Virus record (IMG/VR): IMGVR_UViG_3300013120_000738 | Location: 62,001 to 126,000 of that record | DNA: 64,000 bases | Reading direction: 5' to 3' (one strand) | In this document: one piece after another, positions 1 to 64,000 of the stretch | Position numbering within the stretch: position 1 is the stretch's first letter | How the letters are laid out: each line of letters opens with the position of its first letter | Notes under the pieces: model-generated | What the model was told of the DNA's origin: nothing | What the model saw: only the letters and a program-made list of their open reading frames with translations | Databases searched by the model: none | Made by a program: the position numbers and the translations under genes

Positions 1-626
1 CGTATACCCTGCCCCATCAACTGTGCTTGAGCACCTATTTGCTTATCACCAATCTCACCAGCAAGTTCTGCTTTTGGAATGAGTGCCGCCACCGAGTCAA
101 CAACTATAATATCGACTAGACCACTTTTGGCCATTATTTCAGCGATTTGAAGGGCTTCTTCGCCAGAATTCGGTTGTGATAGTAACAATTGATCTACATC
201 TACACCGATCCTCTCAGCCCATGTTATATCCAGAGCATTTTCTACATCTATAAACGCTGCTGTACCTTGTCGTGGTTGGGAAACAAATTTCGATGCCAAA
301 GTATCTTGTATTGTTGCACGAGTTTGGCCTTTAGGTTCGTCCTTAAAATGGTCCTTGCTTACAAAGGTCTTGCCTTGACATGCGGCTATAAAGTGCAATG
401 CTGTAGTAGTCTTTCCACTACCTTCTGCACCATATAATTCTATCATTCTGCCTCTAGGTATACCACCACATCCGAATGCCATATCTATAGTAATAATGCC
501 AGTACTATATGCCTCAACTGGTTTTACAGAACCGCGTCCCTGCATCACGGCACCGTCACCAAATTGCTTATTGATTATGCTCTTTACTTGATCCAGGCCT
601 GTCTTCGATTCTTTTGTCTTTGCCAT
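1..626 (-). CDS. recA: Recombinase RecA, 5' part (runs off the window start)
   Basis: Manual translation from ATG at 626: MAKTKESK...GGIPRGRMIELYGAEGSGKTT (Walker A)...AAFIDVENALD...LLLSQPNSGEEAL...IIVVDSVAALIPKAEL.GEIGD..IG.QA.LM; canonical RecA motifs. Absent from the ORF track because it is truncated. Confidence 0.97.
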   Translation of the reverse strand, partial: MAKTKESKTGLDQVKSIINKQFGDGAVMQGRGSVKPVEAYSTGIITIDMAFGCGGIPRGRMIELYGAEGSGKTTTALHFIAACQGKTFVSKDHFKDEPKGQTRATIQDTLASKFVSQPRQGTAAFIDVENALDITWAERIGVDVDQLLLSQPNSGEEALQIAEIMAKSGLVDIIVVDSVAALIPKAELAGEIGDKQIGAQAQLMGQGI

Positions 627-876
627 GGGATAATTTTCCTAGTCTTGATATAAGCTCAGACAGATCATACTCCGCTATCTTCAACACATCACTTGCTGGT
701 ATCTTAATAACAGCATTATTCTTGGCCAATAACAGCTTTCCATCCTCAACGGTGGCTACTACAGACCATATTCCTTTAGGGGATGCCGTCTCACCAGACG
801 GGACAGATAAATATGATACGTTCTTAGTAGATAACAAGCGAACTTGATCGAATCTTCCAAAAGTAGTAGATTCCAC
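568..876 (-). CDS. Hypothetical protein
   Basis: 102-aa ORF overlapping the recA start on the same strand. Confidence 0.55.
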   Translation of the reverse strand: MESTTFGRFDQVRLLSTKNVSYLSVPSGETASPKGIWSVVATVEDGKLLLAKNNAVIKIPASDVLKIAEYDLSELISRLGKLSHGKDKRIEDRPGSSKEHNQ

Positions 877-923
877 AATTTATTACCACTCAAAATTACA
901 ATTGAACATACAAGGAGATTGTC

Positions 924-1484
924 ATGACCCTCAATAAAGATGAAAAATTGTTGTGCGAAGCTATCGATTCGATGCTTCAACAAGATGCTAAACTCGGGCT
1001 AGCTATGCACGACAAAGAGCATGAAAAAACAGGGTCAGCCGAACGAGGTTATGAATATCTACATGGTCAAATAGACGAAATGTTTGCCGTCAAAGCGGCC
1101 GAATTAGACCATGCTGATGGGGTATGTCAAGCATTCAAGAAAGTACACAACTACAAATATGTTGACGACCCAACATTCAAGACAGCCATGGAAAAAGAGA
1201 TGGTCGCACAAGCTATACCGGAAGCAGATAGAAGTAAAGCACTAGAATTCGTACCAGCAATAATTAACGAACTCAAGAAAGAACAATCAGAATGGGCAGA
1301 GAAGGATAGTGGTTTCAACCCGGCTCTCGACGAGATAAGAGAAGCAAGCCAACCAGAACAACCACTAGACTTCCAAATCGAGGATGTAGATGGCTGGCCT
1401 AAAGACGCCAACGTCGAATGGGATGAAGGCGACGCCAGTCCAGGAAAGACCCCATCCGATTCAGAACACTCGATGCCAAAATGA
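924..1484 (+). CDS. Hypothetical protein with acidic C-terminus
   Basis: 186-aa ORF preceded by AAGGAG Shine-Dalgarno. Confidence 0.8.
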   Translation: MTLNKDEKLLCEAIDSMLQQDAKLGLAMHDKEHEKTGSAERGYEYLHGQIDEMFAVKAAELDHADGVCQAFKKVHNYKYVDDPTFKTAMEKEMVAQAIPEADRSKALEFVPAIINELKKEQSEWAEKDSGFNPALDEIREASQPEQPLDFQIEDVDGWPKDANVEWDEGDASPGKTPSDSEHSMPK

Positions 1485-1720
1485 AGCTAAAACAGATAAA
1501 TGAAAATCTGGTGATGCAACAGCTTCGCGGGCAATTAATGACATCAGGACCATATTTCGCCCGCCCTAATCTCCATCTACAAGGTACTACACAAGCATCA
1601 GGACATGATTCAGGAAGCAGATCAGCCGGACTAACATTCCTACCAACAGCTATACCACATAAACCAAGATATAGAAATTATCTAGGATTCGAGAAAAGAC
1701 CTGGTACTATCAGACTCTAA
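1481..1720 (+). CDS. Hypothetical protein
   Basis: ATGA overlap with the upstream gene; MKLKQINE-type start. Confidence 0.65.
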   Translation: MKLKQINENLVMQQLRGQLMTSGPYFARPNLHLQGTTQASGHDSGSRSAGLTFLPTAIPHKPRYRNYLGFEKRPGTIRL

Positions 1721-2481
1721 TATACTGATATCTGCCCAGCACCTTTGCACTTCGGGCAAGTATCACCATTCACTTCACAATCGCCCCTACATACAGGACA
1801 ATTAGTCATTGTCTTAGCATATCCTTGCCTAGCAAAATCAGGAGTTCTATCCTGCATAGAATCATCAGCCATCCTCTTAAATCTATCCTGTAACTTCCTA
1901 TCATCCTCAGACTTTATAATTGCAACACGAGTAGTGCCTGTACCATCTACCCGTTTCCTCTGAATAGCCAACGGTTGTCCCTCTCTGCCCTCTACGACGC
2001 CCATTTGTACAGCACCATCACGGACATCATCCGGTAACTTATCCTGCAAATCAGAACTCTGTAGACTCTGATGAGATTCTACAGGACCCAAATCAGTAGC
2101 CCCGCCTACACTGACCATTCCAGGAGCACCATCTATCCTTGATGTCGATATTACATCTGGCGAATTAGGGTCTAATGCATCAGGTGCCTTCTTGGATTCA
2201 GTCACTGGTGGCTTTTGCTGTGGAGTAAGTGCAGATGGTTGAACCACAGCTACACCACCAGGAGTATCACTAACAGATAGCCCAAGTTTTTTGGCCATCT
2301 CCATAACTTCCTTGATCTTCTCCTGCTTGGCCTCATATGCCTCCCTAGCACTCTTAATAGTGGCTTCCTCTGCATGTTCGTCACAAATGTCAACAGTGAC
2401 CTTAGTACCATCCTCTAAGGTTACACTTAATGATGTGTTCAGATTTTCTGAACTCTCGCAATACACGCATTGTTTAGACAT
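1717..2481 (-). CDS. Zinc-finger protein (N-terminal CxxC..CxxH, C-terminal DnaJ-like CxxCxG repeats)
   Basis: CVYC...CDEH; CPVCRG...CPKCKGAG. Confidence 0.75.
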   Translation of the reverse strand: MSKQCVYCESSENLNTSLSVTLEDGTKVTVDICDEHAEEATIKSAREAYEAKQEKIKEVMEMAKKLGLSVSDTPGGVAVVQPSALTPQQKPPVTESKKAPDALDPNSPDVISTSRIDGAPGMVSVGGATDLGPVESHQSLQSSDLQDKLPDDVRDGAVQMGVVEGREGQPLAIQRKRVDGTGTTRVAIIKSEDDRKLQDRFKRMADDSMQDRTPDFARQGYAKTMTNCPVCRGDCEVNGDTCPKCKGAGQISVY

Positions 2482-3025
2482 CTTTAAATTCCTTCAAGAT
2501 TGTTTTTATTTCATCTAGACTATGATTACTCTTTGCGAAATTAACCCATTTACAAACCAATTGTATATTACCTTTTATATATCCTTTCTCAGAATCAATT
2601 CGATCAATACTCATACTCCTAAGATCACGCGTCTTATGGCTCATAGGCATATTAGTTATAGCACATCTACCATCTTGTAACTGCCACAGAGATCTTAAAA
2701 ATTCAACATCAATATTATGAATTTTTCCTCTTTTGGTTGCAGATCTTTTTGATCTATTAACAAGTTCTGCTAAAAAGAAGTTTAACGTCTCGCGATACTT
2801 CCTCCTCTTTTGTTTATTATTTCTAGCGTATTCTCTATGATAGGTACGTTCAGCTTTTTTGTCTACCTTACCTTCTTTACGCCTCCTACGTCTAGCAGCA
2901 AGAATTTTGTCTTTATTCTTATGATATCTATCATTAGTATACTTGCGAAAACATTCAGGACACAAATGAGTAGACTTGTGCTTAGGTACATATTGTACAC
3001 CACATTTACACGTTTTAGTTCCCAT
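2474..3025 (-). CDS. Free-standing HNH-superfamily homing endonuclease-like protein
   Basis: QDGRCAIT...SIDRIDSEKGYIKGNIQLVCKWVNFAK motif of phage homing endonucleases; basic Zn-binding N-terminus. Confidence 0.8.
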   Translation of the reverse strand: MGTKTCKCGVQYVPKHKSTHLCPECFRKYTNDRYHKNKDKILAARRRRRKEGKVDKKAERTYHREYARNNKQKRRKYRETLNFFLAELVNRSKRSATKRGKIHNIDVEFLRSLWQLQDGRCAITNMPMSHKTRDLRSMSIDRIDSEKGYIKGNIQLVCKWVNFAKSNHSLDEIKTILKEFKDV

Positions 3026-3051
3026 AAATTAAATTTGACAACAAAATTTAG

Positions 3052-3468
3052 GTGATCAGGATGACAAAAGTATCTATCATAGAAATTGATTTAGGCGTTT
3101 CTATAGATGATTTGATCGACGGCGACGTAACAGAACTATCCAAGGGTGCTCAAGAAGAATTAGATAACGCAATCCAGGCACAAAAGAAAGTTCAAGAACT
3201 AAAGGAGAAGAAAGAAAAAGAATCTAAAGAGGCTCAAGATAAAGTAACTGTAGTCATAGCAATAGCATATGATAAATTAGTGGAAGCGGGCGACAATGGC
3301 GTACCCGTAGAAGACATAAAAGACATAATTGGTACAGCAATATCCACTACTTCTGCATTCACTATCAGAATGAAAACATTCTTACGCAAGAAAGGTAATA
3401 AATACACTATATCTAGATCTAAGAAAGGTGGTAAAGCGATATATAAATTTACTCTATTTAACGGATAG
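3052..3468 (+). CDS. Hypothetical protein (coiled coil, possible C-terminal winged helix)
   Basis: 138-aa ORF; charged helical middle and basic C-terminus. Confidence 0.7.
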   Translation: MIRMTKVSIIEIDLGVSIDDLIDGDVTELSKGAQEELDNAIQAQKKVQELKEKKEKESKEAQDKVTVVIAIAYDKLVEAGDNGVPVEDIKDIIGTAISTTSAFTIRMKTFLRKKGNKYTISRSKKGGKAIYKFTLFNG

Positions 3469-3889
3469 TCCCACGTCTGAATTTCCCATCGTATTCTAGA
3501 AGATCTGAGTATTTCTCTACGCGGAGCTTAATACCAACCCTAGCACATACTATTGCACATCGATATATATATCTCTCATCTTTATCTTCCTTCGTGACTA
3601 GTATTATACCGGGCCTTCTCCCTGTGACTTCGGCATAATATAAACTCTGTCCGATAGCTTGTGCCCACTTCCCATTATCAGCCCAATCCACTTCCCATAC
3701 ATAATTATTCTCAGTATCGAGCATATCTACCCTAGTACCATCCCATAACCTATACTCGACACGGACTGGTGGGATACCATATTTAGGTGCTATCTTTTGT
3801 GCAACCAATTCTGGTTCACTAAGATCAGCACCAGATGTTGTCTCTAAACACCCAGAAAAGAGAACAGACGCAAGTAATAGTATTCTCAT
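3458..3889 (-). CDS. PD-(D/E)XK-fold protein with lipoprotein-type signal
   Basis: MRILLLASVLFSGC lipobox-like start; EYRLWDGTRVD...EVDW...AIGQSLYY restriction-endonuclease-fold pattern. Confidence 0.65.
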   Translation of the reverse strand: MRILLLASVLFSGCLETTSGADLSEPELVAQKIAPKYGIPPVRVEYRLWDGTRVDMLDTENNYVWEVDWADNGKWAQAIGQSLYYAEVTGRRPGIILVTKEDKDERYIYRCAIVCARVGIKLRVEKYSDLLEYDGKFRRGTIR

Positions 3890-4200
3890 TTCTCGTAAAA
3901 TCCTAATCTACGCAATATATCGAAGATCAAATCGACGCTCTTCTCACCAAAATTCGGGATTGCTTCCAAATCTTTTTTCTTAGCATGCAATAAGTCATAT
4001 AATGTATAAATACCTCTCCCCTCCAAGGCATTAATTATACGTTGTGTAAACCCATTATATCCAAGTATTGGATGAGACCTTTTAGCTTTTGATTTAGTGT
4101 CTGTCACATATTCAGATAGATGAGTATCTAATAATCTATCTAATTCGAATTGGGATAATTCTGAATAATGCTTAGCTTTCTTTCTGTATCGTTTAACCAT
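3886..4200 (-). CDS. Stand-alone RNA polymerase alpha-subunit C-terminal-domain-like protein
   Basis: RIINALEGRGIYTLYDLL..KKDLEAIPNFGEKSV..I...L..LG matches the alphaCTD consensus (R..N.L....I..I.DL......L..IPNFG.KS..EI). Confidence 0.85.
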   Translation of the reverse strand: MVKRYRKKAKHYSELSQFELDRLLDTHLSEYVTDTKSKAKRSHPILGYNGFTQRIINALEGRGIYTLYDLLHAKKKDLEAIPNFGEKSVDLIFDILRRLGFYEK

Positions 4201-4963
4201 GTCTCTTCTTCAAAGCCTTTACCAGTGAACACATAGTCTTGATCTGCTTTTCGAACGACGTTCTTCTTGACGGATCTCTAAAGTTCACTGGTGATGGGTG
4301 GTAGATGGGGAATACTGATATATTAAATTTACTACTCTTAGTAATAGTCCCAAGCGATTTTGCAAATGGTGTACCTGGGCATAATATATCAAAAGCAACA
4401 GCTCCTAAAGCAATGACAATGTGAGGCTTAATAAGGTTCAGTTCCATCCTCAAGAAAGGCTCACATCTCTCTACAATCCTTGCATCAGGTTTGGTATTGC
4501 CCTTAGTCCAACATCTTACAGCATTACATATATAGAACCATGTGCGATCTAGCCCATGCTTGGCTATTTCATCATCAAAATTCTTGCCAGCGGCTCCAAC
4601 AAATGGTTCACGTTTCTCAAGCTCGTCCCATCCAGGATTTTGTCCAACTACAACAAACCTTACAGGATTCATATTGCTCAATACATGTGGATCTCTAACA
4701 GTATTGCGCATTTCAGCACCCTGCTTACCGAGATTGCACATAGAACATGCCGTACAAGTACTATTCAACTGTTTCAACATACGAAATTTGCGATCATATG
4801 GTGATTCACCTTTTACACTTAGTACACTTATATAATCTGGCATGTATACTTTCTCCGGTGCGGTAGAGGTAAAATTGAACCAATCAAATTCTTCTAACTC
4901 ACGCAGATCCTCAGGTACTTCATCACGCTTTCTTGGATGCTTGGCGTAAGCAGAAACCGTCAT
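4193..4963 (-). CDS. udg: Uracil-DNA glycosylase family 4 (Fe-S type)
   Basis: CTAC..C, VVGQNPG..E....PFVG.AG, NAVRC, C.PFL..EL..IKP, IALG..A, YHPS. Confidence 0.92.
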   Translation of the reverse strand: MTVSAYAKHPRKRDEVPEDLRELEEFDWFNFTSTAPEKVYMPDYISVLSVKGESPYDRKFRMLKQLNSTCTACSMCNLGKQGAEMRNTVRDPHVLSNMNPVRFVVVGQNPGWDELEKREPFVGAAGKNFDDEIAKHGLDRTWFYICNAVRCWTKGNTKPDARIVERCEPFLRMELNLIKPHIVIALGAVAFDILCPGTPFAKSLGTITKSSKFNISVFPIYHPSPVNFRDPSRRTSFEKQIKTMCSLVKALKKRHG

Positions 4964-5624
4964 ATTCTTCTCTAGTGTCTATTCCGGCGGTTTCGATATG
5001 TCTAATACAGACTTTTATACGAAAACCAGATTGTAACCAATTAAGTTGCTCTAGCCTCTCGCATGCATACTGGTCTATTTCAAGACTAGGGAATGCTAGC
5101 AAGAATTCTCTTCTAAATGCATAAATACCTATATGTTTTAATGCGACCGATTGGCCATTATGTGGTATCGGACATCTACTAAAGTACATCGCTATATTCT
5201 CATGAGTCACCACTACTTTAACAACATCTGGTGAATTATACTCTTCTGGAGTAGCACGCGCAGCAAGAGTGACAATATCTATATTAGGATCATCAAAATC
5301 TACTAGCATATCTTGGACATACTGGCCGTCCAATTCTGGTTCATCACCCTGCCAATTTACAAGCACGCCCCAATCATATGTTGCAGCAATTGCTGCTATT
5401 CTAGCCGTTCCAGAATCGTACTTGCCAGTTAATACTACATCAATGTATTTATGACACGCTTCATAAATCTCTTTATCTTCCGTAGCAACTACCACATTAT
5501 CAAAATATTTCTTAGCAGCATCTACAGTATGCAATATAAGTGGTTTACCAGTTTCTTCTAGCAATAATTTATTTGGAAGCCGAACAGATTCTAATCTAGC
5601 TGGAATAATAACAATATTATTCAT
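4923..5624 (-). CDS. kdsB: 3-deoxy-manno-octulosonate cytidylyltransferase (CMP-Kdo synthetase)
   Basis: IIPARLESVRLPNK.L, SGTARI, VNWQGDEP, VKVV, AMYFSRCPIP, HIGIYAFR, ERLEQL, GIDT. Confidence 0.93.
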   Translation of the reverse strand: MNNIVIIPARLESVRLPNKLLLEETGKPLILHTVDAAKKYFDNVVVATEDKEIYEACHKYIDVVLTGKYDSGTARIAAIAATYDWGVLVNWQGDEPELDGQYVQDMLVDFDDPNIDIVTLAARATPEEYNSPDVVKVVVTHENIAMYFSRCPIPHNGQSVALKHIGIYAFRREFLLAFPSLEIDQYACERLEQLNWLQSGFRIKVCIRHIETAGIDTREEYDGFCLRQASKKA

Positions 5625-6564
5625 TAAGCTTTATTTCTTTAGGCTTGGCAGGAACAAGGCCTCTATTAGCATACTTCAATAGTCTAAGTATGCAACTGCC
5701 CACATCCATACACCAATCCCATTGGGCATAGCCACCAACACAAAACACATCTTCCTCCTCCAAATTCCTAAGATCTGGAATTTCACCGGCAGGCAATGCA
5801 TTCTCGAGTGACGTCCCATCGATAATATCAAATGATTCTATAACCCGCATCAAGTATATGCCAACATCCTTAAGCTCTTCAGTCCAATATATCAAATATC
5901 TGTTTGGTGCTATATTAGTCACTTTGAAAAATAATATCCCAGGATCAACCACTAGTAATTGGTTGTTACCCTCGAAGTCCAAAGATTCACTATGAATATG
6001 TAAGAAATATAATGAACTAGTTGGTAAATCTATCGATGCACTTCTCAAACCACATAGAACGTCTAACGGGATAGTACTAATAGCCTTATCAAATTCCTCA
6101 GTAACCCCATTCCTAGTAAAACTATGATTTCCTATAGCCGTTACTTCACCTTTCTCAGCCTCCTCTTTTAATTCGGTCATATATCGACTTACCAAGGACT
6201 TATATAATTCGTTTATCTGTACGTCATAAACGAACGTGACTAATTTCTTATAATATGCTACGCTTTGGGTCGGTACCTTAGTACCGAATATTTTGGACAA
6301 CCAGTCATTACAGATGCCATCATTTGAATCAGTTATGATCTGCCCACCAATAGACCAGGCTCTTTTATATGGGTAAATTGTCTTTTTACCGCACAATCCA
6401 TCAATAAATGGATCTAACTCATCATTCCTAGTCAGGAAATTATCGGCGATTGCTGGGTTAAATGAGTATAGTCGGCTCTTGTAGAATGGAATTACTTTCC
6501 AAGAGCTGCCAAGTATTTCTCTGGCTAATAGGCCGACTATGCCTGATCCGAATATTACATTCAT
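5617..6564 (-). CDS. FAD/NAD(P)-binding oxidoreductase-like protein (possibly sugar mutase-like)
   Basis: N-terminal VIFGSGIVGLLA Rossmann motif, ISTIPL, C-terminal VG.YAQW. Confidence 0.65.
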   Translation of the reverse strand: MNVIFGSGIVGLLAREILGSSWKVIPFYKSRLYSFNPAIADNFLTRNDELDPFIDGLCGKKTIYPYKRAWSIGGQIITDSNDGICNDWLSKIFGTKVPTQSVAYYKKLVTFVYDVQINELYKSLVSRYMTELKEEAEKGEVTAIGNHSFTRNGVTEEFDKAISTIPLDVLCGLRSASIDLPTSSLYFLHIHSESLDFEGNNQLLVVDPGILFFKVTNIAPNRYLIYWTEELKDVGIYLMRVIESFDIIDGTSLENALPAGEIPDLRNLEEEDVFCVGGYAQWDWCMDVGSCILRLLKYANRGLVPAKPKEIKLNE

Positions 6565-7139
6565 TCCGGCTCTACTAATTCTGCGTCATCAAATTGGGCT
6601 TCCTTGGCCTCTCCCTTGCTCTCTTTTGCACTTTCGTCGGATACGGCCTCTGATGTCTTTTCTTTTTCTGCGCAACTCCCCGTGTCCTCCGTGGCCTCCT
6701 TTGGGGTCTCCCCTTCATCTAATATGTTCACAAGTTCTTCGGATATTGTTTCTGATTCGTCCTCGGATAATCTTTCAGCAACCGATCCAGTATCTTGTTC
6801 AATATTTGGATCATACAATAGTGGGTCCAGTTCAGTCTCTGGAACTCGTCCAGTTTCTACCGGATTTGTGAAGGGGTCTGGTACAGGTTCTTGATCTGGA
6901 TAACAATAATAGCATTTGCAGTGGATTATCTCAAATGGTGGGTCAGACAGGATTACATCAAACTCAAGTCCAGCACCACAATCTGGACATGTAGCTGATA
7001 ATTTCGATGGTTTCACCGGAAATCCAAAAGCATTGGTACTATCCTTGTGGTTGGCAATCTCAGAATCAAATTCTATTGGCCTAGTGTACATGTTTTGGCC
7101 GTTGACTGTTATTTCCACAGGATCGAATGGATTGTACAT
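6561..7139 (-). CDS. Zinc-ribbon protein with acidic tail
   Basis: CPDCG...CYYC; E/D-rich C-terminus; coupled to neighbours. Confidence 0.7.
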   Translation of the reverse strand: MYNPFDPVEITVNGQNMYTRPIEFDSEIANHKDSTNAFGFPVKPSKLSATCPDCGAGLEFDVILSDPPFEIIHCKCYYCYPDQEPVPDPFTNPVETGRVPETELDPLLYDPNIEQDTGSVAERLSEDESETISEELVNILDEGETPKEATEDTGSCAEKEKTSEAVSDESAKESKGEAKEAQFDDAELVEPE

Positions 7140-7141
7140 TG

Positions 7142-7702
7142 TTATGCACCTTTACTGGACCATTGTGATGCCACTTTACGGACTTGTTCTGCTTGTTTTC
7201 TCAATTGCGTAAAAGCGTCTTCGCATATAGTAACCTCCAAAAACCGCTCGTCTGTATTCATTTGGGCCGGTCGTATAAATTTCGTACTTTGACATTTAGC
7301 ACATGGTTTGTCATCGTCCCACGTCGAAGTATGACATTCAACACAAACGTTTGGTTGCCCAGTTATTTTGACATTGACTCTGGTTACAACTATATAGTAA
7401 TAACAATAAGTACCAGCAAGTATATTACCAGTCATTTCACAAATTTGTTTTACACCCACGCTCCTCTTCTTAGACATTACTTTCTTATAATTATCAACCA
7501 CTTTCTGACTTAATTTACTAAAGCAATGCTCACAAATATCTAACGAAAATGTTACAGAGCTTCTGAGAATTGCATCAATAGCTGGTCGTCTATTATTTTC
7601 TACAGAAGCACTATGAAAATCGAATGAATAATATATAAAATCATTCTCATATATCGTGCCACAATGATCACACGCTATGCCACTTCTATCACTTGTCTGC
7701 AT
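7142..7702 (-). CDS. Cys-rich multi-zinc-finger hypothetical protein
   Basis: CDHC, CEHC, CVEC, CAKC motifs. Confidence 0.7.
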   Translation of the reverse strand: MQTSDRSGIACDHCGTIYENDFIYYSFDFHSASVENNRRPAIDAILRSSVTFSLDICEHCFSKLSQKVVDNYKKVMSKKRSVGVKQICEMTGNILAGTYCYYYIVVTRVNVKITGQPNVCVECHTSTWDDDKPCAKCQSTKFIRPAQMNTDERFLEVTICEDAFTQLRKQAEQVRKVASQWSSKGA

Positions 7703-8279
7703 TTTTCATTCTCTTGCACGACGCACATTTACCACAACGTCGCCCATCTTTTCTAGGAAGTTCACAATACCAAACATGCTCAAATAAGCCTTCAAGCTTT
7801 AATTTAGTTACTATCTCTCCCTTATCCATCCATTCTAATGGGAAAACAAGATCACACGATTTCATATTAATAGCTAATAAATATGTAAACGCATATTTAT
7901 ACCATTCCATGTAGTGCCAAATATCATCGCCACGAATATATGCGACTGCTAACTCTTCACCATCATTTAGGTAACCAGTACCAGCAAATAACCAGATATT
8001 TGGCTGTGCGAGCCCATGCGCACCATCACCAAGCGTGATACCACGCTGTGCCGCCTTAATAGTCATCTCACAATGAGGAAATTTATACCCACGAGCACGA
8101 AACTCTTTAATCAACCGCCTCCTAGCACGTTTTTCATATGGACATGCTAGAACTTGATCATGATTGACAGCAATAGTTCTTACATCCTTGCCAGATACAA
8201 GACTGTCAAATAAAAGAAGAGTAGAGTCGCACCCACCGGACCATAAAATTAATCTAGGCTTCTCAGGAGTCCCATCCAC
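7689..8279 (-). CDS. queC: QueC-like (7-cyano-7-deazaguanine synthase family) PP-loop ATPase
   Basis: LWSGGCDST PP-loop; PL....K.EI; C-terminal WYC-x8-CGKCASC..R Zn site typical of QueC. Confidence 0.8.
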   Translation of the reverse strand: MDGTPEKPRLILWSGGCDSTLLLFDSLVSGKDVRTIAVNHDQVLACPYEKRARRRLIKEFRARGYKFPHCEMTIKAAQRGITLGDGAHGLAQPNIWLFAGTGYLNDGEELAVAYIRGDDIWHYMEWYKYAFTYLLAINMKSCDLVFPLEWMDKGEIVTKLKLEGLFEHVWYCELPRKDGRRCGKCASCKRMKNADK

Positions 8280-10968
8280 GCTGCAACAACCTTATAATTA
8301 TCTCGCCGCGAGCAAGGGTAAAAGTACCTCTCTTCTCATCGTATTCAACGATCATCTGAACGCCACTACCAGGTACCAGATTGTTCTCATCCTGAATCCC
8401 AAGCTCTCTGGAAAATATCAGAACCAAAGCATTTTGGATACCATCGCTCACGAAAACTCTCGCATATGGTTTCTTATTGCGAGAAATCGAGAATTCTAGA
8501 TCGGTGATCACAACCTCAAGCTTCGGCTCTCCACCATTCTTAGCTACCAACTTTGCATCTTCTATCGTACAATTACCTTCTATAGCATACAGGTCTAGCG
8601 GGGAATGTAAGTAATAGCCAAGATATTTCTTCTCAAATTCTAGCACTTCCTGTAGTGTAAAATCCTCTTCATATAATGCCATCACCTTTTCTGACGAATC
8701 ATCAGGTTTTGGATTCCATTTTTCTAGTTTAGGAGGAATTTTCCTACGTTTCGGGTAGAGTTTCTTATATTCATCAATCTGCCTCTGCCTCTCCTCTTGG
8801 ACAGCTTCTTCTGTCCATCCTTCTTTATTCAGCAGTTTCTGCTTTATCTCACGTTTCAATTGCGTGATATCCTTGCCCGTACAATACTTATACCTATAGT
8901 ATTCCCATGTAGCCCTAGCATTTCTATAGCCCTCGAACCGTCTGAACGCCCCAAGCTTTATAAAGGCTTCCATTACGGTCTTTTTCTTGCCCTTTTCTGC
9001 AATAAATTCATCCAGTGTTGTAAACGTACTACGACCTTCCCACAATGGTGCGGTAGTATCACCTATTCCCTTAATACCGATCAGTCCTTGATTCACCACA
9101 TCGCCGGTAACGGTAAAATCGGCCGTAAGATTTTCTACGTTAGTCGTCTCGAATTTTACACCCCTAACTTTCTTCTTGGGAGGCTGTGTACCAGCGTATG
9201 TGGTAGATGTAGGTTTCCACCCTTCTGAACGTGCTACCCCCATATACCGAACTAGTTTGTCAGGATGACATTCACTCATTACAGAAGCCCACCACTCGGG
9301 TGCGAAATGAGCCTTCAACCAAAGACAGCGATGGGCTACAAGACAATAACTAACAGCATGACTACGATTGAACGCATACCGCCCAAACGTCTTCATCTTC
9401 TCCCACCACTCCCTAGCTTCAGCTTCCCCAAGCACCTTCGAGGCACCAATCACCCATTTCTTCTCTACCGGCTTAAGCTTATCTGCCCATTTCTTAGCGA
9501 CTGCTTTTCGGGCATCTTGAGCTTCTGGTGCTGTAAAATATGCGATCTTCTGCCAAATAGCTTGTAATTGTTCCTGATAAACTATAACACCATGAGTATC
9601 ATTCAAAACCTCCAATATATCAGGATGCAATTTCTTCCGCCATCTACCCCTAGAATCATCACGATTTGCTACTGCCTCTGGGATAGAAGCCATAGGACCA
9701 GGGTGACCCATAGCATTAAACAACATCAAATCCTCGAAATTCCGCACACCATTAGCTAATATACTCTTAGCAAGATCTGTGTCGAATTGAAAAACTCCAT
9801 CTGTCTTCATCTCATTTGCAAGGCGAAGCACATGTTTATCATTGAGGTCGATATAAACCTTTTTACCTTTCCTATCAAAGAAATATCCCGCCCTGTTCTT
9901 AGTTGGGTCTATATCATCCCAACCGTCCATACTCTTACCAAATGATATCCCTCTATTCTGCTCAATAAGCTGACAACAAGTATAAATATACTTGAGTGTC
10001 TTCAGTCCTAGCAAATCCCACTTCTGATATCCGAATTTAGATAACTGAGTATTGCGACCTTCCGTCCACATACTGATCCAATATCCCTTGTTGCTACTCT
10101 TAGCCATAGGGATATTGCCATATAATGGTCTATCAGTAATAATGAGTGCACCAGCATGCATGCCCATATTTCTGATTCGACCAACCAATCTCGTAGCAAG
10201 ACTAATAACCTTCGGATAACTCCTAGCAAATTCTCGTAACTTCTCATGCTCTTTCAGCAATTGACCAATGGTTGGATTTTCTGTATCGGTAGATCCACAA
10301 TTAGGACATTTTGTACCATCATGGGATGTTCTACATTCAACCTTCTCACCAGTCTTCTCATCTATAGTATGCCCTTTACAGACTGACTTGCCGCCGTCTT
10401 TTACATCATCGACATCTTCAGGCAAATTAGTTGTTAATTCATACGCTTCTGTCTTGTCGACAAGTCCTGTCGCATCACAGACATCGATTATAGCTGATTT
10501 GAATTTGTATGTTGTCCAGGTACCAACACTGCAGACAGAACCATAACCATCACTTACATCAGTACCATATTGTGATATAGCATATTCCTTAATAGGATCA
10601 CGTGCCTCAGGAAGACAATCCACATCTACATCAGGCATGTCTGGGTCTTTGCGAAGATCTGACGGAACAAAGCCATGTTCAGTCTTAAACTTCGCTACCT
10701 CAGCGGCCTTTACTGTATTAAGTATAGGCTCTTTTCGGCCTGCTAGAGGATCGTCAGAAACAAGACCTAACAACCAAAGGAAAAGTAGATTATTTCCATC
10801 CGATTGAAATCTCTTACCTTCATTATAATATTGGTTGAATTTAGCTATAGCACCTTGCTTCTCAACCTCAGTCAATTCAAATTTCAATCGTCGGCTATAT
10901 TCCTCTGGCAAGCCTACAACTTTCGAGGTAGCCAACTCCTTCATTTCTTCCCAAGTGATATCAGCCAT
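8263..10968 (-). CDS. dnaE: DNA polymerase III alpha (DnaE), C-terminal/catalytic half
   Basis: MPDVDVD, GMHAGA, KWDLLGLKTL, GVFQF, IVYQEQ, YAFNRSHAVSY, IKGIG (HhH), EKKYLGYY.HSPLD, C-terminal OB fold; no PHP domain. Confidence 0.95.
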   Translation of the reverse strand: MADITWEEMKELATSKVVGLPEEYSRRLKFELTEVEKQGAIAKFNQYYNEGKRFQSDGNNLLFLWLLGLVSDDPLAGRKEPILNTVKAAEVAKFKTEHGFVPSDLRKDPDMPDVDVDCLPEARDPIKEYAISQYGTDVSDGYGSVCSVGTWTTYKFKSAIIDVCDATGLVDKTEAYELTTNLPEDVDDVKDGGKSVCKGHTIDEKTGEKVECRTSHDGTKCPNCGSTDTENPTIGQLLKEHEKLREFARSYPKVISLATRLVGRIRNMGMHAGALIITDRPLYGNIPMAKSSNKGYWISMWTEGRNTQLSKFGYQKWDLLGLKTLKYIYTCCQLIEQNRGISFGKSMDGWDDIDPTKNRAGYFFDRKGKKVYIDLNDKHVLRLANEMKTDGVFQFDTDLAKSILANGVRNFEDLMLFNAMGHPGPMASIPEAVANRDDSRGRWRKKLHPDILEVLNDTHGVIVYQEQLQAIWQKIAYFTAPEAQDARKAVAKKWADKLKPVEKKWVIGASKVLGEAEAREWWEKMKTFGRYAFNRSHAVSYCLVAHRCLWLKAHFAPEWWASVMSECHPDKLVRYMGVARSEGWKPTSTTYAGTQPPKKKVRGVKFETTNVENLTADFTVTGDVVNQGLIGIKGIGDTTAPLWEGRSTFTTLDEFIAEKGKKKTVMEAFIKLGAFRRFEGYRNARATWEYYRYKYCTGKDITQLKREIKQKLLNKEGWTEEAVQEERQRQIDEYKKLYPKRRKIPPKLEKWNPKPDDSSEKVMALYEEDFTLQEVLEFEKKYLGYYLHSPLDLYAIEGNCTIEDAKLVAKNGGEPKLEVVITDLEFSISRNKKPYARVFVSDGIQNALVLIFSRELGIQDENNLVPGSGVQMIVEYDEKRGTFTLARGEIIIRLLQRGWDS

Positions 10969-11324
10969 GCTTGATACTCTTCCAATCTATCCGGATGGTG
11001 ACCTTTCACATGCAAAGTCCTGCCGGGAGTACTACGTAATTCCTTACCACAGAATGGGCATTCTAATTCATTGATTGGTTCTAATTCTGGCTCTTTTTCC
11101 ACTATCTCTGGCACTGAATCCCAATCCAAGACCCACGGCTCCTTGATAAGGTATTTGCCGTCTCTGGCTTCGGCGGGCGCATAATACAAATAATAACCAT
11201 TTTCTTTGGCTTTTCGAAGCAAGCTCTGATGTTCTTTTTTACTTTTTGGTAGATGAGATGATATTATTTTGCTTGGCGCTTTCACAAGCACAAATGCAGT
11301 TCTTTTATATGTGATATCTGACAT
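10941..11324 (-). CDS. C2H2 zinc-finger protein
   Basis: CPFCGKELRSTPGRTLHVKGHH. Confidence 0.75.
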   Translation of the reverse strand: MSDITYKRTAFVLVKAPSKIISSHLPKSKKEHQSLLRKAKENGYYLYYAPAEARDGKYLIKEPWVLDWDSVPEIVEKEPELEPINELECPFCGKELRSTPGRTLHVKGHHPDRLEEYQAWLISLGKK

Positions 11325-11330
11325 ACATTC

Positions 11331-11750
11331 TTAACACGGCAGATCATCAATAGTGCCACTATCATAGTTTTCTTGATCTTTCAACGCACGTTCTGCGGCT
11401 GACTTAGCAACTAACATATAATTATTTAATTCATCTATAATTTCAATAGATATATCCTTATAATAAGTATACCACCTTAAAGCTTTAGGACGAGAACTTA
11501 TCATAGCCTCTATCTCGGGATGGCATATATAAAGACATGCCGGAAGCCCTCTAAAACCTGGCAGAACTGCCGATAAACCCAATACCACACTACGAAACAT
11601 AGCTTCTTCTTCAGATGAACTACCAAGAGTATATCCATATATTCTATGGCGGTATCTTCCATCTCCAACGACCAACAAAACACCACAACTAGATGACCGT
11701 AGAGCATCAGAATCTTCTGTTATACTATAACAATATATATCAATTTTCAT
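11331..11750 (-). CDS. Degenerate RNase H-fold protein
   Basis: IDIY...GVLL...TLG.SS.EEA...V.LGL resembles the RNase HI N-terminus, but the catalytic acidic residues are not conserved. Confidence 0.5.
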   Translation of the reverse strand: MKIDIYCYSITEDSDALRSSSCGVLLVVGDGRYRHRIYGYTLGSSSEEEAMFRSVVLGLSAVLPGFRGLPACLYICHPEIEAMISSRPKALRWYTYYKDISIEIIDELNNYMLVAKSAAERALKDQENYDSGTIDDLPC

Positions 11751-12265
11751 AGAACATTACCAGCAGAATCTCGCAAATCAGGATACGTTGCCTTAGTAAA
11801 AGTACTAAGAGCTCTCAATGTATCTGCCATCCCTTTAAGAACAGCATTTTTGGCAGCTATTTTATCTGGTAATCCCCTACTCTTTCCCAGCATTACTAAT
11901 ATCTCGTCACCTTTTTGCCGGATATTCTCCGGAAATTCCAATCCCTGATTATTAGCTTTGGCTTTTCTCTCATCAACAGATCGCTGGATGAATAAGGCCA
12001 ATGCTTCTACAATGCTGAAAGCTAAACTACTTATCTCCGTTTCCAACTTTTCCAGTTCTTCCTTGGCCTTATCGGGCGTCATCGCCAATATTAAATATAA
12101 TTTATCTATAAAATCTATCGACTTCAATCCGTATATGCATAATTGATTGTTAGGGCCTTGATACATCATCAAGTGCAATTGCATTGAATGCTTCAATTCC
12201 TTCAATGCCTGGCTATTAGAATTTATATTAATTGTAAGTTCAGGAGTATCTCTTTTCTTGGCCAT
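11747..12265 (-). CDS. Hypothetical protein
   Basis: 172-aa ORF with ATGA coupling to the downstream gene. Confidence 0.7.
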   Translation of the reverse strand: MAKKRDTPELTININSNSQALKELKHSMQLHLMMYQGPNNQLCIYGLKSIDFIDKLYLILAMTPDKAKEELEKLETEISSLAFSIVEALALFIQRSVDERKAKANNQGLEFPENIRQKGDEILVMLGKSRGLPDKIAAKNAVLKGMADTLRALSTFTKATYPDLRDSAGNVL

Positions 12266-12313
12266 AGTTGAACTCTCTTACTGGTAGTTATTGACAAGAC
12301 TTATTATAAATAC

Positions 12314-13747
12314 TCATTCAACTATCTCTTTCGGTACTGATAAATCCAGCATATATCCACCACGACTAGAAGCTAAGAATCTATCGAACGATAATCCCCA
12401 TAGCATAGGATCAAGGACATGAATACCGATCAGGAAGCACACTAACGACCCACCAGCACTTCCTCTAGGACTAAATGGCCAGCCGTGTTGTTTCCCAAAT
12501 CTTATCAAATCGCGTGTAATTAAAAAGTAACTAGCAAAACCCTTATCGATAAATCTCTTTAGTTCTATACGAGCTTGATCTATATATGTCACTTCATTAC
12601 CATCAATGAAAAACTTCCGCTTATCCTTATCAAGTCCTCGTTTCTTCAACTCTATTGCTACAATTTCTTTTAGTTTTTTATTAGCATCAGGAATTTCTGG
12701 GATTTTCGGTGCTGTATCAACGGTAAATGGTTCGCATTTATCTGCTATTTGAAGCGTGTTATCACACATCGCCTCGAATATTCTATCATCTACCCCATCA
12801 CTGTACTTGCCATTTTTAAATGTAGCCCATAGCTCTGCTCTAGACTTCATAAATTGTTCATCACTATTCACATGGAATAGATCTGGAGAATCTATAGTTG
12901 TTCCCTGTTCGACAGCCATCATTACTTTCTGTAATATAAAATCTTCTCGACGAAGATAATGGCAATCGTTGGTCAAAGTAAGTGGCAGTCCGAGATGATC
13001 TGCGACAGCAACTAACGTTCTAAACGTCTTATAATCATCCGGAATCCCAGGCATTTGTGTTTCTATATAAAAATCCTCTCCAAAAACTTTACGGAACTTT
13101 CTTACCCAAGCTAATGCAGCGTCTGTACGTTGTTTCCCAGTCCTCTCGAATACAACCTCGTCTTCTTTATTCTTCAATTCTCTATATCGCAATTCATGAC
13201 ACACTGGACCATTAAGGCACCCAGACAGAACTATGAGTCCTTCCTTGAATTCACACAATTTATCAAACCATATACGATTATATTGGGTTTTGCCCATCCC
13301 GAACAAACCCGTATCGTAGGCTTGTGTCGTTAATTTTATTAGATTATCGAATCCTGTTTGGTTCTTACATAGGACTGTCAGGTGTCTGTTTCGGCCGATA
13401 CGATATGATAAATCAGGGTTGGCGTCTCGCCATTCTTTGGATCGTATCTTAAAGCCTCTAGCTACTAAGTCCTGTCGTTGTGGTTCAAAATCATTGAAGT
13501 ATATCTCACAACCTGGAATATACTTCAACCCGTGCTTTTTGAATGCGAGATACATGTCTGGCACTGAAGCCATATGACCATGCTCTGTAGCACTCATTGC
13601 GGGATAACCACGCTTTGCACATTGCTCAGCATATTGCTCTGGCGTGGCTACACCATCTAGCGCAGAAAAGACTGTATGATTATGAAGGTATACAAATTCA
13701 CTTGGGCCTTGATAATCTTTTGGATCGTATTCGTTCGACATTTTCAA
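12314..13747 (-). CDS. dnaE: DNA polymerase III alpha (DnaE), N-terminal half: PHP domain plus start of palm
   Basis: FVYLHNHT.FS.LDG, TEHG, GCEIY, HLTVL.KN..G..NL, LSGCL.G, TNDCHY, GFASYFL, RGSAGGSLV.FLIGI...DP, FDRFL; stops just before the PDID motif. Confidence 0.95.
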   Translation of the reverse strand: MKMSNEYDPKDYQGPSEFVYLHNHTVFSALDGVATPEQYAEQCAKRGYPAMSATEHGHMASVPDMYLAFKKHGLKYIPGCEIYFNDFEPQRQDLVARGFKIRSKEWRDANPDLSYRIGRNRHLTVLCKNQTGFDNLIKLTTQAYDTGLFGMGKTQYNRIWFDKLCEFKEGLIVLSGCLNGPVCHELRYRELKNKEDEVVFERTGKQRTDAALAWVRKFRKVFGEDFYIETQMPGIPDDYKTFRTLVAVADHLGLPLTLTNDCHYLRREDFILQKVMMAVEQGTTIDSPDLFHVNSDEQFMKSRAELWATFKNGKYSDGVDDRIFEAMCDNTLQIADKCEPFTVDTAPKIPEIPDANKKLKEIVAIELKKRGLDKDKRKFFIDGNEVTYIDQARIELKRFIDKGFASYFLITRDLIRFGKQHGWPFSPRGSAGGSLVCFLIGIHVLDPMLWGLSFDRFLASSRGGYMLDLSVPKEIVE

Positions 13748-14441
13748 GCATCTCTTTGGACACGATTGGCCTATCTTCTAATACTGACCGCACAACCTGT
13801 GTAACAAGGACATTATCCAGATCTTCAACATCAGGATATGATGGTGACGCTGGTGTTTTACCAAGTCGTTGCATAAACTTTTCGAACACAAACATAGCGT
13901 TCTGTTTATGATTAGTGCATACTTGCCAGCACCTACATAAATAATTGTATAATTGGTCCGCATCTAAACGATTAAGAAGCTTCTCAAAATTTTTACCTAT
14001 ATTACGCCCAAATGTAGTTTCTATCCTTGATGGATTAGCCACCTCTATAAAATATCGCGAACCATACTGATTCGAAAGTGAAGATTCAAAAATCGCCTTC
14101 CTAGTCCTTTTTACAGTCTCAATAACGATCGCCCTTACATCATCCGCTGTAAAGCCCTTCTTAATTCCTTCATCAAATGCAATAGCCAAATCGCACAACC
14201 CTTGATATGATATCCTTTGCTGGGTTTCTGCCTGTAACCAGCTATCAATATTGGCGACAGCCATTCTAGAGCATCTATTATTATACAGCCATCTTAGATG
14301 TTGATCTAGATAATATGTCTTATCATCTATAGAGAAGACTATTATGTCACCTGATACATATGTAATAGACAAAGGCAAGCTCATGATTCTGCTAAACGAA
14401 AAAAGGACTACCAGTGTAGTAATAACATGTGCTGGGTACAC
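13698..14441 (-). CDS. Hypothetical protein
   Basis: 247-aa ORF; true start probably downstream of the annotated one because it overlaps the divergent gene. Confidence 0.65.
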   Translation of the reverse strand: MYPAHVITTLVVLFSFSRIMSLPLSITYVSGDIIVFSIDDKTYYLDQHLRWLYNNRCSRMAVANIDSWLQAETQQRISYQGLCDLAIAFDEGIKKGFTADDVRAIVIETVKRTRKAIFESSLSNQYGSRYFIEVANPSRIETTFGRNIGKNFEKLLNRLDADQLYNYLCRCWQVCTNHKQNAMFVFEKFMQRLGKTPASPSYPDVEDLDNVLVTQVVRSVLEDRPIVSKEMLENVERIRSKRLSRPK

Positions 14442-15429
14442 ACATTATCTGAAACAAGCTATAGATAGCCTAAAACGACAAATCATTGGGCCAGACGAAA
14501 TAATAGTAGTATTTGATAACACTTCATTACCGCCACAACAAGACGGTATAAAATATCTACGGGTAAATTATGGAAGCCCATTTCTAAGCAGAAAAAGAGG
14601 TTTTGAAGAGGCACGATCTGAAGTTATTATTTTTCTAGACGCAGATGACTATCTTAGCGATGACTACATAGCCCAGGGATTATCTATAAAAACTGATAAT
14701 AATATAATTTATTCAGATATGCAATTATTCGGGGATTTGGATAAGTTAGTTGAATACCCTTCATTTATTCCATCTAAACGAATTTCACAAGTCAACTTTC
14801 TACATATTGGATGCTTAGTAAGTGCTGACACTATTCGACAAAGTAAAGCATTTTCTAGCCTTCCGCCCCCAACATGTCATGAAGATTGGGTGTTTTGGCG
14901 CAGGCTCGTCAGATATGGATACCAATACCAAAAACAAAGTGGGATCTACTACGCTAGACAACATGATAATAATAGATCTTGCGATATCGAATCCGGCCCA
15001 TATTATGAAGCAAAGGGGATAGCAGCTGACATCATCGCATTTATAAAGATTGATGGTGGACAACACGCAAGAGCTGTAATAGACCAATGGCCGGATAAGC
15101 AAAGACAATTGGTATGTAATGAGTATCAGGATTTTGTATGCGAGAGGATGATAATATATAATGGTAACCCAATAGAAGCAGTGAGAAGCCTAACAGCTGA
15201 TTATGTCTACTTCTATGATTCAAACTCCACTCACATAGATATCCAACAATTGCTGAGAGAATTCAATCATGACGTAGCCGCCGTTCATTGTCAAAAACAT
15301 GAATTTTGGCATGCTACTATGGCAGTGATAGATATTATTAAAGAAAGGCCAACTGGGGGTCCATTATGCTCAAAGAAGAACGAACAGATACTACTGCTAA
15401 AGACCACTTCTGTACCATCATCACTTTAA
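14344..15429 (+). CDS. Glycosyltransferase family 2
   Basis: SVVIT...YL.QAIDSL..Q....EIIVV.D, FLDADD, EDW.FW. Confidence 0.9.
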   Translation: MSPDTYVIDKGKLMILLNEKRTTSVVITCAGYTHYLKQAIDSLKRQIIGPDEIIVVFDNTSLPPQQDGIKYLRVNYGSPFLSRKRGFEEARSEVIIFLDADDYLSDDYIAQGLSIKTDNNIIYSDMQLFGDLDKLVEYPSFIPSKRISQVNFLHIGCLVSADTIRQSKAFSSLPPPTCHEDWVFWRRLVRYGYQYQKQSGIYYARQHDNNRSCDIESGPYYEAKGIAADIIAFIKIDGGQHARAVIDQWPDKQRQLVCNEYQDFVCERMIIYNGNPIEAVRSLTADYVYFYDSNSTHIDIQQLLREFNHDVAAVHCQKHEFWHATMAVIDIIKERPTGGPLCSKKNEQILLLKTTSVPSSL

Positions 15430-16316
15430 ATCATCTAGATAAAGCTCTTGCATTATTAAAATCACTGCAAAAGCATGGACAAGTAATATTACATATTCTG
15501 ATTATAAACAGCCATCAAACCACACTAAAAAGACTTGGTGACGTCAAAGAAATTTCCGACGTACGACTATATTCCCCAGAAATGCTCGAGGAAAGTACTG
15601 TCGGATTGTTAGCAAGACTAATATTTGGCAAGTATATGGGGCAAGACGATGAAATCCGGTGGGCACTCAAACCACTATTTGTTCAATTCTTAGTTGAACA
15701 CCATATACCAATATGCTATTGTGATTGTGATTTATTCTTCTACGACAGCTATAAATTCCTCGTAGAAAAATTGCGTCTAAAAGGCAGCACAAGAGGTAAA
15801 TCAATAGTAATCACTCCGCACTTCAGAGAAATAAGACGCATTAAGAATAATGAATATAGATTCAACTATAAACATGGTCTATACAATGCTGGATTTATAG
15901 GATTCGGCGATGAATGCCAAGAGATGTTGGAATGGTGGTCTGAAATGTGCGCCACAGAATGCACTAGAGAAGAGAGCGCGTGGACATATGTAGATCAGAA
16001 ATATCTAGATTTAGTACCAATCTATTTCGAAAATGTTGAAGTCCTAAAACATTATGGTTGCAATGTCGCCGGTTGGAATACATATTACTTGAAAAGGACC
16101 GTTGGTGAAGACGGAAAAGTCCTAGTAAACGGTCAAGAAATCGTCTTTATTCATTTCTCCCCAGCAACACTAACTGGCATCGAAGAAGGCCACGACCAAC
16201 TCCTATTTGATCATTACACAGAATACCAGAAGACATTACAAGAACTGAGAAAGATGCTACTAAGAGCACATCTCAGAAATTGTATTTCTGGCACAATCGA
16301 AGGTCAAGTCATATGA
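15366..16316 (+). CDS. GT-A fold glycosyltransferase
   Basis: FCTI, WALKP, YCDCD (DxD), G.YNAGF.GF, WW...C, DQKYLD, NVA.WN, FIHFS. Confidence 0.85.
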   Translation: MLKEERTDTTAKDHFCTIITLNHLDKALALLKSLQKHGQVILHILIINSHQTTLKRLGDVKEISDVRLYSPEMLEESTVGLLARLIFGKYMGQDDEIRWALKPLFVQFLVEHHIPICYCDCDLFFYDSYKFLVEKLRLKGSTRGKSIVITPHFREIRRIKNNEYRFNYKHGLYNAGFIGFGDECQEMLEWWSEMCATECTREESAWTYVDQKYLDLVPIYFENVEVLKHYGCNVAGWNTYYLKRTVGEDGKVLVNGQEIVFIHFSPATLTGIEEGHDQLLFDHYTEYQKTLQELRKMLLRAHLRNCISGTIEGQVI

Positions 16317-17383
16317 CAGAAAAACCAGACATCAACGTCTGTTATATGGGAACTACCCGATTCTTCTATAACCATATGACACAATTGATGCTGAGACTCA
16401 GTAAATGGTTAAAGAGCCATCAGCATATCGAATTAACTGATATACATAGAGCCGATATGATATGGGTAGCCACCAACGAATTTAGCCCAAAAATGCTTGA
16501 TATAGGGCTACCAATAATCTTAGAGGATAAACATCAATCACCAGAAATCCTGCAAGAAGTCAGAGAAGTTCTACCACATCCCAATATATTTTGTTTACTC
16601 AAACAAGCCGTCCCTCTCGATAGAGCAGTCTATAATAGAAGACTAACCTCATCAATCATCCATATGGATATTATTGCAAGAGCAATGGATCTAAAAGATG
16701 AGAAATATCAACAATATCCGGAAATGACACCTAAAATGTTCGATAAGATCCGTGTAGGATGGAACTATATCGGATGGGGCGATTTTGTGCCACAAACAAG
16801 ATACGAAGCACACAATCACCCAGAAGTAAGCCAAGTATACGCACATAAAATTAATAACCAAAGAAAAATCGATGTCAATTTTGTTTGTAATGTAGACTGT
16901 TTTGACCCACCGGCCCCAATATTACAAGCACATAGGATGGCAGCACTCGAAGCACTACAAGGACTGGAAGGGGTAAATGCTAAGATAATAAGAGCAAAAC
17001 ACCATAGCGAAGAATATACTAGAATTGATTGGACAGAGTATTATGATATATTATTTAATTCTAAAATAACAATCTCCCCATGGGGATGGGAACCAGTAAC
17101 TGTACGCGACATAGAAGCAGCCCTAGCCGGTAGTCTAATAATCAAACCAGATACTAGCTTCTTAAAAACATGGCCTGAATTCCCATACGTTTCCTGTAAG
17201 CCAGACTTCTCCGATCTAGTACCAACCATTCATAATATTCTCAAGAAATGGAAAGAGTATACAGAAACTCGTAGAAAAGCAAAATATGATACTGTAGCAG
17301 CGATAGACAATATAGGATATCGTATCGCGGAGCTAGTACGAGAATGTTATTACCAAGCAAACCAAGTATCACCTTTACCATAA
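16280..17383 (+). CDS. Glycosyltransferase (GT-B/Glyco_trans_1_2-like C-terminus)
   Basis: Y...L..SKI.ISPWG......RDIEA..AG.LIIKPD; likely start ATG at 16313. Confidence 0.75.
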   Translation: MYFWHNRRSSHMTEKPDINVCYMGTTRFFYNHMTQLMLRLSKWLKSHQHIELTDIHRADMIWVATNEFSPKMLDIGLPIILEDKHQSPEILQEVREVLPHPNIFCLLKQAVPLDRAVYNRRLTSSIIHMDIIARAMDLKDEKYQQYPEMTPKMFDKIRVGWNYIGWGDFVPQTRYEAHNHPEVSQVYAHKINNQRKIDVNFVCNVDCFDPPAPILQAHRMAALEALQGLEGVNAKIIRAKHHSEEYTRIDWTEYYDILFNSKITISPWGWEPVTVRDIEAALAGSLIIKPDTSFLKTWPEFPYVSCKPDFSDLVPTIHNILKKWKEYTETRRKAKYDTVAAIDNIGYRIAELVRECYYQANQVSPLP

Positions 17384-18024
17384 CAACCTGTAGAAGACTT
17401 CAATATTTTCTACAGACTATGGAATCATTCTATGATAAATGCGCTGACCACTTCCTAATAGACAGAATGATATGTAGTGACGATTCATCATCTGAGGAAG
17501 ACAAACAAGAAATGCAAGGGAGATTCCCTAAGATGGAATTTCTCTGGCACGATAATGTAGGTCATGCAGAATCAGTAAAAAGACTATTTGCGGTTGTGGA
17601 TACTGAATTCTTGCTACACTGGGAAGATGATTGGCTCACCGTCTACCAAATGAACTTAATAACATATTGTCTAGATATATTAGCCGATGGCTTTGATACT
17701 ATAGCACTAACACCATGGAGACACGGCAGAAAAAACCAAGTAGACGTATCAAGATGCAAAACAACTAGCGGTCATGAATATGATTATATAACATCAGAAT
17801 ACGATTACCAGAGAGGAAGTTGGCCTGGGTTTACACTAAATCCTGCATTACATCGCACTGCGTCAGTACATGCTACCGGCGAATATGGCGTATGCAAATT
17901 CCATGAATTCAATTTCTCTAAGAGATATCTAGAAGCTGGTTTTAAAACAGTAAATGCCCCAAGATACATGGTAAATCATATAGGTGAAGAATCGGCATAC
18001 GATCTAAACATTCCGGACCGATAA
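17344..18024 (+). CDS. Glycosyltransferase family 2-like
   Basis: TITTCRR, DDSS, HWEDDW, GFTLNP, HIG. Confidence 0.82.
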   Translation: MLLPSKPSITFTITTCRRLQYFLQTMESFYDKCADHFLIDRMICSDDSSSEEDKQEMQGRFPKMEFLWHDNVGHAESVKRLFAVVDTEFLLHWEDDWLTVYQMNLITYCLDILADGFDTIALTPWRHGRKNQVDVSRCKTTSGHEYDYITSEYDYQRGSWPGFTLNPALHRTASVHATGEYGVCKFHEFNFSKRYLEAGFKTVNAPRYMVNHIGEESAYDLNIPDR

Positions 18025-18067
18025 AACAAACCGCCTCATCTACAAAGATATCAGAGGGTCCAAATCC

Positions 18068-19949
18068 ATGCGATATTACATATTATTTCTATTACTGTTA
18101 GCCGGTTGCCAACCAGCTATTTCGGTAGATCTAAAAATAAACGGCGATACTGCCAACACACCGCCAGGACCAGAAATAAATGTCGGGGCTAAGTATAAAT
18201 TACAATGCTATGTTGATAATACAGGACAAACTGCAGTCTCCGATATCAATCACACAATAGAATTAGATCCCGGCACAGCCCCAATCCAACTAACACTTAA
18301 AGAAGGCGATAAAGACAAAGACTACATCCTAGATCTTGACGAGACATGGCTGTTCGAGGGCGAAGAAACATCAAAACCTGGAGAACACAGAACAATAGCC
18401 ACAGTAACAGGTAGAGGTGTAGAAGATACAGACATACTACACAGGAAAAGAAGTAATAACTGCATCAATATCTGGTCATAAATGGAATGATCTAAATAAC
18501 AATGGAAAATGGGATTCTGGAGAACCAGGAATAAGTGGCTGGAAAATCTTCTTAGACGGTCAGACAACTATTACCGACAATAACGGCAGATACTCATTTA
18601 TTGAATTGCCTCCTGGGGTATACAGAATATCTGAAGAAATTAAAAATGAATGGGTGAACTCATATGATGGTAGTGCAGCACTAGAAGTTGAAGCAGGAAA
18701 ACACTACGCTGGAAAATTCGGATATACAGAACAACTAAACTTCGGAAACTCTAAAAAATCACCCGAACAAATCAATATAGCAGCAACAATTAATGGACAC
18801 TCACCAGAATCACCCGGTCCAACAATATTCATAGGATCTGGGTGGATACAATGTAAAGTCTCTTCAGATATAGACGTCGGAAAAGTCAATATCAAAGACT
18901 TGGTATACCTATCTGGAGATGAGAACACCAACAACAAACTTGAAAAAGACGAGACCTGGATCTTAGAAGGCAAAGCCGAACCACTACTAGGCCAACAAGA
19001 ACTTACGCTAGTAGCAACATCTGATGACGGTAAGCAAGGCACTACTACCATCCATTATATAGGGCGGGCCATAAAATCATATAACATAACACCATATGCT
19101 ACTACACATTGGCTATCATATACTGAGATAGTCAATCTAATGAAACAATGGGAGCAAGATGCACCAGAAATATGTGAATTCTTCACTTACGGTAAAAGCT
19201 CTGACGGAAAAGACTTAACAGGCCTTCGTGTTGGTAATAACACTGCCCCAGCTATATTATTAGAATCAACTATACATGGTAATGAAGTACGGAGTACAGC
19301 TGCAACCTTATGGATGTTAGAGAAATATCTTAATGATTTCGGCCGCGATGACGAAATAACAGATCTATTACTACAGCGGAATACCTGTTGGGTACCAGTT
19401 CTTAACCCAGATAGTTATCCTAATAATAGATGGGTTGATGGTGTAGATCCTAATAGAAATTTCCCATATCCTGGGCGTATAAACCAACCTATCCCGCCAA
19501 TCCAGGCTATAATGGACTTGCACCTAGAATATGACTTTTATGGTGTCCAATGCGGTCACACATACGGTAGAGATTACTTCTATCAAACATTCGGTCCTAG
19601 CGAGGATAAACAAACAGTATTAAACTTCGGTAGGCGAATGGACGCCCTAACCGGATATAGAACTAGCCAGGGTGGGTCACGCCCGAACGGATATGATCAT
19701 GACTGGTTCTATTGGTATGGTGCAGTATCGTATGTCGTCGAATTTGGTAGCGGTCGAAGTACGCCACCAAATGTGGCAATAGATGAAGGCCGGAAAAACT
19801 ATCCGGCCTATATCATGTTTATAGAAGAAACACCAACAATAGCTAAAACACTCAACCCACCAGCAACAGACTTCATGTATGCTCAAGAAGATGTTGAATC
19901 GCTTATTGGTAAGCCCGTGGGTGAAGTTACAGAGCTAGTTGACGAGTAA
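18068..19949 (+). pseudogene. Frameshifted lipoprotein: Ig-like + SdrD B-like domains + M14 zinc carboxypeptidase
   Basis: ORF 18068-18481 has an LAGC lipobox. After ...EDTD at about 18433 the +1 frame reads YYTG...SISGHKWNDLNNNGKWDSGEPGISGWKIFLD...TTITDNNGRYSF.ELPPG.Y (SdrD-B) and continues into ORF 18606-19949 with HGNE, NPD, GVDPNRNF, HTYG, VEFG (M14). Confidence 0.85.
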
Positions 19950-21047
19950 TCAATCTGCGATTCCCTTTTCGGCGGCCTCTAAACATCCTGTAGCAACACA
20001 GAATAAAGGCCTATCCGACTTGGTCACAGTTCCAATATCAAATGGTGGGCCTATCTCGTCAAACTTCTTGGCGACACGCTTAGTAAAGCCCTCAGGGGAA
20101 CTACTGCCGCCAGCCATATAAACATTTATAGCACCCTCTAGTCGTGCTTCCGACTCGTGCTCCTCAAAGCCCTTGATAATACCGTCAATCACGGTGCTGA
20201 TAAGGACATCATAGTGTAGTACGACATCCATACCTACACGATCATCTGGTTCACTACCAGGTGTGAGATTTACATCCTGTTTTCTCTTTGATACTGTGGT
20301 AGGTGTCTCTTTTGCTACTTTCCTACGGGTCTTCAAGGCTTGGGGGTTATAACCATGACGCATTGCTACTTGTTCATCTATCCAGTCGCCTGCGCCTACC
20401 CAGCAGAAAGAATATATCTCAAGGCCATATTTCACGTAGCTGACAGTAACAGTACCAGCACCCCATGAGATCCCAATACCTGTACCATCTTCGCTCATAT
20501 CGATTACGATAGCATGGGATTCTTTTATCGCGTTATGTGTTATCTTAGCGTCGGTTTCATATCCTTCAATAATAATGTTGACTACACGTTCATGATAATC
20601 AACATTTAATTCCTTATTGAGTGATGGAGCGGTGGTGCAGTAACAAACCTGTACCTCGTCACCAAATTTTCCAATCTCCTTTTCAGCCATCTCCATTAGG
20701 CCTTGGACAATCGTTCCTAGGATTGTGATGGCTTCTTCGTCAGCAGATATTCCACCTTCTGCCATTGGTCTACGTAGTGTGTCGTTCTTGGCGTATGCAA
20801 ATTCTTCTGCATCTTCTCCAAGTACGATGGCTTCTCCTGTTTCGGGCATTTCTACCCATTTTGCAGGTCTTTTTGTACCGTCTGCCCTCATTTTGCTAGG
20901 ATCGTCTAGCATGTTCCGAATGAATGGCGTTGCTCTTTCAAATGGCCAATACCCATTGATTTCTGAGATGTAGTTGACCTTTTCATTATCCGTGCGGTAA
21001 GCAAGGACTACTGTTCTTGTGCCAACATCGATACCCAAGTGTCTCAT
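19950..21047 (-). CDS. Actin-fold ATPase (MamK/ParM/MreB superfamily)
   Basis: GIDVGT (phosphate 1), RRPM..G, GISWGAGT (phosphate 2), GAGDWID, MAGGSS (adenosine); GGAG SD before ATG 21047 (ORF track extends in frame to 21479). Confidence 0.85.
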   Translation of the reverse strand: MRHLGIDVGTRTVVLAYRTDNEKVNYISEINGYWPFERATPFIRNMLDDPSKMRADGTKRPAKWVEMPETGEAIVLGEDAEEFAYAKNDTLRRPMAEGGISADEEAITILGTIVQGLMEMAEKEIGKFGDEVQVCYCTTAPSLNKELNVDYHERVVNIIIEGYETDAKITHNAIKESHAIVIDMSEDGTGIGISWGAGTVTVSYVKYGLEIYSFCWVGAGDWIDEQVAMRHGYNPQALKTRRKVAKETPTTVSKRKQDVNLTPGSEPDDRVGMDVVLHYDVLISTVIDGIIKGFEEHESEARLEGAINVYMAGGSSSPEGFTKRVAKKFDEIGPPFDIGTVTKSDRPLFCVATGCLEAAEKGIAD

Positions 21048-21174
21048 GAGTACTCTCCTACCTTTATGGACGTCACCCAACTTATATACACTATAATCGG
21101 ATGAAGGTTTCGGTTCTAGAATTGAAATACGTTTGGTTTGCCCCTCAGACCGAGGGACGTCTTTTGCGCGGTGG

Positions 21175-21519
21175 TCACCCTTTTCGGAGTGAACAGGCTT
21201 TGATTTTGCGGGCGGTGGGATTACTTTGGGAACCGGAGTCGGTATCTTTTTGTTTGAGGTCTTTTCGTTTGATTTTGTAGTAGGTTTTTGGTCCGATTCG
21301 CGGGAAGGTGGCACGTTGATCGGTTTCGGTCGTTTCGGAAGTGACGTCACCCTTTGATCCACCACCCTCGGTTTCACTTCCATCTCTGCTAGAAATTGAT
21401 AAATCATCGATAGGGGAAGCCTCACTACCTCGCGAAGTCTTTTCAGCACTTCCGATCGTTGGGCTTTCTTCGGATCCACAGAACAGTTGCCTTAATAAAT
21501 TAATTACTTTCTTCATCAT
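21175..21519 (-). CDS. Low-complexity hypothetical protein (frame uncertain)
   Basis: 114-aa ORF overlapping in another frame the long open 5' extension of the actin-like ORF. Confidence 0.4.
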   Translation of the reverse strand: MMKKVINLLRQLFCGSEESPTIGSAEKTSRGSEASPIDDLSISSRDGSETEGGGSKGDVTSETTETDQRATFPRIGPKTYYKIKRKDLKQKDTDSGSQSNPTARKIKACSLRKG

Positions 21520-21790
21520 CGAGATCTACTTTCAATCCAAACCCACCCTTAGCTCTCGGCGGCTTCTTAATGTGTGGAGCTACAATTTCCGGGGGAAGAT
21601 CTCCAACAATCCTCTCCTGGATACTTTTATCTTCATCATGTTGTGCAACACTTAGACCAACATGATTTGAGCTCTTAGACATATTTTCAAAAGCAATAAC
21701 AAGTCTTCGGAACAAACAAAGAAATATTATGCTATAAATACCTATCCCTAGCCCCACACACGCATATACAAACCATATTAACCATATCAT
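21500..21790 (-). CDS. Small membrane protein
   Basis: Hydrophobic N-terminal 27 aa; ATGA coupling. Confidence 0.7.
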   Translation of the reverse strand: MIWLIWFVYACVGLGIGIYSIIFLCLFRRLVIAFENMSKSSNHVGLSVAQHDEDKSIQERIVGDLPPEIVAPHIKKPPRAKGGFGLKVDLDDEESN

Positions 21791-23181
21791 ATATGAGCTA
21801 CTCGTAATAGCGGGATATTAGCACTCTGGGCCATCTTGCCAAGCTGTATTAGGCCGCCCTCATATAGTGCTAATCTTTTTTGGGTGGCTTCCGTATCTGG
21901 CCAAATCTGGCCATCACGGTAATAACTTATCTTCGATGTGTGACTTCTACCACTAATTATTCTATTATCACAGCCAAACAATGTTATAGATCTAGGGTTC
22001 AAGAATAAAGCAAAATTCACGGCAGTCAAAACCGAAGACTCGAAATTACAAAAAGGAGGATTAACAGTCTCGCCAATCATACCAAATTCATATTGATCAA
22101 ATTGGATAGAATCAGGAATAAGCTCAGCAGCGGCTACATATTGACCAGCAACACCCTGAAACAACGCAAAAGCCACCACAAATCGCTTAGCAGGATATTT
22201 ATCACGCAATTCTAATACAACTTGAGCAGAACTAGTAACCAAATAATCACACCGATACAGTTCACCAACGTAATCTATACCAATAATTATATCATGTCTT
22301 TCAATATCCGATGGTTTAATATAATCTAATGATGGGCCATTTCCAATCACCGCAACAGTCTTACCAGTCGCAACATTCTTTAAAGAAAACACGTTTAATA
22401 ACTCTGGTTGTATATTCTGTAGCCACCAATTTATATCTCTTTCGGTCTTAAAGGTATCCAGCCTCCCAGGTTTTATATTATTAGGGTTTATACTCCTAGA
22501 TTGATAAAAATATGTCGAATACTTGGGCATCCACCTCTCAACCAACCTAGTCATATTAACTGCACTTTTACCACTCTCTTGCTCGACAAAAGCCGCTATC
22601 TTACTATCATCAACAACTAAAACTTGACCACCAAATAACCAATTCTTAATACTGATATCTATATCTTCACCAGGACCCGCTTTCATCCCATTGTCAAAAC
22701 CACCTATTTCATCAAATCTTGCCTTTTCTATAGTGATACAGTATGATGACGCAACAGGTGATTTATTACCACCAATGTACCGACGATTGTGGATGGACAT
22801 ATCCCAATGTATACCAAATCTACGCCATCTCAATCGATCGATTGCCCATAAATTAAGATCTAAAGAATGAATGACAGGACTTACAATAGTCTTCTCATCA
22901 AGATTCTTTAGTAAGGGCTCGAGCCAGTCTTTACCGAATTTGGTAGTTTGTCTTAAGAATATAAGGACTTTAGATTTTGCTTGTTTTGCGGCTGCATTCC
23001 AGGCCTTTGCGCGGCCGACATTCTCTGTCTTAAGTATAGTAACATCGTCTAGATCTACTCCTCCCCCGTCATCACATACTATGAGCTCCTCAATGAGCTC
23101 TGGCGGGGTTTTATCCCGGAGGTCATTTATAGTTTGTGAGAGATTAGTCTTATCTGTACAGTAGAATATGAAGCTAGGCAT
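21787..23181 (-). CDS. GT2 domain fused to Maf/DUF115 (MptE-like) domain
   Basis: ELIVCDDG, G.A.A.N, IGGFD..M...PGED; then VAVIGNGPSL...SITLFGCD. Confidence 0.8.
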   Translation of the reverse strand: MPSFIFYCTDKTNLSQTINDLRDKTPPELIEELIVCDDGGGVDLDDVTILKTENVGRAKAWNAAAKQAKSKVLIFLRQTTKFGKDWLEPLLKNLDEKTIVSPVIHSLDLNLWAIDRLRWRRFGIHWDMSIHNRRYIGGNKSPVASSYCITIEKARFDEIGGFDNGMKAGPGEDIDISIKNWLFGGQVLVVDDSKIAAFVEQESGKSAVNMTRLVERWMPKYSTYFYQSRSINPNNIKPGRLDTFKTERDINWWLQNIQPELLNVFSLKNVATGKTVAVIGNGPSLDYIKPSDIERHDIIIGIDYVGELYRCDYLVTSSAQVVLELRDKYPAKRFVVAFALFQGVAGQYVAAAELIPDSIQFDQYEFGMIGETVNPPFCNFESSVLTAVNFALFLNPRSITLFGCDNRIISGRSHTSKISYYRDGQIWPDTEATQKRLALYEGGLIQLGKMAQSANIPLLRVAHI

Positions 23182-23197
23182 GCATTATATACAAGTT

Positions 23198-24895
23198 TTA
23201 TATCTTTACATTCCATCGGCGTGCACCGAAAGAAATCTCATCAGCTTTTCTATTGCCATTTGATCTCATTGCATGTATATCTCTTACATTAGTCGCCGCT
23301 GCCGCCGATGGCGACCCGACTTGAACATTGCAGTAGAAAAAGTCTTCTTCACAGCACTCGGCATCATCCGGTTCTAGTGCTTTAACAAGATCCCACGGGT
23401 ATTTCCCCGGCCTCGCATCATCTGGGCTGTACCATGTCCCAAGTACATCGCAGGGAGGTATATCCGTCTCAGGAACCCAATCAAATTTGTGTCTGTCATA
23501 ATGCCTCTTTGTAAAACACCCAGGTTGAGGATCCCAATGAACTAACTCCAATTCCGGTATTTCATCCTCTTTTAATTCAACCTCATACCGGTTAATATAC
23601 TTGCATTCATCTAAAATGACTTGTGCTGCCGCAAAAACACTATCAAGAACTGAAGTATTTGCCAATGTGTCAGAATCAGGCAGTAGACTTACCAGACTAA
23701 CACATACCTCCTCAAGAACATCAGCACACAATGAATAGATAGTATCCTGATCACAATCCATCCTGGCATTGATCATCGGACAACTGGCCGTGATATTCGA
23801 TGAATCGATAGTACATTCAACTATTTGTACCATACAATCACCAGGCAAACCCCTAATGCCATCAGGTCCTCGCTGACGACACTTTACACAAAATAAATCA
23901 GCGATATCCTCCCAATTGTTTCCTGGCTCTAAGAATATAGACCCACAAGTAATGCCAGTCTCAGGGTCAAACTTGATAGTGTTTAAAGTACTAACTTCAT
24001 CTATAGGTAAATCACTAGCAATAGTAATATCTTCAGGATCTACAGGACTTATATCAACGGTAACTATTGGAGTACCAAGAGTACCAGTATATGCTCCAAG
24101 TACATTACTAAGCGCTATACCACATAAATTCTCGTCAACAGTTTGCCCTAGAGCTCTCTTGACGAATTTATCCATAGTGCTCTGAAATCTAGTTGCCTCC
24201 ATCCCAGTCTTATCACTCTTATGCAACCAGGCGGGCATGTATTCCAATTGATCAATCGTAGAAGATGTAACAGCACCTTCCGGTGGAATAATAGGACAAA
24301 TCCTAACTGCAATATTAGGTATATGGTCATTAGACAACGTAATAGACCCACCCGCTAGCAAAGGGGTAGGAGTGTATATTGCAAAATCGAGTTGCCGATC
24401 ATGTAAATCAGACGGCTCAAAACATGTCTCATCAGCACCCGGCCGTCCATCAAGCCCCTGATCACCCCTATCTCCTCTCGGACCAGGAAGTCCTGGGCAG
24501 ACTTCTTTCATAAGTATTTGAAATAGTCTTGCCTTATCAATTTCAATACGTAATGCTGATGGGCCTTCAGGAACAAACCTGATGCACTTATCGCTAGATC
24601 TAAAATAATACCAATAAGCATCTGTGCCGGGAGCCAACTTCAAGGGACGTAAATCGACGCCGGTACCAAGATATGTCCTTAATTTATTGAGCTTGCTATA
24701 GATATCTGGGGAAATAATTCCATCTTGGCTTTCACTAACGTATGTGGGCGCATGAACAACACCCTTTGTTAACCAAGCATCTTTATCACTAGAGTATTCC
24801 CACCTGTTGCCGTATTGGTCACATATTTCATCGCCATCAGACGGCTGTCGCGGCAACCTACCTGTAGCGGGCTCACTGTAACATGTAATTGCCAT
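23198..24895 (-). CDS. Cys-rich protein with short collagen (G-X-Y) repeats, probable virion component
   Basis: GLPGPRGDRGDQGLDGRPGAD and GPDGIRGLPGD; many Cys residues. Confidence 0.7.
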   Translation of the reverse strand: MAITCYSEPATGRLPRQPSDGDEICDQYGNRWEYSSDKDAWLTKGVVHAPTYVSESQDGIISPDIYSKLNKLRTYLGTGVDLRPLKLAPGTDAYWYYFRSSDKCIRFVPEGPSALRIEIDKARLFQILMKEVCPGLPGPRGDRGDQGLDGRPGADETCFEPSDLHDRQLDFAIYTPTPLLAGGSITLSNDHIPNIAVRICPIIPPEGAVTSSTIDQLEYMPAWLHKSDKTGMEATRFQSTMDKFVKRALGQTVDENLCGIALSNVLGAYTGTLGTPIVTVDISPVDPEDITIASDLPIDEVSTLNTIKFDPETGITCGSIFLEPGNNWEDIADLFCVKCRQRGPDGIRGLPGDCMVQIVECTIDSSNITASCPMINARMDCDQDTIYSLCADVLEEVCVSLVSLLPDSDTLANTSVLDSVFAAAQVILDECKYINRYEVELKEDEIPELELVHWDPQPGCFTKRHYDRHKFDWVPETDIPPCDVLGTWYSPDDARPGKYPWDLVKALEPDDAECCEEDFFYCNVQVGSPSAAAATNVRDIHAMRSNGNRKADEISFGARRWNVKI

Positions 24896-24950
24896 AGTTG
24901 TTTTCCCTATTATATTTTAATTACAAAGGCGGCACAACCAAAGATATAAT

Positions 24951-26561
24951 ATGTTCATGTTTGACGACATCCTAGATAGAATACTAAATCTCATGGAAGG
25001 GATAGAGGAGAAAGCTATTCCCCTAGCCCAACGTCTATTAAGTAAGAAATCAAAATGGACTGGTAAGAATAGATGGAGCGAAGAAGAAACCACAGAATTC
25101 GTCAAATCTCTCGGCCGCGAAGAAAGGCACCCAGGTTTCGCATTTCAATATTATTGTGATCCAACCGGAGAACGGGGAAAGTACACTCCGTATATCGTAA
25201 ATCAACTCGCAAAAGGCAATTTAATTATAGAACCCGATAGGGAAGAAGATGCCCCACGAATGTTGGCAGCCCTAAAATTTTTCCACGAAAATTCCAAAAA
25301 ACCAGGGTGGAATTATCCAAAAGATATAAATCAATTCAAGAACTGGCGGCAGTTGGAAGATATCGCCGAAAAAGAAAGTGATAAAATCTTCCAAAGCAAT
25401 AGACAACAAAGAAAAGAAATTTCTGCTGGTTCCAAGCTAGTATCAGAAATCACCGTGCCTAATAAAGAAAAAACTACATATCAATTATATATGATAACAG
25501 AACCAGAAACGCTGGTAATGATGGGAACAGGAACAAGATGGTGCACCACAGGATTATCAAAACAATCAGGTATTGGTGCTCATGGGCCTCATGGCGGACG
25601 GCAAACCAAAGACGACCAAAATGCCCCATACATGCATTATGGTAAAAATCATCCAAAAGAAGGAACCGGAAGACTCCTAAAATTCATGAAAGTGGGAGGA
25701 TATGAAGGATTTCCGCTCACAGCAGCCAGATATCTCGGAATGGGCTGGGGAAAACTTGACCCCGCTCGAACACAATCATATAGTGCTAGATTTACACCAA
25801 TTTATATAATATTTCAAAAAGACGGTAAGAACGAACACGAAGAAATAGAAGGAATACGTGTTGGACAAGTAGGTAGAAGTGGACAAATTGCACAACTATC
25901 TGAAGATGGACAAGAATGTAAAGACCCAACTGACAGAGAAATTACTATTGTCAGCCCTGCCTTAGCATATGCCGCTAAACAATGGCTTGATGAAAACAAT
26001 TTAGCAATTGGGCGTGTAATACTTAAAAGAGTAAGAAAAGAAAACATAGATGATATTGATAATGCGATAAATTTTGTAGGATTTCCAAATGCACCTGAAA
26101 TATCAAAAGGCGAAATATTATATCTAGATGATGGCGGAGATGACCCTTATTATCAATATCACGCCCGCCCACCTAGAGAAACTAAAGCCCGTGCAGAACT
26201 TACATTCGGTTGGGATAATTGGTCAGTTCACTATATAAAAGTACCAGCCAGAAATGAACATGATGAGGATTGGAGTGGCTGGATACTAGATGATGGGCAA
26301 TTGCTTGAAGACATTTACGTCGATGCCGCAATCGAAATCGCAAAATCTACAGGACTAATACTAGATGTTGATGACATTATAGAAGAACTGAAAGACAAAC
26401 AAGAAAAAAGGCGAATTTATCCATCTACACCACCTGATCCAATCACTCCTGATTCGTACGTGTTCCAAGACCTGATCCAACATACTAGAGCAACAGAGCT
26501 CAAGACAACAGATACTTTTCTAACTAATTTCATGAATATGTTAGAGGAGTTATATGAATGA
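24951..26561 (+). CDS. Large-phage hypothetical protein (GKY..Y, KDINQ, GTRWCT motifs)
   Basis: 536-aa ORF with motifs recurrent in large-phage proteins of unknown function. Confidence 0.75.
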   Translation: MFMFDDILDRILNLMEGIEEKAIPLAQRLLSKKSKWTGKNRWSEEETTEFVKSLGREERHPGFAFQYYCDPTGERGKYTPYIVNQLAKGNLIIEPDREEDAPRMLAALKFFHENSKKPGWNYPKDINQFKNWRQLEDIAEKESDKIFQSNRQQRKEISAGSKLVSEITVPNKEKTTYQLYMITEPETLVMMGTGTRWCTTGLSKQSGIGAHGPHGGRQTKDDQNAPYMHYGKNHPKEGTGRLLKFMKVGGYEGFPLTAARYLGMGWGKLDPARTQSYSARFTPIYIIFQKDGKNEHEEIEGIRVGQVGRSGQIAQLSEDGQECKDPTDREITIVSPALAYAAKQWLDENNLAIGRVILKRVRKENIDDIDNAINFVGFPNAPEISKGEILYLDDGGDDPYYQYHARPPRETKARAELTFGWDNWSVHYIKVPARNEHDEDWSGWILDDGQLLEDIYVDAAIEIAKSTGLILDVDDIIEELKDKQEKRRIYPSTPPDPITPDSYVFQDLIQHTRATELKTTDTFLTNFMNMLEELYE

Positions 26562-26761
26562 GATTTAAATATGACCCAAATGAACCACCAGCCCACGTAA
26601 AAGCTGCTATTCGAAAAAGACATCTGAGGGTTAAAGCACGCAAAGATATGGAGATGATAGAAGCTAATAATCGCCGTAAATTCAATATGGACCCTGTAGT
26701 AAAGCTTATGAAACCCGATGGTTGGGACTGGCGGCGAGATAAAGAACCAGGACTGATCTAG
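26558..26761 (+). CDS. Hypothetical protein
   Basis: ATGA coupling and upstream GAGGAG. Confidence 0.65.
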   Translation: MRFKYDPNEPPAHVKAAIRKRHLRVKARKDMEMIEANNRRKFNMDPVVKLMKPDGWDWRRDKEPGLI

Positions 26762-26796
26762 TAAATAAGATATCAACACCCCTTAGGAGTTATATC

Positions 26797-27075
26797 ATGG
26801 CCACAAAAAAGAAGGCCGCCAAGAAGAGAGTCGCTAAGAAATCAACCAAGAAAGCTTCGCGGAAGAAAAAGCGACAACAAAGGCGAGCAAACCGACGCGC
26901 CAAAATCCAACTAGTCACCAACTATGTCGAAGACTTCAGGGAAGCGAATCCCAACGGCACAAAAGAACAGTGCTTCTCGGCCGTTGGTGCACAGCTCCGA
27001 AAGGATTTCAAGGGCAATCCTTTCATAGACATCTTGATCACTATCTTGAAGATGCTGCTTGATATCTACTTCTAG
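26797..27075 (+). CDS. Small protein with histone-H1-like basic N-terminus
   Basis: MATKKKAAKKRVAKKSTKKASRKKKR; AGGAG SD; amphipathic C-terminal helix. Confidence 0.8.
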   Translation: MATKKKAAKKRVAKKSTKKASRKKKRQQRRANRRAKIQLVTNYVEDFREANPNGTKEQCFSAVGAQLRKDFKGNPFIDILITILKMLLDIYF

Positions 27076-27263
27076 AAATACCCCGGTATTTCATTAGCAG
27101 CTCTATCTCTACCTGACCAGCCTCTCTTTAGGCAATCCTTAACAGAAGGTACGAGCCATTCGTATAGTTCTGTAAAGGAATCAATATGTAAATCCATGTG
27201 AAATTCTTCAGTGGGAACATACCATTTAGCATATGTCATTATTTGGCATAAGTGTTGTGTCAT
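27072..27263 (-). CDS. Small hypothetical protein
   Basis: 63-aa ORF filling the gap. Confidence 0.4.
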   Translation of the reverse strand: MTQHLCQIMTYAKWYVPTEEFHMDLHIDSFTELYEWLVPSVKDCLKRGWSGRDRAANEIPGYF

Positions 27264-27411
27264 ATAACTCGAATAGTATTAGTACATATCTTCTATCATT
27301 TCTTTGGCTAACTGTTATATCTCCATCGCTGTATAATACCGCCTGGTTAGATTTAAACCTGTCTTTGACTTCTTCGTAAATTCCTTTAATTATTGCTTGA
27401 AGAATTTTCAT
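27226..27411 (-). CDS. Small hypothetical protein
   Basis: 61-aa ORF; N-terminus resembles that of 28974-29240. Confidence 0.45.
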   Translation of the reverse strand: MKILQAIIKGIYEEVKDRFKSNQAVLYSDGDITVSQRNDRRYVLILFELYDTTLMPNNDIC

Positions 27412-27459
27412 TCAAAATTAAGGTAGGTTATTTCTACCTTACCCCACCTTCAAGGTATT

Positions 27460-27915
27460 ATGACAACACAAACTAAATTCTGCCGCACATGTCAGACAGA
27501 AAAACCTATTGAAGAATTCGATAAACTCTACAACAAAAAATACCCTCATTATAGGAGAAGTAAATGTAAAAAATGCTACAGAGAAAAGCCAAGTTTCAAA
27601 AAATATGACCGTCGCAAACACAATAGGAGAAGAATTCGAAAGCAAGTCGCAATGAAAATACGAGCTATCGAATATTTAGGTGGTAAATGCCAAGGCGAAT
27701 CATGTCCATTACCACAAGGTTACAAAATTCCATATTGTGCATTTGATTTTCACCATCGAGATCCTAAAATGAAGTCGTTTTACATCAACAATTTTATTAG
27801 AAAAAAGAATGCTGCAGAATCTTGTTGGGAAGAATTACGAACTGAACTAGATAAATGTGATTTATTATGTTGTATATGTCATAGAATAGTACATCAAAAC
27901 AATGTTGATTTATAG
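27460..27915 (+). CDS. HNH endonuclease with N-terminal zinc finger
   Basis: CRTC..EKP..EF...CKKC; LGGKC; FDFHHRDP..K; ELDKCDLLCCICHR..H. Confidence 0.88.
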   Translation: MTTQTKFCRTCQTEKPIEEFDKLYNKKYPHYRRSKCKKCYREKPSFKKYDRRKHNRRRIRKQVAMKIRAIEYLGGKCQGESCPLPQGYKIPYCAFDFHHRDPKMKSFYINNFIRKKNAAESCWEELRTELDKCDLLCCICHRIVHQNNVDL

Positions 27916-28683
27916 TTAGGCTCCCCCCTACCTTTATATCTTTAAAGAATTTTTAAAGTTTAAGTAGGATTTAGCGATCTTGTCACTAAAGAATCACAGA
28001 TAAGCACCATCATCTAATGCCAAGGGGAAGCCATGCGATGGTCGAAATCTGTGTCCACTCTCCCGCCACCGTCATCTCCCTCCCAGGAGACCGGCCGCTC
28101 TATCAGTCTTTGGTGCCTCGGGAGCTTCGAGTTACTTTATTCTCTCATTAAATAGGAAGTCTTGATTAGGCAGATGGGTAGCAACGGGTTCTCCATCTTG
28201 GCTATAGCCTTCACCCTGATTGTTCGTGGCGCATACACGTGGTCGCCGTGCCAAAGCCCGTTGGTCCGGCCCCCGTCAATCATTTATCAAGACCTCCAAG
28301 ACTGCCAGTGTTTCCAAGTCATGCTCTGTCAACATTTCATTTTCAGCGATTCAATAATTCATTTTCAGCGATTTCAACTACCTCGTGAGCACTTTCTTGT
28401 CGGTACACTGGTTAACGTTGGTAAAGAGATTAAAGCCTACGGTCACTCGATCGGTGGCTGAGAGGTTCCACCCCTCATAAACCAGGTGTTCCTTTTAGAT
28501 CGTACATCATGTACTACGGCTAGGGCAGGGGACGCACCTTCGGTGACACCCAGACACAAGGTCATAAAAACACCCTCAAAGAACCTAAATGCTCTAGCCA
28601 ATCGAGCTTAATAGAATACGAACTGTGGCAAATAGGGCCACTATGTTTGGCAAATGCCAAAGCAGTACCAACACTGCCGAGAA
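27916..28683. ncRNA. Candidate large structured non-coding RNA or structured DNA element (unclassified)
   Basis: Longest intergenic gap in the window, visibly GC-richer than the flanks, with many nested complementary pairs (28155-28166/28286-28297, 27995-28001/28047-28053, 28417-28423/28666-28672, 28446-28464/28592-28606). Confidence 0.55.
28336..28373 (+). repeat. Tandem 16-bp direct repeat TTCATTTTCAGCGATT x2
   Basis: Copies at 28336-28351 and 28358-28373 (22-bp period). Confidence 0.9.
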
Positions 28684-28902
28684 CTAAATACGAAGGGCCG
28701 AATCCGACTCAAAAGTGCTATTATCACAGATAGCACAATCACCATTCGGATAACGTGCACAATCAGGGTGAAAAATAACCCTTGGTGTGTTAGTCTTCTG
28801 TAGTTCTACTTCGATCTTTTCCCACATCTCATCGATCGAGATATGGCAGCGGATGAACTCACTTACAAGATAATCAACGAATGTCATTTCTGGATCTTTC
28901 AA
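28684..28902 (-). CDS. Small hypothetical protein
   Basis: 72-aa ORF with HPDC...CAIC. Confidence 0.45.
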   Translation of the reverse strand: MKDPEMTFVDYLVSEFIRCHISIDEMWEKIEVELQKTNTPRVIFHPDCARYPNGDCAICDNSTFESDSALRI

Positions 28903-28973
28903 ATAGCTTCTCTACATGTATTTTCTTATGCTAGCACAATGTACGAAAATAGCATATGTAAAGCACAACAACG

Positions 28974-29240
28974 CTATGGAACGATACACCCATCACATAT
29001 ATGAAGAATCCTGTCCATAAAATCCTCGTCATGTATCGAAATATTATAATGCATTACTCTTTTAGCAGTATCTAGACGGATAATATCTGAATCATCTCGT
29101 ATAGTAATACCAAACATTTCATGGTCCTCATCAATGCCAAATCTAATTATTCGACCATCTACACATTTTATAGCCTTAACAGCAAATATCCAAGGCGTAT
29201 CATAAAGTGCTGCAAAGATAGCTTTAATTATATCATCCAT
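28974..29240 (-). CDS. Hypothetical protein
   Basis: Starts immediately after the sbcD-like stop. Confidence 0.65.
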   Translation of the reverse strand: MDDIIKAIFAALYDTPWIFAVKAIKCVDGRIIRFGIDEDHEMFGITIRDDSDIIRLDTAKRVMHYNISIHDEDFMDRILHICDGCIVP

Positions 29241-30341
29241 TTATACTTCTGCCTCTTCCAAGGCATATATTTCATCAGCTTCTTGAATAACATCTGTATG
29301 TGCAGTAACCAAGACCTTCTCATCTAAATCCTTGGCACCCTTCTCCTTATCCTTCTCATACCAAGACCTGAATATATCCTTTGACGTATCCTGTTGTTCT
29401 TTCTGTACTACCTCCTGGTCTCTCTTCTGGAAAAGACTCATCCAACGAACACCAACAGCTCCCATTCCGGTTAATTGCTGATGGATACTCCGTTTTTCAT
29501 CCGTTGTATAATCACGTTGAATAGCAACCCTGACAACATTTCCACTTATATCTTCTTGTGCCTTTTCCGGCAACAAATCATCAAGTAATGTACAGAATTG
29601 TGGGGCTGGGGCCTCATCCGGCAATAACTTAGCTCCGGCTTTCCATATGTTGATAAATTTGTGATCCCCAGATTCCAAATCAAGACAATAAAAACCATGA
29701 GCTATATCACCCTCATCGAATTTGAAGGGGATTAGTGAACCCGGATAGAAAGTATTATCCCCAATCTGCTGCCTGTTATGGAAATGCCCTGTATAAATCC
29801 TCCTAAAAGGTGAATCATCAAAATTGATTATTGACCAATTCTGAAGGAGAAAGCAAGTATTCATTTTAGCATTACAAACACCCACATGGGTAAAGAGATA
29901 ATCACCATCCTCAGCCCGTTTATTCATCCTTGATAGGACTTTCCTGTAGGATTTCTCGAAGCTGATAAATGGTAATACCCAAAAACGGGTATCATCTAGT
30001 TGAAGTATTTTCAAGTCCTCTATTACTGTAAGGTGCTTTCTAAGTATTTGTAAACTATTGATTTTCCATGAGTACCTGAGGAACATGTCGTGGTTGCCGG
30101 GGAAGACTATCCATTGTTGATTGTATGGATCTTCTGAGACCTCTTCAAAGAACCTTGCAATATGCGAAAGTGTCTCTATATCTAGGGCCTTACGATCATG
30201 AAACAAATCACCAAGGACCACAACAGTGTCAATAGAAGCTACTTTACAGTATTCTCGCAGTACTTTGCAGGCCCATAGAATGTCTCGCAACCTTCCAGGT
30301 ACACCAAAATGAATATCAGCCGTAATAGCGATTTTTGACAT
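29241..30341 (-). CDS. sbcD: Mre11/SbcD-like nuclease (gp47-like)
   Basis: ADIH, LGDLFH, GNHD, FTH, GHFH, YPGS metallophosphoesterase motifs. Confidence 0.92.
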   Translation of the reverse strand: MSKIAITADIHFGVPGRLRDILWACKVLREYCKVASIDTVVVLGDLFHDRKALDIETLSHIARFFEEVSEDPYNQQWIVFPGNHDMFLRYSWKINSLQILRKHLTVIEDLKILQLDDTRFWVLPFISFEKSYRKVLSRMNKRAEDGDYLFTHVGVCNAKMNTCFLLQNWSIINFDDSPFRRIYTGHFHNRQQIGDNTFYPGSLIPFKFDEGDIAHGFYCLDLESGDHKFINIWKAGAKLLPDEAPAPQFCTLLDDLLPEKAQEDISGNVVRVAIQRDYTTDEKRSIHQQLTGMGAVGVRWMSLFQKRDQEVVQKEQQDTSKDIFRSWYEKDKEKGAKDLDEKVLVTAHTDVIQEADEIYALEEAEV

Positions 30342-30388
30342 ATTTCACATCCTAAATAGGGTTCGTAACATATCTACTGGGTTAATAC

Positions 30389-31363
30389 ATGATGAGAGCG
30401 AGAGAAAGAATATCACCGAAAGAAAAGAAAAAGCCTCGGACAAGGTACGTCGAGGACCGTAGGCCCTATATATCTTATTTGAAACCTGGATGGAAAACTG
30501 GTAGAGGTGCTTGTCGTAGATGGGCTGTGGAACCACGATGGATTAGACATGATGAAAAAGACGCAGAATCTGGGCCAGTACCAATATTCCTCGAATACCC
30601 AAATGGCAAACCAAAAAGAGATCCACCAAAGTGGAGTCATCAGGATATATTAATCCTTATTGATTTCTATGCCAGCATAAGCTGGGGTATAGGTAGTAAC
30701 CGCCACCAGGATATGTTAGGACACTGGAGGGAATTCAAAAGGGCTTATATTAGACAAGAGGGTAAATGTGCTATCACCCAATTACCAATATTTGGTGGTC
30801 CTAGTTTAGGTCCTAATGGAATAGGTATAGATTTTATAAGTTATAAAAGAGGGGCTAAAAAGAATGTTAGGTTGACAACCCCTACGATAGCACTAACACG
30901 GTATCGTCGCCCAGTCGTACGAGAACCTAATTATGGTTTCCCGTTTGAAGAAAGAGATTTTGAAGGACAACCAATAACTTATATAATATTCAAGACTTTT
31001 CAACGAGAGATTATAAAGCAAAATCCACTATGTCATTTACCAATAGTAGCATTCATCAGCACATTTGATGAGAAGTATAATGAATTAAATTTCGAATATG
31101 TTCTACTAGAAACTAAGACAAGGGATAAACCATCAATAGATGATTTCAAAAGCCTAAAAACCGAGCACAATACTTTTTGTAGATTTCGTATTCAAGATGA
31201 TAAATTATATCTCACTAAGTGGAAAGTACCATTTCATCGCCCAACGTTCTATCCAAATGATAAGGAAGAAACTAGAATTATTAGATTGGCTGACCCGATT
31301 GATATTATTGCCGAGATGTATAAATGGCTTGTAGAAGCAGCATCTTCAGCAATTGTGGCATAA
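30389..31363 (+). CDS. Hypothetical protein with degenerate HNH-like segment
   Basis: QEGKCAIT.LP...GID...NVRL resembles 2474-3025 but lacks several motif residues. Confidence 0.6.
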   Translation: MMRARERISPKEKKKPRTRYVEDRRPYISYLKPGWKTGRGACRRWAVEPRWIRHDEKDAESGPVPIFLEYPNGKPKRDPPKWSHQDILILIDFYASISWGIGSNRHQDMLGHWREFKRAYIRQEGKCAITQLPIFGGPSLGPNGIGIDFISYKRGAKKNVRLTTPTIALTRYRRPVVREPNYGFPFEERDFEGQPITYIIFKTFQREIIKQNPLCHLPIVAFISTFDEKYNELNFEYVLLETKTRDKPSIDDFKSLKTEHNTFCRFRIQDDKLYLTKWKVPFHRPTFYPNDKEETRIIRLADPIDIIAEMYKWLVEAASSAIVA

Positions 31364-31922
31364 TCGCTCCAAAAATATATTGGAGGATACCATGTTCCAA
31401 GTAGAATTATTATCAATGGGCGATGGACAATCATACGAACATGCTACCGTCTGCGAAGAAGAGGACTTAGATAGGCTTAATATACCAAAACCATTTGAAA
31501 AATGGACAGCATGTTTCTTCGCTAATGGTAAATGTATTGTTTGTCATCACTATAAAATAGCAGTGCTCCACCTCGACAGGCATCAGAGATCTGGCCCAGG
31601 ATGTGTCCATGTCGAGAGGGTATTATTTGCTGGCGATATTAGTTATGCACCAGCACTAATCTTACCAGTAGAGGTCTGGCGATCACATGGCGTACCAGAA
31701 TATTTTGTGAAGGAATATGGATTTGAGGGGCAATTTGTTATCAGTTGTCAACAAGGGACTATAATTACTGCCGACCAGAATGTAGCTAGTATAATCGTAC
31801 AATACCCTAAACACCAAGGTATAACCAGAAGTAAGCACGTTCAAGAATCAGTCGGGAAGACAGTTAAACAAACTGCTGTACCAAACACAGTTCACAGCAA
31901 GATAGAACGGCGTAAGAGATAA
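31353..31922 (+). CDS. Hypothetical protein
   Basis: Likely start ATG 31392 after GGAGG. Confidence 0.7.
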   Translation: MWHNRSKNILEDTMFQVELLSMGDGQSYEHATVCEEEDLDRLNIPKPFEKWTACFFANGKCIVCHHYKIAVLHLDRHQRSGPGCVHVERVLFAGDISYAPALILPVEVWRSHGVPEYFVKEYGFEGQFVISCQQGTIITADQNVASIIVQYPKHQGITRSKHVQESVGKTVKQTAVPNTVHSKIERRKR

Positions 31923-32395
31923 TGCCATATTATAGACGCCCTGAAAAACGACGAGGAACTTGCTTATGGGGTCGTGCAATTGCACTTGATAGACACGGTG
32001 TATATGATGTTGATATGAATACTGAATCAGATGAAGATAATTGGTATCTTAATGATACTGATACTGACTATCCAGACCCGTATTTAGAATCCTTGCAAGT
32101 TCTCGCTCCTATTCTACAACAGAATGATGCTACTGATGCAGAAATAATACTTACATATGAAGTTTATGGAACTGGCCCAGGAGAACCACTTGATTATCAA
32201 TTAGAAGATTATCGTCTTAACATATATCGCCAAGATAAAGCCCAAATGTGCTACAGATTATCAAAAGATGTTGCTGAAGATATAGCAGGCGAATTTGATG
32301 ATGAAATATATGATTCAATAAGAGATACAGAATTACATTATGAAGATATACTTAAGATAGCAGCAATTGTTACGGAAGATCCAAATGCCACATGA
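31922..32395 (+). CDS. Acidic hypothetical protein, tandem paralog A
   Basis: Shares KRRGT..W, HGVY, WYL.D.DTDYPDPY..SLQ.LAPI, LHYEDILK.AA.VTED with the next gene. Confidence 0.85.
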   Translation: MPYYRRPEKRRGTCLWGRAIALDRHGVYDVDMNTESDEDNWYLNDTDTDYPDPYLESLQVLAPILQQNDATDAEIILTYEVYGTGPGEPLDYQLEDYRLNIYRQDKAQMCYRLSKDVAEDIAGEFDDEIYDSIRDTELHYEDILKIAAIVTEDPNAT

Positions 32396-32912
32396 ACGCT
32401 CAGGAAAACGAAGAGGAACCGCCATATGGGCTCTTTATATTGGGCTTGATGAACATGGCGTATACATGAAGATGGATACTGAGCAAGCAGAAAACAGCTG
32501 GTACCTTGATGACGCCGACACAGACTACCCAGATCCATATTATGATTCTTTACAAGCCCTCGCCCCTATTATGCGACGAAACGAAACTCAAGATGCACAA
32601 TTAACACTCACATTTGAGGTTGAAGGGAAACACCCACTGCCTAATCCAAGAGAACCACTCCATTATGAATTAGAAGAATATTGTCTCTTCGACATAGGAG
32701 TTGATCCCCGGTCATATGATGTCCCCGTGAGATCAGATGGTAGTATCCCCGACGATCTCTTAGAAGATGAGGAGATCCCAATCCCTAGAGAAATAGCTGA
32801 AATTATAGCAGATGAATTTGCAGAAGAGATATATGATATAGTAAAAGATACACACCTACATTATGAAGATATACTTAAGGTAGCAGCAACTGTTACGGAA
32901 GACCTCATCTAA
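32385..32912 (+). CDS. Acidic hypothetical protein, tandem paralog B
   Basis: As above; start MPHER inferred from the paralog. Confidence 0.85.
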   Translation: MPHERSGKRRGTAIWALYIGLDEHGVYMKMDTEQAENSWYLDDADTDYPDPYYDSLQALAPIMRRNETQDAQLTLTFEVEGKHPLPNPREPLHYELEEYCLFDIGVDPRSYDVPVRSDGSIPDDLLEDEEIPIPREIAEIIADEFAEEIYDIVKDTHLHYEDILKVAATVTEDLI

Positions 32913-32940
32913 ACTATCGACATATAATCCCCCACCGTAT

Positions 32941-34788
32941 TTGAAGCGTGGAGGTATGCATATGAAATCAAATCCAATAACAGTAGAACCAGACCTACCT
33001 GAAGATGATGGCTTCTCAGTCCACGCCTGGATGCATCTCGACACAGACACAATCGACGAAAGCTTCCCTATGGAATCGTATAGGGAAGGTCAAAAAGATG
33101 CTATCGAATTTGCCGTGGAAGAATTCAATAAAGGAAAACGAATAGTAGTCCTAGAAGCACCGACAGGTAGTGGCAAATCCGCTATTGCTATGACAATAGC
33201 CGAAATGGTACACGACTCATACTACCTAACCATCACCAAACAATTACAAGACCAACTAACGCGCGACTTCAGCGACGTCGTAGAATTGAAGGGTAGAAAT
33301 GCATATCCCTGCACATACTATGGACGCGAAGGACAGAAGTTAGTCGATAGAAAACTACTAAGCACGGAAGAACTCAATGAGTTGAAAGAACAATATCCGA
33401 ATTGTGCTACAGGATTCTGCAAAACCAAACTAAACAGGACTTCCCCCACACAAAAGGCCTATAGGTGTGTACGGTGCTTCACAGTAGAAGGACCACTCAA
33501 GGACGGGAAAATGAGTGGGGAATTAGAAGTATTACCACCTGGATATCAATATAGTGCTTGTCCATATTACGAACAAGTGTATAAAGCACTTGCGGCTCGA
33601 AAAATCACAATGAACTTTTCGAGTTTCCTCTTCCAAACCACCATGACCAAGAGATTTGATAGGGGTGCACGAGATTTACTAATCATTGATGAAGCACATA
33701 ATATTGAATCTCAAATCCTTGACTTCGTATCCTTCTCCATAAGTGACTTGCACTTGCAGAGATATGGAGTATTCATACCAGAACTTGCTACACCGTTTGA
33801 TTATTATATCTGGTTTGAAGAAGCAAAAGTAGCCAAATTGCTTGAAGATGCTATAAAACAGAGCAGAAAAGATGAGAAGCCCAAGCTCGAAGATGAATTG
33901 ATGCGGATATCTAATAAATTCATCATATTTATGAAGCGCATTAGGGCTGCTGGTACCGATACCGCAAACAAGGAATGGGTGTCGGAATATGGTGAGAAGG
34001 GACGTACCACAACACATAGATCAGTCACTATCAAACCTATCTTCGCCCACGAATTCACAGAAGGACTGTTACTCAAGCATGGTGTAAGAATACTCTTGAT
34101 GAGTGCCACTATATTAGATGTAAATGTATTAGCCGGATCTCTTGGTATAGACAAGTCCGAAATCGCTGCCTATAGAATGAAAAATCGCTTCCCCGTCAAG
34201 AATAGACCGATATATTTGGATACTGTGGCGAAAATGACGGGCGGCAAGGGTAATATGGTTAATTGGGCACCCCAGTTGGTAGACGGTGTTAATGGTATAG
34301 TCAGGAATCATGAGGGGGAGAAAGGGATAATACATACGCATAATTTCGCTATTATGGACCATCTCCTAACCAGATGTGATCCAGACGTCTCCGATAGGAT
34401 GCTATGCCAAAGAGACTTCAGAAACAAGACCTTAATGTTGGAGGAACATGCTAATAGGGATGATACAATAATTGTTGCTCCAGCTATGCATGAGGGTATA
34501 GACCTCACAGATGAACTTAGTAGGTTCCAGATTATATGTAAGGTCCCATACGCGAATTTCTTCGAGAGTCCTCAATTAGCGCGTAGGGTTGAGCTAGATA
34601 GACGTTACTATACGTGGATGACAGCACTTAAACTGGTCCAGAGTTATGGTCGCAGTATTCGAAGTGAGAATGATCATGCTGTGACATACATTCTAGATGA
34701 GGCTATATATCGCTTCCTTAGAGAAGCAGACGGCATGCTGCCAGGATGGTTTAAAGAAGCTATCAAAGATTCTCAGACTGATAAATAG
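32941..34788 (+). CDS. DinG/XPD-family SF2 helicase
   Basis: Q motif (REGQ), EAPTGSGKS, LKGRNAYPC, ACPYY, IIDEAH, MSAT, EGID, KVPY, QSYGRSIR..D; likely start 32962. Confidence 0.93.
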   Translation: MKRGGMHMKSNPITVEPDLPEDDGFSVHAWMHLDTDTIDESFPMESYREGQKDAIEFAVEEFNKGKRIVVLEAPTGSGKSAIAMTIAEMVHDSYYLTITKQLQDQLTRDFSDVVELKGRNAYPCTYYGREGQKLVDRKLLSTEELNELKEQYPNCATGFCKTKLNRTSPTQKAYRCVRCFTVEGPLKDGKMSGELEVLPPGYQYSACPYYEQVYKALAARKITMNFSSFLFQTTMTKRFDRGARDLLIIDEAHNIESQILDFVSFSISDLHLQRYGVFIPELATPFDYYIWFEEAKVAKLLEDAIKQSRKDEKPKLEDELMRISNKFIIFMKRIRAAGTDTANKEWVSEYGEKGRTTTHRSVTIKPIFAHEFTEGLLLKHGVRILLMSATILDVNVLAGSLGIDKSEIAAYRMKNRFPVKNRPIYLDTVAKMTGGKGNMVNWAPQLVDGVNGIVRNHEGEKGIIHTHNFAIMDHLLTRCDPDVSDRMLCQRDFRNKTLMLEEHANRDDTIIVAPAMHEGIDLTDELSRFQIICKVPYANFFESPQLARRVELDRRYYTWMTALKLVQSYGRSIRSENDHAVTYILDEAIYRFLREADGMLPGWFKEAIKDSQTDK

Positions 34789-34839
34789 GTTGATCGCCAA
34801 CTATTTTGATCACCGTATTACGAGTCTGGGGAATCTTAT

Positions 34840-36657
34840 ATGTTAGAACTCAAATCCGTCGAGTGGCGTAATTTCTTATCATACGGCGACTACGACACCC
34901 GCCTAGATCTAAGTAGTCTTGGCCAATGCTTGATTACTGGCGAGGTCATAGATGATAGTAAAGACATCTATGATGACGCCAACCCTATGTCTATCCGCAA
35001 ATCAAATGGGGCAGGGAAGTCAACCATACCCAGTGTAATCCAATGGGTGCTATTCGGACGGACAATGCACTCAGCAAACCCCGGCTCGAGAATAGTAAAT
35101 TGGTTCACCGGCAAGGACTGCAGAGCCCGTGTGGAATTCAAAAGTGGTGATAGTATTACCAGGATACGGACTACCACGGGCAACACAGAGTTGATATATG
35201 TCAAGGATGGTAACGAAGAGAAAACCACTGCAAACACCCTATCAACGGCCGTCAACCAACAAGCCCAACTAGCTAGACACTTCAATCTGGATTGGGATTT
35301 CTTCTGCGGCTCCGCATTCTTCAACCAGTATAGCAAACCATGGCTAGAAATGGCCGACCAATCACGGCGAAAGGCCATAGAGAGGGCACTACATGTTGAT
35401 AGGTATCTCTATAGGGCTAAGGTAGCAAAAGGGAAGCATACTGCACTAGAATCAACAATCGAGACAGATAAACAGCGTATTGCCAATATTGAAATAGAAA
35501 TCACTAGATTAGAATCAGTCATAGAAAGACTGAAAGTATCCTCCAGCGAATTTGAACAGGGTAGACAGAAGCGAAAGCAAGAACTTCTGTTACTAGCCGT
35601 AGAAGAGAAGAAAAAGAGAGATGCGATAAAGGTACCAGATCGTGACGCACTACGTAAGAAATGGGCCGTAGTAGAGCAAATCCAAGGAAAACTCAATGAA
35701 CTAGAATCCCAAGAACTGCAACTCTTCAGGGCCATCAGTAAGCTAGAGGGTGACGCCAGATCAGTCCAAGAAAGGATTAATAAATGGGAACAGAAATCTG
35801 GCAAGATGTGTACTAATTGTGAACAGACTATTGCAACAGATCATGTCTCAGCAAGGGTTGAACCACTTCAAACACGATTAGCCCAGATAATGCACCAGAT
35901 AGAGGAATCGAACGAGGAGAGAACTAAATTAAAGAGTACTATCGAACATGTAAAACAAGCTGTGGCAGAGAAGAAACCAGAACACACTGTCAAAGAGGCA
36001 ATAAGAATACATGATGAGTATTGCAGACATGATAGGGAGATGAAACGTCTAAAGACCGAAGCAACTAAAGAAGAGAAAAACCCTCATAAGAGATCCCTAC
36101 AAGAAGCTGAAGAAGGTCTTAAAAAGCAAGAAAAGCTCTTAGTAGGACTACGAGAGAAAGTTGAACAAGACAATTTCTTAGCCCGCCATTATTTCTATAT
36201 CTATAAGGCCTACAATGATCGGAATAAGATCAAGAGTTTTGCCTTCCAGGATCATATTCCCTTTATCAATACTAGGTTAAAGCATTATCTCGATGTTTTT
36301 GGCCTCGATATTGAGGTTTCATTGACATCAACACTTGGTATATCTAGTAATCTATGGGGATATGAATTTGAGTCTGGCGGGGAGCGGAAGAGGACTGATG
36401 TGGCGTTTATGTTGGCGATGTTTGATTTTCATGAGCATATGTATGGTCGCCAGTGTAACGTATTAGTTCTTGATGAGGTTGATGGTCGCTTAGATGATGA
36501 TGGTATAGATTCTCTGATTAATATAATTAAGAGCGATCTTGCTTCTAGGGCTGAATCAATCCTGATCATTTCTCATAAGGATCATATGCAGGATACGTTC
36601 CCGCGTGAGATTAGGGTTGTGAGGACTGAGAGGCTTTCCCATCTGAAGGCGGCATGA
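34840..36657 (+). CDS. sbcC: Rad50/SbcC-like ATPase (gp46-like)
   Basis: NFLSYG, NGAGKST, coiled coils with CTNC zinc hook, SGGE signature, LVLDE, ISH. Confidence 0.94.
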   Translation: MLELKSVEWRNFLSYGDYDTRLDLSSLGQCLITGEVIDDSKDIYDDANPMSIRKSNGAGKSTIPSVIQWVLFGRTMHSANPGSRIVNWFTGKDCRARVEFKSGDSITRIRTTTGNTELIYVKDGNEEKTTANTLSTAVNQQAQLARHFNLDWDFFCGSAFFNQYSKPWLEMADQSRRKAIERALHVDRYLYRAKVAKGKHTALESTIETDKQRIANIEIEITRLESVIERLKVSSSEFEQGRQKRKQELLLLAVEEKKKRDAIKVPDRDALRKKWAVVEQIQGKLNELESQELQLFRAISKLEGDARSVQERINKWEQKSGKMCTNCEQTIATDHVSARVEPLQTRLAQIMHQIEESNEERTKLKSTIEHVKQAVAEKKPEHTVKEAIRIHDEYCRHDREMKRLKTEATKEEKNPHKRSLQEAEEGLKKQEKLLVGLREKVEQDNFLARHYFYIYKAYNDRNKIKSFAFQDHIPFINTRLKHYLDVFGLDIEVSLTSTLGISSNLWGYEFESGGERKRTDVAFMLAMFDFHEHMYGRQCNVLVLDEVDGRLDDDGIDSLINIIKSDLASRAESILIISHKDHMQDTFPREIRVVRTERLSHLKAA

Positions 36658-37085
36658 TGTCTGGACCTCTTTTCAAGTTTGAAAGAATTTGTATCCCGAA
36701 AATAAAGAGACCATTTCCACCGTTAGATATTCGTGAGCTGTTTGGAATGAATCGTGAAAATCATGAGGAAATTCTGAGGGCGGTCTTGCAGATCTTAGCT
36801 AACAGTACTCATAGGTTTAGGTGGGTGCGTGGATGGTTTCATGATCATGCATTGATCTTAGAGGTAAATTCGAATCCTGATAAGTTTTGTGATAGGAGAT
36901 ATAGACTTATAATAAGGGACGGTATGATACTTTGTACCCATAGGCGATTAGATCAATATGGCAGCTTTACTAAAGAGATTGTTGATTGTTTTGAACTTGC
37001 CAACCCGAATAGTTTGGTATCTCTAGAGAAGATTATATTTAGTCACCTATCTAACAACTGGTGTGCCGCAGAAACCAGCACATAG
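36654..37085 (+). CDS. Hypothetical protein
   Basis: ATGA coupling to sbcC; C-terminal ELANPNS motif similar to other small ORFs in the window. Confidence 0.65.
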   Translation: MMSGPLFKFERICIPKIKRPFPPLDIRELFGMNRENHEEILRAVLQILANSTHRFRWVRGWFHDHALILEVNSNPDKFCDRRYRLIIRDGMILCTHRRLDQYGSFTKEIVDCFELANPNSLVSLEKIIFSHLSNNWCAAETST

Positions 37086-37093
37086 AAGATTCT

Positions 37094-37129
37094 TAGGGTT
37101 TGAAAAGCGACTAGGGACCATCAGACTCT
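37094..37129 (+). repeat. 36-bp direct repeat, copy 1
   Basis: TAGGGTTTGAAAAGCGACTAGGGACCATCAGACTCT, identical to 37761-37796. Confidence 0.95.
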
Positions 37130-37711
37130 AATAATACGCACAAGTTCTGAGGGCTCAACAGGCCTCAATAATAAAGCAACTTGTGACCATTTATTTTTAA
37201 GATATTGTGATAAACGCTGGCAAAGCACTACACAATCAATAGTAACTGGTCCATCGCAATGGTGGATAAGATCTCCATACTCACTTAACAAACTCGCATT
37301 AACTTCCCCACTCTTTGAAGATTTAACTCGTTGTAAGAAACACTTGAGATATTGTTCAGCAAATTTAGCCGGTATACCATGCTTACTCAATACTTTTCCC
37401 ACATGCTCAATAGTAGACGATGGAGTTATACCACAATCGGCACCATACTCTTCTGTTTGCCAGTCTAGTAGCGTGGTAATAATAGGTACATTCTCAGCTA
37501 CTAATTCTTCGTGTGGTATATTAAATTCAAGAATATAATTATGACTACCAGCATAGGCGGTGGCTGCAGCACGATCTCCATACGTGAAATATCTGCCCCA
37601 GTAATCGCCGGATTTTATGGCTTCTACGACCTCTACTTCAGTAGCAGTAGTGGTTTCGCCTCGATATAAGTGAGTCGAAGAATCTGACTCTGTGATAGAC
37701 CATAATCGCAT
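37121..37711 (-). CDS. ADP-ribosyltransferase-fold-like protein
   Basis: LYRG...GRYFT....AATAYA....ILEF.IP pattern seen in ART-fold phage proteins. Confidence 0.5.
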   Translation of the reverse strand: MRLWSITESDSSTHLYRGETTTATEVEVVEAIKSGDYWGRYFTYGDRAAATAYAGSHNYILEFNIPHEELVAENVPIITTLLDWQTEEYGADCGITPSSTIEHVGKVLSKHGIPAKFAEQYLKCFLQRVKSSKSGEVNASLLSEYGDLIHHCDGPVTIDCVVLCQRLSQYLKNKWSQVALLLRPVEPSELVRIIRV

Positions 37712-37731
37712 ATCATATGTTTTCGCTGACG

Positions 37732-37796
37732 TTGAAAAGCGACTTAGTACAATCAGACTCTAGGGTTTGAAAAGCGACTAGGGACCATCAGACTCT
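37732..37796 (+). repeat. Degenerate repeat copy (37732-37760) abutting exact copy 2 (37761-37796)
   Basis: TTGAAAAGCGACTtagtacaATCAGACTC (4 mismatches in 29 bp) directly followed by the exact 36-mer. Confidence 0.93.
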
Positions 37797-37960
37797 GAGA
37801 TTATTGCTGTCATACCATCCATCAGAGATCTGCCAGCATCCATATCACCCGTCAATTCAAGAGCATACCATGGGTCCATTCCTCTAGAAACCAAATCTTG
37901 GTATGATGCTTCCCTAACATTCTTGGATTTACAGGCAACACAGGTCCCATATTCCGCCAT
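37778..37960 (-). CDS. Small hypothetical protein, possibly truncated by the repeat
   Basis: CVAC motif; TAG stop lies inside the repeat. Confidence 0.5.
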   Translation of the reverse strand: MAEYGTCVACKSKNVREASYQDLVSRGMDPWYALELTGDMDAGRSLMDGMTAIISESDGP

Positions 37961-37971
37961 TTGGTCGCAGT

Positions 37972-38243
37972 CTAGACATATTCGCCGCCGCTAAGTCTAT
38001 TAAGTTTTCTTTCAGTACATCTTGGTTTAATATCGATACCATGTATAGTTGCTTCAGGGCCAAAATATCTCTGCCATAATAGCAAAGAACCACCAAATTT
38101 GACACCAATTTCTAGGACATGTATTGGTTTGCCACGAAAACGACTAAAATGCCGATCATATATTTCGAAATAATGTTTCCATTTATTACTTCTGTTTCTA
38201 CGATCTCAATTTTCGTAGAAGAATTTTTCTATATCATTAGCAT
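37972..38243 (-). pseudogene. Truncated class I SAM methyltransferase
   Basis: Manual translation NDIEKFFYEN*DRRNRSNKWKHYFEIYDRHFSRFRGKPIHVLEIGVKFGGSLLLWQRYFGPEATIHGIDI; in-frame TGA at 38206-38208, out-of-frame ATG, C-terminal half missing. Confidence 0.85.
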
Positions 38244-38257
38244 ATTTTCTAGGTTTT

Positions 38258-38797
38258 CTAGGTGCCATATCCAGATCTCGTGAAGAATTGTTGTGGCATG
38301 CCCATCATAGAATTCCGAACTGCCATTGGTTCTTCAAAGGATCTGGCGACAGATGGTCTGAGGTCGATATATCCGGCATCATGTTGAGATAGTACTCTAG
38401 TTATGAATGTAATGATTTTTCTAGGTGTCGTTTGTCTTCTAGCGTTTGAATAACTCTCTGGTATTACTACTACTCCATTACTTATCTGTCTAGCAAGATC
38501 CTTCAAATCATTATGGAATGTATCACCAAGATACATCCTCTGATTGCCAAGTACGAATAGGTTCCACCCTAGTGCCGCTTTGCTCTGCATCAAGTCCAAA
38601 TCTTCGACATATGGAACTATTTCTACTTTATTTACAAGGGGTGGAATAAATAGAGGTAGATCCTGAACTAGGGCTGGATATAATTGGCGGTCGAAACTTT
38701 CTACAAAGCCCTTTTCCAGAAAGTACTTAATGAGAAGTCGCCTGACCACCTCTGTATTAGAGGCATGTTTGATGGCGTCGATAGTGTGTGAGTCCAT
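38258..38797 (-). CDS. Hypothetical protein
   Basis: 179-aa ORF with GAGG SD. Confidence 0.75.
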   Translation of the reverse strand: MDSHTIDAIKHASNTEVVRRLLIKYFLEKGFVESFDRQLYPALVQDLPLFIPPLVNKVEIVPYVEDLDLMQSKAALGWNLFVLGNQRMYLGDTFHNDLKDLARQISNGVVVIPESYSNARRQTTPRKIITFITRVLSQHDAGYIDLRPSVARSFEEPMAVRNSMMGMPQQFFTRSGYGT

Positions 38798-38822
38798 GAA
38801 TCTACCTCATTAGTATATTTTC

Positions 38823-39008
38823 ATGATGGGTACCACAATGAAAGTTGAGAAAAAAGGCAAGAAATTAGTGATAGAGGTTGACTTAAAAGAAGCAACCCCA
38901 TCCAAATCTGGAAAAACATTAATTATCGCCCATGAGTCAGGAAAAACTCCAATAAAGGTGGATGGCAAACCAGTTAGTATTAACGTGATTGCTACTATAC
39001 CAAAATGA
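38823..39008 (+). CDS. Small hypothetical protein (PSKSGKT motif)
   Basis: LVIEVDL....PSKSGKT.IIA...G. Confidence 0.75.
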   Translation: MMGTTMKVEKKGKKLVIEVDLKEATPSKSGKTLIIAHESGKTPIKVDGKPVSINVIATIPK

Positions 39009-39688
39009 CACGTGGAATTATATATTTCGCCTATAAATGTAGATACCTCAAAGAGTGCCACGTATCTATTAGCACTGTGCGTCGTCTAACTGATCTCCCT
39101 ATTACAGTATTCACTCCAACTCCTGATAAATTTCCACAGATAGACGGGGTTGATATAAGTCAGGCCAACCACCGTGGATTGTATGCACAGACTTATGCAT
39201 GTGCCAATAGTCCATACGATGAGACATTATATTTAGATGTTGATACAATAATTATAGATAATGAAGCATTTCTGCCCTTCGAAATGTTACAAAATTTTGA
39301 TGTAGCAGCAGTGCATGCACCATTCAAAGGCTATGTCAAAATGCCAGAACTTCCAGATTGCTTCCCACAATTTAATTGTGGAGTTATATTCTTCAACTCG
39401 AAGGTACAACCAACAATGGAGAGGTGGTTCGAGTACCAACATGGAAAAGATAGAAACCAACCATCCTTTGCATCACTTATGTATGCTTCATCCTGCCGTA
39501 TTGCTACTTTACCGACAGAATGGAATTATCGCGGATTCAAGCACCAATTCATAGAGAATTTCAAGCAAGTCCATATCGCACATAATAGAAGGTTTCACAG
39601 GTTCGTAAAACCAGACGGCTCAGTACGTCATAAAGCAATAATGAGGCACTGGGCTAAGGTACAGAGAGGTTACTTGCTAAAGCAGTAA
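39005..39688 (+). CDS. GT8-like glycosyltransferase
   Basis: RGIIY.A, SPYDETLYLDVD, FNCGVIFF, NQPSF, LP.EWN.R. Confidence 0.85.
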   Translation: MTRGIIYFAYKCRYLKECHVSISTVRRLTDLPITVFTPTPDKFPQIDGVDISQANHRGLYAQTYACANSPYDETLYLDVDTIIIDNEAFLPFEMLQNFDVAAVHAPFKGYVKMPELPDCFPQFNCGVIFFNSKVQPTMERWFEYQHGKDRNQPSFASLMYASSCRIATLPTEWNYRGFKHQFIENFKQVHIAHNRRFHRFVKPDGSVRHKAIMRHWAKVQRGYLLKQ

Positions 39689-40067
39689 ATGCTTTGAAGC
39701 ATTTTTGATATACAATATTATTCTTTACTAATTTACCAAATATAGCAAATGTTCCCATAGGGAAACCAATACAATATATTTCGTCACTATCTTCTTCCAT
39801 CACTAAAAACATCTCATGGGTGATCCGGTCAAACATCCACCCTTTAATCTTTTGATAATCTTGGCTAGCTAGAAATTCTGCATGGCGGAAAAAATGCGTA
39901 CTATCAATTATGGCTACCAAATAGATTTTTGTCCCAGGAGCTTCCGGATTCTCATGTGGTACAAAAACCTCGTCTCCAGGTTCACCAATAAATGGTTTAG
40001 GTTTCCAATTAAATTCGCCATACGTTGGCAGATATGGTTTTACAACCTCGCCTAATTGCTCATACAT
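39654..40067 (-). CDS. Hypothetical protein
   Basis: 137-aa ORF. Confidence 0.65.
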   Translation of the reverse strand: MYEQLGEVVKPYLPTYGEFNWKPKPFIGEPGDEVFVPHENPEAPGTKIYLVAIIDSTHFFRHAEFLASQDYQKIKGWMFDRITHEMFLVMEEDSDEIYCIGFPMGTFAIFGKLVKNNIVYQKCFKAFTALASNLSVP

Positions 40068-40474
40068 TCTTCATCCTTTAGTAGGGCTTCTTTAACTAAG
40101 CTACGTATCCATTCTTCTAGTGTATCGATAGAGTTTATATCATTGAGGTCTAGACAGATACCAGGCCGTTTAGATGCAATCAAACTCCCACGAACACCTA
40201 TACGGGCCTGGACGAAAATCCTTTCTGCTATTTCCACTCCACGCTTATTCCTACCAGGATAGATGTATAATAATATACTATCCTTCGTTTCTTGCTTCTT
40301 AAATAATAGTGTAGGAGATGGTCCTGGATGTCCTTCTATTCTGAGTTCTGGGAACTCTTTACGGAAAGAGTCTGCTAGGCCTTTAACCATGATTTGGTAG
40401 ATGTTCTTTTTCATGGCTAAATCCTTATAAACAATGAGGCCCCGCCAACTTTTGATCGGCGGGGCCTCGGCCAC
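40052..40474 (-). CDS. Hypothetical protein (start probably ATG 40414)
   Basis: AAGGA SD before MKKNIY; the annotated 5' extension covers a hairpin. Confidence 0.6.
   Translation of the reverse strand: MAEAPPIKSWRGLIVYKDLAMKKNIYQIMVKGLADSFRKEFPELRIEGHPGPSPTLLFKKQETKDSILLYIYPGRNKRGVEIAERIFVQARIGVRGSLIASKRPGICLDLNDINSIDTLEEWIRSLVKEALLKDEECMSN
40436..40468 (-). terminator. Strong GC hairpin, possible intrinsic terminator
   Basis: GAGGCCCCGCC-N11-GGCGGGGCCTC perfect 11-bp stem; weak U-tract (ATTGTTT) on the minus strand. Confidence 0.55.
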
Positions 40475-40508
40475 GTTCTTTGTAAATCTTAATTTTCCAT
40501 TTTTAATA

Positions 40509-40578
40509 AGCGGCTCGGACCCTATCCCGGCATCCCCTCGCTCAGTTACGAGGTGTCTTGGGCTTAGACCACAAAGTT
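40509..40578 (-). other. tRNA-like remnant (D arm + anticodon arm only)
   Basis: Minus strand TG-GTCT-aagccca-AGAC-A-CCTCG-taactgag-CGAGG-ggat; no TTCGA T-loop and no acceptor pairing. Confidence 0.3.
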
Positions 40579-40701
40579 AAATGTAATCATTTAACCACTA
40601 TCAAACCACATTCTTCTCATTACTAACATTTTCTGCATCTCTCATTTCATGTGTCGACTGTAAGTTCTTTCGTATACTCGATCTTTGACTTAAATACATT
40701 T

Positions 40702-42069
40702 TTAGCCAGGAACCATATTATGTATCAGGCATTGTCCCCTGATGTTATCCCTGTGTAAGCCAATTTGTCGAGTAGTAGTTCCTAAGAATTGAGCAATATG
40801 TGTTTTCTTAGGTTTTTTGTCACCGAACATCTCAGAGAATGCAGTATAATGCGGTCCGGTCTGAGAGTCGATGTCAAAAACTACTTGGCAATCGCCATCT
40901 GGTAAAGCACAGCGTATTGCCGTCATCACGTCACTCGATTCAACGCATTGTACATGGTCTTCTTGGTCCATATTAACTCCCTCCATCGTCCGGTAATGAA
41001 CCTGCTGTATGGTGAATACGTTGTCGTCCCCATCCTGGACACCCTCTTCCTGCATAAGCACATGCTCCGCTAGTGAAATTGTGGATTCCAACAATGGAGC
41101 ACTTGCATCCCGTAATACACAAATCCGGTCGTCGTGAGCCTCAATAGTAATTCCAGCATCTAACGCGCGTTGCTGCAATAAGAGGTATTCGACGGTAAAT
41201 TCTGGAGGTGTCAAATTACCCTGGAGATAAACGACGTATTGTCGGTCGTCGTTAAAATAATCATCAACAGAATGGTCAAGCCGCATCTTTTTGCAAAGCA
41301 TGATGAGTTCTTTATACATGATCTCATCAGCAGGTGCGGTGATCTTGACTTTCTTTTTGTTGTGTTCTTTGCGTTGATTCTCAGCGAGCTGTTGGCGGAA
41401 ATAATTCCACACATATTCACCAAAGAATCTTACCATTTGTTGGACACTATCGAGGATCTTCCAGGGATTGTCATGGGCGAAATCACCTGGAATGTAGTCG
41501 ATTGGAGATGAGCAGGTTGGTATATTCTGTTCGACCCACCCGTATTCACCCTGAGGCTTGAAAGGCACTTGGTTGTCACAAATGTCCTTATATTGGGCCT
41601 TGGTGATGTACGTTCCTGGAACGAGTTCCGTGTCTCCAGGAGTCTCTACCCGCATCTGCTTGCAATTGGGGCAACTCTCGTATTGCCTATCAATTGGCTT
41701 GGGCAGTCCACGCTCAGTCATCCAATGACTGGAACCACATGCACGACAGTGGAAGTCGTACTTTTTGTGGTATATGATGCCCACAACTCCTCTCCAGATG
41801 GCAATCGCGTATTCATTGTCAGCGATTAGCCGGTCGTCTCTGTAGTCGGCACCAATTGTAGCAGCAAGCTCTCTAGCGAACGCGTGTCGCTTTGCTTGCA
41901 TTTCGGGGTGATTAATGATCTGTTCAGTAATTTCCCCAGCTTTGCGACGTTCCGCGTCGCTAAGACTCGCCATAGTGACATTGGCGATGCTGCCTCGAAT
42001 CAGCAATTCGGGCAATTGTCGTAGTAAAGGCATGGCACATCCTTTGAGAAAAAACCGTTGCACAAACAA
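40702..42069 (-). CDS. Divergent sigma70-like factor with zinc-ribbon insertion
   Basis: Region-2-like helices (..AIWRGV / FFGEYVWNYFRQ) split by CRAC...CPNC; C-terminal LP....VF...HIAQFLGTTTRQIGLHRDNIR region-4-like HTH. Confidence 0.55.
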   Translation of the reverse strand: MFVQRFFLKGCAMPLLRQLPELLIRGSIANVTMASLSDAERRKAGEITEQIINHPEMQAKRHAFARELAATIGADYRDDRLIADNEYAIAIWRGVVGIIYHKKYDFHCRACGSSHWMTERGLPKPIDRQYESCPNCKQMRVETPGDTELVPGTYITKAQYKDICDNQVPFKPQGEYGWVEQNIPTCSSPIDYIPGDFAHDNPWKILDSVQQMVRFFGEYVWNYFRQQLAENQRKEHNKKKVKITAPADEIMYKELIMLCKKMRLDHSVDDYFNDDRQYVVYLQGNLTPPEFTVEYLLLQQRALDAGITIEAHDDRICVLRDASAPLLESTISLAEHVLMQEEGVQDGDDNVFTIQQVHYRTMEGVNMDQEDHVQCVESSDVMTAIRCALPDGDCQVVFDIDSQTGPHYTAFSEMFGDKKPKKTHIAQFLGTTTRQIGLHRDNIRGQCLIHNMVPG

Positions 42070-42159
42070 GATAGGCTAATCGCGCTTTATCGGGGTACCA
42101 CTGTATTGTGGCGCACGAGAAGCCAACGTTAAATCGCTCCATCGGGAGGTCAAAAAACA

Positions 42160-42912
42160 ATGTACTGTGACAGTGACGAACTCGAGAGAAACTGGTTCCA
42201 TTGGATACTTGGAACAGCGTCTCCTGACCTAGAGCTCTATCGAAAAAATGGGTTATTGTGGACGAAAATAATCGGAGTTGCAAAACACAGCGGCGAAACA
42301 ATCCTGAAGAGGGGTAAGCCTTTACCAGACCCTTCATATCCTGAAAGATTGCATTGCCTAGCATTTGCTGATCCGATCTACTTTAAAACCGATGATGGTG
42401 ATCCCCAAGACGTCGATTGGGACGCGATCTTGGAAATTCTCGTTTCACAAGCATTTAGTCTAGAATCTGACTCTAGATTACACCTTCTGGACAATCCATT
42501 CGAGCAACTTCTTAATGTGATCCCACATCTAGAAGAAGAGGGATATATTAGGGAACAACCAACCGAAAGTTCGTGGCATGCTATGCTACGAGACGTTCGG
42601 AATATTTGTGATGGTATTTCGACAAGGTTTAATCTGCCGAATGAAGATGAGCAACAAGAATTGGCTAGCAAAGCCTTTGTCCAGGTCTTAGAGAAATTAG
42701 TATCTGGTCGCTTAATATATATGCCCGGTAGAGCACCTGTATTTAATCTCCTGACCACTACCACATATAGGGTAATGTACAGCATCCTAAATAAGCAAAC
42801 GCACCAGCGGCAAGGGATACGCCAGCTTTTGGATGACGCGGCGGCTGGGGTTCTACCCAGTAATGCAGGACGGTCCATCCGTGTCCCACAACTTCCCAAG
42901 AGAGCTATTTAA
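42160..42912 (+). CDS. T4 gp55-like late sigma factor candidate
   Basis: ICDGISTRFN...EQQEL...AF...L......Y..GRAPVFNLLTT...R.MYSILNK resembles gp55 region 2; no region-4 HTH. Confidence 0.55.
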   Translation: MYCDSDELERNWFHWILGTASPDLELYRKNGLLWTKIIGVAKHSGETILKRGKPLPDPSYPERLHCLAFADPIYFKTDDGDPQDVDWDAILEILVSQAFSLESDSRLHLLDNPFEQLLNVIPHLEEEGYIREQPTESSWHAMLRDVRNICDGISTRFNLPNEDEQQELASKAFVQVLEKLVSGRLIYMPGRAPVFNLLTTTTYRVMYSILNKQTHQRQGIRQLLDDAAAGVLPSNAGRSIRVPQLPKRAI

Positions 42913-43022
42913 TAGAGTACCACCCTGAGTACTCCTTCGTATCGTTCCTTATTAGAACACAAAAAGCCTCTTCTGTCAATATATCAAATACGTATCCGAA
43001 AGATGAAACTATTATATACATA

Positions 43023-43319
43023 TTGCTAGCATGTATTGGAAAAAAGGGTATTCCTCCTTTACAGGGTGGTCATATGAAAACTAAACCATACAACACCGAC
43101 ATTCCGCCAGAGTTAAAACAACTTATTGCTGACCACCAAGAAGCAATAGTAATACTTGTCGACAAGAGTGACAAAGAAGACTATGATACAAAAGTGTCAG
43201 CATTCGTGAAAATGTTAGATAAAGATAGCAAACTTGCCAACTTACTTGCTGACATATTAGAGAATCTACATGCACAGGAACGTCGTTGCATCCAGAGTGA
43301 AACCGTTGGTAGTCCGTAA
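43023..43319 (+). CDS. Hypothetical protein (start probably 43074)
   Basis: Helical ORF coupled to the downstream gene. Confidence 0.6.
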   Translation: MLACIGKKGIPPLQGGHMKTKPYNTDIPPELKQLIADHQEAIVILVDKSDKEDYDTKVSAFVKMLDKDSKLANLLADILENLHAQERRCIQSETVGSP

Positions 43320-44217
43320 ACGGTCTGCGATTAACGTTCCCAAGACTGTCAAAATAGTTGCAAAGCCAAAAGCCGAAAAAGTACTAGATTTAAAAGACAT
43401 TCGGCGAATAGAACCACGCAAGGCAGTACGCACACCTCCCGCCGCTTCCGTCGCCCAATCCAAAATTCTAAGGCGACATCGCAATATCAGGCGCAAGACC
43501 CAAGTCCGATACGAGACAAGAGAGCCATCCTATGGGTCGATCGAAAAAATAAAAGCCCTACAAGGAATAGGTTGTGGGAATATACTAATAATATTAGGGA
43601 ATGGCCCATCATTATTAGAAGTATCAGATATCGACCTTAAGAATATTAAAGAACACGATAAGATCCATACCCTAACAGTCAATAAACCAGACGAGCGAAT
43701 TTGGCCGACAACATATTGGGCATTCTTCGATTATTCACAACTAAGACGCCATGAGGACTTATGGAATTCCTATCATGGCACTATGTTTAATTCTACAGCT
43801 ATACGAAAACAAAAACAATCTTCTATGCAATTTAAGAATCATAGAGGGCAAGGCTGGAGTAAAGACCCAAGCAAAGGGATTTATATCGGACGATCATCAG
43901 TTTATGCTTCAATGCAGATAGCAGCATGGATGAATTATGATCATATTTATATATTAGGCTGCGATATGAATCCTAGCGGAATAGATGGTAAATTACATTT
44001 TTATGGCGTCAATCCAGATGTCGAACCAGAATTACGGGCTAAAAGATTTGCAAAAGAAGCAGAATGGTATGATACAGCAGCAGTAGTATTAAGCCCAGAA
44101 GAAAGAACTAGATTTACTTTTGTGACCGACTACAATCCTTGGGACTTTGTTAAGAAATTCGGGAATATAACGCATAGAGACTTAACACCCATAATAGAAC
44201 ACGCTAATCGACTCTGA
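43270..44217 (+). CDS. Maf/DUF115 (MptE-like) domain protein, putative CMP-sugar transferase
   Basis: IILGNGPSL, SS.YA.MQ.A.WM.Y..IYILGCDM, HFYG. Confidence 0.75.
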   Translation: MHRNVVASRVKPLVVRKRSAINVPKTVKIVAKPKAEKVLDLKDIRRIEPRKAVRTPPAASVAQSKILRRHRNIRRKTQVRYETREPSYGSIEKIKALQGIGCGNILIILGNGPSLLEVSDIDLKNIKEHDKIHTLTVNKPDERIWPTTYWAFFDYSQLRRHEDLWNSYHGTMFNSTAIRKQKQSSMQFKNHRGQGWSKDPSKGIYIGRSSVYASMQIAAWMNYDHIYILGCDMNPSGIDGKLHFYGVNPDVEPELRAKRFAKEAEWYDTAAVVLSPEERTRFTFVTDYNPWDFVKKFGNITHRDLTPIIEHANRL

Positions 44218-44231
44218 CGTATTATGGAGGC

Positions 44232-44765
44232 ATGAGTAAGCCTCTAAAATCTCTAAAGAAAAGAAGCCAATTACCAGAGCTACTTAACGAACTAGGTTTA
44301 ACGGGTTTTGGTATCGAGCTAGGCGTCGCTGCCGGTCTTTTTTCATCTCTGATTTTAAAGAAAAGTCAACTACAATTATTATTCTCCGTGGATCTCTGGG
44401 GTACTCGTTGCCACGATGATGAGCAATATAAAGCAGTAGTTGATAAATTATCTGAATTTGGTCAAAGAAACGCAATCTTAAGATTAAGCTTTAGCGAAGC
44501 TGCTCGTCTTTTCCGAAATGATCTGTTTGATTTTATCTATGTTGACGGGAATGCCAGAAAAGGCCAGGAAGGCGGAAAGACGCTTCACGAATGGTGGCCC
44601 AAATTAAAAAGTGGCGGGATCTTCGCTGGTCACGATTATGATAAAGAACACTGGCCATATAATGTTGAAATGATAGATGCCTTCGTAGAAGAGCATCATT
44701 TAACACCAGAAGACAGATTTTCCTCATGGTATTGCCAAAAAGGACTTGATCGGAGAATAATATGA
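44232..44765 (+). CDS. Class I SAM methyltransferase (Methyltransf_24-like)
   Basis: GIELGV..G.FS, VDLW, FDFIYVDG, WWPKLK.GGI.AGHDY. Confidence 0.88.
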   Translation: MSKPLKSLKKRSQLPELLNELGLTGFGIELGVAAGLFSSLILKKSQLQLLFSVDLWGTRCHDDEQYKAVVDKLSEFGQRNAILRLSFSEAARLFRNDLFDFIYVDGNARKGQEGGKTLHEWWPKLKSGGIFAGHDYDKEHWPYNVEMIDAFVEEHHLTPEDRFSSWYCQKGLDRRII

Positions 44766-45148
44766 ATAAGGTTTATATTGCGACGAGATTACATAATGCG
44801 GCTAGAGCACAAGAAATAAAGGAGAAACTCTACGCATTAGGTATTGAGATCACTTACGACTGGACCAAGCATGGACAAGTATATAGTGAGGAGGAATTAA
44901 GAGCCTTCGGTGAAGAGGAAGAAAACGGAGTAAGGACGTGTGATGTCCTTCTGATGATATTTCCAGGTGGATGCGGTAGTCATTGGGAAGCAGGCTTAGC
45001 CAGAGGTCTTAATATACCTATCGTACTTCTAATGGAGAAAGAAGTAGAACAAAAAACCTTTTATTATCTTGATGGTGTGCATCAAACAAAAACAGAAGAT
45101 GAAGCCATCAAGAAAGTGCTCACATTGTTAGGGAGATCCGATGTTTAA
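44762..45148 (+). CDS. Nucleoside 2-deoxyribosyltransferase / dNMP N-glycosidase family protein
   Basis: KVYIA, YDWT, V..CDVL, GGCGSHWEAGLA (catalytic Glu). Confidence 0.8.
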   Translation: MNKVYIATRLHNAARAQEIKEKLYALGIEITYDWTKHGQVYSEEELRAFGEEEENGVRTCDVLLMIFPGGCGSHWEAGLARGLNIPIVLLMEKEVEQKTFYYLDGVHQTKTEDEAIKKVLTLLGRSDV

Positions 45149-45839
45149 CAAATTAGAACTTGATGTAATGCAAGCCAATGAATTAATCGAAGCAGCTAAT
45201 CTAGCAGCTAAGTATAAATTCCCAGCGATTGTGGTTCACCCAGCTATTACGTCAGAAGCTATGATGGCACGTGGTAGAGCTGGCGGGCAATATAAAATTA
45301 TTACACCAGTAGACTGCCCAAAAGGTGAAGTCTTCGGCATGACAAAATTTAGGGGCCTATCAACAGATGCCTTAGATGCTGATGGTTTTGAAATTATGTT
45401 GACTGCCGGGAAAACAGTCACAGATACAAGAAATGAAGCCAAATCTCTAACTGACTTTATCAAACAACATCTCACAGAACTAACAGAAGTAAGATTTGTG
45501 TTTGGTGTTTTCTCGAGAACCGAAGAAGATATAGCCACATTATGTGAAGCTTTGTTGGACGTCCGGATGCCAGCGATGATCAGGACTGACCATCAACTTA
45601 AATTACAAATAAGCAAAGCCAACGCAGATACACACAATCAAGTAATAGATAAAATCCTCGAGAAAGTAAAGGTTCCTATCAAATTATCAGCAAATATCAA
45701 TAGTGTGCGTACAATCACTTCTTGCGATAGAGCATCTAGGTTTGCTGTTAATGTATTACAAGCAAAGGCAATAATTAAGGAATTCCAGAACCAACCACAA
45801 GAGTTAAGAGGAATGCTCGAAAGTGGATCTCCTCAGTAA
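45141..45839 (+). CDS. DeoC (deoxyribose-phosphate aldolase)-like TIM barrel, probably catalytically altered
   Basis: A.KY.F.AIVV.P, KI.T.V..P.G....K, ADG.E, IKLS, A.R follow the DeoC pattern; Schiff-base KTS appears as RTD. Confidence 0.6.
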   Translation: MFNKLELDVMQANELIEAANLAAKYKFPAIVVHPAITSEAMMARGRAGGQYKIITPVDCPKGEVFGMTKFRGLSTDALDADGFEIMLTAGKTVTDTRNEAKSLTDFIKQHLTELTEVRFVFGVFSRTEEDIATLCEALLDVRMPAMIRTDHQLKLQISKANADTHNQVIDKILEKVKVPIKLSANINSVRTITSCDRASRFAVNVLQAKAIIKEFQNQPQELRGMLESGSPQ

Positions 45840-46179
45840 TGTAACATGTCCTGATTGTGGTTTAAAGCATAGTTATACCTATTCTGATACTTATTGTGAA
45901 CCTAATAGAGTATATGTTGATTGTATATATTGTGGAACCAAAATTCAAGTAGCAGCGTCAGAAGAAGTAACAGAAAGAAAACCAATAGAAGAAGAGATCC
46001 CTGTATTAGAAACAGGGACGGTTGTACGAGTAACAAACGAACAACACGTTTGGCATAACCAAATAGGCATAATAAAAGACAAGAAACACAAACACTACAG
46101 AATAGAGATATTTGGGGCACTTCTGTGGGTTCCATCTGATTGGGTAGAAGAACATGAGCTTAATGATGCTAATCCATGA
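45823..46179 (+). CDS. Zinc-ribbon + KOW/SH3-like protein
   Basis: CPDC...CIYC; GTVVRV......QIGII. Confidence 0.65.
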   Translation: MDLLSNVTCPDCGLKHSYTYSDTYCEPNRVYVDCIYCGTKIQVAASEEVTERKPIEEEIPVLETGTVVRVTNEQHVWHNQIGIIKDKKHKHYRIEIFGALLWVPSDWVEEHELNDANP

Positions 46180-46534
46180 GCTTGGCGATGATGCCGACCT
46201 CTTAGTAAGGCAAGACTCTTGGCTGGAGCAACAACGGAGAGAAACAGCCACCAAATTAGATAGACTGACAAGTGAATTGCGGTCTATAATATTAGCACAA
46301 CGTATCAAAAGCACACTACAACAAAGAAATATGGTCGCCGTCTTAGATGACGAACGCGATCAACAGGGTGAAATAGCATGTCTAAGTGTCCTCATCAAGA
46401 ATCTCCCAGATGCCCTAAAAGACTTTGACAGATCAAGACATGACCCCAATAAAAGACTTAGTGCCGGTGCCCAAATAGCAGGGTGGAAAGCTGATGGACA
46501 CGACGTAGAAGCATCAAGAGCACTAAGAGATTAA
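46154..46534 (+). CDS. Hypothetical protein
   Basis: 126-aa ORF within the operon. Confidence 0.65.
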   Translation: MSLMMLIHELGDDADLLVRQDSWLEQQRRETATKLDRLTSELRSIILAQRIKSTLQQRNMVAVLDDERDQQGEIACLSVLIKNLPDALKDFDRSRHDPNKRLSAGAQIAGWKADGHDVEASRALRD

Positions 46535-47328
46535 CACATACAATCCCTACATAATTCTATATCACATCTCTGTGATTGAAGGTGCTTCTGGCGTATCTCA
46601 TTATATCGTGTATTATACCAGATGTCATATATTGGTGTAACATGTGTATTCCCCACAACTTCCTTACCTTCAATATCAGCATGGCATAACGCAACATCAC
46701 CATTTACTAATATTGTCATATTAGTCCATAAACGAGAACATACATCTGTAGATAATTTCCCCCTTGTTGCTATAGATATATCAGCCCAATTATGAAACTT
46801 TGCAAATTTGACACCAGGAAATAATTTCACAGTCCTTCTTTGATCATCAGTATTACAACATCGTATCCTCACATTGACTGGTGATCCTAATTTTCTATTT
46901 AATGCAATAAAATTATAAATATTATCAAATACTCGACCATACTCTAACGGATATCTAATCCTCTCAAATTCCTCTATACTAGACCCATCAACGCTAAAAG
47001 TTATCTGCTCTAATCCAGCCTCAATCAAAGCTTGTGCATATTCATTATTAAGTAATGATGCATTGGTAAAAAGTCTAGGTTTGATACCACACTTTGCCAC
47101 ATATATTACCTTCTCTATTAATGTATCATCTAAAAGAGGTTCCCCAAAATTATGAAGATGTATAGCCCTGCATTTTCGCCTGCACTGATCAACTAGAGTA
47201 ATAAAGAATTGATAATCCATGTATTGTACTTTACGTTGCATCTTCCTATGAGCACACATTATACATTGTGCATTACAAGCATTTGTCACCTCGATTCGAA
47301 CTGTTGGTGGGAAATTTGGTAATTTCAT
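46531..47328 (-). CDS. Radical SAM/SPASM-domain protein
   Basis: CNAQCIMC, GEPLL, TNASLL, SVDG, C..LW....I..NG.V.LC..D......GN, C..C. Confidence 0.93.
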   Translation of the reverse strand: MKLPNFPPTVRIEVTNACNAQCIMCAHRKMQRKVQYMDYQFFITLVDQCRRKCRAIHLHNFGEPLLDDTLIEKVIYVAKCGIKPRLFTNASLLNNEYAQALIEAGLEQITFSVDGSSIEEFERIRYPLEYGRVFDNIYNFIALNRKLGSPVNVRIRCCNTDDQRRTVKLFPGVKFAKFHNWADISIATRGKLSTDVCSRLWTNMTILVNGDVALCHADIEGKEVVGNTHVTPIYDIWYNTRYNEIRQKHLQSQRCDIELCRDCMC

Positions 47329-47412
47329 GATGTGTTACTAGTTATATCTTGACTACCATAGCTATTTCCGTATTTAATCAATAACATCCCACCTTACATA
47401 AAGGCAAAAACA

Positions 47413-48579
47413 ATGCAATCTGGAACGTTCAATGTAGTTACCGATGGACAATGGGGCTCCTGTGGAAAAGGTTTGATATCAACAGCAATCGCCGACAGAT
47501 ATCGACCAAGCGTCATATCAACGACCAATATGGCAAATGCGGGGCATACCGCAGTCGATAGTGATGGAGCCACATTCATAGCTAAGGCCCTACCAGCCCC
47601 AGCAATTCTTGGAAAATGGCGAACTGATTATCTTCCATATATCGTAATAGGACCAACAGCCGCATTTCATGCCAAGCAAATGGCAAAGGAAGTCGCCGAA
47701 ACCGAATGTGCTCCAAGGCTCGTGATACATCCAAGAGCGGGCATAATCACAGAGCAACACCAAGAAATCGAGAATCAACTCAAAGGTGGGACAAAACACG
47801 TCGCTAGTACCATGCAAGGTTGTGGGGCATTCCTTGCCGACAAGATTATGAGGCGGCCAGATTTGAAGCTTGCAGGCGATACAGAATTCACCCAATACTC
47901 AGGGTATACTCTCGAAAAAGCACTCGCGGCATGTTTACGTGGTACAAAATGGCAAAGCCTCTGCGTAGACTTATCGATACCACGCATATTACAAATGTTC
48001 ATGGAGGTGGGCAATACTATCCTACATGAAGGATCTCAAGGATTCAGCCTGGATATTAACCACGGCTCACATTATCCTCAGTGCACCAGCAGAAGCACGA
48101 CGGCTATGCAAAACATGGCCGACATGGGTATTACTCATCATCACATGGGTAGAGTAATATTGGTCATCAGGCCAGCGCCTATTCGCGTCGGTAATGTAGT
48201 TGAAGGTGGTAAAACTGTAGGATATTCTGGCGATTGTTATCCTGACCATACAGAAACAACTTGGGAAGCTATTGGTGAGGCTTGTGGAGCACCACAAGAA
48301 ACGTTTAAAGGTGAATTAACTACAGTCACAAAAAGATTACGACGGGTTTTCACGTTCTCCGATATCCAATTTAAGGAAGCTGTTGCGATTAATGGAGCGA
48401 CCGAGATTGCTCTTAATTTCGCAAACTATATTGATTGGAAGTGTTATGGAACTAATAACCCAAACAATCTTCCTCCCAAAGTCACCGATTTCATAAAGAA
48501 ATTAGAAGATCTAGGTGGCGTCAAAGTCACTATAGTTGGCACTGGTCCAAGAAACGACCATGTTTGTTTCTTAGACTAA
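47413..48579 (+). CDS. purZ: PurZ, N6-succinyl-2-amino-dAMP synthetase (adenylosuccinate synthetase-like, 2-aminoadenine pathway)
   Basis: DGQWGSCGKGL (Ser at the PurA Asp13 position), NMANAGHT, EGSQGFSL, YPQCTSR, R..PIRVG, SGDCYPD, ELTTVTKR.RRVFTFS..Q, LNFANY (replaces PurA TKLD). Confidence 0.9.
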   Translation: MQSGTFNVVTDGQWGSCGKGLISTAIADRYRPSVISTTNMANAGHTAVDSDGATFIAKALPAPAILGKWRTDYLPYIVIGPTAAFHAKQMAKEVAETECAPRLVIHPRAGIITEQHQEIENQLKGGTKHVASTMQGCGAFLADKIMRRPDLKLAGDTEFTQYSGYTLEKALAACLRGTKWQSLCVDLSIPRILQMFMEVGNTILHEGSQGFSLDINHGSHYPQCTSRSTTAMQNMADMGITHHHMGRVILVIRPAPIRVGNVVEGGKTVGYSGDCYPDHTETTWEAIGEACGAPQETFKGELTTVTKRLRRVFTFSDIQFKEAVAINGATEIALNFANYIDWKCYGTNNPNNLPPKVTDFIKKLEDLGGVKVTIVGTGPRNDHVCFLD

Positions 48580-49065
48580 TTGCGATCAAATCTACATCAT
48601 TTCCACACGTACCTATTTTGGATGGGAATGATGAATCGCAAAAAGAATGATGCTAACTATAGAAATAATCTCCGGAAAGCAGCTAAGGCTGCCGGAATGT
48701 CTTTTAAAGCATATAGAGCTTCTAGGTGGGAATCAGTAGGATGGACATATGCTGTGGAGACAGTAAGAAAAAGATGTAAAAGACGCGGTATTGAGTGTAC
48801 TATAACACCAGCTATAGTAAAAAACTTATGGGATAAACAAAATGGAATTTGTCCGATAACAGGCTGGAAAATGGAATTGCGTAAAAGTGGGATTGGATTA
48901 GTTCCAACCACAGTTACAATCGATAGAATAGATCAAAGTGTTGGTTACACACAAAATAATATTCGTCTTATTTGTTTCACTGCTAATAATGCAAGGCACA
49001 CGGGATCAGACGAAGATTTGCTTAAATTCTGTAAGGCAGTAGTCAATCATGCTCGAAGCGTTTAA
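48580..49065 (+). CDS. Free-standing HNH-superfamily homing endonuclease-like protein
   Basis: LW.KQNGICPITG..M...TIDRID...GY...NI.LIC..AN; same family as 2474-3025. Confidence 0.8.
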   Translation: MRSNLHHFHTYLFWMGMMNRKKNDANYRNNLRKAAKAAGMSFKAYRASRWESVGWTYAVETVRKRCKRRGIECTITPAIVKNLWDKQNGICPITGWKMELRKSGIGLVPTTVTIDRIDQSVGYTQNNIRLICFTANNARHTGSDEDLLKFCKAVVNHARSV

Positions 49066-49894
49066 AGTCGCTGCATATCTAGACGAAGCCGGGGAAGACC
49101 CGGCTACGGCCTGCAAAGTCCTGAAGGAATTGAATATCCATTATGCAGTCTTGCGTAGAGCATGGGTCAATAATATTCTAGAACTAAGCGACCGTGGATG
49201 CAAGAAGTTAAGAGATATATTAGAAGAATATGAAGTAACACCTATAGCATTAATAACTACATTGGGAGAAGTCCCAGCTCCAAGTCTTGTGTCCTTAGAC
49301 CAAGAATATATTCAAAGAGCATTCAATTTAGCGTCATATTTCAAGACGCCGATTGTAAGAATCCAGATAGGTACTAAGGTCAAATCAGATGTTACTGCCG
49401 AAGTTGATTGGTGGATGGAGTATATTAAGCAACAATCAATTGCACATAATATATCACCGGTATTCGAGATAACTCCAGATTCTATCTATATAAGGCCTAC
49501 AGATATAGCCGCACTACTTGCCAAGCATAGGAAATGGCAATTATTATATGATCCCGTACAACTTATACTAAAACAAAAACAAGACCCATTTGTCCGCTTT
49601 TGGTCCTTACTGAAGAATAGAACTGCTGCTATAGATGTGCGGGATCATAAGATAGGTAGAGGATTTAAACCTGTTGGCTTTGGTGATTCTAATATATTGT
49701 TAACACTAGTCGACGTGATAAATACACAATACAAGGGATGGTTATTTCTAGAACCAAATCTTGGGAGGCGACACGGATCACACAACACCAAAGAAGATGT
49801 CTTCAAAATGAGTGTTGAAGCCATTAAATTTGGATTACAATCAAAGTTAGGGGTGAATGATGATAAACCTAAACGAAGCGATCCAAAGGATTAA
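49049..49894 (+). CDS. Sugar-phosphate isomerase/epimerase (xylose isomerase-like TIM barrel), partly degenerate
   Basis: DEA..D, LR, IVRI, FE, YDP, IDVRD (His lost), G.GD, Y.GW..LEP. Confidence 0.7.
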   Translation: MLEAFKVAAYLDEAGEDPATACKVLKELNIHYAVLRRAWVNNILELSDRGCKKLRDILEEYEVTPIALITTLGEVPAPSLVSLDQEYIQRAFNLASYFKTPIVRIQIGTKVKSDVTAEVDWWMEYIKQQSIAHNISPVFEITPDSIYIRPTDIAALLAKHRKWQLLYDPVQLILKQKQDPFVRFWSLLKNRTAAIDVRDHKIGRGFKPVGFGDSNILLTLVDVINTQYKGWLFLEPNLGRRHGSHNTKEDVFKMSVEAIKFGLQSKLGVNDDKPKRSDPKD

Positions 49895-50069
49895 GAAGGC
49901 AGGTAGCACAAACGTTCGTGCAGTACCAATGCCAGGTAAAAATGTAAATGAAGATCATCAAATTGAGATAAAAGAAGGGAACACGTGGCTTCCGATAGTA
50001 GACGGAATACCCAGAAGCGCTGCGATGGATATCATTAACCAAGCCACAAATAGAACAATTCTGGGTTGA
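49857..50069 (+). CDS. Small hypothetical protein
   Basis: 70-aa ORF within the operon. Confidence 0.65.
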   Translation: MMINLNEAIQRIKKAGSTNVRAVPMPGKNVNEDHQIEIKEGNTWLPIVDGIPRSAAMDIINQATNRTILG

Positions 50070-50500
50070 TGAACAAGAAGATTACTTCAGTATTAGAATT
50101 ATCAAGATACAAAGTCGGTCACAAGGCCTGGTGGGTTGTGCTGCGCTACTCATCACCAATCCCACAATTAAATAGTGATGAAGAATGGATGCTTCATACA
50201 CACCCAAAAACAATCTATTCAGGCCCATATAAAAATACTTGGCAATCTAAAGCTAAGCTACCTAGACTACATCATTCAGACTTCAATATTGTTGTTTCAC
50301 TATTATCCTCTGAACTAGTAGTAGAACCATTCGTGATTAATAGAATCACCAGAAGCAATCAGACTGGTGAATTTTATTATGCTAATGCGGATGACGAATG
50401 GATGCCAGAATCTTGCCTTTGCGACTCTCAAGCAGCCGCCGTAAAGGAAAGAAGCAGAATACTAAGATTAATGAATAAATGGCTTGCCGAAGCTAAATAG
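50066..50500 (+). CDS. Hypothetical protein
   Basis: 144-aa ORF, coupled to the upstream gene. Confidence 0.7.
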   Translation: MMNKKITSVLELSRYKVGHKAWWVVLRYSSPIPQLNSDEEWMLHTHPKTIYSGPYKNTWQSKAKLPRLHHSDFNIVVSLLSSELVVEPFVINRITRSNQTGEFYYANADDEWMPESCLCDSQAAAVKERSRILRLMNKWLAEAK

Positions 50501-50576
50501 ATTATCTGCTCTGGTAATTAAGATATACATGGTCGCGGAAATCGATCGTGAAACCATCAATAATTAGGATATATCC

Positions 50577-51020
50577 ATGGCCAAGAGAAAGAAAGAAAAA
50601 CACCCTACGTTCTTTTGCTTAGAAGGTGCTATACGGTGCTATGAAGAAGGCACGATGCTCGAGCTACAATCACAAATTACCCCAGAAGAATGGGAACATA
50701 TAATAGTTGAAACAATAAAGTATAAAGCATTCCTAGACTGCTTAAAAGAAATAGCATGTCCAATATTAGAAGAAACCTGGGGTAAAGAGGACGAATACTT
50801 TATCTTCCAACTAGATGTAGCAATATCTAGAATGAGAAATATTGATGCTCTTCTAGTAGCAAAACATAATGCCGAAAAAATCAAGAAATCATACTCTAAA
50901 TGGATGAAAGAGAATGCAGTTGAAGCTAAGAAAGCGATAGAGGAGATACGACAGGCCCACCGCAAAGCCTTGGGCCAGTACTTCGAAGGTGATGATACAA
51001 TGGAGGTGTCGGATTTATAG
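50577..51020 (+). CDS. Hypothetical protein
   Basis: 147-aa ORF with AGGA SD. Confidence 0.7.
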   Translation: MAKRKKEKHPTFFCLEGAIRCYEEGTMLELQSQITPEEWEHIIVETIKYKAFLDCLKEIACPILEETWGKEDEYFIFQLDVAISRMRNIDALLVAKHNAEKIKKSYSKWMKENAVEAKKAIEEIRQAHRKALGQYFEGDDTMEVSDL

Positions 51021-51061
51021 TACTCAAATCTACGATAGATTCCTACGATATAGAGAATGCC

Positions 51062-54000
51062 ATGTCTACAGATGCCTTCGATGACGTAAAAAGACCTATT
51101 AAAGGTCAAATGCGCGAGATCTCACAAGCTACCCACGTAGAAGTAATTTCTGCTCAACAAGAAATTATAACCCCAGCATTTGGATTACCATCGCCAAATG
51201 TCGAAGTAGCTATGCGCGGTTTAGCGTATGGGAAAACTCAAAGAGTCACATCACCTCAAGAAGTAGGCTCAATCACCCCAATTCCACCTCCTTCAGGCTC
51301 ATTAAGTTCAAGTGTTGTAACAGCATCTGCTTATGGCCTAACCGGAGATGGGGCGACAGCGTTCAAAAAGACTGCAGCCGGTTTACGTTATGCTAAAGAG
51401 AGTTCGAAATTACGAACGGCATTAACCAATACTGCGTTTGGTGTTGTTAAACAAGACATATTCTATTCAGGATCTCCAGATCCGTGTTCGGAAGATCCTG
51501 CAGATAACTGTAAAGTAGATCTAGCAGTTGTCTTGGATGATACTGGTAGTATGGGTGGTACTATCAACGGTGTCAAAAGTGGTATCCAAGGAGTTGCTGA
51601 TTTAGTCGAATTAGCTGTTGGTCAGAATTACCGTTTTAGTTTAACAACATTCAAAGACAGCGTCACAACTAGATTACCTTTTAGCAATCTATGCGGATCA
51701 GCATCGCTAACTGCATTTAAAAGTGCCGTTAACGGAGTAGGTGCTAGTGGTGGTGGTGACGGTCCAGAATGGTCAGCAGCAGCCGTAAAACATGCGGCAG
51801 AAGGTAGAGCTGGAAGCTGGCGGGAAGGTAATATTGTACGAGTACTAATAGTACTAACTGATAATATAAATAATTATGGGGTTGGATCAAGTGTAGATTC
51901 CGGAGTATCAGTCAATGCGGCGGCTTCAGCATGTGCGGCTATGAATATCAGAGTCATTTTTGCTGGTACACCTATGTGGGGTACTATGCTAAATGAAGCC
52001 GATACCTATATCAGCATGACCGGCGGGGTTATGATCCAGACTGCTAGGGATGGTCTGGGCGTTGATACTCTATTAACAAGTTACATCTTCGCCCTCTGTG
52101 GTGCTGGTGAGCCGCTTTCCCCAGAATGTGAAGGCGGTATCGATAAGATAGTAAACGGTAAATTCGATACTGGTATAGAAGGGTGGATAGACAAGACGAC
52201 TCTATCGGGGCGATCAATAGCCTGGTATGATACCGATGAACGTAAAGCACTTGAATTGGACGGTGCTGCCGGACAAACAGCGACAGGTATGGAAGGTGGA
52301 GACCTAGTCGTACTTGGATTAGATGTCTTAACCGAGGTTGTTCCACCTACCTCTTCTGCGGCCACAGATCTCCGATCACAGGCGGCGCTTGAACTCCCAG
52401 AAGGATATTCTATAATAGAACATGCACTATGGGATACAGGTGCATTATTACCAGGCCCTAATAATACTGGTGCCACACTTGGTTGGGTAGGTCTTGGTGC
52501 TCATGTCGTAGATCATCCGCCACTCGAGAAAAGATTACAATTGACAGGGTATAATGATGGGTTTTCTACTAGTACTTTCGATGACAAATACGTAGCAGCT
52601 ACGGCCGATGGGGATATTAATATATATGACACGGATGGGACATACGAATCTACACTACTAGCAACGTCTGATCATATAATCAACGTAGAAATTGATATGG
52701 TTCGCGGCCATGTCTTCTACCTTATAAATGGCCAAGAAATTTACAGAATGAATTATGATGGTACTGGGTCACCAATACTTATCGCGTCTCATGTCCCAAT
52801 AGGTGGACAAATATATGCATTCGATATTGACCCAATCAATAATGTTCTAGTACACAGTTCAGTCCGTGGCACTACCTATGAGATATTAATCAACAATTTA
52901 GATAATCACGTCAATCCAGGAACACCAACTGGGTACCGCGTAGCCAGGACAACAACCGATGAGGTAACACATATAAAAATAGATACCAATTCCGGACATA
53001 TTTATTGGATAGAAGAAGGCGTCGGAACAGCGTCATTAAAGAGAGCCTCTTACGACGGAGATGTACAAAATATTGTAACTGATTTATGGGGTGGGTCAGG
53101 GACCGGCAGTGAAAGAGTTTCTGGCATAGATATAGGATTCGATCCAGCCAATCCTATAGAGACTACTATTTATTTGAGTTTGATAAATGTTTCAACCGCA
53201 TCAATCGCTAAAGTAAGAATTGAAACACTTGCTGATAATACAATATCATCAGTCACATATACTGAGACCTTTATTGATTGTGGGGGTGCTCCTCCGCAAG
53301 ATGTCCTATTCGACCCGATTGCTGGTAGAATTGTAGCACCACAAGGCCCAATAGAAGATGCGGGCCAAGTAGCACAATATCTATTAGGCGGTAGAAGTAC
53401 ATCACCAACATATTTCCAGCCATCACCAACCAAAACACCAAGAAGTGTTAAAAGAATCATCACAAACGGGGCGGCGATAGCCCAAACATTTGCGGTCGCT
53501 ACTGATGATCTTTTCGCATTTTCAGCCAATATCGATACAGTAACAGACGGTTCAGTTATTATCCAACTAGTAGATGGTGACACAGTACTAAATGAAGCAT
53601 ATTATAATCCAGGTGCCACATCATTTGCCGCCGTCCCAGATATTCCCGCAGTTGTTATTAACGGAGAAACAGAAAATACATTTACCAGATTTCGCCCGCA
53701 AGTCCTTGGTGGGACTGTACTAGATCGCAGTGAATACCCTGTTGTTGTGAAATGTGGGCATGGAGGAGTGCCATATTTTGGTAGTGGTGTGCTAATAACA
53801 GATAGGCATGTTTTAACTGCAGCTCATGTTACTTATCGCGCTAGTGGTACTGCATTAGCCGACAATGAACAAATAGTACAAGTCTATACTGGGGGTTCAC
53901 CGCCAGAAGTGAATATGCTCTCCAGAAAGATTTATAGACATCCTGACTGGAATCCAGCCGCACTTTCTGATCCTAGTCTATTAGGTCTAGACACCACAAA

Positions 54001-57000
54001 TGATATAGCAATAATCGAACTTGCCGGAGGTATACAAGGCCTTAGTCACGGTGACGCGGGACCACCTGGGTCACCAGTTATGGGGCATCCATTAATTTCA
54101 TCAGACTTATGGGGCGGTAGAGACGCTGACCCTGTGGTAGGCGATGATATAGATGTCTATGGTTATGGACCAGGAGAAGTACCATTTGATCCAGACGATT
54201 ACGGGATATTGAGGCGTGGTACTACTGAAGTTGAAGAAGTCACAAGTACTCTGATTAAATGGCAGTATATGCCAGGTGAAGAAACAACATTGCCTGGTGA
54301 TTCCGGTGGACCATTGATGGTTAATAAAAGTGGTCTGATCCATGTTGTTGGTGTTGTGTCTGGTGGTCCAGCGTCACCGGGGTTTGGCGGTGGGATTCAT
54401 TTTAATACCAAAGTTTCTGCATATGCAGAGTGGATATATGGTATTATAAATGGTCCGCAAATAACAGCAACCGTACCAGAAAGTGGGCAAGTAACCGCAG
54501 TTGTCAGATTGGTATCAAATAATGGTGTGCTAGGCGAAGCTGATATTGAAGCAGCATTGACAACATATCAGACTGGTGTACCATCAGGTCTTGGTAGACT
54601 GAGATACCAACTTAGAAACAGTAGTGAAGCTGTATTAGCTGGCGATAGTGTAACAATAGAAGACTTACAACCAGCTGGAGAATCAACAAGATTTAACATT
54701 TCTGCTGAAGTGCCGTCAGATGGCGAAGTAGAAGTGTTCTTCACTGCTGAGGATGGTGGTGCCGCAAAATTTATTGTCGATAATGTCTTGTTATGTCTGT
54801 CTAAAATAGATGATTGTGGCCCAGGCCAACGTAATGCCGTTCTCAATCCGAATTTTGAGAGAGGAGTTGAAAATTGGACTGATGGTACTGGTGTACCATT
54901 ACCAACGACAGATAGATTATATTGGGACCAAGATATTCAAGCTATTGTCACCAGCCTTGCTGGAGCTCCAGAAATACGGACCGCAATAACCGACCTAAGA
55001 CCAGATACTAATATGGTTCTGGACTTTGAAATCGCGGTTATGAGTCCGGCTACTATTCCTACTCTGACATTGGCATTCGGTGCCAGAAATATTTCTGGTG
55101 ATATTCTAGCATCTGACACGATAACGCTTGGTGATATAGAACCGCTACCAGCAAGAGTACAAGTAACATTCAGCGCACCCGCCGATGGCCAAGCCATCAT
55201 CTTTATGAAGAGTGGTGGTCTTTCAGGGCTTGAATATAGCGGTACCACAAAGATCCGCAATGTTTTGGTTTGTAATCAGGCTGGTAGATGTGAATCAGGG
55301 TATGATAGGATATCATACGACGATTTTGAACTTAGTAAAGGTACTTGGAGTGGTGGTACACTTAATGCAATAGATGGATCAGTAACATTAGGGGCTGCTT
55401 CCGGAGCGACTCCTGGCGAAACCTTATCACAAAGCTTTACCGACATCACTCCAGGCACCGAATTTCAATTAACGTTTAACAGTATAACTAATGCAAACGG
55501 TGTAGGAAGATATTTAGTATCATTCATCCACGGAAGTGTAACAGATCAGTTTACAACTGATGGTGCTGCTGGGATCAAGACCTATGAGATCGTAGCCCAA
55601 GCAGACATAATAACAGTGCGCATCCGTAATCTAGCAGAATACGATGCGGATCTCGATGACATATTAATATGCGAAAAAGCTCCACCACCTTGTGATGGTA
55701 GTATAGAAGGATTGAGAGGACATGTTGAATTTAAAGGTATCCCGCGACGGCCAATAAATGTGTTCAATGCTATCGCAAGATACACAATACGAGACCCAGA
55801 TGACCCATTTGACGTATCAGAAGTAACACATGCAGCAGAAACGGAAGGACATCTAGGTGCGGCCACGTGCGATTTATGGAAACAGCAAGGTGATGGAGGA
55901 TTTGCAAGAACTGATGTTCTAGGCTCTAACCTCACGTTGATAAATGATATAGATGATGGAGATTTAGTAACCATAACATCCAGACCAAATTGGCTGTGGT
56001 CTATACCACAAACTGGAGATCTTGGTCAGGATTCGCTTATTATTGAATTCCCAGATCCTCCGAGTGGGTTGATAGAATCTGTTGACATATACCTGTTAAT
56101 GAACCGTATCGAACCCAGCGGTTCAGACACAGCCCCAGTTTACCCACCTCCGCTAGATTGCCTACCAGACCCTGCAATCCAGCTCAATACACTTATATCA
56201 TTCACCAATAGCTTGGGATTGAATAAAGAATTCAGCGTGACTAAAGATTTGGCAGATTTGTTAGAAGAAGAAACGGATTATACTCCGGGTTTCGGACGTC
56301 CTCCTTGGGATACAGATACGCCTTTAGGACTTGGGTTTTCTGGCACTACAGCGAGATGGGAGAAATTCAGTTTCCCACTTGATTTGCCAGATGGTAAAGG
56401 TCTTGATCAATGCACGACCCCAATATTCTTTTCAGCTATCGGCACAGGCCAAATCAACTTTGGTGAATTTTATATATCGACTACAGGCGGTATTTTTGTT
56501 GACCCTTGTGAAGCTGTTATCGAAGTAGAAGAGATTGGTTCTGGATCGGCAACTAACGAAATCCAATCAATAAGAGTCCCCGCATCAACAGGTGGATCAT
56601 TCGATATCAGCCTCACATACAGTGGCACAACAGATACTGTTACTGTCCCATATGGGTCAACAGCAGCTGAATTAGCAGCAAAACTGGCCGAACTTAGTAA
56701 TATTGGTAATATTGCTAATGTTAGTGTAGGTGGCACAGGCTCAGATATTGACCCATACCTAGTAGAATTCACTGGCAGCCTAGCTGGTGTTGATATGCCA
56801 TACCTGATACCTGATGGTACCAACCTAGAAGGTGCGGCAAGTGCCTACGTTGTTACTGATTTCGATGGTACACCTAATGAACGAAAGACAGTTGCAAAGA
56901 AAATAACCACCACGAATGACTTCTTTATCACATTCGAAGGTGTCACATCAGTCCCATTTGCCCATAGCGAACCGATTGGTATCTTCGAGGCCAAATTGGA

Positions 57001-60000
57001 ACTGATGAGTACTATTGGGGCTGGAAATGTCAGAGTCACCGGAGACATAACTGATAGAGATGCTCTATATGAGGGACCATGGTATATTGAATTCATCAAC
57101 GTCTTAGGAAACCAAAACGTTGCAGAATTCACGATAGATCCAGCCACTGATTATTCAGTCGTAACGGATTGGACAGGCGGGCCAGGAGAAGGAAAAGACG
57201 AAACACAAACAGTCCACGTGAGTGCTTACGGTGGTACTTTTAAGCTCAATATTGCAAACCCTGATCACGAAGCTACTGATATAGAAATCGTAGAAGCTAG
57301 AAAAGGTAGTGCCGGAGGAGGAGCAACTGTAAATGAAGAACAATGGGTAATGGCAAGCATCGATAGCTCATGGACAGAATACTCCTTAACACCTAGTGGT
57401 ACAATTACTGGCGGAACATTCGACCTTACTATTGATGGTGTAACCAAAACAGCAATTCCCTATAATATTACAGCATATAATCTACACGAATTATTCTGGA
57501 GTAATTTCCCAAAATATGATTTCCATGTAGATGGTGGTGCGACTGGTGCAGATGCAGTATTATTAGCACATCAATACGGAGTTCACTTAAACTTCATTGG
57601 TAATGTCAGATACAATTCTCATACGATCACTGTTGATAGCACCAATTTAGTAGGTGGATCTTATAGTATCACAACCAATCTTGCAGGTGCAAGTTTGGGT
57701 ACTGATCCATGGGCTATAGCAGGAGCATTTAGATTACAATATGACCCAGGAGGTGGAGGTACTCCAGAAACCACAGGTGATATAGCAGTTGGTGCAACTG
57801 CTACAGAAGTGCGAACAGCACTAGAAGCATTACCAAGCATAGGTGCGGGAAATGTTGATGTTGCCTATAATAATGGTTCAGTAGCTGTTGAATTTATAGA
57901 TGCTCTTGCGGGAACTGATATAACAGGTACTCTCGAAATGAGCACTCTTCCCACCAATGCAATATCGTCCGTAGATCGTGTCGCACGAGCAGGATATGGT
58001 AGTGCGGCACAGAATGAAAGACAAAATATCTCATTCACTAGTCCACCTACCGGCGGGACATTCACATTATCATTCGATGGTGGGACAACTAGTGATATAG
58101 CTTATGATGCAAGTGCTATAGATGTCCAATCCGCATTGGAAGCACTTGGTTCAGCTATCGTATCAGTTGAGGAGACAATAAAAGGTGCCGAAACTGGTGC
58201 GTACGATATAACACGATGCAGCTATGACTCTATATCACACGCTTTTGCAGAAGATAATGCTGTACGTGGAATATTCTTTAAGCCAGATGGGCTCCAGATG
58301 TATGTTACTGGTGCTCAGAATGACAAGATTTACCAATATTACCTAATTGATTTCGCACCTCCAGGTGCTGGTATGCCAGATTGGCCGATGCCATGGAATG
58401 TATCATTTGCCGAGTTTGTGGGAGAATTTGATATTTCCTCGCTTGAAACTACTCCTACTGGTTTATTCTTTAGCCCTGATGGTAGAAAGGCCTATATATT
58501 AGGCCCCGATAGTAATACTGTCTGGCAGTTACCACTATCAAGTCCATGGGCTATTTCATCAGCTAGTGTTCCTCCCTCTGCGTCGCTTAATGTGTCTGGG
58601 GAAGATGCTACGATGACAGGTATCTTCTTTAAGCCTGATGGCAGTAAGATGTATCTTGTTGGTGGAACCGATGATAAGGTATACCAGTATTCATTATTAC
58701 CATGGGATATATCGACAGCGACATATGAAGCCAAGTCCTTTAGCGTTGTCCTTCAAGAACCATTCCCATATGATGTATGGTTCAATGCTGATGGTGACAA
58801 GATGTTAATCATCGGTAGTGCTTTCAATGTGATCAACCAATACGCACTGTCAACACCATGGGACGTATCAACAGCAAGTTTCGGTTCCAAACAATGTGAC
58901 GTCTCATCACTAGAGCCAGATCCCACAGGCATGGCCATAAGCCCCAGCAGCCATAAATTATATGTTGTTGGTTCTAATAGTACTGTCTACCAATTCTCAT
59001 TCATGATGCCAGCAGATGAAGTACAAACAATATCTGCAGTTGGAACACCAACATCTGGTACATTCTCACTAACATTTAATAGTGAAACAACCACTTCCAT
59101 CCAATATGATGCTGCAGCTGCAGACGTTCAAAGTGCATTAGAAGCCTTACCAAGTTTCAATGCTGGTGATGTAGTTTGTGGTGGTGGCCCACTTCCAGGT
59201 GATAATATCACTGTAACATTCCAGGCAGCATACGCTGGTACAGATGTTGACTTACTGATCGTTGGTGGCAATTTCACAGTAACCAAAGTCGGTGATGTTT
59301 GGACAGTGGAATTTAGTGGCACATATGGTAACCAAGATGTCGATCTAATGACCGCCGATACCTCCGGTATTACTGGTAGTGCAGCTACGGTATCTGTAGG
59401 TCCAGTAGATTTCGATATTGGACCAGAGCTCCTAAGGACTGAAATAATCAATGCAGCACCGTTTATAACAGGAGCTGATATCGCAGTCACACGAACGATC
59501 TACGATCCAGTAACAGGCAATTTTGAGTGGCAGATAATATTCGCTGGGCAACATACTCAGAAGGACATCGAACAAATAACACTAGACGATAGTGGTCTTA
59601 GTGGTGTAAGCATCGAAGTTATCGAAGAGGTTAAAGGTATCGGTGCCACAGAAGTACAAAATTTGTACATCAAATTGGCTACTGGTGGGACATTCAAATT
59701 AACCGTGACTGCGGCCGGAGTAACCGCCACCACCAGTTCTATTATATGGAACACCACAGCGGAAGGACTAGAAGCACAATTAAACGCGTTGCCTATGTTC
59801 GTCGATGTTGCTAATGCAGTGACAGTCACAGATCTCGGGGCTAGTGATGATCCAGATATAATAGCACAATTTAAAGTAGAGTTTTTACAAGCCTTCGGCG
59901 ATATCCCCGCTATGTTCTCGCCTGACGCTGCTGAAGCATTACTATGTAATCCTCTGGTATTACCACCAGTAGATGAAGGTCCTTACCCATACCCATTACC

Positions 60001-60448
60001 AGAATGTAGTGATGATGACTTATCGTGCCAATCAGGACCATTACTATGCCGTCCGGGTGAAGGTGATCTACCAGTAGAAATTGAACCATGCTGCACAGCA
60101 GAGACAGTAACGACGGCTGCAAACACAGCAACTAGGATAAAATTAGAACGCGATCTATATGATCCTAATAGGACAGCATGCTGCGGAGGTACATTAACAG
60201 CCAGAGAACTCGCAGTCCTTAAGGGTCTTAAAACATCGGAGTATACACCATATCTCCGAGATCTCAATGCTAATACACTATCACCAATAACATATGATCA
60301 AGAGGTGACAATAGGCCAGAGTATAGTTCTTATCGAGAGTAATATAGATTCTGTCGGTAGAAGAACAGATATACTACAACAAATCACACGTAAAGAAATT
60401 CTGCCAAGCAGAATGGTTTGGCCCGAATACGCATTTATAACAGAATAA
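51062..60448 (+). CDS. Giant multidomain virion (tail fibre/spike-like) protein: vWA + beta-propellers + trypsin-like protease + carbohydrate-binding-like and tail repeats
   Basis: VVLDDTGSMG/GGGD.PE/LTD (vWA MIDAS); LTAAH, NDIAII, GDSGGP (S1 triad); NGKF/NPNF..G...W modules; repeated E.Q....GG.F.L; G.FFKPDG..MY...VYQY.L..PWD.STA propeller. Confidence 0.88.
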   Translation: MSTDAFDDVKRPIKGQMREISQATHVEVISAQQEIITPAFGLPSPNVEVAMRGLAYGKTQRVTSPQEVGSITPIPPPSGSLSSSVVTASAYGLTGDGATAFKKTAAGLRYAKESSKLRTALTNTAFGVVKQDIFYSGSPDPCSEDPADNCKVDLAVVLDDTGSMGGTINGVKSGIQGVADLVELAVGQNYRFSLTTFKDSVTTRLPFSNLCGSASLTAFKSAVNGVGASGGGDGPEWSAAAVKHAAEGRAGSWREGNIVRVLIVLTDNINNYGVGSSVDSGVSVNAAASACAAMNIRVIFAGTPMWGTMLNEADTYISMTGGVMIQTARDGLGVDTLLTSYIFALCGAGEPLSPECEGGIDKIVNGKFDTGIEGWIDKTTLSGRSIAWYDTDERKALELDGAAGQTATGMEGGDLVVLGLDVLTEVVPPTSSAATDLRSQAALELPEGYSIIEHALWDTGALLPGPNNTGATLGWVGLGAHVVDHPPLEKRLQLTGYNDGFSTSTFDDKYVAATADGDINIYDTDGTYESTLLATSDHIINVEIDMVRGHVFYLINGQEIYRMNYDGTGSPILIASHVPIGGQIYAFDIDPINNVLVHSSVRGTTYEILINNLDNHVNPGTPTGYRVARTTTDEVTHIKIDTNSGHIYWIEEGVGTASLKRASYDGDVQNIVTDLWGGSGTGSERVSGIDIGFDPANPIETTIYLSLINVSTASIAKVRIETLADNTISSVTYTETFIDCGGAPPQDVLFDPIAGRIVAPQGPIEDAGQVAQYLLGGRSTSPTYFQPSPTKTPRSVKRIITNGAAIAQTFAVATDDLFAFSANIDTVTDGSVIIQLVDGDTVLNEAYYNPGATSFAAVPDIPAVVINGETENTFTRFRPQVLGGTVLDRSEYPVVVKCGHGGVPYFGSGVLITDRHVLTAAHVTYRASGTALADNEQIVQVYTGGSPPEVNMLSRKIYRHPDWNPAALSDPSLLGLDTTNDIAIIELAGGIQGLSHGDAGPPGSPVMGHPLISSDLWGGRDADPVVGDDIDVYGYGPGEVPFDPDDYGILRRGTTEVEEVTSTLIKWQYMPGEETTLPGDSGGPLMVNKSGLIHVVGVVSGGPASPGFGGGIHFNTKVSAYAEWIYGIINGPQITATVPESGQVTAVVRLVSNNGVLGEADIEAALTTYQTGVPSGLGRLRYQLRNSSEAVLAGDSVTIEDLQPAGESTRFNISAEVPSDGEVEVFFTAEDGGAAKFIVDNVLLCLSKIDDCGPGQRNAVLNPNFERGVENWTDGTGVPLPTTDRLYWDQDIQAIVTSLAGAPEIRTAITDLRPDTNMVLDFEIAVMSPATIPTLTLAFGARNISGDILASDTITLGDIEPLPARVQVTFSAPADGQAIIFMKSGGLSGLEYSGTTKIRNVLVCNQAGRCESGYDRISYDDFELSKGTWSGGTLNAIDGSVTLGAASGATPGETLSQSFTDITPGTEFQLTFNSITNANGVGRYLVSFIHGSVTDQFTTDGAAGIKTYEIVAQADIITVRIRNLAEYDADLDDILICEKAPPPCDGSIEGLRGHVEFKGIPRRPINVFNAIARYTIRDPDDPFDVSEVTHAAETEGHLGAATCDLWKQQGDGGFARTDVLGSNLTLINDIDDGDLVTITSRPNWLWSIPQTGDLGQDSLIIEFPDPPSGLIESVDIYLLMNRIEPSGSDTAPVYPPPLDCLPDPAIQLNTLISFTNSLGLNKEFSVTKDLADLLEEETDYTPGFGRPPWDTDTPLGLGFSGTTARWEKFSFPLDLPDGKGLDQCTTPIFFSAIGTGQINFGEFYISTTGGIFVDPCEAVIEVEEIGSGSATNEIQSIRVPASTGGSFDISLTYSGTTDTVTVPYGSTAAELAAKLAELSNIGNIANVSVGGTGSDIDPYLVEFTGSLAGVDMPYLIPDGTNLEGAASAYVVTDFDGTPNERKTVAKKITTTNDFFITFEGVTSVPFAHSEPIGIFEAKLELMSTIGAGNVRVTGDITDRDALYEGPWYIEFINVLGNQNVAEFTIDPATDYSVVTDWTGGPGEGKDETQTVHVSAYGGTFKLNIANPDHEATDIEIVEARKGSAGGGATVNEEQWVMASIDSSWTEYSLTPSGTITGGTFDLTIDGVTKTAIPYNITAYNLHELFWSNFPKYDFHVDGGATGADAVLLAHQYGVHLNFIGNVRYNSHTITVDSTNLVGGSYSITTNLAGASLGTDPWAIAGAFRLQYDPGGGGTPETTGDIAVGATATEVRTALEALPSIGAGNVDVAYNNGSVAVEFIDALAGTDITGTLEMSTLPTNAISSVDRVARAGYGSAAQNERQNISFTSPPTGGTFTLSFDGGTTSDIAYDASAIDVQSALEALGSAIVSVEETIKGAETGAYDITRCSYDSISHAFAEDNAVRGIFFKPDGLQMYVTGAQNDKIYQYYLIDFAPPGAGMPDWPMPWNVSFAEFVGEFDISSLETTPTGLFFSPDGRKAYILGPDSNTVWQLPLSSPWAISSASVPPSASLNVSGEDATMTGIFFKPDGSKMYLVGGTDDKVYQYSLLPWDISTATYEAKSFSVVLQEPFPYDVWFNADGDKMLIIGSAFNVINQYALSTPWDVSTASFGSKQCDVSSLEPDPTGMAISPSSHKLYVVGSNSTVYQFSFMMPADEVQTISAVGTPTSGTFSLTFNSETTTSIQYDAAAADVQSALEALPSFNAGDVVCGGGPLPGDNITVTFQAAYAGTDVDLLIVGGNFTVTKVGDVWTVEFSGTYGNQDVDLMTADTSGITGSAATVSVGPVDFDIGPELLRTEIINAAPFITGADIAVTRTIYDPVTGNFEWQIIFAGQHTQKDIEQITLDDSGLSGVSIEVIEEVKGIGATEVQNLYIKLATGGTFKLTVTAAGVTATTSSIIWNTTAEGLEAQLNALPMFVDVANAVTVTDLGASDDPDIIAQFKVEFLQAFGDIPAMFSPDAAEALLCNPLVLPPVDEGPYPYPLPECSDDDLSCQSGPLLCRPGEGDLPVEIEPCCTAETVTTAANTATRIKLERDLYDPNRTACCGGTLTARELAVLKGLKTSEYTPYLRDLNANTLSPITYDQEVTIGQSIVLIESNIDSVGRRTDILQQITRKEILPSRMVWPEYAFITE

Positions 60449-60474
60449 GCAAATTTACAACGGAGGGTAATAAA

Positions 60475-60726
60475 ATGTCGTTTGAAGATATCCGAATCCA
60501 CCGTGATATTCCGATTATTGATGGTCATATGGCAATACCACCAAATAATCCAAGGAATAATCAGAGTACCGACCCAAATACTTTTGTCAATGGAACGAGC
60601 CACGAAATAGTAAGGCTTACCGTAGGATCAGGAGCCCAAACAGGGGCAGATTTCGGTAACCAGGAATTTGTTAGGCTTGAGGGGATACGGCCTGATCAGT
60701 GGTATGACAGTGATCCACTAGCTTAG
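60475..60726 (+). CDS. Small hypothetical protein
   Basis: GGAGG SD before ATG 60475 (MSFEDIR). Confidence 0.7.
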   Translation: MSFEDIRIHRDIPIIDGHMAIPPNNPRNNQSTDPNTFVNGTSHEIVRLTVGSGAQTGADFGNQEFVRLEGIRPDQWYDSDPLA

Positions 60727-61150
60727 GAAACGCTATATCTGGTACATCAAGATCTAGATAAAAGCATAATGGTTCCCATTCATCGCTAGATAAATCAAGA
60801 ACTAATAATTTATCGCATTTCGCTCTAGCTTCACTTATTCTGGCTGAATAGATATTTTGCCATTCATACTCCGGATGTTGCCAGAATCCACCAAGACTCC
60901 TCTTCTTTAATTTGCTACATGCTTCATACCATATTTCTATATCCCTAATTGTCAGAATATACTGTGCATTAGGATACTTATCTTCTATCTCTTCTATTGG
61001 ACAATTGATACCAACAGCTGCATTATAGTCACGCAACTCATCAAGATTGCGGGATACTCGTAGCCCCAACAGCTCGAGCGCTTTACCCAGTTCCCGATTG
61101 CCGGTACAAGGCAACCCGACACCAATGACTTTCGAATCGTGCATTAACAT
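60671..61150 (-). CDS. Sulfotransferase-family P-loop-like protein
   Basis: KVIGVGLP.TG..L..AL..LG, YP.A..ILT.RD...W, LLV......WEPLC..L....P...FP. Confidence 0.75.
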   Translation of the reverse strand: MLMHDSKVIGVGLPCTGNRELGKALELLGLRVSRNLDELRDYNAAVGINCPIEEIEDKYPNAQYILTIRDIEIWYEACSKLKKRSLGGFWQHPEYEWQNIYSARISEARAKCDKLLVLDLSSDEWEPLCFYLDLDVPDIAFPKLVDHCHTTDQAVSPQA

Positions 61151-61165
61151 TTTGATATATAAACT

Positions 61166-61788
61166 ATGCTTTCTCCACTTATGTTATATATTAACTGTGA
61201 AGTCATATACGAAGGCAGAGCATGTTCTACACTGCCACGCGGTAATTACCTAATTCTAATCAAAGAAGATAATAGTGTCAGTATACACGCAAGTACTAAA
61301 ATAGCACCCCGTAATTGCCAACAAGCAGGATCTGAAATTATTAGGAATGGCAATAAATTAATATTTAGAAATAGAGGAGAAACTATAACAATTATAATTA
61401 ACAAAATACACTTTACAGAACGACCAAAGGACTGGAGTAAAGAAGAAATTACTATAACTAAAACAGAAAAAGAACTAGTCGATAAATTATTCTATAATTG
61501 GTGTGACTACTTCGATGGCGATTTTGAATTCATTTATACAGAATATGGTACAGAATTAGGTTCTATAGATCTACTTGGGATACGATCAGACCTAGTTTAC
61601 TATGTGGTAGAAGTGAAAAGACGTAGATGTACTATCAATAGTGTATCTCAAGTTAAGAGATATGTTGATGCACAAAAGAGCAAGGAAAAGATGTGAGAGG
61701 TTTTCTCGCCTCACCTAGTATAGGTAAAAACGCTATAAAGTATCTAGAGGAATTAGGCTTTGAATGGGTTCAAGTTGATTTTACTTGA
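61166..61788 (+). pseudogene. nucS: NucS/EndoMS mismatch endonuclease with frameshift near 61672
   Basis: C.V.YEGRA.S.L..G..LI.IK.D.SV.IH, EY.T..G.IDLL, VEVKR, Q..RY; the shifted frame continues KEQGKDVRGFLASPSI..NA..YL...GFE.V.VDFT* to 61788. Confidence 0.88.
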
Positions 61789-63211
61789 AGCGTGACGGCC
61801 GAGGTCTAACTGTACCACGTGTTCCAGGCCTTGGAGGTAGGATAGGAGGTCTCCCTCCTAGTCTTCTTTTATCTTCACCAGGATCTGGTTGATCCACCTT
61901 CTTATGTTGAAGTACTTCTTCTTCGGGAGTTTTAGGTTCTGTTGGTTCTTCTTGTTCTAGGTCTACATCAAATGGTGTGCCTTCTACAGCTCCTTGCATT
62001 AATTTATATGCGGTTTGTAGTCTTTTAGCTAGTTCGTTGAATGGTCCTATTTCATGCTTTCGTAGAACTTCTGATGGTTTTACATCTCCAAATCTCTTTT
62101 GGGCTGCTTGCCATGCTTTAACATCTCTAGCTATACTCTCTGGTGTCATACCAGCTTCTTTGAGCTTTTGACCGAATTGTTCACGGACCCTATCTGAGAG
62201 CACAGTAATTGCTAATTTAGCTATTCTTTCATTCTTAGCTGATTCAGTGTATTTTCCAAGTTTTTGTGCAGCGTATTTTGGATTGCTGACAAGTGTTCTA
62301 AGATTTCTACCAAGTCCTTTTAGGCGATCTCCTGCACCAGATAAACGACTTCTCGCACCACCCCACAAATTCCTAAGTTTATCTCTCAATCCTGCTTCGT
62401 TGATTATGATAGGTGTTCCTACCCTAGTAAACATAGATTCAACTATCAGTGGCAACTTTGTCTGAATAGTTGGATGGTCTAATAATATATCAGCTATAAA
62501 TGCTGCAGCCTCTTCTGCGTATTCCGGATCACCTGTTGATCGCTTGCGTGGTGTTGGAGGATTTCTTAATCTATCTAAGACATCCCCAAGATCTGTTTCA
62601 CCACGGACTCGGTCTCTTACATCTCTAGCTCTGCCACTCTCGCGACCTTCACGACCTCTTTCCAGTTCTCCTCTCAGTTCTCCGGTGAGGTTATCAAGAA
62701 AGCTACTTACTAAGCCAGGTTTCTTTTCTTGTTGTTCGCCCTCGTCACCTAGATCTCCACTTACAGCATCTGGTTTTGTTACTTGCCCTCTAATATTATC
62801 GAGCAATTCTTGCCGCTGTTCTGCGCCTATCGCAAATGTGTCGAATAATTCGTTCCACCATTTGGTATTATCAAATAGATTTACATCACTACTCTTTGCA
62901 GCATCAAGTAGTTGTTCTACCTTCTCTGTCCCACCTCGTCCAGGAGCTACGAATTGCAATAATGAATCAAGATTACTACTCATCCCTGGTGTGAGCGATG
63001 CATTCAGTCTAGCAAGACCAGCTTTGAATAAGGAAAGGATAGCACTTTTATCGGCTTCGGATAGAACATGATCTACTGATTCGATAAATAAATTAGGAAG
63101 CGAATGCTGTACACCAGCAGATTCATTAATAGTTATATCGCGTCCAGCTAAGTAACGTAGTTGATTACTTAGAAGACAACAATTGGTATCGGTTATCGTA
63201 GATAATCTCAT
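61781..63211 (-). CDS. Hypothetical protein (helical, possible internal virion protein)
   Basis: 476-aa ORF; MRLSTI start, INEAG motifs, Pro-rich tail. Confidence 0.75.
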   Translation of the reverse strand: MRLSTITDTNCCLLSNQLRYLAGRDITINESAGVQHSLPNLFIESVDHVLSEADKSAILSLFKAGLARLNASLTPGMSSNLDSLLQFVAPGRGGTEKVEQLLDAAKSSDVNLFDNTKWWNELFDTFAIGAEQRQELLDNIRGQVTKPDAVSGDLGDEGEQQEKKPGLVSSFLDNLTGELRGELERGREGRESGRARDVRDRVRGETDLGDVLDRLRNPPTPRKRSTGDPEYAEEAAAFIADILLDHPTIQTKLPLIVESMFTRVGTPIIINEAGLRDKLRNLWGGARSRLSGAGDRLKGLGRNLRTLVSNPKYAAQKLGKYTESAKNERIAKLAITVLSDRVREQFGQKLKEAGMTPESIARDVKAWQAAQKRFGDVKPSEVLRKHEIGPFNELAKRLQTAYKLMQGAVEGTPFDVDLEQEEPTEPKTPEEEVLQHKKVDQPDPGEDKRRLGGRPPILPPRPGTRGTVRPRPSRFK

Positions 63212-63233
63212 ATTCTATTTTTGAGGTAAAACA

Positions 63234-63623
63234 ATGAAGATGCCAATAATTGTAGTGTCATATGGGAATTTCGCCGACACCAAAAAACTATTCTCATATG
63301 AAGAATTTGGTGTGACAAACATGCCTGTGTTCACCAGACCAGTAATAGCTGCTCTCTTTGTAAGTTCTGCAAAAGTGGCGATGGGAGAAATCTTACAAGA
63401 TAAACCAAGATTGATGACACAATTGTGTTCGGAGGCTTCGTTTGCTATTGATATGTTTGAGACAATTGGTTCATTTCATCCTGAAATGAGGATTCAGCTA
63501 AATCCTAGACCACTAACTGAAGAAGCCTTACTAAAATTTCATAGTAGTGGTGAAGACGAAGATCCGGTCGCATATACTATAGAAGAAGCAATAGAAGCTG
63601 TTCAAGAATCAAATGGTCTATAA
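63234..63623 (+). CDS. Hypothetical protein
   Basis: GAGG SD; 129 aa. Confidence 0.7.
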   Translation: MKMPIIVVSYGNFADTKKLFSYEEFGVTNMPVFTRPVIAALFVSSAKVAMGEILQDKPRLMTQLCSEASFAIDMFETIGSFHPEMRIQLNPRPLTEEALLKFHSSGEDEDPVAYTIEEAIEAVQESNGL

Positions 63624-63644
63624 TCTTCGCTACACTCGTAATAT

Positions 63645-64000
63645 TCAGGAGTCACCTTTGTATTTATACCGATAGGTTGATCTTCCTCCACTTCTATCGG
63701 TATCTCCTCCTCTACTACTTCCAAGTGCTTCTTTTGTTTCTCTAATTGCTCTTTTGTATCTTTTGTGGCTCCAGGCATAGTATTCTATCTCTTTACTGTG
63801 GTTGGTAAATGAGAAATATAGATATTGATCATCGCTGGCAAGTGATGGATAAGATCCATAGGTTTCACCAATGATCTTAATTCTAGTAGGTCTTGGTGTT
63901 GTAGATTGCCATCTTATGCTTCCAATAGTTAATTTTGTTCTTCTAGGAGATCTAGAATCGTTCCAAACAGCTATCTCTTCTCCTTGCCAGTTAATAACGT
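63645..64000 (-). CDS. 3' end of a BNR/sialidase-like beta-propeller protein (runs off the window)
   Basis: Manual translation AVWNDS...R.KLT....W.......I.....SYPSL....YLYFSFT....IEY. Confidence 0.45.
   Translation of the reverse strand, partial: VINWQGEEIAVWNDSRSPRRTKLTIGSIRWQSTTPRPTRIKIIGETYGSYPSLASDDQYLYFSFTNHSKEIEYYAWSHKRYKRAIRETKEALGSSRGGDTDRSGGRSTYRYKYKGDS

What the first reader, a model, noticed from the sequence alone, without database searches (positions are those of the whole stretch)
8263..13747. Split DnaE with a duplicated, degenerate palm segment and no intein
Seen: the N-half ends at FDRFLASSR, just before the catalytic PDxD, and keeps the RGS motif and the triphosphate-binding Arg positions. 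The C-half starts about 1.35 kb and three genes downstream. It begins not at the break point but with an eroded second copy of the same palm segment (EYSRRLKFELTEVEKQG vs YIDQARIELKRFIDKG; NNLLFLWLLGLVSDDPL vs GSLVCFLIGIHVLDPM), which has lost RGS/RFL. Inference: either a heterodimeric polymerase whose dNTP pocket is assembled in trans, or a catalytic subunit with a rebuilt pocket plus a separate PHP editor. Given purZ, it is a candidate dZTP-selective family-C polymerase.
Basis: partly seen in the sequence, partly recalled or inferred. Interest (0 to 1): 0.82.

Follow-up and report, generated by a model that had tools for sequence, protein, structure and literature searches.

The report
Intein-less two-gene phage DnaE polymerase
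A large uncultured phage encodes its replicative DnaE-type DNA polymerase as two separate, conserved genes cut through the active site, each keeping its own copy of one palm segment; this layout is old and widespread in big phages and is not specific to phages that make the modified base Z.

Summary
On the minus strand, a 477-aa N-half (12314-13747) carries the PHP domain and the first palm segment, with RGS and DRFL intact. It ends at Pfam DNA_pol3_alpha position 98. A 901-aa C-half (8263-10968) resumes at position 99, the PDVDVD strand, after a 108-aa extension. Three genes (1345 bp) lie between, and no intein or intron.

Within the window, the extension's similarity to the N-half palm segment is not significant (BLASTP E 0.48). 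Family-level evidence shows true homology:
- profile-profile E 4e-12
- Pfam E 4e-5 on distant members
- structure matches to DnaE only

The copy is diverged, not decaying: five of its residues are invariant.

The layout recurs on all the roughly 37 related viral contigs fetched that retain upstream sequence, and in very distant relatives, so it is not a misassembly. The intact palm copy is the most conserved part of the N-half. Real inteins target its RG|S motif in relatives. This favours an obligate two-subunit polymerase with a nucleotide pocket built in trans. That mechanism is inferred, not shown.

The purZ link is by lineage only. No purZ was found on any of four long contigs of a sister clade carrying the same split, or on seven of nine long contigs carrying distant C-half-type genes.

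The parts
12314..13747 (-). DnaE N-half, 477 aa: PHP exonuclease domain plus first palm segment
   Evidence: Pfam finds PHP at aa 21-231 (E 1e-33) and DNA_pol3_alpha profile positions 16-98 at aa 381-462. It aligns to M. tuberculosis DnaE1 residues 2-411. There are 572 homologues of about 470-480 aa.
12956..13684 (-). PHP metal-ligand motifs (HNH, LDG, TEHG, GCEIY, RHLTV, SGC, NDCHY)
   Evidence: All align with the matching motifs of M. tuberculosis DnaE1; positions come. That these are the nine metal ligands of an active PHP exonuclease is from my knowledge of the Mtb and Taq enzymes.
12362..12607 (-). Intact palm-N segment of the N-half (aa 381-462), with PRGS (12458-12469) and DRFL (12374-12385)
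   Evidence: It is the most conserved part of the N-half: mean top-residue frequency 0.86, and 50 of 82 columns are at least 90% conserved. Inteins sit exactly at RG|S in relatives L047 and L059.
12317..12361 (-). N-half C-terminal tail (GGYMLDLSVPKEIVE); the family consensus is SRGGYMLNVxMP
   Evidence: The first part of the tail is conserved across the family. Whether it is a relic of the catalytic strand could not be shown.
11747..12265 (-). Intervening gene 1 (172 aa), function unknown
   Evidence: No Pfam, PHROG or NCBIfam hit, and the Atlas was uninformative. It keeps this position in many relatives. A likely counterpart in the 41-46% clade was recognised only by position and a shared C-terminal motif.
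11331..11750 (-). Intervening gene 2 (139 aa), RNase H-like fold
   Evidence: ESM Atlas gives TM 0.82 to RNase_H/RVT_3 proteins and a feature score of 0.93. It keeps this position in many closer relatives. A likely counterpart in the 41-46% clade was recognised by position and terminal motifs.
10941..11324 (-). Intervening gene 3 (127 aa), with a CPFCG...HVKGHH zinc-finger-like motif
   Evidence: The motif is read from the translation. The gene is conserved in closer relatives at 23-55% identity. No family hit.
8263..10968 (-). DnaE C-half, 901 aa: diverged palm-N copy, catalytic palm, thumb, fingers, HhH, C-terminal region
   Evidence: Pfam finds DNA_pol3_alpha positions 99-260 at aa 109-321, the finger domain at 325-510 and HHH_6 at 603-683. 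Residue 110 aligns with Taq 460. More than 120 clusters share the whole architecture.
10645..10968 (-). N-terminal extension of the C-half (aa 1-108): second, diverged copy of the palm-N segment, lacking RGS and RFL
   Evidence: Sequence evidence is. Its own invariant residues are F30, E31, E34, K37 and Q38.
10618..10635 (-). Catalytic strand PDVDVD (aa 112-117)
   Evidence: D113, D115 and D117 are invariant in 91 sequences. The strand aligns to Taq 'MPDIDTD'.
10003..10026 (-). QKWDLLGL (aa 315-322): Lys and third catalytic Asp motif
   Evidence: K316 is at least 90% conserved and the family consensus reads KWDILGLKTL. It aligns with Taq 'LKMDFLGL'. Its equivalence to E. coli K553/D555 is from my knowledge.
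10294..10380 (-). Zinc-ribbon-like insertion in the thumb (C197, C212, H216, C221, C224)
   Evidence: The four Cys are invariant and H216 is at least 90% conserved. The region is confidently modelled. It is absent from the PDB DnaE alignments.
7142..7702 (-). Conserved Cys-rich 186-aa gene downstream of the C-half, part of the same syntenic block
   Evidence: Present downstream of the C-half in nearly all relatives at 27-54% identity, usually directly after it and on the same strand. Function unknown.
47413..48579 (+). purZ-like gene (context for the Z hypothesis)
   Evidence: phrog_1211 E 4e-59 and PF00709 E 6e-34. The NCBIfam PurZ model is the best hit, E 4e-66 at 223 bits, but this is below its 300-bit cut-off. 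The P-loop reads GQWGSCGKG.

Best explanation
This is an ancient, fixed fission of a phage DnaE-type (family C) replicative polymerase into two separately translated subunits. No intein or intron is involved. The two subunits most likely work as an obligate heterodimer. The cut runs through the Pol-beta-like nucleotidyltransferase core. The N-half keeps an apparently active PHP proofreading domain. It also keeps the intact first palm segment, with the GS loop (PRGS) and the Arg residues of DRFLxxSR that hold the incoming dNTP triphosphate in canonical DnaE. The C-half keeps the three catalytic Asp, the Lys, the thumb, the fingers and the DNA-binding parts. The two genes overlap by about 80-100 residues of homologous sequence: the C-half starts with its own copy of the palm segment. 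The most economical origin is a partial duplication, or two truncated gene copies, followed by complementary loss. My inference is that the N-half copy supplies the GS/Arg side of the pocket in trans. The diverged C-half copy would then survive as a structural cover or docking module that holds the subunits together. Shown: the gene structure, the homology of the overlap, conservation, and synteny. Inferred: heterodimer formation, which copy sits at the active site, and the order of evolutionary events.
For: The break is clean in three profile libraries and in PDB alignments. The catalytic residues are complementary: PRGS and DRFL occur only in the N-half, while PDVDVD, KWD, YQEQ and NRSHA occur only in the C-half. 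The overlap is homologous. Both halves are strongly conserved: 572 N-half homologues and more than 120 C-half clusters. The intact palm-N segment is the most conserved part of the N-half, at 0.86 against 0.78 for PHP. In relatives, inteins or split inteins sit exactly at RG|S in the N-half and at NR|SH in the C-half. From my knowledge, inteins usually sit at functionally critical motifs. In all the roughly 37 family loci fetched that retain upstream sequence, the N-half lies 1-3 kb upstream of the C-half. The same arrangement holds in the P0258 clade and in relatives whose N-half is only 26-31% identical. AF2 of the C-half alone models the extension and thumb confidently but leaves the palm sheet below pLDDT 50. 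That fits a palm core that needs a partner.
Against: No model of the complex and no biochemistry were available, so the heterodimer and the trans pocket are untested. Low pLDDT in the palm core could also reflect a shallow alignment. The extension is collinear with the palm segment and, in distant members, has nearly canonical spacing to PDxD. It could therefore occupy the canonical place itself, leaving no room for the N-half copy. In some distant loci no N-half lies within 6 kb. The idea that the N-half tail is a relic of the catalytic strand got no support.
Confidence: 0.55

Rival explanations
1. The C-half is a self-sufficient polymerase whose own diverged palm segment occupies the canonical position, with a rebuilt triphosphate pocket. 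Candidate replacements include R27, K37, Q38, N57 and R78. The N-half is then a separate PHP proofreading subunit, and its palm segment is only a handle for docking.
For: The extension is collinear with canonical palm-N. In distant members the spacing from DP to PD is about 17 residues against about 20 in canonical DnaE. The extension has its own invariant polar residues. PHP ligands are intact in the N-half.
Against: It does not explain why RGS, DRFL and SR, the canonical dNTP-binding residues, are the most conserved part of the N-half, or why inteins target RG|S there. From my knowledge, the GS loop is near-universal in Pol-beta-like nucleotidyltransferases, and the C-half has none. The palm core of the C-half alone models poorly.
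Confidence: 0.25
2. The split or rebuilt pocket is an adaptation for selecting dZTP over dATP in a Z-genome phage, that is, a family-C counterpart of DpoZ.
For: The window carries a purZ-like gene. All 11 contigs of at least 130 kb in the clade at least 49% identical to the window carry both purZ and the split polymerase. A review states that all known Z phages except S-2L have a polA-type dpoZ (PMC8775771), so a DnaE-type polymerase in a purZ phage would be a new pairing.
Against: No purZ was found on any of 4 long contigs (234-388 kb) of the 41-46% clade, which has the same split. None was found on 7 of 9 long contigs (165-527 kb) with distant C-half-type genes either. The split is therefore far older and wider than purZ. 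The same review says that in S-2L, dZTP use rests on DatZ and MazZ rather than on the polymerase. No datZ or mazZ was seen among the ten ORFs tested around purZ. No residue-level argument for base selection exists.
Confidence: 0.08
3. The two halves are joined after transcription or translation, by an intron, trans-splicing or a split intein, to give one canonical polypeptide.
For: Real inteins and split inteins occur elsewhere in this very gene family. Split-intein DnaE genes are known in cyanobacteria and in metagenomic 'fractured genes' (PMC2677866).
Against: There are no HINT or intein Pfam hits at the break. No Cys, Ser or Thr nucleophile or His-Asn junction is present. The 108-aa extension is helical and homologous to the palm, not to a HINT fold. 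The window has no Rfam intron hit. The gap holds three conserved protein genes. Joining the halves would duplicate the palm segment.
Confidence: 0.02
4. The split is an assembly artefact, or one half is a decaying pseudogene.
For: The window is a single metagenomic contig.
Against: The same arrangement appears on dozens of independent contigs from different samples. Both halves are intact ORFs at 41-77% identity across the family, with active-site residues conserved.
Confidence: 0.01

Closest known systems
Canonical bacterial and phage DnaE (Pol III alpha; e.g. Taq 2HPI/3E0D, M. tuberculosis DnaE1 5LEW/7PU7, E. coli 2HNH)
   Same: The same domains occur in the same order: PHP, palm, thumb, fingers, HhH. 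The motifs are also the same: RGS, ERFL-type Arg, PDxDxD, KxD, YQEQ and N(K/R)SH. PHP ligands are intact, as in the Taq and Mtb proofreading type.
   Different: It is encoded as two polypeptides, broken between the GS/Arg and DxD elements of the active site. About 80-100 residues of the palm are present twice. The thumb carries a zinc-ribbon-like insertion. Three other genes lie between the halves.
Cyanobacterial split DnaE with a split intein (Ssp/Npu DnaE), and metagenomic 'fractured genes' (Dassa et al. 2009, PMC2677866)
   Same: DnaE is encoded in pieces. In relatives of this phage, true fractured sites with split inteins and homing endonucleases also occur, at RG|S and at NR|SH.
   Different: At this break there is no intein on either side, so the halves cannot be ligated. 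The break point differs (one search states that the known sites differ from each other). The exteins overlap instead of abutting.
Intein-less split polymerases: two-subunit family B polymerase of Methanothermobacter, and split gp43 (43A/43B) of some T4-related phages (recalled from memory, not checked here)
   Same: A replicative polymerase is divided into two separately translated subunits that are thought to reassemble non-covalently.
   Different: Those belong to a different polymerase family (B) and a different fold. As far as I recall, they have no duplicated overlap segment and their cut does not separate the triphosphate-binding loop from the catalytic Asp.
DpoZ (PolA-type polymerase of purZ phages)
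   Same: It co-occurs with purZ in one phage lineage.
   Different: It belongs to an unrelated family (A against C). The split architecture here is not confined to purZ carriers.

Membership tests
Family C DNA polymerase, DnaE type | N-terminal PHP domain | tested here: met
   PF02811 E 1e-33 at aa 21-231. The metal-ligand motifs align with Mtb DnaE1.
Family C DNA polymerase, DnaE type | Pol-beta-like palm with a GS loop and three catalytic Asp | tested here: met
   All elements are present, but on two proteins. PRGS and DRFL are in the N-half. PDVDVD and KWD are in the C-half.
Family C DNA polymerase, DnaE type | Fingers domain and HhH DNA-binding module | tested here: met
   PF17657 E 6e-28 and PF14579 E 2e-6.
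Family C DNA polymerase, DnaE type | Catalytic core on a single polypeptide | tested here: not met
   There are two ORFs 1345 bp apart. The arrangement recurs in every related locus fetched that retains upstream sequence.
Family C DNA polymerase, DnaE type | DNA polymerase activity, clamp and tau binding | not testable with these tools
   This needs biochemistry. The C-terminal OB/tau region aligned only weakly (domain 4).
Split-intein (trans-spliced) DnaE / fractured gene | HINT intein halves flanking the break, with Cys/Ser at position 1, a terminal His-Asn and a +1 nucleophile | tested here: not met
   No intein Pfam hits. The tail is 15 aa without a nucleophile. The extension is helical and homologous to the palm. 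By contrast, L047 and L059 show true inteins at RG|S.
Split-intein (trans-spliced) DnaE / fractured gene | Homing endonuclease gene between the halves | tested here: not met
   The three intervening ORFs have no endonuclease hits. One has an RNase H fold.
PurZ (context gene 47413-48579) | Scores best with the PurZ model rather than PurA, and above its curated cut-off | tested here: inconclusive
   NF038379 PurZ is the best hit (223 bits, E 4e-66) and beats the PurA models, but it is below the 300-bit cut-off. phrog_1211 gives E 4e-59.
DpoZ-type Z-selective polymerase | Family A (PolA) fold | tested here: not met
   Both halves are family C only.
DpoZ-type Z-selective polymerase | Preference for dZTP over dATP | not testable with these tools
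   This needs a primer-extension assay.

The most novel reading that the evidence does not exclude
A Pol-beta-type polymerase active site is assembled from two polypeptides. Each carries one copy of a duplicated strand-helix module: one copy keeps the triphosphate-binding GS/Arg residues, and the other sits next to the catalytic Asp. The two homologous modules might pair, possibly by reciprocal swap, to lock the subunits together. This would be a previously undescribed way of building a replicative polymerase. It could make catalysis depend on subunit assembly, for example as a checkpoint coupling proofreading to synthesis, or as a target or escape route in phage-host conflict. In the purZ clade, the trans-supplied pocket could additionally have been tuned for dZTP.
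Probability: 0.15. Interest if true: 0.85.

Novelty: new variant of a known kind. Interest (0 to 1): 0.62.

Why it matters
Family C polymerases are described as single-chain catalytic subunits, and the known natural splits are repaired by inteins. Here a large, deeply branching group of big uncultured phages keeps the enzyme permanently in two pieces. Representatives clustered at 50% identity give about 118 C-half-type proteins among the best 148. The cut falls between the nucleotide-binding loop and the catalytic aspartates, and a duplicated segment overlaps the break. If the halves reassemble, this is a natural experiment in how much of a Pol-beta-type active site can be supplied in trans. 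It is also a worked example of gene fission by duplication and complementary loss. It offers a ready-made split polymerase for protein engineering. For annotation, the N-half and C-half should be called as subunits of one enzyme rather than as fragments or pseudogenes. It also shows that some purZ phages carry a DnaE-type replicase, a type not mentioned for purZ phages in the 2022 review read here. I did not check whether this phage also has a PolA or PrimPol.

Tried and rejected
- **Direct similarity within the window.** Pairwise BLASTP of the extension against the N-half palm gave E 0.48. Pfam on the window extension found nothing. The extension HMM against PDB sequences returned only chance hits. 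A family-only hhalign gave E 0.1. The window alone cannot prove the duplication; a wider set of relatives was needed.
- **DNA-level repeat between the two segments.** None was found. The duplication is old.
- **N-half tail (SRGGYMLNVxMP) as a relic of the catalytic strand.** hhalign does not align it to PDxDxD. I keep this only as speculation.
- **Intron or ribozyme.** No Rfam hits in the window.
- **Cultured relatives.** There is no DNA match in INPHARED. Protein hits in cultured phages are full-length DnaE. The closest INPHARED record for a distant member, LR756511.1, has a fused 1179-aa gene. No cultured phage with this split was identified.
- **Foldseek with the 345-aa model.** It hits DnaE but gives no coordinates and low TM, so it cannot place the extension.
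- **Function of the 172-aa gene.** Nothing was found.
- **Literature.** Searches for purZ with DnaE, split DnaE in phage, PHP domain on two genes, and purZ with jumbo found no description of this architecture.
Full report
**What is in the sequence**

Seven minus-strand ORFs run head to tail between 7142 and 14441, apart from short start/stop overlaps:
- a 247-aa ORF of unknown function;
- a 477-aa ORF (12314-13747);
- three small ORFs of 172, 139 and 127 aa;
- a 901-aa ORF (8263-10968);
- a QueC-like ORF and a Cys-rich 186-aa ORF.

The 477-aa protein has a PHP domain at aa 21-231. It also has Pfam DNA_pol3_alpha profile positions 16-98 at aa 381-462. The 901-aa protein has profile positions 99-260 at aa 109-321, followed by the finger domain and an HhH module.

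PHROG 405 shows the same clean hand-over (42-439, then 440-1043). So does NCBIfam PRK05673 (4-398, then 401-1054).

Alignments to solved structures place the end of the N-half at M. tuberculosis DnaE1 residue ~411 ('FERFLNPERT'). They place C-half residue 110 at Taq residue 460 ('SMPDIDTD'). The gap is 1345 bp.

**Which residues sit on which half**

| Half | Elements |
|---|---|
| N-half | PHP motifs aligned with those of Mtb DnaE1; PRGS (aa 427-430); DRFL (455-458); SR (461-462) |
| C-half | PDVDVD (112-117); KWD (316-318); YQEQ (464-467); NRSHA (534-538) |

From established knowledge of E. coli and Taq Pol III alpha, the GS loop and the Arg of ERF hold the triphosphate of the incoming nucleotide, and the three Asp bind the metals. 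The two genes therefore carry complementary halves of one active site.

**Is the C-half extension a second copy of the palm segment?**

From the window alone this cannot be shown:
- BLASTP gives E 0.48 over 20 residues.
- Pfam finds nothing in aa 1-108.
- A profile of close relatives finds no DnaE among PDB sequences.

A search of 1.84 billion representative proteins changed the picture. Most of the best 150 hits are PHP-less proteins that start 75-135 residues before PDxD. Their N-termini look much more canonical, for example '...EYKERLVFEFKEIDKQGANDYWLDL...NGLVLPWLLGITDIDPIE...PDFPDIDLDF'.

The evidence for homology is:
- The window extension matches one of these, P0266, at E 4e-12.
- The P0266 extension alone, cut before the catalytic strand, hits Pfam DNA_pol3_alpha positions 5-90 at E 4e-5. 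Six of ten such extensions hit the same region.
- A 238-sequence extension profile aligns to the palm segment of ten unsplit DnaE proteins with probability 97.6 and E 4e-12. It aligns to the N-half palm segment with probability 93.5 and E 2e-7.
- In an unsplit relative, L065, the DNA that matches N-half aa 388-462 lies inside the stretch that matches the C-half from aa 16 on.

Structure agrees:
- The extension folds confidently as five helices (pLDDT 90.5).
- Its only Foldseek hits in the PDB are five DnaE chains. The E-values are weak; the best has TM 0.51.
- Its ESM Atlas structural neighbours are all DNA_pol3_alpha proteins (TM 0.62-0.71). These include proteins that carry PHP and DNA_pol3_alpha but no finger domain.

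The aligned positions show RGS replaced by S/T-N-x-N and no RFL.

One correction is needed: the copy is not decaying. Five residues (F30, E31, E34, K37, Q38) are invariant, and 18 more are at least 90% conserved in 91 sequences. Overall, the extension is about as conserved as the thumb.

**Not an artefact, not spliced**

- *Recurrence.* I fetched 37 viral contigs whose C-half is 41-100% identical to the window's. In every one that retains upstream sequence, an N-half lies 1-3 kb upstream of the C-half. The same holds in a more distant clade found through P0258. It also holds in loci whose N-half is only 26-31% identical yet ends at the same point.
- *Intervening genes.* They recur in place in closer relatives: the 172-aa gene in most, the RNase-H-fold gene in many, and the 127-aa gene in most. 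Likely counterparts of the first two occur in the 41-46% clade.
- *No intron or intein here.* There is no Rfam hit and no intein domain at the break.
- *True inteins elsewhere in the family.* L047 has a contiguous mini-intein, and L059 a split intein, exactly at RG|S of the N-half. Other fractures occur at C-half aa ~429, ~466 and 535/536, the last inside NR|SH. These sites vary between relatives. The break studied here is constant and intein-free.

**How it most likely works**

Three observations favour an obligate heterodimer in which the N-half supplies the GS/Arg side of the pocket:
- The intact palm segment is the most conserved part of the N-half. Its mean top-residue frequency is 0.86 against 0.78 for PHP, and 50 of 82 columns are at least 90% conserved.
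- Inteins, which typically lodge in functionally critical motifs, target its RG|S.
- AF2 of the C-half alone models the extension, thumb and zinc ribbon confidently but leaves the palm sheet (aa 110-150 and 269-321) below pLDDT 50.

The diverged copy in the C-half would then serve as a structural cover or docking surface. This is inference.

The main rival is that the extension occupies the canonical site and the pocket was rebuilt, with the N-half acting as a detachable PHP proofreader. The extension is collinear with the palm and has near-canonical spacing to PDxD in distant members, so this cannot be excluded.

The overlap suggests an origin by partial duplication, or from two truncated copies, followed by complementary loss. 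I could not show that the conserved N-half tail (SRGGYMLNVxMP) is a relic of the catalytic strand.

**The purZ link**

The window carries a purZ-like gene at 47413-48579. It matches phrog_1211 (E 4e-59) and PF00709. The NCBIfam PurZ model is its best hit but scores below the cut-off.

| Group | Contigs considered | With purZ |
|---|---|---|
| C-half at least 49% identical to the window | at least 130 kb | 11 of 11 |
| Same clade | at least 100 kb | 12 of 14 |
| Sister clade, 41-46% identical, same split | 234-388 kb | 0 of 4 |
| Distant C-half-type genes | 165-527 kb | 2 of 9 |

Many of the distant loci have a separate N-half upstream.

There are two caveats. purZ detection relied on two conserved peptide patterns, and contigs may be incomplete. 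With those caveats, the split is much older and wider than purZ.

A review notes that in S-2L, dZTP use rests on DatZ and MazZ rather than on the polymerase (PMC8775771). What remains new is that some purZ phages have a DnaE-type replicase. [quoted passage not shown]

**Comparison with known systems, and novelty**

The protein pair is a family C polymerase by every domain and motif test except one: it is not a single chain. It is not a split-intein DnaE (describes that class). It works like the intein-less split family B polymerases that I recall from Methanothermobacter and some T4-related phages. It differs from them in fold, in cutting through the nucleotidyltransferase core, and in the duplicated overlap.

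Six full-text searches found no description of it. No INPHARED phage shows it. PHROG families of N-half-like size (phrog_7513, 461 positions) and of PHP-less size (phrog_11165, 782 positions) hint that a few sequenced phages may have similar pieces.

I rate it a new variant of a known kind. It is of real interest to polymerase structural biology and to the study of gene fission. The dZTP-selectivity idea is unsupported.

Noticed in passing
window 10294-10380 (C-half aa 197-224): A zinc-ribbon-like insertion (C197, C212, H216, C221, C224) sits in the thumb. The four Cys are invariant across 91 family members and H216 is at least 90% conserved. The insertion is absent from solved DnaE structures, and its role is unknown.
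   Followed up: partly
L047:2857-4755; L059:2337-5134; L026/L027 (C-half aa 535/536); L039-L041, L044, L048, L050, L051, L053, L057, L058: Relatives carry extra, variable fractures of both halves, with inserts of about 0.5 to 6 kb. These include a mini-intein and a split intein exactly at RG|S of the N-half, and a break inside NR|SH of the fingers. The family is a hot spot for inteins and homing elements.
   Followed up: partly
window 11331-11750 (-): A 139-aa protein with an RNase H fold (Atlas TM 0.82) lies between the polymerase halves in many closer relatives, with a likely counterpart in the 41-46% clade. It could act in primer removal or be an accessory subunit. Its catalytic residues were not checked.
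   Followed up: partly
window 7689-8279 (-): A QueC-like gene (phrog_1550 E 1.5e-28; Pfam QueC matches the C-terminal part only) lies directly downstream of the C-half. It is absent at this position in every relative fetched. It hints at a 7-deazaguanine-type modification in addition to Z.
   Followed up: no
window 7142-7702 (-): A Cys-rich 186-aa protein with several CxxC pairs is present downstream of the C-half in nearly all relatives (27-54% identity), usually directly after it. No family hit.
   Followed up: no
window 19950-21479 (-): A 509-aa protein matches Pfam Volactin, named after an actin homologue of Haloferax volcanii (E 2e-39). The same gene, with a LAGLIDADG insertion, lies upstream of the split polymerase in the distant P0258 clade (L105, L106).
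   Followed up: no
window 43270-49894: Around purZ lie a methyltransferase, a nucleoside 2-deoxyribosyltransferase-like gene, a radical SAM/SPASM gene, an endonuclease VII/HNH-like gene directly after purZ, and a weak AP_endonuc_2 TIM-barrel hit. No HD-type datZ or MazG-type mazZ was seen among the ten ORFs tested.
   Followed up: partly
window 51062-60448 (+): A single giant ORF of 3128 aa. It was not analysed.
   Followed up: no
window 32941-36657 (+): An XPD/DEAD_2-type helicase (615 aa) is followed by an SMC/RecF-like ATPase (605 aa). They probably belong to the replication and recombination module.
   Followed up: no
window 14344-17383 (+) and 21787-23181 (-): Several glycosyltransferase-like genes flank the replication block. 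Glycos_transf_2 was found at 21787-23181. The ORFs at 14344-17383 look similar by eye but were not tested.
   Followed up: no

Follow-up and report, generated by a model that had tools for sequence, protein, structure and literature searches.

A large non-coding RNA with a conserved predicted fold, shared by uncultivated marine jumbo phages and matching no known RNA family

Very few classes of bacterial or phage RNAs above 500 nt with complex conserved folds are known, and each one found so far has turned out to be a ribozyme, a ribonucleoprotein core or, recently, an RNA-only nanocage. The ROOL and GOLLD RNAs are large ornate RNAs of phages and prophages, 570-800 nt long, with many helices and several pseudoknots, conserved domains separated by a variable or disordered segment, no obligatory adjacent protein gene and no known function. 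They are often encoded next to tRNA islands, GOLLD also occurs in marine metagenomes, and they were recently shown to form RNA-only nanocages (PMC12286853). Other structured RNAs of relevance are the HEARO/IscB omega-RNAs, found beside an IscB-type ORF (RuvC plus HNH, about 400-500 aa) that is conserved alongside the RNA, the group I and group II introns, which interrupt host genes, and RNase P RNA and tmRNA. Here we describe a conserved element of about 570-770 nt that is comparable in size and complexity to ROOL and GOLLD and to the introns, RNase P RNA and tmRNA, but matches none of the models of these families or of HEARO.

The element is found in a 64,000-nt stretch of DNA (the window; positions 62,001 to 126,000 of the IMG/VR virus record IMGVR_UViG_3300013120_000738). 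The record is 227.7 kb long, is estimated to be 63% complete, originates from marine samples and has no close cultured relative. It encodes a DnaE-type polymerase, a helicase, SbcC- and SbcD-like nucleases and a PurZ-like enzyme, and the element lies in this replication and recombination module, between an HNH endonuclease gene on the plus strand and a minus-strand operon with the SbcD-like gene, an 88-aa ORF and a 67-aa ORF (Table 1). A first-pass annotation, made from the sequence alone, had pointed to the gap at 27916-28683 as a GC-rich, densely base-paired non-coding island, and this observation is confirmed. The longest stop-free stretch is 101 aa (antisense), and no frame is conserved across 15 homologues. 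GC content is 45-51% in the gap, versus 30-38% in the immediate flanks and 43% genome-wide. However, the folding of the single sequence, whose comparison with shuffled sequences had been set as a test beforehand, is only modestly better than that of shuffles (z = -1.54 on the plus and -2.60 on the minus strand, 20 shuffles each), and the sequence alone would not have settled the matter; the proof is therefore comparative.

As to the distribution of the element, a blastn search of the region against 50,697 phage records returned no match, and a search for related loci in IMG/VR with the SbcD-like protein alone also returned nothing. However, the SbcD-like protein has hundreds of homologues on metagenomic contigs of 60-440 kb, and loci retrieved through these, together with loci retrieved through DNA patterns taken from the first alignment, gave a total of 16 loci (designated by numbers such as L002) with a homologous element, all from related uncultivated marine jumbo phages. 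The neighboring SbcD-like proteins, where present, are 53-68% identical to that of the window (54-68% among those sampled). As to the patterns, the first, strict version gave no hits in IMG/VR, a relaxed version gave one viral hit, four metagenome hits and none in cellular genomes, and a second pattern gave seven viral hits, of which four are true and three of these new. The element was not found in 185,579 species-representative cellular genomes, in which the second pattern also gave 17 hits, about the number expected by chance, none of which matches the covariance model described below. The element aligns over its whole length (nhmmer and MAFFT), always in the orientation that corresponds to the minus strand of the window, and it is present in a single copy in its own genome.

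The alignment of 13 full-length sequences provides the main evidence for the fold. RNAalifold predicts 76 base pairs, of which 58 show compensatory double changes. Of all cells in these pairs 96% are standard pairs, versus 36-43% when the 3′ partner is slid by one to three columns and 77% when partner letters are shuffled within columns, while the number of pairs with compensatory changes is 19-24 in the slid controls and 34.5 +/- 3.1 in the shuffles, with a maximum of 44. The pairs hold 117 G-U cells against 10 A-C cells, and the alignment folds at -89.5 kcal/mol, against -60.4 for the opposite strand, so that the functional strand is the minus strand of the window, the same direction as the upstream SbcD-like gene. 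A covariance model of the 3′ domain (R1; 164 positions, 34 pairs), built from 13 members, gives 96.5% paired cells, versus 35-45% when slid, with 24 of 34 pairs compensatory and a covariation score of 0.68, versus 0.26 for shuffles (0 of 500 shuffles as high). The window scores 142 bits (E=1e-34) against R1, and 16 other loci score 103-166 bits. It must be noted that the alignment has only about 15 sequences, some of them closely related, and thus the shuffle statistics overstate independence. Three further long-range pairings (H4, PK1 and PK2), first seen by eye, were tested by comparing the duplex energy of each sequence with that of partners permuted among sequences, and passed (Table 1). 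The middle piece, when submitted to RNAalifold on its own, gave no structure, as it was misaligned by MAFFT, and its hairpins were read by eye only.

Overall, there are about 19 helices in two conserved multi-helix domains that are tied together by a 12-bp long-range helix, with two covarying pseudoknots and with conserved internal loops, including a T-loop-like UUCGA motif. An optional helix, H2, lies between H1 and H3, and a variable hairpin follows the 3′ domain, ahead of the A/U-rich linker. The features shared by the family, and present in the window, are the GTATTTAA boundary motif, the 5′ domain, the 12-bp joining helix, the 3′ domain with AACUCGAA...CUGAUAGAG...UYGACCA...UGGWGCUU, and the G-rich tail of PK2. 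The latter motif is not repeated in the window, arguing against a general promoter element, and its pairing shows that the RNA runs on to about 27919, right up to the HNH stop codon. The window has the longest element, due to the tandem repeat in its variable tip and to an insertion of roughly 150 nt; the shortest is that of L044 (567 nt), and other compact homologues are those of L014 (about 576 nt) and L018 (about 613 nt).

Table 1. Coordinates of the conserved RNA element and of neighboring features (positions in the window; RNA helices are predicted from the alignment).
Position	Strand	Feature	Basis
30341-29241	-	SbcD-like gene, followed by an 88-aa ORF
28887-28684	-	67-aa ORF
27916..28691	-	Whole conserved RNA element, about 775 nt here and 567-771 nt in relatives; ends approximate	nhmmer and MAFFT alignments to 15 homologues; RNAalifold
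28684..28691	-	5′ boundary motif GTATTTAG; may be a -10-like promoter box or a processing site; here also holds the stop codon of the 67-aa ORF	GTATTTAA/G in the 13 aligned full-length homologues and in L043; GTATTTAT in L044; GTTTTTAA in the truncated L021
28662..28677	-	H1 hairpin (GCAGU/ACUGC); its loop GUUGGU(A), 28666-28672, is the 5′ strand of PK1	Alignment; PK1 permutation test
28417..28423	-	PK1 3′ strand (UACCAAC), just 3′ of the 5′ arm of the 12-bp helix	Variants include GUUGAC/GUCAAC, UCCAGA/UCUGGA, CCUAAC/GUUAGG, CCCAAC/GUUGGG; -11.0 against -8.9 kcal/mol for permuted partners, 3/5000 as low
28625..28641	-	H3 hairpin, GUGGC-7 nt-GCCAC	5 pairs, 4 with compensatory changes
28446..28606	-	5′ domain, closed by H4 (CUCGAU 28601-28606 with AUCGAG 28446-28451); contains H5 (28591-28599 with 28518-28526), the hairpin CACC-GAAG-GGUG (28535-28545), a hairpin at 28500-28516 and a bipartite hairpin around 28455-28490	H5: 9 pairs, 8 compensatory; H4: -10.6 against -6.5 kcal/mol for permuted partners, 0/5000; alignment by eye
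28134..28436	-	12-bp long-range helix H10 (28425-28436 with 28134-28145), joining the two domains and enclosing H11, H12, the variable tip and the insertion	12 pairs, 11 with compensatory changes, up to 6-7 pair types per position
28305..28411	-	H11 (28405-28411 with 28305-28311) and H12 (28396-28399 with 28315-28318), separated by a conserved internal loop; variable tip at 28319-28395	RNAalifold
28329-28378	-	Tandem repeat, 22 nt x 2.2, with a 16-nt exact core, in the variable tip
28154..28301	-	Insertion specific to this window, not part of the conserved core	Gap in 12 of 13 aligned sequences; L002 has a shorter insert; not repeated elsewhere in the genome
27986..28148	-	Conserved 3′ domain: H13 encloses H14 (conserved loop contains CUGAUAGA) and H15 (loop GNRA-type in many homologues); H16-H17-H18 follow, with a conserved internal loop UUCGA / GCUU	Covariance model R1
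27919..28032	-	PK2: C-rich loop of H18 (28021-28032, GGCUUCCCCUUG) with the G-rich 3′ motif (27919-27930, UAGGGGGGAGCC) across an A/U-rich linker	CCCACC/GGUGGG, CCCUCC/GGAGGG, CCCGAC/GUCGGG, CCUCUACCC/GGGUAGAGG and others; mean -17.4 against -12.3 kcal/mol for permuted partners, 0/5000, n=15
27908..27915	-	3′ boundary motif CTATAAAT (consensus (C/G)TATAYT in relatives); overlaps the last codons and the stop codon of the HNH gene on the other strand	Alignment
27460..27915	+	HNH endonuclease gene, 151 aa; not part of the element	phrog_2255, E=3e-22

Of the stems listed in the first-pass annotation, CACAGAT/ATCTGTG, GTTGGTA/TACCAAC (the loop-to-distant-strand pairing PK1), the outer CTCGAT/ATCGAG and the hairpins GTGGC/GCCAC and CACC-TTC-GGTG are conserved and covary. 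The 12-nt stem 28155/28297 and the AGATGG/CCATCT hairpin with its proposed CAACGGG/CCCGTTG pseudoknot are real in the sequence, but all lie in the insertion that relatives lack, and are thus outside the reach of covariation. The pairing CACTAAAGA/TCTTTGGTG is not supported, and neither is the inner TGGCT.AGAG/CTCT-AGCCA pairing, where conserved helices use those bases differently, GGCTAGAGC pairing with GCCCTAGCC. The tandem repeat, which had been read as separating two structured halves, sits in the variable tip of a helix. The interpretation offered with these stems is partly supported: a novel large ncRNA is supported, while a partnership with the HNH protein, two divergent RNAs (proposed because G-U wobbles were thought not to settle the strand) and a structured replication origin are not, the strand being settled by the G-U pairs in favor of one RNA on one strand.

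As to known families, a search of Rfam 15, in which GOLLD, ROOL and OLE are represented (PMC12286853), gave no hit at gathering thresholds in the window or in eight relatives, and no relevant hit at E<=10 on the element in the window, L018 or L003, including the models for HEARO, group I and group II introns, RNase P and tmRNA. ARAGORN found no tRNA or tmRNA genes in the window or in 13 related loci, and the nearest tRNA in the genome is about 66 kb away. The element is phage-encoded, as are ROOL and GOLLD, but has no tRNA genes nearby, and it also differs from these in sequence and fold, in host clade and in gene neighborhood. In the case of HEARO/IscB, the HNH protein here matches HNH-only PHROGs and has no RuvC domain, and the RNA is two to three times larger. 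As to introns, RNase P RNA and tmRNA, while long-range helices, pseudoknots, GNRA-type loops and the T-loop-like motif are shared, no host gene is interrupted, the SbcD-like protein being full length (360-370 aa) in all loci, and no 34-nt domain-V-like hairpin or P4-type conserved sequences were recognized by eye, an informal impression only. Our literature searches returned no description of such an RNA.

The gene context suggests that the element is autonomous. In most loci it follows the SbcD-like gene on the same strand, at a distance of 44-616 nt, sometimes with a weakly conserved small ORF in between, which stays with the SbcD-like gene when the RNA moves and is therefore not a fixed partner. 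However, in L002 and L044 the element lies 3.5-4 kb from the SbcD-like gene, between genes of the opposite strand, and still carries both boundary motifs, while in L008 it starts about 6 kb downstream, and it must therefore carry its own expression signals. The conservation of the 5′ motif holds even where no ORF ends there. In the window the motif is preceded by TTGAGT (TTGAGT-16 nt-TATTTA), and the same layout stands before the PurZ-like gene, but a -35 box is not general, and GTATTTAR is not enriched in the window, so that both a promoter and a processing site remain possible.

As to expression, a 37-Mb seawater metatranscriptome (run X3) holds a single contig, 187 nt at depth 9.3, at 28519-28704, and nothing else across 25600-31400, while two DNA runs cover the whole stretch patchily at depth 2-5; a second search for sequencing runs found no further RNA libraries. 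The inner end of the contig abuts two strain-variable positions, 28518 and 28520, and is thus an assembly break and not an RNA end, while its outer end lies 13 nt upstream of the 5′ motif, so that read-through from the SbcD-like operon, or processing, is possible. As these are unstranded Logan contigs from one small library, in which DNA carry-over cannot be formally excluded, they suggest a stable, abundant RNA but do not prove it.

Taken together, our analysis shows a gene for a large, ornate non-coding RNA, read on the minus strand and conserved as a single-copy element in a clade of uncultivated marine jumbo phages, while we only infer that it is an autonomous transcription unit making a stable, abundant, trans-acting RNA, and its mode of action, including any oligomerization, is inferred by analogy alone. 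We have good confidence that this is a genuine, previously undescribed structured RNA gene, and we rate it as a new class among the large ornate phage RNAs. As to the mode of action, a self-contained tertiary scaffold, working as an RNA-only or RNA-protein assembly during infection, as the ROOL and GOLLD RNAs are now understood, appears about as likely as not; in this view the conserved domains would form the body, and the variable segment would be a disordered linker. This idea rests on analogy in size, phage origin, pseudoknots and a variable linker. It seems somewhat more likely than not that this is an undescribed class, specific to a widespread clade of marine jumbo phages, with a function of its own, either as a new ribozyme or as a new RNA-only or RNA-protein assembly, and unrelated by descent to ROOL, GOLLD, OLE, introns, RNase P or tmRNA. 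Such a class would add a well-defined target for RNA structural biology, restricted to abundant but uncultivated phages, with compact homologues of 567-576 nt ready for transcription and cryo-EM, and a new player in jumbo-phage infection biology.

Of the alternatives, a large ribozyme, either self-processing or acting on another RNA, is possible but unlikely. The size, the pseudoknots and the many invariant unpaired nucleotides (AACUCGAA, CUGAUAGAG, UGAYGA, UUCGACCA, GGAGCUU) resemble catalytic RNAs, and the invariant GUAUUUAA at the 5′ edge would be a cleavage or processing site releasing the RNA from the SbcD-like operon transcript, with the X3 contig, which crosses this motif, fitting a longer precursor. 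However, no ribozyme model in Rfam 15 is matched even at E<=10, no evidence for a cleavage site exists, and in L002 and L044 there is no upstream same-strand gene to be released from. More doubtful still is a cis-acting untranslated region, either a 3′ UTR that stabilizes or regulates the SbcD-like operon mRNA or a leader for the downstream genes. While the element lies directly downstream of the SbcD-like gene in most loci, as close as 44-63 nt, and the X3 contig overlaps the end of the upstream ORF, the relocated elements of L002, L044 and L008 speak against it, downstream genes differ between loci, and a fold of this complexity is far more than known UTR stabilizers need. A DNA-level element, such as a replication origin or a packaging site with hairpins forming in single-stranded DNA, is very unlikely: the element does lie in the replication module, and the cumulative GC skew flattens near it, but the skew turn coincides with the divergent gene boundary near 30.35 kb and follows gene orientation (in a record that is incomplete), a double-stranded or cruciform DNA element would not show the strand-specific G-U pairing, and a fragment of the element is present in an RNA library while its flanks are absent. 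Finally, an RNA partner of the adjacent HNH protein in the manner of HEARO/IscB, or a degenerate mobile intron carrying the HNH gene, is supported by adjacency only and is already largely refuted, as the HNH gene lies on the opposite strand and is polymorphic within the sampled population, and tblastn finds no homologue of it in 17 related loci, whereas the RNA is present in 16.

As to the HNH gene itself, the simplest reading is that of a free-standing endonuclease gene of the homing type, inferred from sequence and context alone, that landed at the 3′ edge of this highly conserved gene and would be a selfish parasite of the locus and not a partner of the RNA, its placement being indirect testimony to the conservation of the RNA gene. 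Free-standing HNH homing endonucleases of T4-like phages are similar in being small ORFs inserted in an intergenic spot next to a highly conserved sequence, with presence or absence polymorphic among co-occurring strains and the flanking sequence diverging with it, though here the conserved neighbor encodes an RNA. In DNA run X1, a co-occurring strain diverges from the window exactly at 27412 and at 27972, which brackets the HNH gene and the 3′ tail of the RNA.

In DNA sequencing run X1, a co-occurring strain diverges from the window exactly at positions 27412 and 27972, which bracket the HNH gene and the 3' tail of the RNA, and this looks like an HNH-less allele with a different flank, as after homing with co-conversion. 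The related phage loci L004, L010, and L043 carry inteins or LAGLIDADG/Hint domains in the helicase and in other large genes near the RNA, and this phage clade is rich in selfish endonuclease elements. The DnaE-type DNA polymerase III alpha is split into two ORFs, one holding the PHP domain and the start of the NTPase domain, and the other holding the rest, with three small ORFs lying between them, and this could be either a split gene or a mobile insertion.

Further observations concern the immediate surroundings of the RNA. A 14-nt perfect inverted repeat links the window-only insertion of the RNA with the coding sequence of the upstream 67-aa ORF, which, as judged from the sequence alone and without recourse to covariation, is unlikely by chance at this distance. 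A small protein of about 64-76 aa, with a shared motif (..G.ISYDELW..), follows the SbcD-like gene in several phages, represented by the window and by the related loci L003, L010, L011, and L007, and it stays with that gene when the RNA is elsewhere. In another relative, L002, two extra GTATTTG copies lie 24-28 nt apart, just upstream of the GTATTTAG motif of the RNA.

Coordinates of additional features in the window, in the remainder of the virus record, and in related phage loci
Sequence	Position	Strand	Feature
Window	8263-13747	minus	DnaE-type DNA polymerase III alpha, whole split region
Window	12314-13747	minus	ORF with the PHP domain and the start of the NTPase domain
Window	10941-12265		Three small ORFs between the two polymerase ORFs
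Window	8263-10968	minus	ORF with the rest of the polymerase
Window	19950-21479	minus	Volactin-family (actin-like) protein
Window	27412 and 27972		Points of divergence of the co-occurring strain in run X1
Window	28210-28223 and 28759-28772		14-nt perfect inverted repeat
Window	28684-28887	minus	Small protein following the SbcD-like gene
L003	6142-6336		Small protein following the SbcD-like gene
L010	7098-7307		Small protein following the SbcD-like gene
L011	7120-7332		Small protein following the SbcD-like gene
L007	7181-7411		Small protein following the SbcD-like gene
Window	47413-48579	plus	PurZ-like adenylosuccinate synthetase
Window	51062-60448	plus	Single 3128-aa ORF
Whole record, outside the window	about 172-192 kb		Block of elevated GC
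L004	1-426		Intein or LAGLIDADG/Hint domain
L010	8100-11387		Intein or LAGLIDADG/Hint domain
L043	10382-12475		Intein or LAGLIDADG/Hint domain
L002	9600-9657		Two extra GTATTTG copies

Elsewhere in the window, a PurZ-like adenylosuccinate synthetase (phrog_1211, E=4e-59) hints at a 2-aminoadenine (Z-base) genome, and the relative L043 also carries an Adenylsucc_synt gene. The sequence GTATTTAA, with TTGACT 16 nt upstream, lies 36 nt before the ATG of the PurZ-like gene. The window also encodes a Volactin-family (actin-like) protein (PF25216, E=2e-39), along with a single 3128-aa ORF. Outside the window, the genome, which averages 43% GC, contains a block with 54-57% GC, and the record has only three predicted tRNAs (Met, Pro, and one called SeC), all far from the RNA.

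Follow-up and report, generated by a model that had tools for sequence, protein, structure and literature searches.

A 36-nucleotide direct repeat around a putative ADP-ribosyltransferase gene of an uncultured marine phage is probably a duplicated gene tail on a recently transplanted block

Do two identical 36-nucleotide repeats on either side of a small phage gene mark the ends of a mobile cassette, or did they travel with the gene as part of something larger? The question is raised by a stretch of 64,000 nucleotides (here, the window) that corresponds to bases 62001 to 126000 of a 227,725-bp IMG/VR virus record, estimated to be 63% complete; the metagenomic runs that hold the stretch are marine. 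An earlier note, made from the letters alone, had interpreted the locus as a recombination-driven hotspot of gene cassettes, akin to integron att sites or to the shuffling repeats of the T4 family. Our own reading, to which we assign a probability of roughly 0.6, is that the repeat (R) is a duplicated gene tail sitting on a recently transplanted block of DNA, that is, ordinary phage mosaicism and not an integron-like cassette system. R is the 3' end of a small gene, referred to below as the tail gene. Its copies and the cargo gene between them are as follows.

37094-37129 (+): R1, exact 36-mer, at the end of a 3' fragment of the tail gene; stop TAA at 37129-37131
37121-37711 (-): cargo gene, 196 aa, putative ADP-ribosyltransferase (ART) fold with a helical insertion (predicted model, structure matches)
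37726-37761 (+): R3, diverged copy, 27/36 identical to R, no gaps
37761-37796 (+): R2, exact 36-mer; a TGA stop is next in the frame of the tail gene

The identical 36-mers reported at 37094 and 37761 (TAGGGTTTGAAAAGCGACTAGGGACCATCAGACTCT) were confirmed, and no exact match of this length appeared in 100 shuffles. The three copies, all within 37094-37796, are the only ones in the 227,725-bp record, where R1 and R2 form the second-longest exact direct repeat. The longest (47 nt, at C1:164165 and C1:187062, 22.9 kb apart) lies outside the window. Exact-pattern scans for R in viral_contigs and metagenome_contigs returned nothing, with the proviso that near-identical records may lie outside the scanned sets. 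Genome-wide, there were no other cassette-flanking repeats of the R type; a 114-nt pair at 32266/32789 was considered as one and rejected, since it belongs to a pair of paralogues in tandem (157 and 181 aa, window 31922-32912, just upstream of the helicase) whose 3' ends share these 114 nt at 82% identity. A tandem 22-nt repeat (two copies, 91% identity) was also seen at window 28329-28372.

The last T of R3 is the first T of R2 (spacing of 35 nt), and in the frame of the tail gene every copy is followed by a stop: TAA after R1, TAG after R3 (which reads ..VEKRLSTIRL, the stop being formed at the junction with R2), and TGA after R2. On the opposite strand, both adjacent ORFs do stop inside a repeat, as had been noticed before. 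R1 supplies the last two codons and the TGA (37121-37123) of the 196-aa ORF, which ends in ...IIRV, while R2 supplies ESDGP and the TAG (37778-37780) of a 60-aa ORF that ends in ...SESDGP; the two ORFs read R in different frames. R has imperfect 10-nt inverted ends. RNA folds of both strands were not better than those of shuffled sequences (z from -1.5 to +0.7), neither was a promoter and terminator scan, and a search of R against Rfam gave no match.

What R is becomes clear from its plus strand: the twelve codons read there (LGFEKRLGTIRL, then a stop) are the final ones of a small gene, R1 being in frame with ...LTTGVPQKPAHRRFLGFEKRLGTIRL, followed by TAA. This phage gene, of which R is the 3' end, is conserved within one set of marine jumbo phages and 78 to 80 aa long, and the C-terminus ..LG.E.R.G(T/A)IRL was found in 14 of 14 cluster representatives of its product. 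The window has a full-length version of its own, far from the repeats.

1481-1720 (+): resident full-length tail gene, 79 aa, ending in YLGFEKRPGTIRL and a stop; unoccupied homologue of the donor locus described below
1717-2481 (-): convergent 254-aa neighbour, whose stop overlaps that of the tail gene by 2 nt (the ORF ranges overlap by 4 nt)

Compared base by base, the resident tail (1683-1718) is identical to R at 27 of 36 positions (76% over 38 nt by alignment), and the slot behind it, at 1718-1720, is unoccupied. In most relatives, the tail gene and the convergent gene likewise abut, with called genes overlapping by 4 to 6 nt in L009 to L013 and L027, while L028 to L030 have a spacer of ca. 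185 nt. At 12 such loci, from about six distinct phages, R itself was absent, and no second copy of the own tail was found with up to 10 to 11 mismatches in 36 allowed; a search for the tail gene in viral_contigs found no relatives. The tails of the relatives vary at synonymous sites (ATC/ATT/ATA, AGA/CGT/AGG, and CTC/CTT/TTA), and therefore it is the peptide that is conserved, not a DNA site.

Even where the tail is not duplicated, what follows the tail gene varies. For instance, the slot holds a CxxC zinc-ribbon ORF in L017 (3740-3979, minus strand) and a small ORF on the same strand in L008 (998-1120, plus strand). In the window, a 183-aa ORF (2474-3025, minus strand) beside the unoccupied slot starts with a zinc ribbon and carries, towards its C-terminus, a ..SIDRIDSEKGYIKGNIQLVCKWVNFAKSN motif reminiscent of HNH-type endonucleases, with no significant match in Pfam or NCBIfam.

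The only near-identical relative of the cargo protein is found on a 2,822-bp ENA contig from another study (L006), and the comparison with this contig delimits what has moved.

37043-37983 (unstranded): transplanted block, 941 bp, 99.5% identical to L006 (from the alignment with L006)
37051-37131 (+): 3' fragment of the donor's tail gene, 26 codons plus stop (LTTGVPQKPAHRRFLGFEKRLGTIRL and the stop), by comparison with the donor's 80-aa gene
37778-37983 (-): 72-aa CxxC..CxxC gene, here a copy that lacks 13 nt at its 5' end (by comparison with L006)

In L006, a 236-aa gene is followed by an additional gene of 114 aa and by the tail gene, here full length (80 aa) and ending in R1; next come, in this order, the 196-aa gene in convergent orientation, R3, R2, the complete 72-aa CxxC..CxxC gene, and a homologue of the 254-aa gene. 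The extra 114-aa gene (L006:1739-2080, minus strand) is missing from the window, a second insertion difference at the same module. Because the first 13 nt and the start of the zinc-ribbon gene are missing in the window, the ORF called there (37778-37960, minus strand, 60 aa) starts after the first CxxC. Window positions 37066 to 37983 differ from L006 at one of 918 nt (37531), whereas the flanks of the block in L006 match a different part of the window, 956-2319, at only 70 to 79%. The mobile unit is therefore ca. 0.92 to 0.94 kb long and has its ends outside the repeats: the right breakpoint is exactly at 37983|37984 and the left one between 37042 and 37066, with the block extending between 28 and about 51 nt beyond R1 on the left and 187 nt beyond R2 on the right. 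Thus, the earlier suspicion that something mobile lies here was well founded, the same block being present at two different loci, while the proposal that the repeats bound the mobile unit is contradicted by the one transfer that can be reconstructed. The idea of a hotspot largely fails as well: R occurs only here in the genome, and, but for the single mismatch, the repeats enclose the same content in L006, although the block does lie at a different locus there.

At the landing site, the block has damaged or altered the genes on both of its sides.

36654-37085 (+): 143-aa ORFan, downstream of the SbcC-like gene
37975-38268 (-): what is left of a class I SAM O-methyltransferase gene, interrupted by an in-frame stop (38206-38208) and cut off at its 3' end by the block

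The last ca. 14 codons of the ORFan come from the transplanted tail-gene fragment, read in another frame. On the other side, the broken methyltransferase that had been recognized just upstream of the cargo proved to be real. The minus strand to the right of 37983 encodes ...KWKHYFEIYDRHFSRFRGKPIHVLEIGVKFGGSLLLWQRYFGPEATIHGIDIKPRC..., and positions 37975-38205 match the SAM-binding start of TylE/MycE-type O-methyltransferases (PDB 8ia9, E value of 3e-6; PDB 3ssm, E value of 8e-6). Viral homologues of 184 aa are up to 67% identical, and compared with an intact one in L019, about 100 C-terminal residues have been lost at 37983/37984. The homology can be followed to about 37993, and the final codons of the frame (37975-37983) already belong to the block. 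Upstream of the repeat region are a DEAD_2-type helicase (32941-34788) and an SbcC-like ATPase (34840-36657), and the phage has its own RecA gene just upstream of the start of the window. The genes after SbcC are quite different among relatives with 36 to 53% identical SbcC, and the 179-aa neighbour (38258-38797) changes its place and strand among them; therefore, this is a plastic region. A blastn search of window 36000-39000 against GenBank phages gave no match.

From these data, we infer an order of events and a mechanism for the original duplication. In an L006-type relative, two accessory genes, the 196-aa ART-like gene and the 72-aa zinc-ribbon gene, would have become wedged between the tail gene and its convergent neighbour. 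The insertions would have left extra tails behind, R1 being the working one and R3 and R2 the displaced ones, and the 3' end of each accessory gene would have been fused to a tail copy whose antisense strand provides the stop codon of that gene. Under the simplest reading of the sequences, each R copy would once have been a working tail, displaced later when the tail gene took up a fragment that carried a tail together with cargo, by homologous recombination at the gene side and by illegitimate recombination at the opposite side. R is flanked by two similar short sequences, AGATTCT and AGACTCT, which may have helped the joining. A Campbell-type insertion of a circle with one R would give the same picture. 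Then, very recently, a block of ca. 0.92 to 0.94 kb, consisting of 26 tail-gene codons, R1, the ART-like gene, R3, R2, and the 72-aa gene minus 13 nt, would have been copied by illegitimate, non-site-specific recombination between co-occurring phages, landing in the plastic region downstream of the SbcC-like gene and truncating a methyltransferase gene that was probably already decaying. In the window genome, the repeats would therefore be passengers.

Several details bear on this order. In run X1, a Logan contig continues from 37983 into an L006-type context and window-type contigs are present too, and therefore both phages co-occur. That the very recent copy went from an L006-type locus into the phage of the window is inferred from the completeness of the genes only. 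The third copy, which had been described as eroded and abutting the second, is indeed a diverged copy of R. However, its last 27 nt show four differences from R, of which three (CTT, ACA, and the third base of GGT) occur in natural alleles; therefore, R3 looks like the tail of another allele and not like a decayed R. In P0025, a homologue of the 72-aa gene (78% identical), the sequence diverges exactly at the start of R2 and is 9 residues longer, and thus the joint between R2 and the 72-aa gene is secondary. For the same reason, we dropped an ancestral overlap, in which two convergent genes that overlapped could both be preserved only if R was duplicated, the C-terminus of P0025 being different and longer.

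In the Hendrix-type model, phage morons and mosaicism arise by illegitimate recombination. The locus resembles them in having a single accessory gene in a variable slot between conserved genes, a gene that is near-identical between phages whose flanks are 20 to 30% diverged, and joints at arbitrary points that truncate the neighbours. Unlike a moron, the insert carries duplicated coding tails of a neighbour that terminate the inserted genes and has no detectable promoter or terminator of its own. We consider this a clean, datable case of accessory genes moving from one uncultured marine jumbo phage to another: one 0.9-kb block is shared by two unrelated loci in co-occurring relatives, both breakpoints are placed within about 25 bases, and newcomer genes can be terminated by the borrowed antisense of a neighbour's tail.

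Some features fit poorly with tails that were passively left behind. The tail portions in R2 and R3 have almost the same starting point, and the identity between R1 and R2 covers exactly 36 nt and breaks off sharply at both ends, a pattern more suggestive of site specificity than of random illegitimate joining. Integrative elements are known to insert at tRNA genes or gene 3' ends, carrying a replacement end with them, and R could be such an attachment-type site. A 667-bp mini-cassette lacking a recombinase of its own (R, the ART-like gene, and R3) would have entered Campbell style at the 3' end of the tail gene, bringing a replacement tail; it could excise as a circle, and R3 would be the scar of an earlier occupant. 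As with attL and attR, the exact direct repeats are the 3' end of a conserved gene and flank the insert, the target gene is intact in L006, and every copy of R is followed by a stop in the target frame; the imperfect inverted ends of R would also suit a recombination site, and so would a second direct repeat flanking a homologue of the cargo in L007. In run X2, among Logan contigs of four runs examined, one contig runs from 37704-37760 across R and on into 37130-37204, the joint expected of a circle or of a tandem copy. However, this joint is a single contig of 168 nt with a depth of 2.6 and 36 ambiguous letters, and R, at 36 nt, is longer than the 31-mer of the assembly graph, so that a low-depth graph can give such a path without any circle. 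The record has no match to phage integrase (PF00589), resolvase, or GIY-YIG families (a recombinase could lie in the missing part of the 63% complete genome) and a single weak HNH match outside the window. Furthermore, the documented move did not use R as its ends, neither a second cargo nor reuse of the tail was seen at the 12 loci of relatives, there is no R-like sequence beside the distant cargo homologues in L007 and L016, the synonymous variation of the tail leaves no conserved DNA site, and a unit of 667 bp with one gene is unlike known attL/attR elements. We regard an attachment-type site as unlikely, and a dedicated recombination site at R as a minority possibility. Slightly bolder, and distinctly unlikely, would be the view that mini-cassettes without a recombinase repeatedly land in the tail of the 80-aa gene; they would enter by 36-bp Campbell recombination through the phage RecA, supply a replacement tail that lets the target gene survive, stack up displaced tails (R3 and R2), and form a 667-bp circle during infection, spreading an anti-host ADP-ribosyltransferase among jumbo phages.

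As the same X2 contig illustrates, a k=31 graph can be led astray by a repeat of 36 nt, and metagenome assemblies can collapse or misjoin at repeats, which raises the question of whether the repeat or the position of the block is an artefact or a chimera. The arrangement is the same on 11 contigs, including the IMG/VR record and two JGI contigs from different samples, L014 and L015 (one of them 289,811 bp long), that are 100% identical over 3 kb. It was found again in the ENA contig of another phage, and the L006-type junction recurs in a Logan contig. Being present in independent assemblies, it is not an artefact of one assembly, and we hold this explanation to be close to negligible. Hardly more probable is that R works as a regulatory cassette of the PeSL type, in which recombination between copies of a promoter plus terminator would shuffle genes. 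In T4-type phages, PeSLs lie between genes as units of promoter plus stem-loop, occur in many copies, and are also known to form mini-circles (Arbiol et al. 2010, PMC2839356). The likeness lies in short direct repeats around a nonessential gene in a hyperplastic region, and it extends to the mini-circles; R1 x R2 recombination would give a small circle. Still, R is the coding sequence of a conserved gene, its three copies are confined to one place, and the scans, folds, and Rfam search described above revealed no promoter or stem-loop signal, so that we consider the T4 analogy of the earlier note already largely refuted. Its comparison with integrons fares no better: there is a small, apparently promoterless single-gene unit beside a repeat, but no IntI-type tyrosine recombinase and no serine recombinase in the record, no attC-like imperfect palindrome with a conserved core, and no array, and R1 and R2 are identical to each other and not cassette specific. 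The expectation that R1 and R2, by recombining with each other, would delete the gene is supported, and under our preferred reading of R as a displaced coding tail, the copies would still be usable as 36-bp substrates for RecA-type recombination of the phage, leading to the loss of the ART-like gene. No new recombination system is revealed here unless circles or empty sites are shown.

The cargo itself belongs to a very small family, with 8 representatives at E values up to 0.001 among 1.84 billion proteins. Its invariant residues include R17 (in Y/F-R-G), G39, Y41 (in GRYFTY), E62, E73, D153, and G154. The AlphaFold (AF2) model has a pLDDT of 86.8 and a pTM of 0.84, and in an exhaustive VIA-align search, ca. 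30 of the top 50 matches were ART-fold proteins, with Z scores of 7.3 to 3.5, modest values (maximum of 7.3) in a range where, as the tool warns, a match can reflect a common arrangement. The best match was KptA/Tpt1 (Z score of 7.3), then came TreX, PARP16, CARDS toxin, Scabin, and TreTu, and further ones were pertussis S1, LT, Arr, DarT, and diphtheria toxin; residues 74 to 175 match helical bundles. Atlas searches returned AcrIF11, Arr, DarT/PARP, DRAT, ART-HYD1, ART-PolyVal, and Scabin-like clusters, while Foldseek against PDB gave nothing significant and Pfam, PHROGs, and NCBIfam gave no match. Thus, the description of the gene as ART-like holds at the level of the fold, as predicted by the model, and finds no counterpart among the sequence families of these three databases.

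We propose a putative split beta-sheet ART fold, a call that relies on the consistency of the match list. In the model, the first three strands carry the invariant R17 (YRG), GRYFTY, and E62, and an invariant Arg on the first strand followed by invariant Glu residues is a likeness to small ART-fold proteins (KptA/Tpt1, TreX/TreTu, Arr, AcrIF11, Scabin, and DarT). Compared with these proteins, the phage-borne family has a helical insertion of ca. 100 residues and no sequence-family match, and its catalytic residues are putative. By analogy with phage ARTs, the cargo, a putative enzyme, may modify a host or defence component, which would make it a candidate host-takeover or counter-defence enzyme. 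One of its homologues, 51% identical and located on a 1,138-bp Logan contig (L007), is flanked by a 26-nt direct repeat (355-380 and 1105-1130, 16 nt exact, spacing of 750) whose sequence is unrelated to R and which could be either a phage promoter motif or another cassette boundary.

What the first reader, a model, noticed from the sequence alone, without database searches (positions are those of the whole stretch)
44762..45839. NDT-family N-glycosidase + DeoC-like pair near purZ: possible alternative to DatZ for removing dA nucleotides
Seen: two overlapping genes about 1.6 kb upstream of purZ on the same strand. Established: NDT/DNPH1-type enzymes cleave dNMP to base + deoxyribose-5-phosphate or swap bases, and deoxyribose-5-phosphate is the DeoC substrate. 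Z-phages must suppress dATP. Inference: a dAMP glycosidase or A-to-Z base exchange route could replace DatZ. Caveats seen: the DeoC-like protein has Arg at the apparent Schiff-base Lys (MIRTD vs FVKTS), so it may only bind ligand, and an opposite-strand radical SAM gene separates the operon from purZ.
Basis: inference. Interest (0 to 1): 0.62.

Follow-up and report, generated by a model that had tools for sequence, protein, structure and literature searches.

The report
NDT glycosidase plus DERA-fold partner beside purZ
In an uncultured jumbo phage that carries the diaminopurine gene purZ but no DatZ or MazZ, two overlapping genes encode an NDT-family enzyme, probably a deoxynucleotide N-glycosidase, and a previously undescribed aldolase-fold protein; the first half of this idea was shown biochemically in 2026 for a different NDT clade (DmtZ), while the aldolase-fold partner appears to be new.

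Summary
ORF 44762-45148 is an NDT-superfamily protein: Pfam PF05014 scores above its cut-off, the model has pLDDT 95, and Tyr5/Glu53/Glu76 are intact. It overlaps by 8 nt ORF 45141-45839, whose model is a DERA barrel (Z 22, rmsd 2.4 Å over 204 residues), with Arg148 where DERA has its Schiff-base Lys. PurZ (Ser at the PurA Asp13 site) starts 1.57 kb downstream.

The NDT/DERA-fold pair is a conserved, mostly overlapping unit. An NDT-superfamily gene lies directly upstream of the DERA-fold gene in 30 of 32 loci, using two different NDT subfamilies. A Ser-type PurZ is found at 29 of the 31 places long enough to judge, in four different gene arrangements.

No DatZ or MazZ-type gene was found in the 227-kb record. 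Four 98-100% complete relatives have no DatZ-type and no MazG-family gene above cut-off (one has a marginal generic HD match), and each carries two dUTPase-family genes.

This protein is not a detectable DmtZ orthologue. Its sequence features favour a 2'-deoxynucleoside 5'-monophosphate substrate; dAMP is inferred from context only.

The DERA-fold family (210 clusters, no Pfam model) was not found in the papers searched. Its chemistry is unresolved.

The parts
44762..45148 (+). NDT-superfamily protein (128 aa), predicted 2'-deoxynucleoside 5'-monophosphate N-glycosidase and/or dR5P transferase; catalytic positions Tyr5, Glu53, Glu76
   Evidence: PF05014 at 33.4 bits, above the 28.8-bit cut-off. 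AF2 pLDDT 94.9. Foldseek matches NDT, BcmB, DNPH1, MilB and BlsM about equally. The family profile's best PDB matches are the CMP N-glycosidases BlsM (1.4e-7), BcmB and MilB. Invariant residues are listed.
45141..45839 (+). DERA-fold TIM-barrel protein (232 aa) of an unnamed family; Arg118/Arg148/Lys181 at the positions of E. coli DERA Lys137/Lys167/Lys201
   Evidence: Fold evidence. There are 210 representative clusters and none merge with DeoC. It overlaps the NDT gene by 8 nt.
47413..48579 (+). PurZ-type succino-amino-deoxyadenylate synthase (388 aa), with Ser at the PurA Asp13 site (motif GQWGSCGKG)
   Evidence: phrog_1211 at 3.8e-59. Best PDB matches are S-2L PurZ (2e-39) and phiVC8 PurZ (4.5e-37), against E. 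coli PurA at about 1e-17. The best NCBIfam model is PurZ NF038379 at 223 bits, below its 300-bit cut-off.
43270..44217 (+). MptE-like/DUF115-like protein (315 aa) with a basic N-terminal tail; recurs near the NDT/DERA-fold pair in distant phages
   Evidence: PF01973 at 2.9e-4, below cut-off. Present in 23 of 24 related loci. It is 38% identical (E 3e-71) to a gene 2.3 kb upstream of the pair in L035. MptE-like genes are also present in L028 and L034.
44232..44765 (+). Methyltransf_24-type methyltransferase (177 aa); overlaps the NDT start (ATGA); lineage-specific
   Evidence: PF13578 at 4.4e-10. No homologue at this position in any of the 24 related loci.
45823..46179 (+). Zn-ribbon protein (118 aa), conserved downstream of the pair in the jumbo-phage relatives; function unknown
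   Evidence: Only weak Zn-ribbon Pfam hits. tblastn finds it in most related loci.
46154..46534 (+). Conserved 126-aa protein between the pair and purZ; function unknown
   Evidence: No family match. Conserved in related loci at 33-57% identity.
46531..47328 (-). Radical SAM/SPASM protein (265 aa); an insertion specific to this genome
   Evidence: PF04055 at 3.5e-13 and PF13186 at 2.3e-12. Absent from all 24 related loci.
48580..49065 (+). HNH/endonuclease VII-like homing endonuclease (161 aa) inserted after purZ
   Evidence: phrog_3322 at 5.9e-24. Not found at this position in relatives.
49049..49894 (+). Xylose-isomerase-like (AP_endonuc_2) TIM-barrel protein (281 aa), always directly after purZ in the jumbo relatives
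   Evidence: PF01261 at 1.5e-4, below cut-off, in the window. The L001 homologue scores 37.8 bits, above the 31.1-bit cut-off. Conserved in 22 of 24 related loci (absent from the two that end early, L002 and L013).

Best explanation
The two genes form a translationally coupled module for disposing of an unwanted deoxynucleotide, in a PurZ-carrying jumbo phage that lacks DatZ and MazZ. Step 1 (inferred): a divergent dUTPase-family paralogue elsewhere in the genome converts dATP, and possibly dGTP, to the monophosphate, as DutZ does. Step 2 (inferred from family residues and context): the NDT-like enzyme uses Glu76 as nucleophile, positioned by Tyr5 and assisted by Glu53, to cleave the N-glycosidic bond of a 2'-deoxynucleoside 5'-monophosphate. 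In this context that is most likely dAMP, giving adenine and deoxyribose 5-phosphate (dR5P), possibly with transfer of dR5P to another purine as DmtZ does. Step 3 (weakest): the DERA-derived barrel binds or converts the dR5P product, which pulls the reaction and removes a reactive sugar phosphate. Classical beta6-lysine Schiff-base aldol cleavage is unlikely in this protein because Arg148 replaces that lysine. A lysine relocated to beta7 (Lys181) or a different reaction remains possible. Together with PurZ this would give adenine exclusion without DatZ.
For: NDT superfamily membership comes from the Pfam HMM above cut-off, the fold, and the aligned catalytic Glu. Tyr5, Glu53, Gly72, His74 and Glu76 are invariant in 26 homologues. 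Tyr at the MilB Phe17 position goes with 2'-deoxy substrates, since MilB F17Y switches specificity from CMP to dCMP (PMC4081090). The residue six before the nucleophile is Gly or Arg; from my own recollection of the NDT literature, nucleoside NDTs have a 5'-OH-binding Asp there, while MilB has phosphate-binding Ser97, and invariant Gly72 matches MilB Gly99. DmtZ provides the precedent: an NDT-family dAMP hydrolase/dR5P transferase working with DutZ in PurZ0 phages that lack DatZ and MazZ (PMC12884076). The pair is a conserved unit. An NDT-superfamily gene lies directly upstream of the DERA-fold gene in 30 of 32 loci. The two genes overlap by 4-35 nt in five of the six loci checked. Two different NDT subfamilies fill that slot. 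A Ser-type PurZ lies on the same contig in the window, 23 jumbo-family loci, L029-L032 and L035/L044, in four gene arrangements. In other members a Dcd/dUTPase gene directly follows the DERA-fold gene. No DatZ, HD or MazG gene is in the own record, which has one divergent dUTPase-like gene. Four complete relatives have no DatZ-type or MazG-family gene above cut-off and carry two dUTPase-family genes each. DERA fold: Z 22, collinear. The beta7 Lys and a Gly-Asn loop after it are conserved in 123, 121 and 112 of 132 representatives.
Against: No assay exists for this clade, and base specificity cannot be read from sequence. DmtZ's essential Asp12 aligns with a variable position here (His11), and DmtZ Pro57 is Ile30. 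The family profile's nearest solved relatives are CMP N-glycosidases, not purine enzymes. The DERA-fold protein has Arg at the Schiff-base position in 127 of 132 representatives, and four representatives have no Lys at beta6 or beta7. Much of the PurZ co-occurrence comes from one syntenic phage family and is not independent. One contig with the DERA-fold gene and Dcd shows neither NDT nor PurZ across about 25 kb. The dUTPase paralogue lies 36 kb away and its specificity is unknown. That the phage DNA contains diaminopurine has not been shown.
Confidence: 0.5

Rival explanations
1. The same two-step module acts on another nucleotide. The NDT-like enzyme would clear a pyrimidine or damaged dNMP (dCMP, dUMP, hmdUMP or similar), like DNPH1 or the MilB/BlsM family. 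Its nearness to purZ would then reflect a general nucleotide-metabolism neighbourhood rather than a role in adenine exclusion.
For: The best solved relatives by profile are the CMP N-glycosidases BlsM, BcmB and MilB. In distant members the neighbours are pyrimidine enzymes: Dcd/dUTPase, ThyA and DHFR. One contig has the DERA-fold gene and Dcd but no PurZ across about 25 kb.
Against: A Ser-type PurZ is found at 29 of 31 informative places, in four different gene arrangements. The lineage has no other candidate for dA-nucleotide removal. DmtZ shows that NDT enzymes are recruited for exactly this role.
Confidence: 0.2
2. The NDT-like protein is a nucleoside-level purine 2'-deoxyribosyltransferase, like NDT-M2 of the 2025 metaGPA preprint, exchanging adenine for another base on deoxynucleosides. 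The DERA-fold protein would be functionally unrelated.
For: NDT-M2, from dZ-enriched aquatic contigs, transfers from dA 3.4-fold better than from dZ (10.1101/2025.10.22.683976). Chroococcidiopsis NDT is among the top fold and profile hits.
Against: There is no Asp six residues before the nucleophile, where (from my recollection of the NDT literature) nucleoside NDTs hold the 5'-OH; here it is Gly or Arg. The profile is closer to the NMP glycosidases. The tight, overlapping pairing with a DERA-fold protein makes most sense if a sugar 5-phosphate is released. The preprint's NDTs co-occur with DatZ and DNA polymerase A, both absent here.
Confidence: 0.1
3. The DERA-fold protein is a real retro-aldolase for dR5P whose nucleophilic lysine has moved from beta6 to beta7 (Lys181), with Arg148 taking over the electrostatic role of DERA Lys201.
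For: 122 of 132 representatives are Arg118/Arg148/Lys181. The five with Lys148 all lack Lys181 (Ile/Val/Thr) and all have Asp84, the DERA Asp102 equivalent. That pattern suggests one pocket lysine is kept. The Gly-Asn loop after beta7 is conserved. The Lys148-type members sit in the same NDT-paired, PurZ-linked position.
Against: Four representatives have no Lys at either position. I know of no precedent for such a swap in DERA. The residue mapping rests on a collinear structural alignment, not on superposed coordinates I could inspect.
Confidence: 0.25
4. The module belongs to a different DNA or glycan modification route. One option is base exchange with a 7-deazaguanine precursor. Another is CMP turnover linked to the ulosonic-acid glycosylation genes of these phages.
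For: A QueC-like gene lies at 7689-8279. An MptE/DUF115-like gene recurs next to the pair. CMP-sugar cytidylyltransferase and glycosyltransferase genes are in the window and in relatives. The nearest solved relatives act on CMP.
Against: The QueC-like gene is present in only 2 of 5 genomes that carry the pair, and no TGT/DpdA was found in any. Tyr5 argues for deoxyribose rather than ribose substrates. The distant contexts are dNTP-pool genes, not sugar genes.
Confidence: 0.07

Closest known systems
DmtZ (Gordonia phage Ghobes gp53; N-terminal domain of the Arthrobacter phage Wayne DmtZ-DutZ fusion), Poubanne et al., NAR 2026, PMC12884076
   Same: Both are NDT-superfamily proteins in PurZ-type phages that lack DatZ and MazZ and carry a dUTPase-family gene. 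Tyr and Glu nucleophile are at equivalent positions (Tyr5/Glu76 here, Tyr6/Glu103 in DmtZ). Both have a W-T-x-H-G motif, and both have a non-acidic residue where nucleoside NDTs bind the 5'-OH.
   Different: There is no significant sequence relationship (BLASTP E 0.074; hhalign E 0.016, probability 2.9%). DmtZ Asp12, Pro57 and Asn77 correspond to a variable His11, Ile30 and invariant Glu53 here. This protein is 128 aa against 161. It is never fused to or adjacent to Dut. It is paired with a DERA-fold protein that DmtZ phages are not reported to have. The host phage is a roughly 350-400 kb jumbo phage with a DnaE-type polymerase, not a roughly 45-kb actinophage with DpoZ.
NMP/dNMP N-glycosidases of the NDT superfamily: BlsM, BcmB, MilB (CMP/hmCMP) and DNPH1/Rcl (dNMP)
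   Same: These are the best profile matches in the PDB (BlsM 1.4e-7, BcmB 2e-6, MilB 8e-6). They share the G-(S/T)-H-x-E-x-G motif around the nucleophile and the phosphate-contacting Gly four residues before it. The fold matches.
   Different: This family has Tyr rather than Phe at the MilB Phe17 position, pointing to deoxy rather than ribo substrates. It has Glu53 rather than Asp at the third catalytic position. It has no Ser at the MilB Ser97 position and is shorter.
2-Deoxyribose-5-phosphate aldolase (DERA/DeoC, EC 4.1.2.4)
   Same: It has the same eight-stranded barrel, collinear over its whole length (Z 22, rmsd 2.4 Å over 204 residues). An acidic residue on beta4 (Glu84), a Lys on beta7 (Lys181) and the Gly-rich loop after beta7 are kept. 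Its presumed ligand, dR5P, is the product of its gene neighbour.
   Different: There is no detectable sequence similarity to PF01791 or to any solved DERA. The Schiff-base Lys (E. coli Lys167, B. halodurans Lys155; PMC8403123) is Arg in 127 of 132 representatives. The beta5 Lys is also Arg. The family is a closed set of about 210 clusters; all contexts examined were phage-like, but two nearest ESM Atlas clusters are labelled bacterial.
NDT-M2 and related NDTs from dZ-enriched aquatic viromes (Yang et al., bioRxiv 2025, 10.1101/2025.10.22.683976)
   Same: It is a PF05014 protein statistically associated with dZ-modified aquatic phage contigs and proposed to deplete dA.
   Different: Those enzymes act on nucleosides, co-occur with DatZ and DNA polymerase A, and are not near PurZ. 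Here the gene is in the purZ neighbourhood, in a genome with no DatZ or PolA found. Their sequences were available only as an image, so no direct comparison was made.

Membership tests
NDT superfamily (Pfam PF05014) | Match to the family HMM above the curated cut-off | tested here: met
   33.4 bits against a 28.8-bit cut-off, E 5.3e-8.
NDT superfamily (Pfam PF05014) | Flavodoxin-like NDT fold | tested here: met
   AF2 pLDDT 94.9. Foldseek probability 1.00 to NDT, BcmB, DNPH1, MilB and BlsM, TM 0.64-0.74.
NDT superfamily (Pfam PF05014) | Catalytic Glu nucleophile with an N-terminal Tyr/Phe and a third acidic or amide residue | tested here: met
   Glu76 aligns with the nucleophile of MilB, BcmB and BlsM. 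Tyr5, Glu53 and Glu76 are invariant in 26 homologues. The third residue is Glu rather than Asp or Asn, placed by motif spacing.
DmtZ (dAMP hydrolase / dR5P transferase) | Membership of the monophyletic DmtZ clade (detectable sequence relationship) | tested here: not met
   BLASTP E 0.074; hhalign E 0.016, probability 2.9%. No tblastn hit in 50,697 phage records, which include the DmtZ phages.
DmtZ (dAMP hydrolase / dR5P transferase) | Asp12, essential and proposed to read the adenine 6-amino group | tested here: not met
   The equivalent position, six residues after the Tyr, is variable (H/K/L/D/R/Q/F/G). The neighbouring Asn12 is invariant.
DmtZ (dAMP hydrolase / dR5P transferase) | dAMP-specific hydrolysis and transfer of dR5P to the Z base | not testable with these tools
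   This needs an enzyme assay.
DmtZ (dAMP hydrolase / dR5P transferase) | Partner dUTPase-family dATP/dGTP pyrophosphatase (DutZ), adjacent or fused | tested here: inconclusive
   A divergent dUTPase-like gene exists but lies 36 kb away. It is 34% identical to Ghobes DutZ over 112 aa. Relatives carry two Dut paralogues. Its specificity is unknown.
Nucleoside 2'-deoxyribosyltransferase proper (types I and II) | Asp six residues before the nucleophile that binds the 5'-OH of the nucleoside (from my own recollection of the NDT literature) | tested here: not met
   That position is Gly70 in the window and Arg in most homologues.
DERA / DeoC class I aldolase (PF01791) | DERA (beta/alpha)8 barrel | tested here: met
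   Z 22.0, rmsd 2.4 Å, 204 residues aligned, collinear. The top 48 entries are all DERA or DERA-derived. The ESM Atlas structure search also gives DeoC clusters.
DERA / DeoC class I aldolase (PF01791) | Match to the family HMM or to solved DERA sequences | tested here: not met
   No Pfam, NCBIfam or PDB sequence or profile hit. hhalign against E. coli DeoC is not significant.
DERA / DeoC class I aldolase (PF01791) | Schiff-base Lys on beta6 (E. coli Lys167, B. halodurans Lys155) | tested here: not met
   Arg148 is invariant in the 35 close homologues and is Arg in 127 of 132 representatives. The position is assigned from strand order and the collinear alignment.
DERA / DeoC class I aldolase (PF01791) | Auxiliary Lys on beta7 (Lys201) and acid on beta4 (Asp102) | tested here: met
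   Lys181 in 123 of 132 representatives. Position 84 is Glu in 89 and Asp in 42 of 132.
PurZ (succino-amino-deoxyadenylate synthase) | Ser in place of the PurA catalytic Asp13 | tested here: met
   GQWGSCGKG aligns with S-2L CQYGSTGKG and phiVC8 LQFGSTGKG. The rule is stated.
PurZ (succino-amino-deoxyadenylate synthase) | Closer to PurZ than to PurA by sequence; curated model cut-off | tested here: inconclusive
   The best PDB, PHROG and NCBIfam hits are all PurZ. However, NF038379 scores 223 bits, below its 300-bit cut-off. Identity to any cultured phage's PurZ is at most 37.5%.
DatZ / MazZ (canonical dATP-removal and dGMP-supply genes) | Presence of a YfbR-like/HD_3 dATPase or a MazG/DUF550 pyrophosphatase | tested here: not met
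   None is in the 227-kb record, which is 63% complete. There is no YfbR-like match in five relatives, four of them 98-100% complete. There is one marginal HD hit and no MazG hit above cut-off.

The most novel reading that the evidence does not exclude
The DERA-derived protein is a new enzyme that works with the NDT-like glycosidase on the deoxyribose-5-phosphate unit. It could be an aldolase whose nucleophilic lysine has moved to the neighbouring strand, or a catalyst of a reaction not known for this fold. Together with a diverged dUTPase and a divergent PurZ, it would form a third, independently assembled adenine-exclusion system. That system would let 350-400 kb jumbo phages that replicate with a DnaE-type polymerase build diaminopurine genomes.
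Probability: 0.2. Interest if true: 0.8.

Novelty: new variant of a known kind. Interest (0 to 1): 0.58.

Why it matters
Z-genome biosynthesis is known from small siphoviruses and podoviruses. These use either PurZ with DatZ and MazZ, or PurZ0 with DutZ and DmtZ.

This locus suggests a further solution in uncultured jumbo phages: a different NDT clade, an added DERA-fold component, and a DnaE-type replicase.

If the DERA-fold protein handles dR5P, it fills a gap that the DmtZ work leaves open: the fate of the sugar phosphate released when dAMP is destroyed. It would also define a new, widespread phage protein family of about 210 clusters at 50% identity.

It gives enzymologists a natural DERA scaffold with the catalytic lysine replaced. 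It also gives a possible marker pair for recognising modified-DNA phages in metagenomes.

Tried and rejected
- **Complex prediction.** NDT-like plus DERA-fold protein gave score 0.00, no verdict. This is not evidence for or against binding.
- **Sequence alignment of the DERA-fold family to E. coli DeoC.** Only a non-significant local match in the beta2-beta3 region, and the global alignment failed. Residue mapping therefore rests on strand order and collinear structural alignment.
- **Cultured phages.** tblastn of both proteins against 50,697 phage records found no hit, so there is no cultured representative.
- **Locus search with a diverse 10-sequence alignment.** It failed for lack of a conserved stretch. 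A 5-sequence alignment worked.
- **Fusion check.** The C-terminal extensions of long DERA-fold members (313-358 aa) are low-complexity tails, not NDT domains.
- **7-deazaguanine route.** A QueC-like gene is present in only 2 of 5 genomes, and no TGT/DpdA in any. Rejected as the main explanation.
- **Mom-like link.** The 455-aa minus-strand neighbour (40702-42069) is unrelated to the Mom-like and 453-aa genes of L035 and L034.
- **AP_endonuc_2 gene after purZ.** It has no counterpart after the PurZ of L044.
- **Promoter and terminator scan of 42000-51200.** Promoter-like sites were at the shuffle expectation; terminator-like sites were about twice it (11 against 5.7, sd 2.4), 10 of the 11 on the minus strand and none informative for the operon.
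- **Not compared.** The NDT sequences of the 2025 preprint were available only as a figure image.
- **Not used.** The read-mapping and sequencing-run tools.
Full report
**Observation**

The window holds a tightly packed plus-strand gene run:
- 43270-44217, MptE-like
- 44232-44765, a Methyltransf_24 methyltransferase
- 44762-45148, NDT-like, 128 aa
- 45141-45839, DERA-fold, 232 aa
- 45823-46179, a Zn-ribbon protein
- 46154-46534, a 126-aa protein

The methyltransferase stop overlaps the NDT start (ATGA). The NDT stop overlaps the next start by 8 nt (ATGTTTAA), with GGGAGA just upstream. A minus-strand radical SAM/SPASM gene (46531-47328) follows. After it come purZ (47413-48579), an HNH endonuclease (48580-49065) and an AP_endonuc_2-like barrel (49049-49894).

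**The NDT-like protein**

It matches Pfam PF05014 above the curated cut-off (33.4 against 28.8 bits). Its model is confident (pLDDT 94.9). The model resembles NDTs, BcmB, MilB, BlsM and DNPH1/Rcl about equally (TM 0.64-0.74).

A profile of 26 homologues finds the CMP N-glycosidases first: BlsM 1.4e-7, BcmB 2e-6, MilB 8e-6. Cyanobacterial NDT follows at about 6e-5. In those alignments Glu76 falls on the catalytic glutamate within a shared G-(S/T)-H-x-E-x-G motif.

Tyr5, Leu10, Asn12, Tyr32, Trp34, Glu53, Gly56, Gly72, His74 and Glu76 are invariant. Three residue-level readings follow. They combine what the sequence shows with published structure-function work.
- Tyr5 occupies the position where MilB has Phe17. 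The F17Y change switches MilB from CMP to dCMP (PMC4081090). A 2'-deoxy substrate is therefore expected.
- Six residues before the nucleophile, MilB has phosphate-binding Ser97. From my own recollection of the NDT literature, nucleoside NDTs have a 5'-OH-binding Asp at that position. This family has Gly or Arg there.
- Invariant Gly72 matches MilB Gly99, which also contacts the phosphate.

Together these favour a 2'-deoxynucleoside 5'-monophosphate substrate. The base cannot be read from the sequence.

**The DERA-fold protein**

No Pfam, PHROG, NCBIfam or PDB sequence or profile match exists. The model built from 35 homologues (pLDDT 89.4) is nevertheless clearly a DERA barrel:
- Foldseek gives E 5e-12 and TM 0.75.
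- VIA-align gives Z 22.0 and rmsd 2.4 Å over 204 residues, model 1-221 against Bacillus halodurans DERA 5-224.
- The first 48 entries are all DERAs or DERA-derived designs, followed by a drop to Z 15.8.
- The ESM Atlas structure search agrees.

E. coli DERA uses Lys167 on beta6 as the Schiff-base nucleophile, helped by Asp102 and Lys201. B. halodurans uses Lys155 (PMC8403123). By strand order and collinearity the equivalents here are Glu84 (beta4), Arg118 (beta5), Arg148 (beta6) and Lys181 (beta7).

An exhaustive profile search found 210 representative clusters, 188 of them at E ≤ 1e-10. The set is closed and does not run into the huge DeoC family. Among 132 full-length representatives:
- 122 are Arg118/Arg148/Lys181.
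- Five have Lys148. All five lack Lys181 (Ile/Val/Thr) and have Asp84.
- Four have lysine at neither position.
- Lys69 is invariant in all 132.

The strong conservation argues for an active or ligand-binding protein, not a decaying one. The reciprocal pattern between positions 148 and 181 hints that one pocket lysine is maintained.

**Genomic context**

The window is bases 62001-126000 of a 227,725-base IMG/VR record estimated at 63% complete. Identical proteins occur on a 340-kb contig. Relatives are 354-408 kb and 98-100% complete, so these are jumbo phages.

Other genes in the window:
- a DnaE-type DNA polymerase III alpha split into two ORFs
- a UDG-superfamily protein
- helicase, SMC and Metallophos genes
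- an actin-like Volactin
- glycosylation genes

In 24 related loci the order is conserved: g455(-), g250, MptE-like, a variable gene, NDT-like, DERA-fold, Zn-ribbon, g126, PurZ, AP_endonuc_2-like. The methyltransferase, the radical SAM gene and the HNH gene of the window have no counterparts there, so they are insertions. This block is one syntenic backbone, and its co-occurrence counts as roughly one observation.

More informative are the distant members of the DERA-fold family.
- L030-L032 carry a roughly 195-aa PF15891-like NDT, a Lys148-type DERA-fold gene and a PurZ-like gene 0.4-2.3 kb downstream.
- L029 has the order NDT-like, DERA-fold, RNase T, PurZ-like, LAGLIDADG, ThyA, DHFR.
- L035/L044 has PurZ-like, then after about 4.9 kb MptE-like, Mom-like, NDT-like, DERA-fold and Dcd.
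- L034/L043 has MptE-like, a 453-aa gene, DERA-fold, Dcd, then ThyA, with neither NDT nor PurZ across about 25 kb.
- L028 ends 3.4 kb downstream of the pair without a PurZ.

Overall, an NDT-superfamily gene lies directly upstream in 30 of 32 loci. Two NDT subfamilies fill that slot, and the genes overlap by 4-35 nt in five of the six loci checked. Every PurZ-like protein has Ser at the PurA Asp13 site.

**Is DatZ present elsewhere?**

The own record has no YfbR-like, HD_3, HD, MazG or DUF550 match. It has one divergent dUTPase-family gene 36 kb from the pair.

In five relatives, four of them essentially complete, there is no YfbR-like match, one marginal HD hit and no MazG hit above cut-off. 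Each carries two dUTPase-family genes, one canonical and one divergent. The own copy corresponds to the divergent one. It is 34% identical to Ghobes DutZ over 112 residues, which does not settle its specificity.

**PurZ**

The closest solved proteins are S-2L PurZ (2e-39) and phiVC8 PurZ (4.5e-37), against about 1e-17 for E. coli PurA. The best NCBIfam model is PurZ, but below its cut-off (223 against 300 bits). Identity to any cultured phage's PurZ is at most 37.5%, and the 25 best-matching cultured phages are all 38-67 kb.

**What is already known**

- Yang et al. (bioRxiv 2025) found PF05014 associated with dZ-enriched aquatic contigs. One nucleoside NDT preferred dA as donor.
- Poubanne et al. 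(NAR 2026) characterised DmtZ, an NDT-family enzyme of PurZ0 actinophages. [quoted passage not shown] It works after DutZ, a dUTPase-like dATP/dGTP pyrophosphatase, and these phages lack DatZ and MazZ.

I located DmtZ as Ghobes gp53, where all six published residues match, and compared it. The relationship is not significant. The Tyr, the Glu and a W-T-x-H-G motif line up, but Asp12 and Pro57 are not conserved. In that paper the only aldolase is E. coli DeoC, used as an assay reagent. No paper in the library links PurZ with a deoxyribose-phosphate aldolase or with jumbo phages.

**Interpretation**

The most economical reading is a DmtZ/DutZ-like adenine-exclusion route, assembled independently in jumbo phages. 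The steps would be: Dut paralogue, then NDT-like dNMP N-glycosidase, then a DERA-derived protein that takes the dR5P.

- Shown: the folds, the conserved residues, the gene coupling, the linkage to PurZ and the absence of DatZ and MazZ.
- Inferred: the 2'-deoxy-5'-phosphate substrate class, from residues.
- Inferred more weakly: dAMP as the substrate, from context and precedent.
- Least secure: the role of the DERA-fold protein.

The main rival is that the module disposes of a different nucleotide. Support comes from pyrimidine-metabolism neighbours in distant members and the CMP-glycosidase affinities of the profile. It cannot be excluded without an assay.

**Verdict**

The DERA-fold partner, its family-wide Lys-to-Arg change and the jumbo-phage setting were not found in the papers searched. 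I rate this a new variant of a known kind, of moderate to high interest.

Noticed in passing
window 8263-10968 (-) and 12314-13747 (-), with three small ORFs at 10941-12265 (-) between them: The DnaE-type DNA polymerase III alpha is split into two ORFs exactly at Pfam DNA_pol3_alpha profile position 98/99. The PHP domain and the N-terminal part are in the 477-aa ORF; the rest, with the finger and HhH domains, is in the 901-aa ORF. About 1.35 kb holding three ORFs with no family match lies between them. A PurZ phage with a PolIII-type rather than DpoZ or PrimPol replicase is itself unusual.
   Followed up: partly
G000:C1:143506-143829 (-) = L005 1498-2085; relatives G001-G005: Relatives carry two dUTPase-family genes each, one canonical and one divergent with an N-terminal insertion (192-220 aa ORFs). 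The own record holds the divergent one, next to an RNase H gene. It is a candidate DutZ-like dATP/dGTP pyrophosphatase.
   Followed up: partly
L008 11475-12660 compared with the window's purZ; also L022-L026, L030-L032, L044: There are two PurZ clades, with motifs GQ(W/F/H)GS(C/T)GKG and GGAGSSGKG. L008 is otherwise a close relative (DERA-fold protein 64% identical) but carries the second clade at the same position (31% identity). This suggests replacement of purZ in place.
   Followed up: partly
window 43270-44217 (+); L035 4253-5173; L034 3629-4495; L028 6215-7276; L032 8119-9090: An MptE/DUF115-like protein with a basic N-terminal tail recurs close to the NDT/DERA-fold pair even in distant, rearranged phages (38% identity, E 3e-71 to L035). 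It may belong to the same pathway. There is a weak similarity to the KDO transferase WaaZ.
   Followed up: partly
window 7689-8279 (-): A QueC-like PP-loop protein matches both ends of the QueC profile. It is present in only 2 of 5 related genomes, and no TGT/DpdA was found.
   Followed up: yes
window 4193-4963 (-): A UDG-superfamily protein (PF03167, 4.3e-26). The 2025 metaGPA preprint also found UDG domains associated with dZ-modified contigs.
   Followed up: no
window 46531-47328 (-), 48580-49065 (+), 44232-44765 (+): Three genes inside the conserved block are absent from all 24 related loci: a radical SAM/SPASM gene, an HNH endonuclease and a Methyltransf_24 methyltransferase. These are recent insertions around purZ. 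In relatives a different, unannotated 185-210 aa gene occupies the methyltransferase slot.
   Followed up: partly
window 49049-49894 (+): A xylose-isomerase-like (AP_endonuc_2) TIM-barrel gene always directly follows purZ in the jumbo relatives. Its function is unknown, and it has no counterpart after the PurZ of L044.
   Followed up: partly
window 51062-60448 (+); 19950-21479 (-); 4923-5624 (-), 14344-15429 (+), 21787-23181 (-): Other jumbo-phage features: a 3128-aa giant protein (its relative in L001 has a VWA domain), an actin-like Volactin homologue, and a CMP-sugar cytidylyltransferase with several GT2 glycosyltransferases. L003 and L004 carry a full KDO-like sugar cluster downstream.
   Followed up: no
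L044 14897-16255 (= L035 5187-6545): A Mom-like protein (PF25680) lies between the MptE-like gene and the NDT/DERA-fold pair, in a distant phage that also has PurZ. This hints at further adenine or purine modification in that lineage.
   Followed up: no
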